In this document: positions 1 through 29,205 of the stretch, piece by piece
How the letters are laid out: every line of letters begins with the position of its first letter
Numbering within the stretch: position 1 is the stretch's first letter
Assembly: GCA_022451445.1 (NCBI GenBank)
Contig: JAKUSY010000005.1
Coordinates: 1 to 29,205, forward strand
Length of the DNA: 29,205 nucleotides
Source of the DNA: Planctomycetota bacterium
GTDB taxonomy: Bacteria > Planctomycetota > UBA8108
Direction of reading: 5' to 3'
The notes under the pieces: generated by a model
Databases searched by the model: none
What the model was told of the DNA's origin: nothing
The model's input: the letters and a program-made list of their open reading frames with translations, nothing else
Program-made: the position numbers and the translations under genes

Positions 1-182
1 AAGCGCCAGGTTGATCCCCATGCGGGCCTCGAGGTCCGTGGAGGACCAGGCTGGCGCTTTCCTTTTGTTCTTTCCGCCGCTTTGTGTGGTAGTATGGCCA
101 GCCTTTCATACCGGCAGATGACCTGTCGACGGGCCCGAGGTGGATTCTCGTCGGGGGGACAGGATTGGAGCGCTAAGGCCTC

Positions 183-629
183 ATGCAGAAGGAAACTTCA
201 AACCTCGAAAGCAGCGTCAGGGAGAGACGGCGCAATCTTCGCCGCAGGGATGCCCTGGAAATTCTATTGAAGGCCAGGGACGGTCTCATCGCCGAGATGG
301 CGGAGGAGATCCGCTTGCGCAAGGACGCCCTCCTTGATTCAGCAGGCGAGCAGAACGTTCTCGGATTCGAATTCCAGGAGATCGAGGATCGCTATACCTC
401 GCGGCTGCAGGCGCTCAACTCGATTCTCGAGAACCTCGAGTACAGGCGCCCCCGGCTGGCTCACAGGATCGAGACGATCAATTCCACCAGGGATAACCTG
501 AAGAAGGATCTCAACGAGCTGGTCAGTCGCTTTGACCAATGGGATCTTGTCGACGTCAACGTCTCGGAAATGTCGGATTCCAGCCTGCTGGTGGTCATCT
601 CCTTCACGGCCGACGACTACGGGGAATAG
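183..629 (+). CDS. Hypothetical protein (148 aa), helical N-terminal part and small alpha/beta C-terminal part
   Basis: ATG..TAG ORF with natural-looking composition, converging on the next gene with a 14-nt gap. No family recognised. Confidence 0.75.
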   Translation: MQKETSNLESSVRERRRNLRRRDALEILLKARDGLIAEMAEEIRLRKDALLDSAGEQNVLGFEFQEIEDRYTSRLQALNSILENLEYRRPRLAHRIETINSTRDNLKKDLNELVSRFDQWDLVDVNVSEMSDSSLLVVISFTADDYGE

Positions 630-643
630 GCCGAAAACGGGAC

Positions 644-1438
644 TCAGTATCTTCCCGCCTGGCGTTCCCTGGCGGGAAGGATCTCGAGGCAGGTGGTCCA
701 CCAGCCATCCTCGATGGTCTGCGCGAACTCCTCGGGCAGGCCCTCCTGGCGCATCTGGCGGGCGAGGGTCCCGGCATCGTATTGGACGGAGACGAACTCC
801 GCCTCGATGCGGTTTTCTTCGGCCGTGAGCACCGTGTACCAGACCTGCCGGGTTCCATCATTTTCGGGGCGGCCGAGGACCCCGACATTGACGAAGAGCC
901 TTCCGGAGGGGAGCTCCCGCTCCCACTTGATGCCGGTATGGGTAACGGCGATCACATCCGCCTCGTAATCGTCGCAGAGTTTCTCGAGGAAATGAGAGGG
1001 AGTCGTCGAGTCCCAGAGGAACTCGTTCTGGCGGCGGGGGGAGCCATGGCAGAGCAGCACCCTGCGGCCGCCGAGCTCGAAGCGGATCTCCCCGGGCAGG
1101 GTACGCAGCCAGGCCCTGTTTTCCTCGGAGGTGTTACAGTAGGTGTATTGGTAGCTGAGCCTCGCGAATTGGTTGTCACGCGGGTCGGTATAGCCGCATT
1201 GGCAGTCGGGGAGATCGCGGGCCAGGGAGTCGTCGTAATTGCCGGCCAGGGTTTTCACCGAGTTGTCTCTGAGCAGGGGATAGACCCTGTCAGGGTGGGG
1301 ACCAAAGGCACCGAGGTCACCGAGGCAGTAGATCGAGTCGATGTTCCTGGTCTGGATGCCGGCCAGCGCCGCGGTGAGAGCCAGGTGGTTGGAGTAGATG
1401 CCTCCGAAGAGGGCCGCTCTTTCGGTTGGGGCGGGCAT
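644..1438 (-). CDS. Calcineurin-like metallophosphoesterase family protein with degenerate metal motifs and a CxC insert
   Basis: Motifs GGIYSN / CLGDLGAFG / LAGNYD / LCHGSP / VTHTG / VNVGVLG are in metallophosphoesterase order. DCQCGY insert. ATG directly abuts the TGA of the upstream radical SAM gene. Confidence 0.85.
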   Translation of the reverse strand: MPAPTERAALFGGIYSNHLALTAALAGIQTRNIDSIYCLGDLGAFGPHPDRVYPLLRDNSVKTLAGNYDDSLARDLPDCQCGYTDPRDNQFARLSYQYTYCNTSEENRAWLRTLPGEIRFELGGRRVLLCHGSPRRQNEFLWDSTTPSHFLEKLCDDYEADVIAVTHTGIKWERELPSGRLFVNVGVLGRPENDGTRQVWYTVLTAEENRIEAEFVSVQYDAGTLARQMRQEGLPEEFAQTIEDGWWTTCLEILPARERQAGRY

Positions 1439-2347
1439 TCAATCCACCCCCCAGCCGCCGATATTCGAGCAGATCGCCCCGTGCACATAGCAGGTGTGGC
1501 AGGCCCCATGGGCCAGGCGGAATGGGACAGCCGCCTCGGCCAGGCTGTGGCCGAGGTGCGCCTCGGGAGCTTCGATGAGGAGCGGGCAGACGGCGACGCC
1601 GCGGTCGGTTACCGTTCTTCCCCGGCTGCAGAGCAGTTGGCTGCTGTCGTAATTTTCCATCATCCCCGGGCTGATTCTCTCGGACCGGGAGTAAGGCCTG
1701 GTGCGCTCGGCCTCCATCCCGAGGTGGAGAGTCGGCAGGATCTTGATTCGCGGCCTCGAATACCCGGCCTCTTTCAGGGTCGCCACGAAGGATTCGAAGA
1801 CCGCCGGGCCGTCCTGCTGGGGCCAGGTCTGGGCGATGGTGATGATCGGCAGGAAGCCGGCCTCCACGAGCATTCGCACTCCCGCCATGGCCTGCTCGAA
1901 GGTGCCCTCTCCCCTGATCGGGTCGTTGGTCTGCGGATTGTAGCCGTCGATGCTGACGCGCAGCTCGAGGCTGTAGGGGGAGTCCTGCGAGATCTCCCGC
2001 AGCGTCTTGATGGAGGCGGGGGTGAACACCGTGCCGTTGGTCAGCACCGTCGCCGGGCCGATGGCGAGGGTCTCCTCGATGATTTGCAGCATGTCACGGT
2101 TGAGGAAGGGTTCTCCGCCGGTGAAGTAGTACTCCCGTACTCCCAGCTTCTCTGATTCACGCAGGTATTTCCTCACGGTTTCGATGCCGAGGAAACCGAA
2201 GGTGTCGTTGCCCGGGTGGCAGCTGATGAAGCAGTGGTTGCAGGAGAGGTTGCAGAGTGTTCCGCCGACCTGGAACCACAGCTCATCGAGGCTCTCGAGT
2301 TCCTGCGAGGGAGGCAGCTCCCGGGTTTCTCTATCGTGTCCGCTCAT
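1439..2347 (-). CDS. Radical SAM protein with Cys-rich C-terminus
   Basis: CNLSCNHC (CxxxCxxC) followed by FISC, the FTGGEPF motif and RVSIDG. C-terminal LLCS...VCP...ACHTC...ICSN. ATGA overlap with the upstream gene. Confidence 0.92.
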   Translation of the reverse strand: MSGHDRETRELPPSQELESLDELWFQVGGTLCNLSCNHCFISCHPGNDTFGFLGIETVRKYLRESEKLGVREYYFTGGEPFLNRDMLQIIEETLAIGPATVLTNGTVFTPASIKTLREISQDSPYSLELRVSIDGYNPQTNDPIRGEGTFEQAMAGVRMLVEAGFLPIITIAQTWPQQDGPAVFESFVATLKEAGYSRPRIKILPTLHLGMEAERTRPYSRSERISPGMMENYDSSQLLCSRGRTVTDRGVAVCPLLIEAPEAHLGHSLAEAAVPFRLAHGACHTCYVHGAICSNIGGWGVD

Positions 2348-3585
2348 GGCGATTCGGTTTCCTCGTAAAGATCGAGGCTCTCGTCCGTCTCGATGAGCCT
2401 GAAAATGTCACGCACCTGCTCGATGCCTGCCTGCAGGAGAAAGTCGCTTCGCCGCCCGGCGATATAATACCCGGGCTCCGGATTCAGCAGGGTGTCGCCG
2501 GCGAGCTCTGCGCGCTCGAGGCAGTCGCCTCCGGAGCCGCCGCCGAGCAGGGCGGCGGCGAGCTTCATCGGTCCCTCTGTCGCGTAGCAGAGGTGCACCT
2601 GCAGCTCGCGGTGAAAGCCCGTGTCCGGGCGGTAGCCTGTCATCGAGATGATCCGGTCAACCTCTACCGTCCTCGTCTCCGAGGCGCCGTTGAGCCGGAC
2701 CGCCACGCGCTCATCCACCCTCTCCAGGCTCGAGGTGACGAAGCCGCTGAGCGCCTCGCAACCCTCCGGCGTGTCGCAGGCGAACCTGTTGGCCTCCCTC
2801 GCCAGCCGGTCTCTCTGGGGCAGGGGGTCGTTCTCATAAAGCTCGATGGGCTCCCGGCGGCTGTCTCGCCGCGCCCAGACCAGGCGCGTTCGCGGCTCTG
2901 TCTCCATGAGTTTCGTAAAGGATTCGAGCACGGTAGCGGCGGAATAGCCGGCGCCCACCAGGAGGGTGGTTCGCCCCTCGTAGAGGGGCCTGTCGGCGCC
3001 GAGAAGGTCGGGGATGTGGTAGGTGATTTTTTCACGGAGAGCTTCCTCGCCCGGCGCCGGGATGCCGCCATCTCCCAGGTTTCCATGGTTTCGGTATACC
3101 CCGGAAGCATCGATCACCACATCGCTCTGCGCGGTTTTCATTTCCCCTCTCCGGTCTGCGACCAGCAGCTGGAAGCGTCGGTTGGCCCGCTCGGGGCTGC
3201 CGATCGCCTCGGTCTTGAGCAGGCCGGCTCTTGATATGGCGAGGACCTCGCGGCCGGTCCTGATCCTGTCACCCAGCGATGCGGCCACCGGTCCCAGGTA
3301 GCGGTCGCAGTATTCTTCACCTCCCGGGCAGGCATCTCCCGGCGGAGTCTCCAGGCCCTGCTTCTCCAGGGCGGCAAGCCCGAGCGGGGAGGTATTGAGC
3401 GCCCAGGGGGAGAAGAGCTCGAGGAAACCCCAACGCCTGATATTGGCGCCGGCCTCCAGGCGTTCGTAGACCATCGGCCGGTGGCCGAGGGCTGCGGCGT
3501 AGAGGGCCGCCTCGAGCCCGATGGGGCCGGCTCCCACGATGGCGATATCCCTGGGAGCCGATGGGGTACGCCGCGCCGCGCCCAT
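2344..3585 (-). CDS. FAD/NAD(P)-dependent oxidoreductase (flavin monooxygenase-like, resembling ArsO-type flavoproteins)
   Basis: IAIVGAGPIG FAD motif, VIDASG, LLVGAGYSA second dinucleotide motif, MTGY and LQVHLCYATEGPMKLAAAL. The ArsO resemblance is from recall, not a search. Confidence 0.88.
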   Translation of the reverse strand: MGAARRTPSAPRDIAIVGAGPIGLEAALYAAALGHRPMVYERLEAGANIRRWGFLELFSPWALNTSPLGLAALEKQGLETPPGDACPGGEEYCDRYLGPVAASLGDRIRTGREVLAISRAGLLKTEAIGSPERANRRFQLLVADRRGEMKTAQSDVVIDASGVYRNHGNLGDGGIPAPGEEALREKITYHIPDLLGADRPLYEGRTTLLVGAGYSAATVLESFTKLMETEPRTRLVWARRDSRREPIELYENDPLPQRDRLAREANRFACDTPEGCEALSGFVTSSLERVDERVAVRLNGASETRTVEVDRIISMTGYRPDTGFHRELQVHLCYATEGPMKLAAALLGGGSGGDCLERAELAGDTLLNPEPGYYIAGRRSDFLLQAGIEQVRDIFRLIETDESLDLYEETESP

Positions 3586-5229
3586 CTACTCTTCCGGGAC
3601 TTCCCGGTAGGCGGCGCCGGAGGCTCCCGGGTCGACGCCGGCGATGACCTCCAGCGGATCCCGGGAGGAGATCTCGGCGGCGTAGACCCGCCCGACGACA
3701 CCGAAGGGATTGGGGCTGTGGATGATTTCCCAGCCGCCCCCGGCCAGGGCCGCCACGACCTCCGCCGGGAACCTCGATTCCAGCAGCAGGGTATTGTCGG
3801 AATAGGCGTCGAAGCGCGGATGAACCACGGCCTCCGCCACGTTCATTCCAAAGACGGTGACGTTGAGGATCACCTGTGAGATGCCCGCGGTGATGCGGGC
3901 TGCTCCGGGGGAGCCGAGGACGAGCTTCGGCTTGCCCTCCTCCAGGACGATGGTCTCGGCCACCGCCGTGCTCCTGGCTTTTCCCGCCGCGATGGAGTTC
4001 GCGTCGCCGGGACGGGGGTCGAAGGCGCTCATGCAATTGTTGAACAGGATTCCCAGCCCCGGTGAGAAGACCCCGGAGTTGTAGCCCAGGGAGTGGGCGA
4101 AGGAGATGGAGTTGCCATCGCGATCGACGATGGTCAATTGCGTCGTGTCCGGGCAGTCCGCCCCGCCCTGGGGAGATTCCCTTTCGGCCAGGGCATCGAG
4201 GTATTCCTCCGTGAGGAAGGTCTCGTCCGCCGCTGTGCCGAAGGCGGTATCGCCCTGGTTCGCCAGGCGATCGCTCCACACCCTCTTGAGAATGTCCGCG
4301 TAGTCTTCGATATAGGCCGGGCTGTTGTGCAGGGGCACGGAGCCGGCGAGCCGGCGCTCCATGAGCGCCAGGGTCTGCAGGAGGGCCACTCCGCCTCCCG
4401 GAAGCGGGGTGGAGAGGACCTCGTAGCCGCGGAAGCTTCCGCTGAGGGGCTCGCGAATCGTCGGCGCGTAGCCCTGCAGATCATCGAGGGTTACCAGCGC
4501 ACCGTTGGCCTGCCAGTCTTCCGCGATCTCCCGGGCCAGCGCGCCCCGGTAGTAGCTCTCCGCGCCTTCATTCGCCAGCCGCCTGTAGGTTTCCGCGAGC
4601 CTGGGCTGGCGAAAGATCTCGCCGGCCTGGTAGCTCTCTCCGTCTTCCTTGAAACAGATCTCCCTGCCCACCTCGGTATGACCCAGCCGGTCGCGGGTGG
4701 ATACCCTGCCGTGGAGGCCGGGCCGGATCCAGAAATTCTCCAGCTCCGGCGTGACCCGGAATCCATTCTCGGCGTAGGGGATGGCCCGCTCGATGAGCTC
4801 TCCCCAGGGCATCCTGCCGAAGCGGGAGTGGATCTCGGCCACACCCGCGACCATCCCGGGAACGGTGATCGCCTGGTAGCCGACGTCGTTGACCTTGTCT
4901 TTTACCAGGTAGCCGAATCCATCCGGCGTCTCGTCCTCGAAGAGATCCGCCCACACATCCGGCCTTGCCAGGCTTCCCGCCCGTCCATGGAAGTCGACGC
5001 AGAGGGAGCGGCCTGGCCCCCCCGCGGCCTCGTAAAAAAAGAGGGTAGCGCAGCCGAAGCCGCCGATTCCGCAGCGGTGGGGGTCCACCACTCCCTGGAC
5101 AAACGCCGCGGTGACCAGCGCGTCGGCCGCGTTGCCCCCGGCCGTGAGGACACGGGCGCCCTCGTAGGCCGCCTCCGCCTGGGGGGCGGCCACGAGGCCC
5201 CGGCCTGGTTGTATTCCTTCAGCATTCAT
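3586..5229 (-). CDS. ggt: Gamma-glutamyltransferase family protein (Ntn hydrolase), no signal peptide
   Basis: GGNAADA...VVDPHRCGIGGFG, ITVPGMVAG, YRGALA, catalytic-Thr region DTTQLTIVDRDGN, GILFNNCM and LGSPGAARI. Confidence 0.93.
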   Translation of the reverse strand: MNAEGIQPGRGLVAAPQAEAAYEGARVLTAGGNAADALVTAAFVQGVVDPHRCGIGGFGCATLFFYEAAGGPGRSLCVDFHGRAGSLARPDVWADLFEDETPDGFGYLVKDKVNDVGYQAITVPGMVAGVAEIHSRFGRMPWGELIERAIPYAENGFRVTPELENFWIRPGLHGRVSTRDRLGHTEVGREICFKEDGESYQAGEIFRQPRLAETYRRLANEGAESYYRGALAREIAEDWQANGALVTLDDLQGYAPTIREPLSGSFRGYEVLSTPLPGGGVALLQTLALMERRLAGSVPLHNSPAYIEDYADILKRVWSDRLANQGDTAFGTAADETFLTEEYLDALAERESPQGGADCPDTTQLTIVDRDGNSISFAHSLGYNSGVFSPGLGILFNNCMSAFDPRPGDANSIAAGKARSTAVAETIVLEEGKPKLVLGSPGAARITAGISQVILNVTVFGMNVAEAVVHPRFDAYSDNTLLLESRFPAEVVAALAGGGWEIIHSPNPFGVVGRVYAAEISSRDPLEVIAGVDPGASGAAYREVPEE

Positions 5230-5237
5230 GTCGGCTG

Positions 5238-5243
5238 ATTATA
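5238..5243 (-). promoter_or_regulatory. Candidate sigma70 -10 box (TATAAT) 8 nt upstream of the ggt ATG; possible leaderless transcript
   Basis: Minus strand reads GGTGCG-TATAAT-CAGCCGAC-ATG, a perfect -10 in GC-rich DNA with no Shine-Dalgarno. Confidence 0.55.
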
Positions 5244-5273
5244 CGCACCAGGTCGGCCGATGGTACTCGCTAC

Positions 5274-7034
5274 CTACTTTTTGAAGCGGGTCACGCTTTC
5301 AGCATACAGTCCCTTTTCCGTCCAGGTCGTATAGCTGGAGGAGGTCCCCATGAGGTTCAGCAGCGCTCCGAGAACCCTCATGGCCTCGGGCGGAACCGCT
5401 TCACCAGCGGGCGAGAACTGCAGAGCCTGCTCGATCATCTCCATGTAACCGGAGGCTACCGAGGAGCTCTGGTAGGCGATTCCGGTGACCTGGGCGGGGA
5501 GCGTGCCGAGGGCCTTCTTGAACTCTTCGTTCGCGGCCAGCCCGGGAGCATCCTTGCCGATCCTGCGGATCACCTTCTGGACGTTCTCGCCCTCGGTGCT
5601 GAAGATGACCATCTTGTCGGTGATGCAGACGCCCGGCGCGGGGCCTGAGAATCCGTCGCCCATGATGAAGACGTCGCGGCCCATGTACTTCTGGGGCTCG
5701 AGAGCTCCGCCGGTCAGCTCGATGGCCTTATCGACGAGCTTCTTCCAGGGAGCGTCATTGGAGAGCTCGAGAACGACCGTAGAGTCGCCGAGGGGGTTTT
5801 CGATCCCGGCGGCCCTGCCCGAGCCGAAGGTGTGGACACGGTTTCCAATGCTGCCGAGCAGGTCCGAGATCTTGAAGCCCATCGTTTCCAGGAACATCTC
5901 TTTTATGTTGGCCTCCTGGCCTTGCAGGGCCATGAAGGACTGGGCGAGGTTGAGCAGCTTGTTCACGGACTTGGTGATGGCCTTGGCGTTGAGGCCCGAG
6001 ACGCTGTAGGTTCCCGTGTCCCCCGGGACGATGGAAGGCGGCGCGGCGGCGAAGGGTTCGCTCTTGACCCAGCTGAGCAGGCCGTCAGAGGCCCCATCGT
6101 TGTGGACAAAGGTCCTGCCGCGGAGCCCATCTTCTTCCAGAGCGAATCCAATACCGAAGTTGTTGAGGCTTTTTCCGAAGAGCACCTCCTCGATGGTCTG
6201 CCAGAGGAAGACAAAGGGATTGCCCTCCATGGCGCCGTTGACGGCCTTGAGAACAGGCTTCATGTTCATGAAGAAGTTAACGTGGTTTCCCTTGCCGAGG
6301 CGGGCCTGGGTTTCCTTGTAGGCGGGATTGTTGAGAATGGAGTCCTCCGGATTCTCTTCCGAGAGCCTGGCAATGGTCTGCTCGAGGAATTTCCTGCTGA
6401 GGCTGACGAAGAACTTCGAGCCTTTTTCGCCGACGTAGATATGCTCAGGTCCGTCCTCGGCCTCCTCGGGCGGACTCAAGGTGGTGATCTTGCCACCGTG
6501 GAAATCTTCGGTCTTGACCCCCGCGCCCTCGCGAACCGCCAGCGCCATGATGGACAGGAGGTTCTTCTTGAACTCCTGGCGTCCCCCGAGGGCGTCTACA
6601 CCGAGGATGACAGGGATAGATTCGCTGTCAATCTCGGGCTCCTCCATGTTCAGGATCGCCTCTCCGAGGTCCCTGATGGTCTTTGAGACGTCGCCGACCG
6701 CCAAGATAGCCTCGCCCTTGACGGAGCTGAGCATCTCGAGGGGATCGACCTGCGTCTCCGCGATGATGTCCTGGCGGCCTTCTTCGATCGTCTGTTCGAA
6801 TTGCGTGATGAGCTCGGTGAACTCCTGCTTGTCCTTGAGCTTGTAGATCGGGGAGCTCTTGAAGTCCTTGACGATGCCGGCGATGCTCGGCGCGTGCAGC
6901 ACGAGGGTCGCGTCCTTCGGCAGGGCCTTGAGGATGGATGGGCCGGCGACGATGGTCTGCTTGTCCTGGGCTATCGCCCAGGCGCTGAGTCCGACGATCG
7001 CGACAACGAGGGGGAGTAAGATACGTTTCAGCAT
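5274..7034 (-). CDS. Exported hypothetical protein (586 aa), DUF3352-like
   Basis: Signal peptide MLKRILLPLVVAIVGLSAWAIAQD, AAGGA RBS and a long ORF. The family assignment is from recall only. Confidence 0.8.
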   Translation of the reverse strand: MLKRILLPLVVAIVGLSAWAIAQDKQTIVAGPSILKALPKDATLVLHAPSIAGIVKDFKSSPIYKLKDKQEFTELITQFEQTIEEGRQDIIAETQVDPLEMLSSVKGEAILAVGDVSKTIRDLGEAILNMEEPEIDSESIPVILGVDALGGRQEFKKNLLSIMALAVREGAGVKTEDFHGGKITTLSPPEEAEDGPEHIYVGEKGSKFFVSLSRKFLEQTIARLSEENPEDSILNNPAYKETQARLGKGNHVNFFMNMKPVLKAVNGAMEGNPFVFLWQTIEEVLFGKSLNNFGIGFALEEDGLRGRTFVHNDGASDGLLSWVKSEPFAAAPPSIVPGDTGTYSVSGLNAKAITKSVNKLLNLAQSFMALQGQEANIKEMFLETMGFKISDLLGSIGNRVHTFGSGRAAGIENPLGDSTVVLELSNDAPWKKLVDKAIELTGGALEPQKYMGRDVFIMGDGFSGPAPGVCITDKMVIFSTEGENVQKVIRRIGKDAPGLAANEEFKKALGTLPAQVTGIAYQSSSVASGYMEMIEQALQFSPAGEAVPPEAMRVLGALLNLMGTSSSYTTWTEKGLYAESVTRFKK

Positions 7035-7109
7035 GTTTGAGTTCCTTTCTTTCTGGAAATACGCTGATAATTCGCTTGGGTTCCCGGAGCCCCACGCTCC
7101 GCGATCCCC

Positions 7110-8108
7110 TTATTTCTTTTTCTTGTCCTTTAGCTTCTTTGGGGGCGGCTTCAGATAGCGGAAACCCGTATTGGGGTTGTCCTTGTCGAAGGCGAAGGCC
7201 GCCCTGTTTCTGAGAAAATCCTTTACGTAGTGAACCGGGATGGCGAAGCCGAGGGACTCGCCGCCCATGATCTTCGAGCTGGTGACGCCGATCACCTCCC
7301 CTCGGTTGTTGAAGAGAGGGCCTCCGCTATTGCCCGGGTTGATGGCCGCGGTGGTCTGGATCGACAGCTTGCCGCCGAGGGCGCGGCTGCGGTTGCTGAC
7401 GATGCCGTCTGACACCGTTCGGTCGAGGCCCAGGGGGTTGCCGATGGCGAAGACCGGGTCGCCGATTTTCACGCGGCCGTAGTCGCCGAGATAGGTCTCC
7501 CGCAGGGGTATCTTTTGCGGGTTCTCGATCTTCAGCAGCGCCAGGTCGAAGAACGGGTTGAAGGCGACGATCCGGACATCACTGACCTTCTCTTTTCGCA
7601 GTCCTTTTTTCTCCTTCACGTAGATCATCAGCGAGATGTCGCGCTCCTGCTCGATGACGTGGTAGTTGGTAACCACGTAGCCTTCCTTCCGGTTGATGAT
7701 GAAGCCCGACCCGGACTTGCTGAGACAGAGCACCTGGACGACAGCTTCGGCGACCTCCCGGGCTTTTTCTTCGATGGTCCCGGCGTCGCGCTGGGAGGTG
7801 AAGAAGATCGAGTCGGCCTTCGGACCGGATGGGCTTCCCGCCTTGGCGCTGGCGGGGTCGCCGCTCTCCACGATCGCCGTGATGAGGTCGATCGAGGCGC
7901 GTGGGATGCGAAGTATCGTGTAGCCGACGTCGAGGAAGATGTCCGTGTCGGTCTTCTTGATGACCTTTCCCTGCAGGGTATTCCCGCCCCTCAGCTGGAC
8001 TTTTTCCCAGCCTGATTTCGAGGAGTCCTCCGCGGCCGCGGGGCCGGGACCGGTCGCGAGGATCGGCAGGAAGATGAATGAGATGGTAAGTATTTTCAGC
8101 GCGTTCAT
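7110..8108 (-). CDS. Exported trypsin-like serine protease (S1C/HtrA-like, no PDZ domain)
   Basis: Catalytic triad motifs VTNYHV, FDLALLK and INPGNSGGPL. Also AIGNPLGL and an N-terminal signal peptide. Confidence 0.93.
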   Translation of the reverse strand: MNALKILTISFIFLPILATGPGPAAAEDSSKSGWEKVQLRGGNTLQGKVIKKTDTDIFLDVGYTILRIPRASIDLITAIVESGDPASAKAGSPSGPKADSIFFTSQRDAGTIEEKAREVAEAVVQVLCLSKSGSGFIINRKEGYVVTNYHVIEQERDISLMIYVKEKKGLRKEKVSDVRIVAFNPFFDLALLKIENPQKIPLRETYLGDYGRVKIGDPVFAIGNPLGLDRTVSDGIVSNRSRALGGKLSIQTTAAINPGNSGGPLFNNRGEVIGVTSSKIMGGESLGFAIPVHYVKDFLRNRAAFAFDKDNPNTGFRYLKPPPKKLKDKKKK

Positions 8109-8121
8109 TTTCGAGAGCCTT

Positions 8122-10464
8122 TCACAGGGCCCCTCCCTGGAGGTAGAGCAGGATCCTGTCGTGGATCAGCAGCAGCAGGTCCGCCGCATTGTCGCCATCG
8201 ATATCTTCGATGATCATCTGCTTCGGGCCGAGATTGGTAGAGCGGCGGCTGTAGGACTTCTCCTCGAACATTCTGAAGCTCAGAGCCTGCTCGAGAGCCT
8301 CCTTACCGTTCGCCGCCGGCTTTTTTTCTTTTCCCCCGGAATTGGTGAGAAAGAGAAGATTGTAGTGCGGCGCGGTGGAGATGACCACGTCGGCTTTGCC
8401 GTTGGCGTCGAGGTCGCCGATCGAGAGATCCTGGGGGCGCCCGAGGTCCTTGTCTTCGACCGTGTAGTTGAACTGCTCGACGAAGCCGGGCTGCGATTTT
8501 TTCGAATAGAAGACAGCCGTCTGGGTTTTTCCATAGAGAACGAGATCCTCACGCTTGTCACCATCGAGGTCGCGGGCATCGAGCCGGACGAACTGGAGCT
8601 TGGGAAGCTTCACCTGGTCTGTGATGGAGTAGGCGCCGTCAGCGGCCTTTCGGAGAATCTCGATCGAGTTGACGGAGGAGTCGATGAGAACGATCTCATC
8701 CGTCCCATCTCCATCGAGATCGAGAGCCGTTCCGGCCTTCAGCTTGGATTCGGAGCTGCGGCCGCTGTGCTGGTCCAGCACATTGAGCCGGTTCGCTCCA
8801 TCGAGCTCGAGGAACCGGACGTAGCTGCCCGAGGTAACCATCATCTTCGAGCGTTTCACGCCAGTGAGCAGGGTCAGGGCGGCGGGTTGGAGCTTCGCCA
8901 GCTGTCCCTGGCCGAAGCCGGGCTTCTGGCTGAGGTTTTCGAAGGTCGACTGGTGCTTCCCTTCCGGAGTCTTCTGCCGCTTGTGGAGAAAGAAGGAGGG
9001 ATCCTGGTAGGGGATGAAGACCATCATGTCGGTGGCGCCGTCGGCGTTGCCGTCGAAGAGCCGGAGCGCGTTGGGGGGAGAGCCCTTGGAGGGGAGCTCC
9101 AGGCTGGCCTCCTCGCTGAGCTTGCCGCCGGGCTCGAGAGCGAGTATCCGCAGCCGGTATTTTCCGCCCTTCTCCCTCTGTACGACCCAGGCCCGCTGGC
9201 CGCCATTTTCAACCAGGGGGGCAGCGGAGAGCAGCACGGGCTCCGAGGGCAGTGCCCAGGTCTCGGGGATCGTCAGGCGCTTGCCGGACCAGGCGCTCAC
9301 CCCGATGGCTTTTTCCTTGGCGCTGGTGACGACGAGCTCCTCGTGGCCGTCTCCGTCGATGTCCATGCCCGCCAGGCTGTTTACCGCGGCGAGCGTGGGG
9401 TAGGAGGCCGAATGGGAGAAGGCGCCGTCGCTGCCCTGGAAGGTAACCTCCAGCTGGGCAGTCTCCGGGTAGCTGACCACCAGGTCGGGTCTTCCGTCCC
9501 GGTTGACGTCGCTGATGATTCTCTTGCGCTTTGAGCTGTCGCCGCTCTTGCGCAGCGCCACGAGGCTGGGATTTCCGAGGCCGCCCTCGACATCCCGATC
9601 CTGCCAGCGGTACGCCTTGAGCCTGCGGGTGTTGCTCTGGATGGTGTAGAGCAGAGGCTTTCCGTTCTCGGTGTGGAGCGCCCAGGCCTGCAGGGCCAGC
9701 AACCGGCTGGCGATGAGGGGGGCGAACCCGCTGTCTCCCTGGAGCCGCGTCAATACCGGTTTTTCGGACGAGGGGCTGAAGTACACGAGGTCGATTTTTC
9801 CATCGGCGTTGATATCCCGCAGCTCCAGTGCGGTGATGCCTTCGCCGGCATTCTGCAGGATCGATGGCTGGCCGAGGCCGCCGCTTTTCCTCTGGTAGAA
9901 GAGGTAGGTCTTGAGGTTGCCCAGGAGAACGAGATCGAGCTTCCCATTCGAGTCGAGATCGGCTGTCTGCAGGGCGTAGGAAGAGCTGGAGCCGTCCCGT
10001 ATGGGGTAGCGCTTGCGCTCGGCCCCCCAGGATTTCCCCTGGTAGACAATCTCGAGCTCGGGAGGATCGCAGTAATAGGCCAGGTCGGGTTTCCCATCGC
10101 CGTTGAAATCTCCGACGGCCAGGGAGTTGACCTTCTTGTCGGTATAGAATTTCTCGACCCGGAAGCGGGAGTCCGAGCCGACGGTGTTCCGCGGCGGTTT
10201 CTTCCCGGATGAGTCTTTCTTTTCACCACCCTGGTAGAGCAGCCGGATGGTGCCCTCGGTATTGTTGGCGACGACGAGGTCCTTGCGGCCGTCGTTGTCG
10301 AGATCCGTGACCGTGAGTCCCAGGGCGGAGCCTTCGACCTTGAAAATTTCCAGGCCCTGGAATCCGAAGGAGGGCCCCACGGCGGGATCAGCCGGGAGCG
10401 CGACACCCATCGTGGATGTCAGGCAGAGGCCGATGAAAAAAAAGAGAATTGCACACGGGTTCAT
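8122..10464 (-). CDS. Exported FG-GAP/VCBS repeat beta-propeller protein (780 aa)
   Basis: Many DxDxDGxxD repeats (DLDNDGRKDL, DFNGDGKPDL, DLDSNGKLDL, DINADGKIDL, DVNRDGRPDL, DIDGDGHEEL and others) and a signal peptide. Confidence 0.92.
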   Translation of the reverse strand: MNPCAILFFFIGLCLTSTMGVALPADPAVGPSFGFQGLEIFKVEGSALGLTVTDLDNDGRKDLVVANNTEGTIRLLYQGGEKKDSSGKKPPRNTVGSDSRFRVEKFYTDKKVNSLAVGDFNGDGKPDLAYYCDPPELEIVYQGKSWGAERKRYPIRDGSSSSYALQTADLDSNGKLDLVLLGNLKTYLFYQRKSGGLGQPSILQNAGEGITALELRDINADGKIDLVYFSPSSEKPVLTRLQGDSGFAPLIASRLLALQAWALHTENGKPLLYTIQSNTRRLKAYRWQDRDVEGGLGNPSLVALRKSGDSSKRKRIISDVNRDGRPDLVVSYPETAQLEVTFQGSDGAFSHSASYPTLAAVNSLAGMDIDGDGHEELVVTSAKEKAIGVSAWSGKRLTIPETWALPSEPVLLSAAPLVENGGQRAWVVQREKGGKYRLRILALEPGGKLSEEASLELPSKGSPPNALRLFDGNADGATDMMVFIPYQDPSFFLHKRQKTPEGKHQSTFENLSQKPGFGQGQLAKLQPAALTLLTGVKRSKMMVTSGSYVRFLELDGANRLNVLDQHSGRSSESKLKAGTALDLDGDGTDEIVLIDSSVNSIEILRKAADGAYSITDQVKLPKLQFVRLDARDLDGDKREDLVLYGKTQTAVFYSKKSQPGFVEQFNYTVEDKDLGRPQDLSIGDLDANGKADVVISTAPHYNLLFLTNSGGKEKKPAANGKEALEQALSFRMFEEKSYSRRSTNLGPKQMIIEDIDGDNAADLLLLIHDRILLYLQGGAL

Positions 10465-10679
10465 ACGAAAAAACAGCGAAAGAAGATTAGTTTACGGTTG
10501 CGGGACCAGCAGAGCGGATCCACCGAGCCGAGCAGTTTATTCCATCGAGACTCCCACCCCGAGTATTTTTTATAGAGGTCTCCGATATTCCTCACAAGCC
10601 GCATTCGGGGTATCCGACACAAACCGACAAAGCCGGCGGAGCGCTCCCGTATTCCCTTCCTTGAGATGCCCGTGAGCGA

Positions 10680-10688
10680 TGCTATCCT
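10680..10688 (+). promoter_or_regulatory. Candidate extended -10 element (TG-C-TATCCT) upstream of the epimerase gene
   Basis: Matches the TGnTAnnnT pattern about 85 nt before the ATG at 10772. Confidence 0.35.
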
Positions 10689-10771
10689 GTCGGAGCGCCA
10701 GGCCTCCGGTCGCTCCGGTTTCGGGACCCCTGGCGCCTCGTCCGGTCGCTTTTTTACCAGGAGCTCCAGGC

Positions 10772-11617
10772 ATGATTGTCGGCTGCGGAGAATGGGGGTT
10801 TCGAAATGTTCCCATGCAGGAGCATTTCAGGATTTCCGAGAGGTTCGGGTTCAGGTTCCTGGAGTTCGGAATCGGGGGAGGACAGCCCGGAAGACTTCCC
10901 GAGGAGCCGGGCGAGGCGGATGTCGCGGAGTTCAGGGCGCTCGGCGAACGCTACGGCATCAACACGCCCTTCTGCTGCCTCGAGAATGACTTCACCCTCG
11001 CCGCCGAGGGTGAGCACGAAGCGATGGTGGCGAAGGTGCTCGGGCAGCTTCGTTCCGCCCGGAGCTGTGGAGCGACCCACGTAAGGCTGTTCGCGGGTTT
11101 CACCCCGGCCGCTGATATGACTGAAGAGATCTGGAGCAGGCTATTCAGCGCCTTTGAGGGCTGCGAGAGACTCTGCGCCGAGCTCGGCATGGAGATCTCC
11201 ATCGAGACGCATGGAGCCCTCGAGTTCAGGGACGATGGCAGCGCGGTTCATATCAACAGCGTCACCACCGACCGCGAGTGTCTCGGCCGTCTTCTGGAGA
11301 ATCTTCCGTCCCGGGTGGGCTTCAATTACGATCCAGGGAACATCAAGGCGGTCTCACCCGGCGATCACAGGTACTGTCTCGATCTTCTCAACGACCGCAT
11401 CAACTACTGCCATCTCAAGGACTGGCATTCGAGGGGGGGTGGCTGGGTCGCCTGCGCCATCGGGGACGACGATCTCGATTACGGTCCCGTCTTCGAGCGG
11501 ATGAAGTTCGACGGCGTGTACCTGATCGAGTACGAGCCCCTCGAGGACCCCGAGGATGGGATCCAGAGGAGCCTGGATTATCTCTCCAGGGTCGCGCCGG
11601 GCTTTACCCGCTGCTGA
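10772..11617 (+). CDS. Sugar phosphate isomerase/epimerase (xylose-isomerase-like TIM barrel)
   Basis: Motifs FLEFG, VRLFAG, ISIETHG, NYDPGN, CHLKD, IGDDDLDY and LIEYE. AGGAG RBS lies 8 nt before ATG 10772, so the start is moved from the ORF-track 10679. Confidence 0.9.
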   Translation: MIVGCGEWGFRNVPMQEHFRISERFGFRFLEFGIGGGQPGRLPEEPGEADVAEFRALGERYGINTPFCCLENDFTLAAEGEHEAMVAKVLGQLRSARSCGATHVRLFAGFTPAADMTEEIWSRLFSAFEGCERLCAELGMEISIETHGALEFRDDGSAVHINSVTTDRECLGRLLENLPSRVGFNYDPGNIKAVSPGDHRYCLDLLNDRINYCHLKDWHSRGGGWVACAIGDDDLDYGPVFERMKFDGVYLIEYEPLEDPEDGIQRSLDYLSRVAPGFTRC

Positions 11618-11625
11618 GAAGCCAC

Positions 11626-12378
11626 TCAGGCTCCGCTCTCCTCGTCGCTCTCCGCGGGGGGCTCGCCGTCTTCGTCCGGCGGCTCTGCGGCGGATCGGGC
11701 GGCTTCTTTCGCCTCTTTTTTCTCCTCCAGGACGCGCTTGATCTCCGTGCGGTAGCGCCGGGTTTTGTAGATTGCGTAGATAATGATCAGGGCGACCAGG
11801 CTCCCGATGACCAGCAGCACGATGGGCTTGTATTCTTCAAAGAGACCCATGGCTTTTTCGAGGGCATCCTTTGGAGTCTTGCCGGGCGCCAGCTTCTGGG
11901 CAGCCCACATACCGAAGAAAATCGAGATCGGGCAGGAGATGAGGGCTCCGATCAGGTCGAAAAAAATGAACTTTACCCAGCGCATTCCGTGCTGCCCGGC
12001 GTAGCCGTAGACGCCGATGCGAACCCCGGCAAGAAAACGCGCGAAGAAGACAGCCTTGTTGCCGTGTTTGGCGAAGTGCCGGTGGACCTTCTTATTGTTG
12101 ATCGCCCGGATGAACCAGCTGTCGGGAAAGCTCTGCCCCAGCTTCCTGCCGGTGAAAAAGATGATCGAATCGCCGATGAGGATGCCTGTTACGCAGACCG
12201 CCGAGGCGATCCAGAAATCGGCGAGGTGGAAGCCGACCACCACCCCGCTGCCGATCAGCGTGACCTCTTCGGGAATCGGAAGGCCGATCCCGCAGAGAAA
12301 GAGTATGCCGAACATGGCCCAGTACTGGTATTGCTCGAGCCAGGCGAGGATCTCTGTCGGTTCCAGTAAGGCAAACAT
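11626..12378 (-). CDS. DedA/VTT family membrane protein
   Basis: LCGIGLPIPEEVTLIGSG, GDSIIFFTGR, AVFFARFLAGVR and hydrophobic helices. Confidence 0.92.
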   Translation of the reverse strand: MFALLEPTEILAWLEQYQYWAMFGILFLCGIGLPIPEEVTLIGSGVVVGFHLADFWIASAVCVTGILIGDSIIFFTGRKLGQSFPDSWFIRAINNKKVHRHFAKHGNKAVFFARFLAGVRIGVYGYAGQHGMRWVKFIFFDLIGALISCPISIFFGMWAAQKLAPGKTPKDALEKAMGLFEEYKPIVLLVIGSLVALIIIYAIYKTRRYRTEIKRVLEEKKEAKEAARSAAEPPDEDGEPPAESDEESGA

Positions 12379-12489
12379 GTTTCTTCTCTTCCACCGTGCT
12401 TTTCCGTGTGGATGGGCAAGATAACCCAGGCCCGGGAAAAAACCAACCCCGGGCGGGAATCCGGCTCGAGGCCGGTCCGCGCGGGTTCT

Positions 12490-13011
12490 TCAGAACAGGG
12501 TTCCCACCGAGGGGCTCAGGTCGAGATCCGCCGGCACGCCCGGGAAGTGGTCGCGGATGAAATCGCCCTGGACATCGCGGGTCTTCCGGGAGAGCTGTCC
12601 CTGCAGGTCTTCACTGCATTTTTCGCACATGATGATCATGGGCAGCAGGAGGGACAGCTCCCGGCAGGCTCCGATGACCGTGAAATTCTCGAAGAGGGCC
12701 CTGGGAAAGCCGCAGAAGTGACAGTGGTCGGGCCCCTCGGTGGGCTTGAAGTTGCAGAGCATGAAGCCCTTCATGGCCTCGAGCGATTCCCGGGACATCT
12801 CCTTGGAGAGATCTTCGCCGCAGGCCTGGCAGATGGCCGTTTCGAAGATCACCTCCTTGTCCCGGTAGACCTTCTGGATCTCGTAGAGTCCCAGGTGTTC
12901 AAGATCCTTCTCGCAGATGGTGCAGTTTTTGAACGGGCCCTCCTCGGAGAACGAGTGCAGCTCTTCAGGCACCTCCGCGGCGCAGTCTTCGTTTGATGGA
13001 TCAGGTAACAC
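12490..13011 (-). CDS. Hypothetical protein with four CxxC motifs (probable metal-binding)
   Basis: CTIC, CQAC, CHFC and CEKC. GTG start at 13011 preceded by GGAG at 5 nt. Confidence 0.8.
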   Translation of the reverse strand: MLPDPSNEDCAAEVPEELHSFSEEGPFKNCTICEKDLEHLGLYEIQKVYRDKEVIFETAICQACGEDLSKEMSRESLEAMKGFMLCNFKPTEGPDHCHFCGFPRALFENFTVIGACRELSLLLPMIIMCEKCSEDLQGQLSRKTRDVQGDFIRDHFPGVPADLDLSPSVGTLF

Positions 13012-13117
13012 GGGTACTCCACGGAGCGCAACTGCGCCGGGAACCGTCCGCACTTCGCCAGGGGGCTGAAGTAAGGCGGTTCATCGACGAATTTTGCCCC
13101 GCAGTAATCTGCGGATA

Positions 13118-13199
13118 GTAGAATGCAAGCCGTTTAATTCAGGCCCGGAACGGGGAAATACCGTACTTTACCAGGCCCTCGGGAATTGTAGAATCAAGC
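13118..13199 (+). promoter_or_regulatory. Tandem -10-like elements GTAGAAT(G)CAAGC upstream of the TPR/FG-GAP gene
   Basis: GTAGAATGCAAGC at 13118-13130 and GTAGAATCAAGC at 13188-13199. The second has TTTACC 16 nt upstream. Confidence 0.4.
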
Positions 13200-13237
13200 G
13201 CCAGTGTCGGCAAAGTCTTTCTCCGAGGTAAAGATAA

Positions 13238-16200
13238 TTGAGCATCTCCGATCGTTTGTTTGAAGAGCCCGCGCGCTCGGCGCCCGCGCCCGGCAGGATG
13301 GCGGGAGCGCTGCTCCTGCTCCTCATCGCGGCCGCCGCATGGAGTTGCAGCCCGGGTTCCAGGGTTGGACCTGCCGAGGGTCTTCGCAGGATGGGCAGGG
13401 GGATCGGCCTGCTCGAACAATACGATTATTCAGGCGCCTACAAGATCTTCTCCGGGCTCTGCGAGAGCTTTCCCGCCTGGGAGGCGGCCTGGACCAACCG
13501 CGGCATAGCCGGTCTCAATCTCCAGGATGAGAGTAAGTGCGTGCCCAATATGAAGAAGGCGCTGGAGCTGAATCCCCGCAGCTCTCATGCGCTGCTGGTC
13601 CTCGGTATTCAGTACGAACACCTGCAGAGGACCGACGAGGCACTCGAGCTCTTCAGGAAGGTGGTGGAGCTCGATCCTGATGACCCGCATGGGCACTACT
13701 ATGTCGGCACCATCCTTGCTGACCGCGATGACAAGGAAGGGGCGGTGCGCCATCTTCGCCGCGCGCTCCAGCTGCAGCCATCCTTCGCCTCGGCCTGGTA
13801 CCGCATGGCGAACCTTCATCGCAGAGAAGAGAAAGACCTGCGGATCGGCATGCTCAACGAGTTCAAGCGTCTCAAGAAGGCCGGTGCCGGAATCCTGGTG
13901 GGACATAAGTACGGCGAAGGGGGAAGGTACAGCCTCGCGGTCAGGGACTCCCTGCCCCCGGGCTACACCGCCTCGCCCCCGGCGGAGGCCCCGGCGGCGT
14001 CCATCGGCGCCGGGCGCGAGATCAGCGGCGTTCCGCGGACCGTCCCGGCCCCGTCCGGAAGCCAGGCGGCGGGAATGGCTGTGGGTGATCTCGATGGAGA
14101 TGGATCGCTCGAGCTGATCCTCTGCGGGAGCGCGGCCGCCGATGGCGCCCAGGGCGCTCTCTCGATCTTCAATTACTCGGCGGCGGGAGATTACAGCCTC
14201 GCCCGCAGGTTGGCCTTCGATGCGAATCTCTGCTGTCTCGCCGACCTCGATGGAGACACCGATCTCGACCTGGTCGTTGCCGCCCCCGGCTCTCTCAGGT
14301 TCCTGCTCAACGATGGCAAGGGCGGCCTCGAGGAGGCCAGCGTCAAGGTGAAGTCCGGGCGCGACGGGGGCTTCCCCCTGCGCCTCTACGCCCTCGATGT
14401 CGACAGCGATTGGGATCTCGACATTATCTGCCTGCGCCAGTGGAAGGAAGCCGATGGCAAGGTCACCTCCCGGGTACAGGTGCTCAACAACGATCGCGAT
14501 GATCCCGCCGGCCTTGGCGGCTTCAGCGACATCGGCGCCGACTGCGGGCTGGAAGAATTCGATTTCGCCGTGGTGGAGCTCGCCGTGGTGGATCTCGATG
14601 GCGATGTCGATCTCGACCTCGCCGTTTTCGACGAACGCGGCGGCGCCAGGTTTTTCTCGAACCATCGCGCCTGGAAGTTCGCGGAGGTCAAGCAGGCCGC
14701 GGGACTCTCTGCCGCGGGAATCGTGAGCGTTACCTCGGGGGATCTCGACGGAGACGGAGATGAGGACCTTGTCGCCTTCTGCGGCGACAGCCTCCGCCTC
14801 CTGCGCAACGATGGCCTGCTGCGTTTTACCCTGGACAGGGATTTCTCCAGCCGCTACGGAGCGCTTGGCGGGACCGGCGGGACGCTCTTTGATTTCGATG
14901 GAGACCTGGCCCTCGAGCTCCTGGTCATCGACGCGAAACCTGCCGGTGATGCGAAAGGAGCCGTCCTGGTCTCTCCCGGTAAAGAGACCAGGCGATTCGA
15001 ACTTGGACGCAAGACCCGGGGGGGCGCGGTGAGCGTCCTGGCCGGCTGCATGGGAATCGACGGGGGAGTCGAGCTGGTCGTGGCGGACACGGCCGGGGCG
15101 ACCACCGCTCACGCTCTCGAGATCCCCGGAACGTGGATCGGTCTCGAGCTCACCGGCCCTCTTCGCGAGGAGGTGAAGCCCGACGCCGAGCGGTCCAATC
15201 CCGCCGCCCTGGGGGCGAGCGTCGAGGTGCGTTCCGGAACCCGGGTGGCGAGGCGGCAGCTCAACGGCTCTACCGGCGGCACGGCGCGCGCGGCGGCGCG
15301 TTTTTTCTGTGGTCTCGGCGGCGCTCCGGCCGCTGACACGGTTCGTATTCTCTGGCCCGATGGTATTCTCCAGAGCGAGCTCGGGCTGGTGTCCGGAAAG
15401 ATTCACGAGATCAAGGAGAAGGAGCGCAAGCCGACCTCCTGCCCGGTGCTTTTCAGCTGGAATGGAGACTCCTTTGAATTTGTCGCTGATTTCCTCGGGG
15501 TCGGGGGACTCGGGTATTTCGAGGCCCCCGGGCGCTACAGCGCCCCGGATCCGACCGAGCTGCTTTGGATCCCGAGACTCGAGGCGCGCGAGAACGCAGA
15601 GGCTGGAGCTTCCTACGAGCTGCGGGTGCTCGAGCCCCTCGAGGAGTGCACCTACCTCGACAGCGCCGCGCTCGTGGCAGTCGATCATCCCGAGGGTACG
15701 ACGGTCCTGCCCAACGAGATGTTCGCCATTCTCGGCCCGGCTCCGGGCTACGGGCTCCTCTCCTTTGAGGAGAAGCTCCACCCGCTGAAGGCGATTGACC
15801 AGGATGGAGCGGATATGACCTCGCGCGTACAGAAGCTCGACGCGGCCTACGCTCCTGAGCTCAAGCCCGACAGGAGGTTCATGGGAGTGCTCGAGAAGCC
15901 GCAGGCCGTCGAGCTCGAGTTTCCCGCCTCGCTCGATGAGCTCATTCGCTCCGATGCTCCCGGCCGGCCGGTTCTTTTTCTCTACGGCTATATCGAGTAC
16001 GGCTATTCGACGACGAACTTCTCCGCCTCGCAGGCGGGCTTCGTTCCCATGGCCCCGAGCTTCCGCGTCGAGCGCGATGGATAGTGGGAGACCCTCCGCG
16101 AAGAGTGGGGATTCCCGGCGGGCTATCCGCGCTGGATGAGCGTCGATCTCGCCGACCTCCTGCGCCCGGGAGACCGCCGGCTGAAGATCGACACCAACCT

Positions 16201-16777
16201 CGAGATCGCCTGGGACGAGGTCTTCATCGCCCGGGCCCGGGATGTCGATCTCAGGGGGGCCGGGGATGAGAAGGTCACGGTGCGCCAGCTGAAGGCCGAC
16301 CGGGCCCACCTGCACTACCGCGGCTTCCCGATCGATCCCGCTCCCGGGGAGGAGGTCGAGGGCTTTCTCTACAAGGAGTTCGCCGAGTGGACTCATTACA
16401 AGGTCATGCCGGGCAGCTATACCCGTTTCGGCGATGTCCGCCCCCTGCTCGAAGAGGATGACGGGCGATTCGTGATCTTCGGGCCCGGCGATGAGATTGA
16501 ATTCTCCTTCAGGGCCGATCGTCTGGGCGAACTGGCCCCCGGTGGACGCCGGACCTTCTTCTGGAAGAGCGGTGGCTATTGCAAGGACATGGACTTCTAT
16601 ACCGGGCATGGTGATGGTGTGGCGCCCCTTCCCTTCGCCGGCATGAAGTCCTATCCCTACGCCGAGGGCGAGAGCTACCCGGCTGATCCGGCCCTCGAGC
16701 GCTACGCGAGGGAGTGGAACACCCGGAAGATCGAGGGTGACCTGCGAACCCCGATCTCAGCGGTCGTCGGAGATTGA
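13238..16777 (+). CDS. TPR + FG-GAP + ASPIC/UnbV (CRTAC1-like) probable lipoprotein, 1179 aa if read through the in-frame TAG at 16082-16084
   Basis: Lipobox-like AAWSC, TPR helices, FG-GAP repeats, SNPAALGASVEV..VRILWPDG (ASPIC/UnbV) and TSCPVLFSWNG. ORFs 13238-16084 and 16136-16777 share a frame and join as RVERDG*WETLREEWGFPAGYPRWMSVDL. The start could alternatively be ATG 13298. Confidence 0.85.
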
Positions 16778-16781
16778 TCCC

Positions 16782-17135
16782 GTGCGCTTGTTGCCGCTCC
16801 TGCCGCTGCTCTGCCTGCTCTGTTCCTGCGGCGCGGGGTCGACCGGGGTGTCGTATACATCGGTAAGCGGGATCTTCAAAAGCAACTGCGTCTCCTGCCA
16901 CGGGGCGAAGGAGCCGGAGTCGGAGCTTCGGCTCGACAGCCTTGGGGGAATCCTTACCGGCGGCAAGAGCGGGCCGGCCGTCGTCCCGGGCGATGCCGAT
17001 TCGAGCATCCTCATCAGCGCGGTGGAAGACAGCGGCCTGGTCACGAGGATGCCGCCCGAAGACGATGCCCCGGCTCTCGATGCCGCCTCGCTCGGTCTCC
17101 TGCGCCGATGGGTCCAGGCTGGAGCGAAACCGTAG
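16782..17135 (+). CDS. Planctomycete-type cytochrome c domain lipoprotein
   Basis: CVSCHG heme motif, LRLDS, GGKSGPAVVPGDADSS, RMPP and WVQAGA. Lipobox LCSC. GGAG lies 9 nt before GTG 16782. Confidence 0.88.
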   Translation: MRLLPLLPLLCLLCSCGAGSTGVSYTSVSGIFKSNCVSCHGAKEPESELRLDSLGGILTGGKSGPAVVPGDADSSILISAVEDSGLVTRMPPEDDAPALDAASLGLLRRWVQAGAKP

Positions 17136-17180
17136 TGCCGCCGGGCGCTTCGGCCGGGGATGACCCGGGGGCATTTTGTT
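17136..17180 (+). terminator. Candidate intrinsic terminator
   Basis: TGCC-G-CCGGG...CCCGG-G-GGCA imperfect hairpin immediately after the stop, followed by TTTTGTT. Confidence 0.4.
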
Positions 17181-17271
17181 CCGTTGTCACAGGACCTGCC
17201 CTGCTAAGCTCTAGGCCAGCTCCCGGCTGGACAGTTCCCGTATTCCCGCACCTCCCGGCAATGAACAGGTC

Positions 17272-18516
17272 ATGATGAACCAGGCCAGCCTGGAAATAGA
17301 GGTAGAGAAGACCGCCGAGGGGCGGCGGGCTCTCATCAGGTTTCGCCCGGACCTGAAGCGGCATGGCGGCCAGAGGGCCGACGTAAAGCTGGTTCTCTTC
17401 TGCAAGGTCGACCATTCCAATCCCATCAATAAAAAGGTCGAGCTGCTGAGCGAGAGCTTCAAGGTCAGCAAACCGCTGCACACCCTGCGCTACAAATGCC
17501 CACGGAGGCTCTTCACCTACGAGGGGAACTGGATCCGGCTTTATGCGCGAGTCTCGATTCTCATCGGAGATGACCATCTATCGAAGAAGTTCGAGGCGCC
17601 CCTGGAGCTCGGCAACATCCACCTGAGCGAAGATATTGACGAGACGATCAATCCGCCCGACGAACAGGTTCTCGTGAAAAACCTATTCATGATTCCAGCC
17701 GAGCGCAAGTCCGTGCTTCTGGCGCTCTGGGGGGGCTGTCTGGTTTTTCTTTTCCTGACGGAACGTTTTATCAGGAGCTCGCTCCTCACTATGAGCCGCG
17801 AGGTATTCGAGCTCGGGCTCATCTTCCTGCTTGGTCCCGCGTGCGGCCTCTTGTATTTCGCCTGGAAAAAAACCAAGGCTTACTGGAAAGCGCCGGACCT
17901 TGGGCTGCATTTCAATATCCCGGAGGGACTGTCGAGGGGCTCCCGGAGCAAGGCGAAGATCAATCGCCAGTCACGCCTCCTGGTTTCCGACTGGATATCG
18001 GGTAAGGCGGCGATGGATCTCGATGGCGTGAGGCTGAGGGTGGTGGCGGGGAACATCGAGAGGGGCCCGTGCCACGAGCTGGAGGGCAGCATGACTTCAG
18101 ACGCCAAGCTGGTGAAAAAGGACGTTTCCGTCGTTACTCGGGCGATGGTTCTCTACGACAAGACGATCGAGCGTCTTCCGGCCGGCACGGAGTTCGCGGA
18201 GTATTTCCGGGACCCGCTGGATTTCGAGCCGGTTTTCACGGATCTCTACCCACCCGACCTGGTGGCCACCAGGGGGTTCGGGGGCCGCCTCTCCCTGAGC
18301 TCAACGCACGGCCTGGGCTATTACCTCGAGTTCCAGCTGCTACACCCCGACGTGGCTGTCCTCTAGTACGAGGTGGAGTCGAGCTATTTCGATCCGACCG
18401 CTTTTTTCAGCGAGCCGGCTTCCGCCCCTCCCGCCTCGCCTCTGGGGGAGAGCGGGAGCTCCGGGGGGGAGGAGACCGGGGCGGATTCGCCGCCTCCGCC
18501 CCCTCCAGGCGGCTAG
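17272..18516 (+). CDS. Hypothetical membrane protein (2 TM), 414 aa if read through the TAG at 18364-18366, otherwise 364 aa ending at 18366
   Basis: Long ORF with two hydrophobic helices. After the TAG the frame continues YEVESSYFDPTAFFSEPAS...PPPPPPGG (49 codons) to a second TAG at 18514. Confidence 0.7.
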
Positions 18517-18605
18517 GAAGCTGTCGCGGCGGGGAGTACTTTGCGGCGGGCTCCCCGCGTGCGAAAATGAGCTCTCATTCGAATCCTGATTCGCTCAACC
18601 GAAAA

Positions 18606-19871
18606 ATGAAACCACCAGGCCGGTACTATCGATGCGCGTTCGCTGCTTGCGGTCTCCTGCTGGCCTGCCTGCCGGCCGCGGCCGATGAATGGACGCGCTT
18701 TCGCGGCCCCAACGGTTCCGGCCTGAGCGATGCGAAGACCGTTCCGGCGCAGTGGAAGGAGAGCGACTTCAACTGGAAGATCGACCTGCCCGGCAAGGGG
18801 AATTCCTCCCCGGTCGTCTGGGACGAGCTGGTCTTCGTGACGGCGGCCGACAATGACGCCGGAACGAGGACCCTCCTGGCGATCAACACCGCGGACGGCA
18901 AGACGCGGTGGAAGAAGAATTTTCCCTACGCGACCTACCGCAAGCATCGAAACAACTCCTACGCATCCAATACCCCGGCGACAGACGCGGAGCGGGTCTA
19001 CGTTCTCTGGCAGTCGAAGAAGGAATCCCGGCTGGTAGCGATCGATCACGAGGGCAAGGAGAGCTGGCGCTACGAGCTCGGCCCCTACCTGCACGGCCAG
19101 GGCGGCGGCACCTCCCCGATCGTATTTGAGGACCTGGTGGTCATCTCCAACGATCACAAGAAGGGCAGCTTCCTGCTGGCGGTCGACCGCGCCACGGGCA
19201 GGGAGCGCTGGAAGCTCCCGCGCGCGGGTAAGCGGGCCTGCTATTCAACCCCCTGTGTCTTCAGCGCGCCGGGCCGTCCGACGGAGATTGTCTTCGTGCA
19301 CTGCTTCGAGGGAATCGTCGGGGTCGATCCGAAGCTCGGCAGGCAGAACTGGATGATCGATGTCTTCGGCACCTTTCCCCAGAGAGCCGTGGGTTCGCCC
19401 GTGGTCTGGAAGGACCTGGTGGTTGCCAACTCCGGGGCTCTCAATGGTGGCAAGAACGCTGTCGTGGTCCGTCCCTCGACCAGCGGAAAAAAGCACGGCG
19501 TGAAGGAGGTCTACAGGATCTCGCGTTCGGCGCCGCACGTTCCAAGCCCGCTGGTCTTCGACGGCAGGCTCTTTCTGTGGAGCGACCTGGGGGTCGTCAC
19601 CTGCGCCAGGGTGGAGACAGGGTAGGTGATCTGGCAGAAGAGGGCCGGCGGCGGCGGTAATTTTCACGGCTCGCCGGTCTGTGTCGATGGGCGCCTCTTC
19701 TGCGCCGACGACAAGGGCACTGTCGTCGTTCTGTCGGCCTCTGAGAAGTTCGAGGTGCTGGGAAAAAACGAGCTTGCCGACACCTGCCGCTCGACCCCCG
19801 CGGTGAGCGGCGGACGAATGTACGTGCGCACCGAGAGCCGGCTGTTCTCGGTGGGAGGGAAGAAAGAGTAG
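18606..19871 (+). CDS. PQQ-binding-like beta-propeller protein (BamB-like, planctomycete type), 421 aa if read through the TAG at 19623-19625
   Basis: Signal peptide followed by DEWTRFRGPNGSG, repeated SSPVV/SPIVF/STP motifs and the family C-terminus STPAVSGGRMYVRTESRLFSVG. The junction VETG*VIWQKR lies inside a propeller blade. Confidence 0.88.
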
Positions 19872-19876
19872 CCCCT

Positions 19877-20845
19877 TCAGCTGGCGAGCACCCGGGCGAG
19901 CTCCAGCAGGTGCGCGGGCAGCTCCCGGGTTTCCTTCCAGGCCAGCTCCAGGTCCACCAGCGTCGTCTCGCCGTTTCGCTTCGCCACCAGCTTCGATGTC
20001 TCGCCCGCCACGAGCGCGTCCACCGCCGCCTTACCGAAGAGACCTCCCTGCACTCTGTCGAGGGCGCTCGGGGTCCCGCCGCGCTGGATATAGCCGAGCA
20101 CCGCGACACGCAACTCGTAGTCCGATTGGGCGGTGATCTTATCCGCGATCTCATAGGCGTTGCCCGCGTCGTCACCTTCTGCGACGACGACGATGCTGGA
20201 GACCTTGCCGGCCTCACGGCAGCGCTCGAGCCCGGCGCAGAGGGCGGCGATGTCGGTCGGCATCTCAGGCACCAACACCCCCTCGGCTCCGCAGGCCAGC
20301 GCGACCTCCAGGGCCAGGAAGCCGCGATCGCGGCCCATGACCTCGACCAGGAAGAGGCGCTCGTGGGAGGTCGCCGTGTCGCGAATCTTGTCGATCGCCT
20401 CGACCGCGGTATTGACGGCCGTGTCAAATCCGAGGGCGTAGTCGGTTCCCCCTACGTCATTGTCGATCGTTTTCGGTATGCCGATGAGCGGCAGGCTGGC
20501 CTGCCGCGAAAGCTCACAGGCTCCCCGGAGCGAGCCGTTGCCTCCTATCACGATCAGGCCATCGATCCCGCGTTCCGCGAGGTTGGCGATGGCCTGCTCG
20601 CGCGCAGCCGCCTCCCTGAATTCCGGGCAGCGGCTCGAGCGTAGAACGGTACCTCCGAGATTGACGATCCCGGCTACGCTGCGCGCATCCATTGGCTCCA
20701 TGTCGTTATCGATGAGACCGCGCCAGCCCCTGTGGACTCCGATGGCCTCGATCCCTCCGGCGAGGGCTGTTCGCACGACGGAGCGAATGCAGGGATTCAG
20801 CCCCGGGCAGTCTCCTCCGCTGGTAAGCAATGCGAGTCGGTTCAA
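19877..20845 (-). CDS. pfkA: 6-phosphofructokinase, probably ATP-dependent
   Basis: LTSGGDCPGLN, GGTVLRSSR, VIGGNGS, PKTIDND, VEVMGR and LGYIQRGG. TTG start. Confidence 0.95.
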   Translation of the reverse strand: MNRLALLTSGGDCPGLNPCIRSVVRTALAGGIEAIGVHRGWRGLIDNDMEPMDARSVAGIVNLGGTVLRSSRCPEFREAAAREQAIANLAERGIDGLIVIGGNGSLRGACELSRQASLPLIGIPKTIDNDVGGTDYALGFDTAVNTAVEAIDKIRDTATSHERLFLVEVMGRDRGFLALEVALACGAEGVLVPEMPTDIAALCAGLERCREAGKVSSIVVVAEGDDAGNAYEIADKITAQSDYELRVAVLGYIQRGGTPSALDRVQGGLFGKAAVDALVAGETSKLVAKRNGETTLVDLELAWKETRELPAHLLELARVLAS

Positions 20846-20857
20846 GGCTACAGGCGC

Positions 20858-22738
20858 TCAGCAGCCGAGGTTGTCTTCGGTCAGATCCCTTCCGGCCCTG
20901 GGGAATGGCGCTCGGGGCCTGTCCCCTCCGGAAAACAGGAAGCGCAGGATCAGGATTCCATCGGAGATGTCGATGCTGCCATCATCGTTGGCATCCGCCG
21001 CATCTTCACAGGAGGGTACCCTGCCGCCTCGAAAGAGATAATCCAGCAGGAAGACCGCGTCTGTCAACTGGATGGTTCCACTTTGATCGGTATCGCCCCG
21101 CAGGAACAGCGGTGCGGGACGGGCGATGACGGTCCCGCTGAGGGCCAGGGGCTCGACCACGCGGCCGTCGCCGCTTGTGGTGAATTCCAGGTTGACCGGG
21201 GGAGAGCCGATGCCGCCGGCCAGGTCCAGCTCGACGCGATCGCCGTCATCGAGAGACTGTGAGAGCGACACCAGGAGCCTCGCTATGACAGTCTCTTCTC
21301 CGGCCGGAATGCTGGGCGAGGCGCCGGTGAAGGACATCACGATTCCGTAGGTGGCGATGCCCGAGTCGTTGTCGATATTGGCGGCGGCGAAGCTCGCCTC
21401 GCTCGTGAGGAGCTTCTCGTTGCTGATGCCGTCGACGGTGAGCTCGCTGTTGTCGTAAGAGAGGGCGAAGGACACTCCCGAGAGCGCTGAATCCGAGGTG
21501 CAGAGAACGTCGACGGGGATGCGGGAGCCTCCGGCGGGTCCCTCGCTCCCGGCGATGCGCAGGATCTTCGAGTGGTAGGTGAAGGCGTCCTGGAGGCGGG
21601 CTTCCGCCCCGTCCTGCGTCACGGTTACGTCAAACGTTCCGCCGCCGCGGCGGCGCGGGAGAGTGCCCCGGATCATCCCGGAGTCGATCCGCGCGGCATC
21701 CTCCACGCGGACACCGCCGATTCGCAGCTCGGCGCCGGAGGTGAAATTCTCGCCGATGACGGTCACCTGGATTCCGCCGGTGACCGGGCCCTCTCCGGGT
21801 TCGATGGACGCGAGCCGCGGAGCCGGGGACAGGTAGCGATAGCCGTCCTCCAGTACGGCCTCTCCGAGCTCTCCGGTGATACGGATGTCCGCCGGCCCCG
21901 CGCTGCCGGAGATCATGCGGTGCACCCGGATCAGGCAGCAGTCTTCGATGGTCCAGGCGGAGGCGGACAGCCGTCGGCCGCCGACATAGAGGGTCGAGTT
22001 CTGGTCCCAGGTGAAGTTCCTGCCCCGGATGAGAACCTCGTTTCTTCCGGCGGAAGGTCCGGAGTCCGGCTCCACCTCGATAATCCGGGTGGCGGGATTG
22101 GCACCGCCGCGGGTTTCGTAGAGGAACTCGGCGCCGGCGATGTCGTCCTCGTGCAGGGTCCTCATATGCTGGCCACGGTTCAGGGCGCCGGCGTACATGG
22201 TGGCGGTGCGGACATCCGAGTGGTCGAGACCGAGCGCATGCCCGAATTCATGGGTGGCGATCCCCCTCAGGTCCATGGTGCCGCTGGGCGGGTCCTGGGG
22301 GCCGTTCCAATTATTGGCGGTGCCGAGGCTCCTGGCGAAGAAGACCATGTCAAAGCTCACGATCCGCGAGCCGACGCCGCTGACGAGCGTAATGGCGAGG
22401 GCGTCTCCACCATCCTGGTTGGCCCAGGAGACGGCGTTGATGTTGTCATCCTCATCGAGCCCGCTGGCGGTGGTCGTTCCAAGGTAGACGAAACGCCGGG
22501 CTGCCGCCGATTGCTCGCGCCAGCAGGCGGCGGAACAGGTGAGGAGCTCGAGCTGCTGCGCGCGGGTGCCGGTGCGGCTCTCATCCGGGAAGTTCGGATT
22601 GATCCTGTAGTTGATCCGGCCGGTGCGCCAGCTCATGCCCAGGGTATCAAAGCACGACGCCTGCGGCGTAGAGAGGGCTCCCGCCAGGAACAGGACGAGA
22701 AGCGCCAGGCAGGGGGTTGTTCGCCAGCGACCGGTCAT
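20858..22738 (-). CDS. Exported matrixin (M10 metzincin) with 2x IPT/TIG, cohesin and type I dockerin domains
   Basis: HEFGHALGLDH with Met-turn ATMY. IPT repeats VEPDSGPSAG and IEPGEGPVTG. Cohesin-like SALSGVSFALSYD..YGIV. Dockerin FLRGDTDQSG..DANDDGSIDISD. ATG 22738 overlaps the upstream TGA. Confidence 0.9.
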   Translation of the reverse strand: MTGRWRTTPCLALLVLFLAGALSTPQASCFDTLGMSWRTGRINYRINPNFPDESRTGTRAQQLELLTCSAACWREQSAAARRFVYLGTTTASGLDEDDNINAVSWANQDGGDALAITLVSGVGSRIVSFDMVFFARSLGTANNWNGPQDPPSGTMDLRGIATHEFGHALGLDHSDVRTATMYAGALNRGQHMRTLHEDDIAGAEFLYETRGGANPATRIIEVEPDSGPSAGRNEVLIRGRNFTWDQNSTLYVGGRRLSASAWTIEDCCLIRVHRMISGSAGPADIRITGELGEAVLEDGYRYLSPAPRLASIEPGEGPVTGGIQVTVIGENFTSGAELRIGGVRVEDAARIDSGMIRGTLPRRRGGGTFDVTVTQDGAEARLQDAFTYHSKILRIAGSEGPAGGSRIPVDVLCTSDSALSGVSFALSYDNSELTVDGISNEKLLTSEASFAAANIDNDSGIATYGIVMSFTGASPSIPAGEETVIARLLVSLSQSLDDGDRVELDLAGGIGSPPVNLEFTTSGDGRVVEPLALSGTVIARPAPLFLRGDTDQSGTIQLTDAVFLLDYLFRGGRVPSCEDAADANDDGSIDISDGILILRFLFSGGDRPRAPFPRAGRDLTEDNLGC

Positions 22739-23352
22739 TTCCCGCTCCTGTCTTCGCCGCCGGTTTTTTTTCTTCCCTGGAGGATTTTCCGCACCTGCAG
22801 CCGAAGCGTTCGAAGCTCCATGGTTTTTCGAACGGGCAGGTGCTTCGCGCCCATGACGAGAACCTTCCCGGTATTGCCGGTGGCCGGCGGACTCGATTCC
22901 AGCCGGTATTTTCCCTGGAACCAGCCCGTGCTCCAGAGCGCTCCGTTGAGCTCCCTGGCGAAGACCAGCACCTTCTCTCCCCTCAGGAAGCGCGGTGATT
23001 CGGCGCATTTCTGCCAGCGCTCGCCGATCCGGCCGCCGAGATACTGGATGGTGATCTCGGTGATGCCGCCCGGGGTCTTCGCTCCGGTCCGGCTTCCGCG
23101 GATGAGCCCCGGACGTTTTCCCGGCGAGTCTCGCCAGGTCTCCGAGACCTTGATGCGAACATCGGTTATCATCGCCCTGCCGAGCCCGAGGAAGTCGTCC
23201 CAGCGGCTCTGTATCGCGACCACCTCACCACAGAAGATGTGACTCGAGCGAAGGGTCAGCTTCTCGAGGTCGAACTCGACCACGGCCGCCCGGCCCTCAG
23301 GGCAGGCTGTTGCGCAGAGTACCGGCAGAAAGAGAAGGAGGTATTGTTTCAT
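22735..23352 (-). CDS. Exported hypothetical protein resembling the pro-/partner domain found with matrixins
   Basis: Signal peptide from ATG 23352 and pattern LEKLTLRSSHIFCGEVV...YLGGRIG...PRFLRGEKVLVF...GWFQGKYRL. ATGA-coupled to the matrixin gene. Confidence 0.8.
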   Translation of the reverse strand: MKQYLLLFLPVLCATACPEGRAAVVEFDLEKLTLRSSHIFCGEVVAIQSRWDDFLGLGRAMITDVRIKVSETWRDSPGKRPGLIRGSRTGAKTPGGITEITIQYLGGRIGERWQKCAESPRFLRGEKVLVFARELNGALWSTGWFQGKYRLESSPPATGNTGKVLVMGAKHLPVRKTMELRTLRLQVRKILQGRKKTGGEDRSGK

Positions 23353-23441
23353 GGCTTCGCAGGCGGCCTCGAGGGTCTGTCGGGGCAACGTCCGGTTTGG
23401 TTTCAACTCCCCGGAACCCGAAGATGCTTTTGCCGTGATCC

Positions 23442-23448
23442 TATGATA
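23442..23448. promoter_or_regulatory. Overlapping divergent -10-like hexamers (TATGAT on +, TATCAT on -)
   Basis: TATGATA in the middle of the 172-nt spacer between the divergent genes starting at 23352 (-) and 23525 (+). Confidence 0.3.
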
Positions 23449-23524
23449 CTTTGCGCGGTCCCCGACGGCAGCAAAAACCGGTGGGGGGCCCCGTTGGGAG
23501 CGTGAACTCCCCCTGAGAGTTTCC

Positions 23525-24880
23525 ATGAGCGAAATGACCGACAATAGCCGCCTCGCCGAGGTTGAGAGCATCATCGAAAAGTATCCCGATGTGCCGCCTG
23601 AGGCCGTCTTCAAGGAAGACCTGCTCAGGCTGGGGGTCAGCTTTTCCGAGGATGCCCTCAGGCTCTGTGGTGGGTTCAAGCCCTAGTCTTATTTCTTCTT
23701 CAGCTTGGACCTGCAGCCCTTCAAGGAGCTCGAGCAGGGGGAAAACCTGAGGGTCCCGGAGGAGCTCTCTCTCGTGGGCGGCCCCCGGAATTTCAGGCGC
23801 ACTATCGTGAGTGTCCGGATTTATCCCGACTCACCCTACCGCGTCGATATCGTCGAGGGGAAGCTGGCACTGCTAGTGGAGGGGGAACTGGTCTGTGATA
23901 TCGAGCTGCAGGATATTCCGGAGTATTACCGCCGAGATCTGCGAAGCGGCAAGACCATCACCGAGATCGCTCCGACCATCGAGTGGGGCTCCCTTGTCTA
24001 CCTGACGGTCTACCGTAAATGCCAGTATTTCGGCTTCAAGGAGGAGTGCCAGTTCTGCGACATCAACGAGAATGTTCGCCAGCAGAAGGAGGCCGGCCGG
24101 CCCTACGATACGGTGAAGGCGGTCGAGGAGGTGGTGGAGGCCCTCGAGATTATCGATGAGACGGATGTCGAGAAACGAACCCGGGCCTACACCATCACAG
24201 GGGGGAGCATCACCCGCCATCTGAGAGGGCAGGACGAGGCCACCTTCTACGAGGCCTATGCCCGGGCGATCAATTCTCGTTTTCCGGGACGCTGGATTTC
24301 CAAGATGGTGGTCCAGGCGCTCCCGCTCGATGATGTCCGGCGGTTTCGGGATGCGGGAGTCCAGATCTACCATCCAAACTACGAGGTCTGGGATAGGCGC
24401 CTCTTTTCGATCATCTGTCCGGGCAAGGAAGACTACGTGGGCCGCGACGAATGGATGAAGCGCATCGTGGCTGCGGCGGAGGTCTTCGGCCCATCCCAGG
24501 TTATTCCGAATTTCGTCGCCGGAGTCGAGATGGCGGCTCCTCACGGTTTTTCAAGGATCGAGGACGCGCTCGCCTCCACCGGTGAGGGACTCGACTACTT
24601 CATGTCGAGGGGAATTACCCCCCGCTTCACGGTCTGGTGCCCCGAGCCTCTGAGCGTCCTCGGCAGGGACCAGGGGGCGGCTCCGCTGGAATACCACGTC
24701 GGTCTGCTGCGGCTCTGGAGAGAGACCCTGCTGCGCTACAACCTTCCGGCGCCGCCGGGTTACGGGCTGCCGGGCGTCGGCAACGCGGTCTTCTCGGTAA
24801 GCTCCTTCATGGATGCCCTACCGGGCGATCTCGAGGTCGCCCGGCTTCCCGGCGAGTCCGAGGTCGCGGCGAACAGCTGA
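23525..24880 (+). CDS. Radical SAM protein with CX8CX2C motif, 451 aa if read through the TAG at 23684-23686
   Basis: RKCQYFGFKEECQFCDIN, YTITGGS, YHPNYEVWD and PNFVAGVE. An upstream 53-codon in-frame segment (MSEMTDN...KYPDVPPEAVFKEDLLRLG...FKP*SYFFFSLD) is absent from the ORF track. Confidence 0.88.
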
Positions 24881-24895
24881 GAGCCCCGCTGCCTG

Positions 24896-25930
24896 TTATT
24901 TCTCCGAGTCGATTCCGAACTCGCCCTTGCGTGCTCTCAGGGCGCTGTGGATGTGCGCGGCATTGTTCTGGAAATTGGCATAGCTGATGATGAAGTCCGG
25001 GCCGTGAACGATGAAGGAATGGCCCTCGCCGGCTCCGAGCTTCCCCCTCCAGGCTAGCTGGATATCGGCCACCTTCTTGGTGAGCGAGATCTCCATCTCC
25101 TTGCGCAGGTCTTTTTCCAGGTTTCCCGTGTGTTCGAGCACCAGCTGGGTGAGCGTCTTTACCTGGACCTCGTTCATGCTGCTGCCTGGAAGCCCCAGGG
25201 GCAGGCGGGCATCGTAGGTTGCCGCCTGGGTGGCTTTGATCTCCTCGGGTTTGCTTTTTCCAAGGGCGGTCTTGAGCTGGGATTCGTCGAGGCTCCGCAT
25301 CAGCTGCCTGGCGAGGTCCTCTACCTTGCCCAGGACCCTGAGTCCTTTCCTGGGGCCGGATTGGACCATGGCGGGATTGGCTCCGTAGAACAGGGGGGTC
25401 GCTGAGAGGACGGACTTCCCCTGGAGGGTGAAGTTGAGGCAGAGGTGGTGGCCTTCAAAGCGCCAGCCCCATTTTTCTTTTGAGCCCGGGGTGCCGAAGA
25501 TGCTCAGGTAGTAGTGCTCCGGGTCACGGCTGAATCTCCTGTTGGGACCCTCGATGGATCTCAGGATTCCCTCGAGGGAGCGGACCTCTTCGACGGTCCT
25601 GGCCCCTTTTTCTCCCAGGGAGACGATGAGGAGGTTCTGGACGAACTTCTTCTGCGCGTCGTTCATCTCGCTGAGGGCAAGTCCCTTTCGCGGCCTGGGG
25701 ATGAAATGCCAGTTGAGGCGCTCCTCGTCCTTGAAGTCGAAGAGGGCCTTCTCGCGCTGGCGTACGGAGAGCTTGGATGCCACCTTTTTTACGGCCGCGG
25801 TGATGGCATCCGCCGTCCTGGCGCTCGCAGCGGCCGCGTCGACGGAGCTCGTTCCATAGTCGAGGGCGGGGTTCAATAGCCAGGCTGCCAGGAGGAGACT
25901 GGCGCTGGAGAAAAAGAAGATCCTGTTCAT
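24896..25930 (-). CDS. DUF3500 domain exported protein
   Basis: NWHFIPRPRKGL, WGWRFEGHHLCLNFT, TPLFYGANP and NNAAHIHS. N-terminal signal-like segment. Confidence 0.88.
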   Translation of the reverse strand: MNRIFFFSSASLLLAAWLLNPALDYGTSSVDAAAASARTADAITAAVKKVASKLSVRQREKALFDFKDEERLNWHFIPRPRKGLALSEMNDAQKKFVQNLLIVSLGEKGARTVEEVRSLEGILRSIEGPNRRFSRDPEHYYLSIFGTPGSKEKWGWRFEGHHLCLNFTLQGKSVLSATPLFYGANPAMVQSGPRKGLRVLGKVEDLARQLMRSLDESQLKTALGKSKPEEIKATQAATYDARLPLGLPGSSMNEVQVKTLTQLVLEHTGNLEKDLRKEMEISLTKKVADIQLAWRGKLGAGEGHSFIVHGPDFIISYANFQNNAAHIHSALRARKGEFGIDSEK

Positions 25931-25984
25931 CTCGATGACCCTTCGTGTTCCGGTTTGTTCGTTCAGAGGCGAAGTGAGGGGAAC

Positions 25985-25990
25985 AGTATA
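25985..25990 (-). promoter_or_regulatory. Candidate -10 box TATACT for the DUF3500 gene
   Basis: Minus strand reads GCTG-TATACT about 55 nt upstream of the ATG. Confidence 0.35.
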
Positions 25991-26029
25991 CAGCCTGGGA
26001 AACCTTTGAGCCAGCGAACTGAGGCGGTC

Positions 26030-26974
26030 TCAGCCGATCCCGTGGCGCTCCAGGATTTCCTCGAGTCTCGCCTTGTTTGAGCTGGCGGTAACGGAGCCCG
26101 TCTGCTGAACGCAGAGGGTCCCCAGTTCACAGCCGAGCTGCGCACACTCGAGAGGATCCAGTCCGTTCATCCTGCCGGCGAGGAAGGCCCCGACAAAGTT
26201 GTCCCCGGCTCCGCAGGTGTCGACCGCCCTTACCTGCGCGGCTGGAATATCTTCAACCCGGCCGTCCCAGGACACGGCCGCGCCGCGGTCTCCCCTCTTG
26301 ATCACCGCGATCTCGACGCCCATGTCGCGCAGGCAGGCAAGCATATCGCCGAGATTGTCACGGCCGGTGACGGCCGCCGCCTCGTGCTCGTTCGGAAAGA
26401 CCATATCGGCAAGTCCCAGGAGGGGGGCGTGGGCCTCGGCGGGATCTTCCAGGCGCCCCGGGGCGTCCTGCGGGACGAAGACATCGAGGCTGAGCTCAGC
26501 GCCGGCTTTCTTGAGCGCTTCGGCCGCCTCCAGGCAGGGGCCGGGCCAGAAAGCTCCGAGCAGTTCCGGCGCCGCCATGTGAAAAACCTTCCAGGAGGTC
26601 TCCAGGGCGGCTGCCGGCATTTCCCAGGCGTCATTGCTGCCGCCGTAGTGGACGAAGCTGCGCTCCCCGTCCTGGTCGTTGAGCACCAGGGTTACCGGGG
26701 CTCCGCAATCCTCCCTGGGAGCGAGCAGGGAGAGGTCGATGCCGTCGGCCTCGAGAGATTGCCGCAGGTGACGGCCGAAGATGTCATCGCCAAGCACGCC
26801 GGCGAGGGCGGTCGAGACGCCGAGCCGGGCCGCGGTGACAGCCGTATTGGCTCCATTTCCCCCGAGCTCGACCCTGGGTCGGGGAATCCTCTCGATTCCC
26901 CCCGCCGGAGGCGGCTCGTGCGGCGGGATGTAGAGATCCGCGCAGCAGTTTCCAATGATGGCCAGCCTTGGCAT
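26030..26974 (-). CDS. PfkB/ribokinase-family carbohydrate kinase
   Basis: LGGNGANTAVTAARLG, GVLGDDIFG, FPNEHE, VIKRGDRGA and AVDTCGAGDNFVGAF. Confidence 0.93.
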   Translation of the reverse strand: MPRLAIIGNCCADLYIPPHEPPPAGGIERIPRPRVELGGNGANTAVTAARLGVSTALAGVLGDDIFGRHLRQSLEADGIDLSLLAPREDCGAPVTLVLNDQDGERSFVHYGGSNDAWEMPAAALETSWKVFHMAAPELLGAFWPGPCLEAAEALKKAGAELSLDVFVPQDAPGRLEDPAEAHAPLLGLADMVFPNEHEAAAVTGRDNLGDMLACLRDMGVEIAVIKRGDRGAAVSWDGRVEDIPAAQVRAVDTCGAGDNFVGAFLAGRMNGLDPLECAQLGCELGTLCVQQTGSVTASSNKARLEEILERHGIG

Positions 26975-28179
26975 CAGCGAACCTTCTTTTCACTCTTCTT
27001 GACGGCGGTGATCACGGCATCCGCGAAGGCCCTGCGAACCTCGGAGATCTTCCTGTTCTTGCGGGAAGGATGCACCCTGTTGCTCAGGAGAATCATGTAG
27101 AGATCCCTCTCCGGGTCGATCCAGATCGATGTTCCCGTGAAGCCCGTATGACCGAAGGATTTTTTCCCGGCGAGGTCTCCCGCCGAGCTCTTCTCGGAGG
27201 GGGTATCCCAGCCGAGCGCCCTGCTGGAGCCCTTGGGAGAGTCCTTGCGGCCTGTGAAATTACGGATGATTCCGCTGTTGAGCTTATTGCTCTTTCCCTT
27301 GAGGGCGAGAAGCAGCTCACGGCAGAGCAGCTCCAGGTCAGCGGTGGTTGAGAAGAGTCCCGCATGGCCGGTGACTCCATCTCCTGCCCGCGCGTTTTCG
27401 TCGTGGACCTTCCCGTGGATGTATTTTTTCGTTTCCTCATCGAGCTCCGTGGGGGCGATCTTCTTTCTCAGCGCGGCCGCTGGGTTCCGCAGGGTCTCTC
27501 TCATGCCCAGTGGATCGAAGACCAGTTTTTTCTCGAGTGTCGCGAGAGGCTTTCCGCCGGCCTTCGCGACGACCTCTCCAAGCAGGATGAAGCCGAGGTC
27601 GCTGTAGCGGTAGCTGGTGCCGGGCGCGGTCTCGAGCGGAGTCGCCAGGATGATCTTCAGCAGCGCCTTGTAGCTCGAGCAGCTCTCAAAGAGGGGCCTC
27701 CAGCTCGGCAGGCCCGAGGTGTGAAGGAGGAGTTGCTCAACGGTCACCTTCTCCTTCAGGGCCCGCTCCTTCTTTTTCAGCGAGGCGGGGGCGAAGCCGG
27801 GCAGGTATTTCGAGACCTTGTCTCCAAGCGACAGTTTTTTTCGCTGGATGAGCGCGGCGACCACGGAGGTCGTTCCGACGACCTTGGTCAGGGATGCGAG
27901 ATCGTAGAGGGTCCCGGGTCCGGGGTTCGCCGCGGCCGGAAGGGAGAGCTTTCCGGCGGTCTTGCCATCGAGGGCGAGGGTTCCGAAACCGCCGGTCCAG
28001 TAGCTCCCCGAGCTGGAGCCGACCGCGGCCGCGCAGCCCGGGAAGGCCCCGCTCTTGACAGCGGCGGCGAGGAGCTTGTCCACCCCGGAGAAGTCCGGAT
28101 CCCGCCCCGGGCTCATCGAGCATGCGAGGATTGTCGGCAGCATCGCCCATGCCGAGATGTGACGGTGAGAGAGTTTCAT
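26974..28179 (-). CDS. Beta-lactamase-family serine hydrolase, probable lipoprotein
   Basis: YDLASLTK (SxxK), LLLHTSGL, YSDLGF, VHDENA, GHAGLFST, GHTGFTG and LSNRVHP. Lipobox ILAC. TGATG overlap with the kinase gene. Confidence 0.92.
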   Translation of the reverse strand: MKLSHRHISAWAMLPTILACSMSPGRDPDFSGVDKLLAAAVKSGAFPGCAAAVGSSSGSYWTGGFGTLALDGKTAGKLSLPAAANPGPGTLYDLASLTKVVGTTSVVAALIQRKKLSLGDKVSKYLPGFAPASLKKKERALKEKVTVEQLLLHTSGLPSWRPLFESCSSYKALLKIILATPLETAPGTSYRYSDLGFILLGEVVAKAGGKPLATLEKKLVFDPLGMRETLRNPAAALRKKIAPTELDEETKKYIHGKVHDENARAGDGVTGHAGLFSTTADLELLCRELLLALKGKSNKLNSGIIRNFTGRKDSPKGSSRALGWDTPSEKSSAGDLAGKKSFGHTGFTGTSIWIDPERDLYMILLSNRVHPSRKNRKISEVRRAFADAVITAVKKSEKKVR

Positions 28180-28186
28180 GGGAGAT

Positions 28187-28192
28187 ATGATA
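28187..28192 (-). promoter_or_regulatory. Candidate -10 box TATCAT 7 nt upstream of the hydrolase ATG (possible leaderless mRNA)
   Basis: Minus strand reads AAGC-TATCAT-ATCTCCC-ATG, with no Shine-Dalgarno. Confidence 0.45.
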
Positions 28193-28252
28193 GCTTGCGG
28201 GCCCCTAGGCGAACAGGGGCAGGGGGGCTGCGGGCTCTCTTCCGGACTGCTC

Positions 28253-28843
28253 TCAGAGCCCGAGAAATTCTCTGAGGTTGGTTTCGTAGATCTCGTTCGC
28301 CTCGGGGGTGGCCATGTTCAGGCGAAATTCATTGATGACCTTGATCGACATGGCTATCCACTCTTTCCAGCAATCCACGCAGATGTCCTCCTGGACTGCG
28401 GCGCCGAGCTCTCCGGAAAAAGGAGGTTCATCGAGCCCCGGCCGCGCCTTCCTGCAGCGCTTGCAGACGAACTCGCCGGCCTCTATGGCGTCGGTATCCT
28501 CGGCGGAGGTGAGGGCTGGCGGCTCGATTCCGTATTCCTTGAGCAGGCCGCACATGGCATCCCGCGGCATGAACTCACCGCGTTCGTGGGCCAGGATGAT
28601 CGAGGCCTCGAGCAGCTCGATGGCTTCGGGCTTTCTTCCCAGCGCCAGCAGGGATTCGCCGAGGAACTGCCGCGCAACACTGTGGTCGTGGTTGAGCTCG
28701 AGGCAGCACTTCAGCGAGGCCTCGGCTTCCTCTAGTCGGCCGGCCTCCTTGTAGAGCTTTCCCAGGCTGAAGTGGGCCAGCTCGTTTCCAGGATCTGATT
28801 CAGCCATGCTCCTGAAGAGCTCGATCTTGTCTTCGTTTTCCAT
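28253..28843 (-). CDS. TPR domain fused to YggX-like Fe(II)-trafficking/Fe-S protection domain
   Basis: N-terminal TPR helices (DPGNELAHFSLGKLY). C-terminal PPFSGELG..ICVDCWKEWI..KVINEFRLN..FL is YggX-type. Start moved to ATG 28843. Confidence 0.87.
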   Translation of the reverse strand: MENEDKIELFRSMAESDPGNELAHFSLGKLYKEAGRLEEAEASLKCCLELNHDHSVARQFLGESLLALGRKPEAIELLEASIILAHERGEFMPRDAMCGLLKEYGIEPPALTSAEDTDAIEAGEFVCKRCRKARPGLDEPPFSGELGAAVQEDICVDCWKEWIAMSIKVINEFRLNMATPEANEIYETNLREFLGL

Positions 28844-29180
28844 TTCACTCTCGTCTGCTGGCCGCTTGAATCCGTGCGCTATTGTTTCAGCCGAGAATGT
28901 GCGGTGCAAGGAAAGGATGAGAACGGCGGGAGGCTCGAGAGGGAGCGCCACAGGCGCTCTTCGCATCCGATAAAATGAACCCCGGTCCCCGCTGGGAAGC
29001 GCCACGATGACGTTCAAACCCCGGCAGGAGGCGCCCAGGGGTATCTTGCGCGGTAGACGGGCTCGGCGACGCTCTCAGGAGGCTATTGTAGAGTGTAGAT
29101 GGATAGATTCTGAGGCACTATTCTCTATCTCCTTTCAAAATGGTCGGCGCACTACTTCCCGCAGGCGGAAATCCAGCAAG

Positions 29181-29205
29181 ATGTTGAACAAGAAAGTAGT
29201 TCTTA
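29181..29205 (+). CDS. Possible start of a gene running off the window (MLNKKVVL...)
   Basis: ATG after an AT-richer promoter-like stretch. Only 8 codons are visible. Confidence 0.3.

Follow-up and report, generated by a model that had tools for sequence, protein, structure and literature searches.

The closest described counterparts of the lesion reported here are the internal-stop 'pseudogenes' of draft genomes and metagenome-assembled genomes (MAGs), annotated as 'internal stop' by NCBI PGAP. Like the stop studied here, these are single-base, assembly-private changes in an otherwise conserved frame, and like it they are accompanied by others in the same assembly, genes expected to be essential included, with neither indels nor recoding machinery. 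The present case departs from the usual one in the number of the lesions (about 100 in 3.9 Mb, by a rough estimate), in their local density (four in a 29-kb contig) and in their frequent position within small clusters of private substitutions. Moreover, unlike the internal-stop pseudogenes of PGAP, the two halves of the interrupted gene are annotated as two proteins in the public record. As to the gene itself, its nearest relatives are the CRTAC1/ASPIC-UnbV proteins, which appear in Planctomycetota records under the names 'CRTAC1 family protein' and 'FG-GAP-like repeat-containing protein'. The TPR-containing N-terminus, the FG-GAP repeats, the UnbV_ASPIC domain and the long C-terminal region are the same, and there are orthologues of 1159 aa with 95-99% identity, whereas the copy examined here is interrupted at codon 929.

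Two further systems offer points of comparison for an in-frame TAG. Escherichia coli has amber suppressors of the supF/supE type, and ochre suppressors derived from lysT. Suppression by mutant tRNAs would permit in-frame TAG and TAA codons in essential genes, and Lys is often the residue replaced here; by contrast with such systems, no suppressor tRNA was found, RF1 is intact, the stops are unshared and five kinds of residue are replaced. With pyrrolysine decoding (pylTSBCD) the locus shares a UAG that stands in frame in place of Lys, but neither pylS nor pylT was found and the TAG is not conserved. We know of no use of pyrrolysine in this gene family.

The window, that is, the whole stretch of DNA analysed, is the entire contig C445 of 29,205 bp. 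It belongs to a MAG, G000, of 3.9 Mb in 779 contigs (N50 6.2 kb, completeness 83.7%, contamination 1.4%), with a GC3 of about 0.8. On the plus strand, an ORF at 13238..16084 encodes 948 aa from a TTG codon and is closed by the TAG at 16082-16084. A second ORF, of 213 aa, follows in the same frame from ATG 16136 (16136..16777). In the public NCBI record these halves are annotated as separate proteins, P0125 (948 aa) and P0124 (213 aa). The sequence-only reading had placed the TAG at codon 949 of a 1179-aa frame, which we verified; this numbering counts from TTG 13238. The homologues use the start ATG 13298, not the upstream TTG, and counted from there the TAG is codon 929 of 1159, in a gene spanning 13298..16777 (+). 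The same reading had remarked that no Shine-Dalgarno sequence precedes ATG 16136, and an AGGAGG-like motif is indeed absent there, which would count only if this phylum uses one. Between the TAG and this ATG lie 17 codons (16085..16135, +), which read WETLREEWGFPAGYPRW.

When the two halves were joined across the stop, the protein matched FG-GAP_3 (2.1e-24, in three stretches), FG-GAP (6.9e-07) and UnbV_ASPIC (3.8e-08) in Pfam, all above the gathering scores, and TPR repeats were also found. On the plus strand, with residue numbers of P0001, the TPR region lies at 13400..13837 (residues 55-200), the FG-GAP and FG-GAP_3 repeat matches, assigned to a propeller, at 14237..14773 (residues 334-512) and the UnbV_ASPIC domain at 15206..15376 (residues 657-713). 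They are followed at 15395..16774 by some 460 aa of conserved C-terminal sequence, for which there is no Pfam model and which is predicted to be mostly beta. FG-GAP repeats followed by UnbV_ASPIC, the arrangement typical of the family, are present on the joined protein; the family's single chain including the C-terminal WGFPAGYPRWM block depends on read-through or reversion of the TAG. These matches bear out the TPR/FG-GAP/ASPIC-UnbV domains of the label first given to the gene. Its designation as a lipoprotein was not established: the N-terminus, MAGALLLLLIAAAAWSC, is hydrophobic and contains a Cys (AAAWSC), and inspected by eye as sequence AWSC makes a poor lipobox. The CRTAC1-like protein is probably secreted or surface-exposed.

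Whether the two ORFs form one protein, as had been proposed, was examined in a homologue search with residues 720-1179 of the joined protein as the query. It matched 811 homologues. The best 120 of the 811 are single chains which span 91-100% of the query and therefore cross the position of the TAG, and nearly all of these 120 are 1100-1250 aa long, with the same Pfam make-up. The continuous match across the stop, which the earlier proposal had called for, was thus obtained, and the finding that it had named as fatal, homologues routinely split into two genes at this point, did not appear: none of the 15 aligned homologues is split there, and in no homologue examined does the 213-aa ORF stand as an independent gene. 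In the column of the TAG, the four closest homologues have K, and those farther out have R, E, Q or T. Immediately after it comes the nearly invariant WGFPAGYPRWM block, in which all 15 homologues have the same W, G, P, G, P, R and M; the GFPAG motif noted earlier in the 17 codons forms part of this block, and the C-terminal region has no better conserved motif than the one that these codons encode. Intact orthologues of 1159 aa were found at 99.2-99.3% identity (P0128, P0134 and P0135) and at 95% over the whole protein (P0002). The last 460 residues of an intact orthologue were modelled with confidence (mean pLDDT 82.5, pTM 0.86), and the model is mostly beta. The stop maps to its residue 230, where a predicted strand of a beta-hairpin begins, so that truncation at this point would cut the modelled fold in half. 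A fold search with this region gave no convincing match among solved structures (query-normalised TM-score of 0.2 or less). Judged from these alignments, the assignment of both ORFs to one conserved gene, which would encode a large CRTAC1-like protein, is fully supported. Within the CRTAC1-like FG-GAP/ASPIC family the gene is unremarkable, and its annotation as the two proteins P0125 and P0124 is an artefact of the stop.

The codon at 16082 was compared with that of the same and related strains. Logan contigs from four runs, unrelated marine or cold-seep metagenomes of four different studies, cover positions 13000-17000 at about 99.4-99.5% identity. All four have A at 16082 and hence the Lys codon AAG, with the reservation that Logan contigs drop rare variants and can hide minor alleles. 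The best-matching runs, which share 0.81-0.89 of the words of the window, carry AAG. The same codon is present in three ENA assemblies of this strain group from other samples (L094, L095 and L096, 98.8-99.4% identical to the window), which carry intact genes of 1159, 414 and 421 aa. In the lineage that is 94-95% identical (L001-L004 and G006), as in other genomes of the genus, the site reads AAA. The 31-mers bearing the TAG occur in no listed run, a weak result given that only two words were sampled. By this comparison, the TAG is a private A-to-T change in the Lys codon AAG; it lies one step from the codon of the near-identical genomes and occurs in no other assembly. Two more private changes are found downstream of it within the gene, and both are synonymous.

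The TAG at 16082 is accompanied by three others on the plus strand of the window. A second private in-frame TAG (18364..18366) interrupts a 414-aa gene at 17272-18516 where relatives have AAG for Lys, with two more private changes within 13 nt. A third (19623..19625) lies in a PQQ-like propeller gene at 18606-19871 where relatives have GAG for Glu, with two more within 26 nt. The strain that is 99.4% identical reads AAG at 18364 and GAG at 19623, and the private changes form the clusters 18352/18359/18364 and 19623/19628/19648. The fourth TAG (23684..23686) falls near the N-terminus of a putative radical SAM gene, and five relatives of the same genus have AAG for Lys. Comparison of the window with the 99.4% strain, polarised with outgroups, gave 15 derived changes in 8.5 kb (seven synonymous, five missense and three nonsense) and no indels. 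The nonsense share, three of 15, compares with about 3% expected for random changes, and the four nonsense changes in 29 kb with about 0.5-0.9 predicted from the genome-wide rate. This excess may reflect uneven noise, together with the fact that the window had been flagged for these very TAGs.

Stops of the same kind were sought throughout the MAG by scanning for same-frame coding segments parted by one stop and checking the candidates with Pfam. In-frame TAGs were found inside the Pfam domains of AccC (CPSase_L_D2), HemA (Shikimate_DH), a Prc-like protease (PDZ) and a DUF1592 protein; AccC and HemA have one match each in G000 and are single-copy. In-frame TAAs were found inside matches to Iso_dh, HATPase_c (a histidine kinase) and Mala_s_1-like. 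More than one type of stop is present elsewhere in the MAG, among other places in genes expected to be essential. The ancestral codons at 11 TAG/TAA sites, read from the sister genome G006 and others, were AAG (three sites), AAG or AAA (one), GAG (two), GAA (two), TAT, CAG and TTG. Five kinds of residue (K, E, Y, Q and L) have been replaced at these sites, each one base from a stop. All but one of the 11 changes are transversions, an argument that is weak alone because the variants common to three independent assemblies, and thus real, are also rich in transversions (nine of 16). Private changes again lie close by: an Arg-to-Pro change 5 nt upstream of the prc TAG, and three no farther than 10 nt from that of DUF1592. 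A quasi-palindrome template switch was considered as the source of the clustered changes and discarded, as the derived sequences are no more self-complementary than the ancestral ones.

Under strict selection the scan gave 34 candidate TAGs and 11 TAAs. Random single-base substitution acting on the codon usage of G000 predicts 59% TAG, 22% TAA and 19% TGA, and the apparent bias towards TAG is the random nonsense expectation for a GC3-rich genome, not amber-specific biology. A TAG-specific phenomenon had been suggested by a roughly two-fold excess of TAG among same-frame ORF pairs, but TAA also occurs inside Pfam domains. The in-frame TGAs found in domains are mostly selenocysteine sites (UxxC thioredoxin-like, peroxiredoxin-like, glutathione peroxidase and deiodinase-like proteins), a tRNA-Sec is present in G000, and the in-frame TGAs are largely accounted for by the selenoproteins together with this tRNA. 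Over 23 kb of polarised sequence, 311 derived changes fall to the G000 lineage, 125 of them transversions and 83 clustered, against 218 in G006 (56 transversions, 35 clustered), a comparison biased by the choice of the loci for their stops in G000. Internal duplicate contigs, another possible gauge of error, gave no useful overlaps in the MAG. Rough scaling puts the in-frame stops of the 3.9-Mb genome at about 70-100 TAGs and about 25 TAAs, which implies about one unselected substitution per 1000 bases, near the whole private divergence.

We also examined whether the cell has the means to decode a TAG. In G000, 83.7% complete, there was no match to the PylS model TIGR02367, and none of the 35 tRNAs found has a CUA or UUA anticodon. 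A 'tRNA-Pyl' called by ARAGORN under relaxed settings at C265:1792-1884 was rejected: Rfam shows no tRNA there at E<=1, and the call lies inside an open frame. The RF1 gene (prfA) scores 463 bits, above the cut-off, with an open frame and both the GGQ and the PxT motifs, and RF2 is also present and intact. TAG is in regular use as a terminator: it closes three neighbouring genes, here and in the relative L001, and 259 of 1392 long coding-like ORFs in G000 end in it. The base at +4 of the candidate in-frame TAGs is A in 11, C in nine, G in seven and T in seven, and no common +4 or -1 context emerged among them. A 'TAGT' context that occurs three times in the window fails genome-wide, and the rule that only plus-strand genes carry stops holds in the window but is broken by minus-strand genes on other contigs. 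Programmed read-through would entail conservation of the stop and its context, and all orthologues have a sense codon at this site. Reassignment of TAG was likewise rejected: RF1 is intact, TAG is still a terminal stop, and the in-frame stops are private and replace five kinds of residue. A Lys-specific suppressor would predict Lys at most sites, but K, E, Y, Q and L have all been replaced, and two clear TAA sites were Glu. None of the ten literature hits listed reports amber read-through in Planctomycetes. These results lend no support to reassignment or to a dedicated recoding system. The read-through peptide across the TAG that the sequence-only reading implied goes unsupported, since private TAG and TAA stops of this sort occur in many places of the MAG; to this are added the private nature of the TAG itself, the intact RF1 and the failure to find a suppressor tRNA or PylS.

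How, then, is the TAG to be understood? It could mark a natural pair of genes, whose 948-aa and 213-aa products would be synthesised as separate proteins and cooperate. The public record does annotate two proteins, and an ATG does sit 17 codons downstream of the TAG. However, none of the homologues examined is split there, near-identical strains have one ORF, the 17 codons left untranslated would hold the most conserved motif, and the cut would fall inside the modelled beta-hairpin; we regard such an arrangement as highly improbable. Pyrrolysine, or another programmed recoding at TAG 16082, agrees with the identity of the codon and of the lysine that it replaces, but PylS and tRNA-Pyl were not found in this 84%-complete MAG, the site varies among homologues (K, R, E, Q and T), and TAG is absent from all the relatives examined, which leaves this explanation with a negligible probability, the smallest of any considered here. 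Translation of TAG and TAA by an amber or ochre suppressor tRNA or through unusually leaky termination, with the full 1159-aa protein being made, would make sense of in-frame stops in genes expected to be essential. Four of the 11 sites replace Lys and four replace Glu, and with 83.7% completeness and 35 tRNAs a suppressor gene could be absent from the assembly. Nevertheless, the search for a tRNA with a CUA or UUA anticodon was negative, RF1 is intact, TAG still ends neighbouring genes, and every stop that was checked is private to the assembly, none being common even to strains 99.4% identical. The five kinds of residue have been replaced in random-substitution proportions, and neutral stops would not explain the clustering with other private changes. 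We therefore hold such translation to be improbable. Its more specific form, in which an amber/ochre suppressor or unusually weak UAG/UAA termination would let fresh nonsense changes (in accC, hemA and the CRTAC1-like gene) be read through and persist, is a shade less probable still.

There remains the choice between an allele that is genuine and dead and a base that is wrong. Were the base real, translation would end at the TAG, after residue 928, and 230 residues would be lost from the middle of a beta-rich fold; the gene would be a fresh pseudogene or would give a truncated, probably misfolded product. The strain of the window is a distinct lineage, with some 15 derived changes in 8.5 kb; these include synonymous ones, and some private changes are therefore real. 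Loss is common among large accessory surface proteins, and a very recent event would agree with the two private changes beyond the TAG being synonymous. On the other hand, private stops are also present in the single-copy accC and hemA and in the Iso_dh gene, where a viable cell should not tolerate nulls. Three consecutive genes each have their own stop, which inactivation would not need, and the allele is seen in no other assembly or listed run. A genuine nonsense allele is accordingly a possibility that we take seriously while considering it unlikely. The stops behave like unselected random substitutions, and base-level assembly noise in a low-quality MAG is therefore their likeliest cause. 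The first base of the Lys codon AAG reads T in the G000 assembly alone, yielding TAG, and by this account the stop at 16082 would belong to a set of about 100 stray TAG and TAA codons that interrupt frames in this fragmented MAG of short contigs. The noise could come, for example, from erroneous reads carried into low-coverage contigs, and its restriction to substitutions would fit short-read data assembled at low depth. We infer that this lesion, private to the assembly, most probably stems from a sequence or assembly error and not from a true allele, a conclusion that we hold with somewhat better than even confidence. Error is in our judgement likelier than a genuine dead allele, and tolerated read-through ranks below both.

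Were the stops real and translated, a free-living marine bacterium would offer a rare example of nonsense suppression in nature, a direction in which no test made here points. The case serves chiefly as a caution: in the public record a single conserved gene appears as two 'proteins' (948 and 213 aa). In a MAG that represents its species, private stops of this kind can be mistaken for amber recoding, for pseudogenisation or for gene fission. Surveys of gene content, pseudogenes or genetic codes should treat the internal stops of G000 as noise until reads confirm them.

Besides the TAG in the CRTAC1-like gene, the window carries three further private in-frame TAGs, all on the plus strand: at 18364-18366 in a gene for a 414-aa membrane protein (AAG in the relatives), at 19623-19625 in a PQQ-like propeller gene (GAG in the relatives), and at 23684-23686 in a gene that the sequence-only reading had termed radical SAM (AAG in the relatives). 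Small clusters of additional private substitutions surround two of these three codons. Elsewhere in G000, the genome that holds the window, in-frame TAGs interrupt accC on contig C623 (L017), hemA on C667 (L021), prc on C24 (L006) and a DUF1592 gene on C300 (L011), and in-frame TAAs interrupt an Iso_dh gene on C379 (L057), a histidine kinase gene on C406 (L056) and a Mala_s_1-like gene on C765 (L055). All seven interruptions were private to G000 wherever relatives were comparable. An in-frame TGA was also observed on C307 (L024), at residue 159, within an esterase/alpha-beta-hydrolase match. Its context is devoid of Cys-like redox character, and this TGA is probably a random nonsense lesion, like the TAG and TAA ones of this genome.

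One of these contigs, C300 (L108), is 97% identical to C34 (L109) of the same-genus genome G004, against only 78-90% for other G000 loci compared with G004. C300 may have been mis-binned or recently transferred. At C36:6323 and at C506:2507 (minus strand), long ORFs end in TAG, and an identical nine-base string, ATCTACACC, follows both stops. Pfam scanning, applied to the C36 copy only, detected a dockerin-type C-terminal segment there. The two sites may belong to copies of one C-terminal module or have a downstream element in common.

In the VTT-domain gene (11626-12378, minus strand), the window has GAG where L001, a 114-kb contig from a 94-95% identical lineage, has the terminal TAG, and the gene is four codons longer (250 aa vs 246 aa). 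Since it is also called as 250 aa in L096, a contig of the near-identical common strain, this gene end looks like natural stop-codon drift. For window gene 17272-18516, the orthologue in L001 (9905-11151) is split into two gene calls, of 173 and 245 aa and with one base of difference in length, but forms a single 415-aa gene in the relative stretches L002 and L003; the split is a frameshift in the assembly of L001. A 1059-codon open frame runs antisense to the CRTAC1-like gene (13430-16609, minus strand); it is regarded as a consequence of high GC content rather than a gene.

G000 encodes a tRNA-Sec (C212:7676-7773). Its selenoprotein set comprises a thioredoxin-like protein (W-U-G-W-C) on C182 (L065), a peroxiredoxin/AhpC-like protein (U-G-P-C) on C257 (L067), a glutathione peroxidase (NVAS-U-G) on C9 (L069) and a deiodinase-like protein (SYT-U-PPF) on C556 (L040). 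An in-frame TGA is common to two paralogues of the FG-GAP/ASPIC family, on C758 (L034) and C12 (L041). In both stretches examined it is residue 251, lies after the FG-GAP repeats and before the UnbV_ASPIC domain, and has the same flanking sequence (DL-TGA-SFFWRQVVSR). Given the tRNA-Sec of G000, the two paralogues are candidate selenocysteine-containing CRTAC1-like proteins.

What the first reader, a model, noticed from the sequence alone, without database searches (positions are those of the whole stretch)
23525..23704. Hidden N-terminus of the radical SAM gene, cut by a TAG at a Lys I recall as conserved
A 53-codon segment upstream of the TAG (..KYPDVPPEAVFKEDLLRLG..FKP*SYFFFSLD) matches my recollection of this family's N-terminus ('P.EAV.KEDLLR.G...KPKSYFIFSFD'), which makes Lys the expected residue. 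The downstream TTG at 23705 is preceded by a pyrimidine tract with no Shine-Dalgarno and is an unlikely start. This is the best evidence for the identity of the residue at the TAG.
Basis: partly seen in the sequence, partly recalled or inferred. Interest (0 to 1): 0.7.

Follow-up and report, generated by a model that had tools for sequence, protein, structure and literature searches.

The report
Private stop codon in intact gene
The TAG does cut a radical SAM gene at a conserved lysine, but only in this draft genome, where it sits in a burst of five odd base changes, so it is most likely a sequencing or assembly error and not a special reading of the code.

Summary
ATG 23525 to TAG 23684-86 (53 codons) is in frame with the 391-codon ORF from TTG 23705. 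Joined, they give a 451-aa member of NCBIfam NF045502 (variant radical SAM, Cx8Cx2C). The N-terminal segment is present in all homologues. Codon 54 is Lys in 40/40 orthologues (63-98% identity), but in only 19/57 of the wide family.

The implied read-through is not supported. All 14 near-identical public contigs have AAG there. The TAG is one of five window-private complementary transversions within 42 nt (A>T x3, C>G x2). All five are non-synonymous, and one of them creates the TTG 'start'. Three other in-frame TAGs in the window (16082, 18364, 19623) are equally private; one replaces Glu.

Private transversions are clustered, uniform in type within a cluster and unselected (14 non-synonymous : 3 synonymous). 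Private transitions look selected (4:9). Their density predicts about 2 stops per 29 kb, 56-65% of them TAG.

The genome has no tRNA-CUA and no PylS/B/D, uses TAG as a normal terminator, and also has TAA and TGA inside single domains. An earlier follow-up in this scan reached the same verdict for 16082.

Verdict: assembly or base-call artefact (about 0.8), or at most a private dead allele. Low interest.

The parts
23525..24880 (+). Whole radical SAM gene (451 codons if codon 54 is read through); member of NCBIfam NF045502 variant_rSAM
   Evidence: 177.8 bits, cut-off 125, residues 30-380; 451-aa relatives, 96-98% identity, 100% coverage; colinear with the relatives' genes, no indels
23525..23683 (+). 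N-terminal 53 codons, left out of the mechanical 391-aa ORF
   Evidence: homologous segment present in all aligned family members; K30 and G37 near-invariant down to 24% identity
23684..23686 (+). In-frame TAG at codon 54; AAG (Lys) in every related contig
   Evidence: 14/14 contigs read A at 23684
23684..23725 (+). Window-private cluster of five complementary transversions: 23684 A>T (K54 stop), 23696 A>T (I58F), 23707 C>G (F61L), 23720 A>T (I66F), 23725 C>G (N67K)
23705..23707 (+). TTG pseudo-start of the 391-aa ORF, created by the private C>G at 23707 (TTC Phe61 in all relatives)
24020..24058 (+). Cluster-binding motif C166-x8-C175-x2-C178, invariant across the family
   Evidence: invariant in 57 sequences down to 24% identity

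Best explanation
The locus is one ordinary 451-codon gene for a variant (Cx8Cx2C) radical SAM enzyme of unknown substrate, with Lys (AAG) at codon 54. In this metagenome-assembled genome (779 contigs, 84% complete) the deposited sequence carries a 42-nt patch of five wrong bases. One turns AAG into TAG and another turns TTC into the TTG that ORF finders take as a start. The patch is one of many private, clustered, single-type transversion patches in this contig. They are most simply explained as one low-quality read, or a few, being taken into the consensus at very low coverage. Shown: the changes are private, clustered, uniform in type and unselected; other stop types are also affected; decoding machinery is absent. 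Inferred: that the cause is technical. My guess, from my own knowledge, is loss of one dye channel in two-colour Illumina chemistry, where A>T and C>G are both 'red lost'. The organism is expected to make the full-length protein with Lys54.
For: (1): 14/14 independent contigs whose flanking proteins are identical to the window's read A,A,C,A,C at 23684/96/707/20/25, where the window reads T,T,G,T,G. All of them call an intact gene of about 451 aa. (2): contigs from four studies match the window exactly over long stretches, yet all read AAG at 16082, A at 18364 and GAG at 19623, and lack the neighbouring private transversions. (3): the best run holds only 0.86 of the words, which is what the same strain without the private sites would give. 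(4): the window has 31 private sites in 8.6 kb; 24 lie within 30 nt of another and 18 are transversions. Low-coverage assemblies such as L017 (cov 3.4) and L012 show the same signature with broken gene calls. (5): private transversions are 14 non-synonymous or nonsense to 3 synonymous, private transitions 4 to 9 (Fisher p=0.008). (6): 11 of 15 adjacent private transversions are of the same class (26 of 100,000 shuffles reach this). (7): the codon usage predicts that 56-65% of substitution-made stops are TAG and about 2.1 stops per 29 kb; 4 are observed, P(>=4)=0.16. (8): TAA lies inside HATPase_c and Mala_s_1-like domains, and TGA inside adh_short and Lactamase_B domains, elsewhere in the genome. 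(9) Cooley & Wright 2024 (PMC11017572) show that internal-stop 'pseudogenes' are often coverage-dependent assembly errors.
Against: The reads from which this genome was assembled could not be examined, so a real allele fixed in the source population is not excluded. The window also carries private synonymous transitions (for example 23869-23995), so it is a distinct strain and some private changes are real. The dye-channel explanation is from memory and fits the 19623-19651 cluster only in part.
Confidence: 0.8

Rival explanations
1. Real, strain-private loss-of-function allele. A localised multi-base mutational event (for example an error-prone repair patch) hit codons 54-67 in the sampled population, so the gene there is a fresh pseudogene. 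At best it makes an N-terminally truncated, probably inactive product.
For: The window is a distinct strain with its own synonymous transitions. The source reads are not available. Clustered mutations do occur in nature.
Against: At least seven such patches in 8.6 kb, hitting five genes with 14:3 non-synonymous:synonymous, while transitions in the same genes look selected. Four genes in 29 kb would be knocked out at once. Each patch is uniform in substitution type. The variants appear in none of 19 runs or 14 contigs of the same population. Other low-coverage assemblies show the same signature at other places.
Confidence: 0.14
2. The TAG is translated in this organism, as pyrrolysine, by an amber suppressor tRNA or through a reassigned code. 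The protein is then made full-length with Lys or a Lys-like residue at position 54.
For: The frame is intact on both sides. Three of the four internal TAGs in the window replace AAG. No TGA or TAA interrupts a gene within this window. The genome is only 84% complete, so a tRNA or pyl genes could be unassembled.
Against: No tRNA with a CUA anticodon among 35 found. PylS has no match, PylB scores 46 bits against a cut-off of 348, and PylD 20 against 150. TAG ends about 20% of long ORFs and ends window genes at the same place as in relatives, for example the PQQ gene. One internal TAG replaces Glu. Relatives 98-99% identical have sense codons at all four sites. The TAG comes with four other private changes at conserved residues, which recoding does not explain. 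TAA and TGA also interrupt single domains in this genome.
Confidence: 0.03
3. The gene is naturally split or shortened: a 391-aa enzyme starts at TTG 23705 and the upstream 53 codons are a separate small ORF or a leader.
For: A mechanical ORF call gives exactly this.
Against: The TTG exists only in this assembly and has no ribosome-binding site. All 2,744 homologues found are scored over the full length, and the top 120 cover 92-100% of the query apart from one longer protein at 78%. Residues 24-62 contain invariant positions and are folded with confidence in the model (pLDDT 92-98 for residues 11-50).
Confidence: 0.02

Closest known systems
Internal-stop 'pseudogenes' caused by assembly or base-call errors in low-coverage draft genomes and MAGs (Cooley & Wright 2024, PMC11017572)
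   Same: A stop codon private to one assembly in a gene that is intact in near-identical genomes. Several such stops occur in the same assembly and all three stop types are affected. The changes are unselected and clustered.
   Different: Here the errors come as short patches of one substitution class (for example A>T plus C>G). The paper does not describe that detail, and I could not trace it to a platform.
NCBIfam NF045502 variant_rSAM (radical SAM proteins with a non-canonical cysteine spacing)
   Same: Scores 177.8 bits against a cut-off of 125 over residues 30-380. The three cysteines C166/C175/C178 (Cx8Cx2C) are invariant. The model has a radical SAM partial barrel (Foldseek hits to HydE, BioB, LipA, MiaB, MgmA).
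   Different: No solved structure matches by sequence and the fold matches are weak (TM 0.34-0.42). The substrate is unknown. The N-terminal domain of about 150 residues, with the KPKSYFIFSFD motif, lies outside the generic core.
Pyrrolysine (amber) decoding, as in methylamine methyltransferase genes of Methanosarcina and some bacteria
   Same: A single in-frame TAG in an otherwise intact gene.
   Different: No pylS, pylB, pylC, pylD or pylT is present. The TAG is not conserved even in 98-99% identical strains. One of the window's TAGs stands for Glu.
TIGR04043 MSMEG_0568-family radical SAM protein
   Same: Distant sequence similarity over residues 101-334 (E 8e-11).
   Different: 41 bits against a cut-off of 304, so it is not a member.

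Membership tests
NF045502 variant_rSAM | Profile score above NCBI's curated cut-off | tested here: met
   177.8 bits against 125, residues 30-380 on profile positions 8-334 of 357
NF045502 variant_rSAM | Three-cysteine cluster motif conserved (variant spacing) | tested here: met
   C166, C175 and C178 invariant in 40 and in 57 sequences; the spacing Cx8Cx2C is read
NF045502 variant_rSAM | Radical SAM barrel fold | tested here: met
   model pLDDT 88, pTM 0.90; the best PDB matches are all radical SAM enzymes (probability 1.00, TM 0.34-0.42)
Pyrrolysine decoding system | pylS, pylB and pylD in the genome | tested here: not met
   no PylS match; PylB 46 bits against 348; PylD 20 bits against 150. 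The genome is 84% complete, so absence is not absolute.
Pyrrolysine decoding system | tRNA with CUA anticodon | tested here: not met
   35 tRNAs found, none with CUA; none in the window
Stop-codon reassignment (TAG as sense) | TAG not used as a terminator; TAG at conserved sense positions shared with relatives | tested here: not met
   TAG ends 467 of 2,346 long ORFs and ends the PQQ gene at the same place as in relatives; all four internal TAGs are private to this assembly.
Assembly or base-call error | Variant absent from independent assemblies of the same population | tested here: met
   0 of 14 contigs, and none of the 4 runs laid (for the other three TAG sites; the rows for 23684 were cut from that table), carry it
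Assembly or base-call error | Changes unselected and not specific to one stop codon | tested here: met
   14:3 against 4:9, p=0.008; TAA and TGA inside single domains
Assembly or base-call error | Low depth or low base quality at the site in the source reads | not testable with these tools
   The source reads are not among the indexed runs and only Logan contigs could be laid

The most novel reading that the evidence does not exclude
The source population really carries these patches. A localised process that writes runs of one transversion type would have hit many genes. The cell would tolerate four amber-interrupted genes in 29 kb because an amber suppressor lies in the unassembled 16% of the genome, so that Lys54 is restored or replaced at translation.
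Probability: 0.03. Interest if true: 0.65.

Novelty: not a real feature. Interest (0 to 1): 0.07.

Why it matters
As biology it matters little: the gene is an ordinary, widely distributed variant radical SAM gene of unknown substrate, and the TAG says nothing about the genetic code. It matters as a caution. In a GC3-rich genome, random base errors make TAG far more often than TGA or TAA (56-65% here), so a handful of error-made stops can look like amber recoding. Two checks separate the readings quickly: are the stops private to one assembly, and do they sit in patches of other private, unselected changes? The report also corrects the gene model (start at 23525, 451 codons), which should replace the 391-codon ORF from a start codon that does not exist in nature.

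Tried and rejected
(1) Pyrrolysine: searched the genome for PylS, PylB and PylD and for tRNA-CUA; nothing found. (2) Genome-wide TAG recoding: a codon-model scan for stops with coding sequence on both sides showed the TAG share rising from 20% to about 35%. That looked suggestive until one search showed that error-made stops should be 56-65% TAG, and searches found TAA and TGA inside single domains. (3) A small inversion or quasi-palindrome template switch to explain the 'complement' substitutions: the five positions are not symmetric about any centre and I saw no improved inverted repeat by eye; not pursued further. (4) DGR-type adenine mutagenesis: rejected because two of the five changes are at C. 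(5) A second, intact copy of the gene in the genome: none. (6) Fetching the relatives' records through the genome search handles failed, so the left half of the window (1-17,500) was not compared with relatives. (7) The rows for 23684-23725 were cut from the read-laying table (180 rows not shown); the site was settled with contigs fetched by exact-protein look-up instead. (8) Literature search for the MSMEG_0568 radical SAM family: no paper. (9) Sequence search of PDB: no hit.

Full report
OBSERVATION. The window reads ATG at 23525, 53 sense codons, TAG at 23684-86, six more codons and then TTG at 23705, all in one frame that stays open to TGA at 24878-80. The 18 bases before the TTG are pyrimidine-rich with no Shine-Dalgarno-like run. 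Read through, the product has 451 residues (P0001). It scores 177.8 bits (cut-off 125) on NCBIfam NF045502, 'variant_rSAM', and the alignment starts at residue 30, upstream of the TAG. Pfam's generic Radical_SAM model matches only weakly.

IS LYS THE CONSERVED RESIDUE? A word-indexed search found 2,744 homologues. The nearest are 451 aa, 96-98% identical and cover 100% of the query. K54 is also invariant in 40 full-length sequences down to 63% identity. An exhaustive search of 1.84 billion representatives gave 778 family members. In 57 full-length ones at 24-59% identity the N-terminal segment is always present (K30 and G37 near-invariant), but column 54 is Lys in only 19, the rest being mostly D, E, R, H or Q. 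So the upstream segment is the true N-terminus, and Lys is the residue of the orthologous subfamily, not of the whole family. C166, C175 and C178 (Cx8Cx2C) are invariant throughout.

WHAT THE RELATIVES HAVE AT THE DNA LEVEL. Contigs carrying the nearest proteins share the window's gene order: M10 peptidase, a 205-aa protein, the rSAM gene, DUF3500, PfkB, beta-lactamase family. Exact-protein look-ups of the two flanking genes gave further contigs 98-99.9% identical to the window. All 14 contigs that cover the site have AAG at codon 54. The window differs from all of them at five positions within 42 nt: 23684 A>T (K54 to stop), 23696 A>T (I58F), 23707 C>G (F61L), 23720 A>T (I66F) and 23725 C>G (N67K). 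All five are complementary transversions and all are non-synonymous. I58 and F61 are near-invariant in the subfamily. The C>G at 23707 is what creates the TTG 'start' of the 391-aa ORF; every relative has TTC there. Against the closest relative compared at that stage (L005, 98.1% identity), 5 of the 7 complementary transversions in 1,957 nt lie in this patch.

THE SAME HAPPENS ELSEWHERE IN THE WINDOW. Mapping the relatives' gene calls onto the window showed a second in-frame TAG, in a PQQ-type propeller gene (codon 340, 19623), where relatives have GAG for Glu. A third lies at 16082, in a TPR/FG-GAP/ASPIC-type gene of about 1,180 codons. I laid Logan contigs of four runs from four studies on 15900-23900. 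They match the window without a single difference over stretches of several hundred bases. Yet all read A at 16082 (AAG), A at 18364 (AAG) and G at 19623 (GAG). All of them also lack the adjacent private transversions: 18352/59/64, 19628/48/51, 20840/47 and 22497/500/527. Nineteen runs from eight studies hold 75-86% of the sampled words and none holds more. That is what the same strain without the private sites would give.

NATURE OF THE PRIVATE CHANGES. Over 18735-27351 the window has 31 sites where it alone differs from at least six unanimous contigs, or 3.6 per kb. Of these, 24 lie within 30 nt of another and 18 are transversions. Most other assemblies have under 1.7 per kb. The exceptions with mostly transversions (L006, L012, and L017 with stated coverage 3.4) include two with broken gene calls (PfkB split or shortened in L012 and L017). 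The signature therefore belongs to low-coverage assemblies, not to this organism. Private transversions in coding sequence are 14 non-synonymous or nonsense against 3 synonymous. Private transitions are 4 against 9 (Fisher p=0.008). The transitions look like ordinary selected strain variation and the transversions like unselected noise. Adjacent private transversions share one substitution class in 11 of 15 pairs, which only 26 of 100,000 label shuffles reach, so each patch looks like a single event.

From my own knowledge, untested: in Illumina two-colour chemistry (A in both dyes, C red, T green, G dark) every transversion is a change in one channel. A>T together with C>G is exactly 'red lost', and A>C together with T>G is 'green lost'. 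A single read with a failing channel, taken into a consensus at very low depth, would produce such patches. The 19623-19651 patch fits only in part.

DO THE NUMBERS FIT? With this genome's codon usage (AAG 3.3%, GAG 5.0%, against AAA 1.1% and GAA 1.9%), 56-65% of substitution-made stops are TAG, and 3.8% of coding transversions make a stop. At 2.1 private transversions per kb this predicts about 2.1 stops in 29 kb. Four are seen (P>=4 = 0.16), and four of four being TAG has a chance of roughly 0.1-0.18. No special role for TAG is needed.

IS TAG DECODED IN THIS GENOME? The assembly (3.9 Mb, 779 contigs, 84% complete, 61.6% GC) has 35 tRNA genes, none with a CUA anticodon, and one tRNA-Sec. PylS has no match, PylB reaches 46 bits (cut-off 348) and PylD 20 bits (cut-off 150). 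TAG ends 467 of 2,346 long open frames and ends several window genes, the PQQ gene at the same codon as in its relatives. A scan for stops with coding sequence on both sides gave candidates of all three kinds. Pfam scans of the best ones gave these results:
- TAA lies inside a HATPase_c domain (L027) and a Mala_s_1-like domain (L024).
- TGA lies inside an adh_short domain (L034) and a Lactamase_B domain (L037).
- A further TGA, at the first Cys of a thioredoxin-fold motif (FWGVG-TGA-GPC, L032), is probably a real selenocysteine.
Interrupted genes in this assembly are therefore not specific to TAG.

THE GENE ITSELF. An AlphaFold model from 40 homologues is confident (pLDDT 88, pTM 0.90). It has an N-terminal helical part (residues 9-48), a beta-rich part (80-127) and then an alpha/beta barrel. 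Foldseek matches the barrel only to radical SAM enzymes (MgmA, HydE, BioB, LipA, MiaB, NifB; TM 0.34-0.42). No solved structure matches by sequence. The gene stands alone between a divergent and a convergent neighbour, so context gives no substrate. A product starting at residue 61 would lack the conserved, confidently folded residues 11-50 and the KPKSYFIFSFD motif.

VERDICT. The wider reading, that the TAG is decoded and that this site tells us as what, is not supported. The best explanation is a base-call or assembly error patch in a low-coverage MAG (0.8). The next is a real but private dead allele (0.14). Amber decoding is about 0.03. Cooley & Wright 2024 (PMC11017572) document that internal-stop 'pseudogenes' are often such artefacts. 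A follow-up in this scan reached the same conclusion for the TAG at 16082; I reached mine from my own tests. Only the source reads can close the remaining gap.

Noticed in passing
window 16082-16084, 18364-18366, 19623-19625: Three more in-frame TAGs, in a TPR/FG-GAP/ASPIC-type gene of about 1,180 codons, a membrane hypothetical and a PQQ-type propeller gene. Public contigs of the same strain read AAG, AAG and GAG there. The last two sit in private transversion patches (18352/59/64 and 19623/28/41/48/51).
   Followed up: yes
L032 nt 781-783 (G000:C257, about 9949-9951): In-frame TGA at the first Cys position of a thioredoxin-fold motif (FWGVG-TGA-GPC) inside a Redoxin/AhpC-TSA domain. The genome has one tRNA-Sec, so this is probably a genuine selenoprotein rather than an error.
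   Followed up: partly
L024, L027, L034, L037 (G000 contigs C765, C406, C151, C79): TAA inside a Mala_s_1-like domain and a HATPase_c domain; TGA inside an adh_short domain and a Lactamase_B domain. Interrupted genes in this MAG are not limited to TAG.
   Followed up: partly
window 23869-23995: A tract of 11 window-private changes, mostly synonymous transitions, unlike the transversion patches. It looks like real strain variation or a short recombination tract.
   Followed up: no
L017 and L012 (public contigs of the same population): Other low-coverage assemblies (L017 states cov 3.36) show their own private, clustered transversions and split or shortened PfkB and M10 gene calls. The artefact class is not peculiar to this MAG.
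   Followed up: partly
window 24020-24058 and alignment A3: The family's cluster motif is Cx8Cx2C (C166/C175/C178), invariant down to 24% identity. Column 54 separates a Lys-bearing subfamily (..KPKSYF..) from a distant branch with W-A-x-P-[DEQH]. No member appears to be characterised.
   Followed up: partly
window 3583-3588 (minus strand): The gene 3586-5229 ends in TAG and the next gene's ATG follows directly in the same frame (TAG-ATG). I took them for two adjacent genes and did not check further.
   Followed up: no
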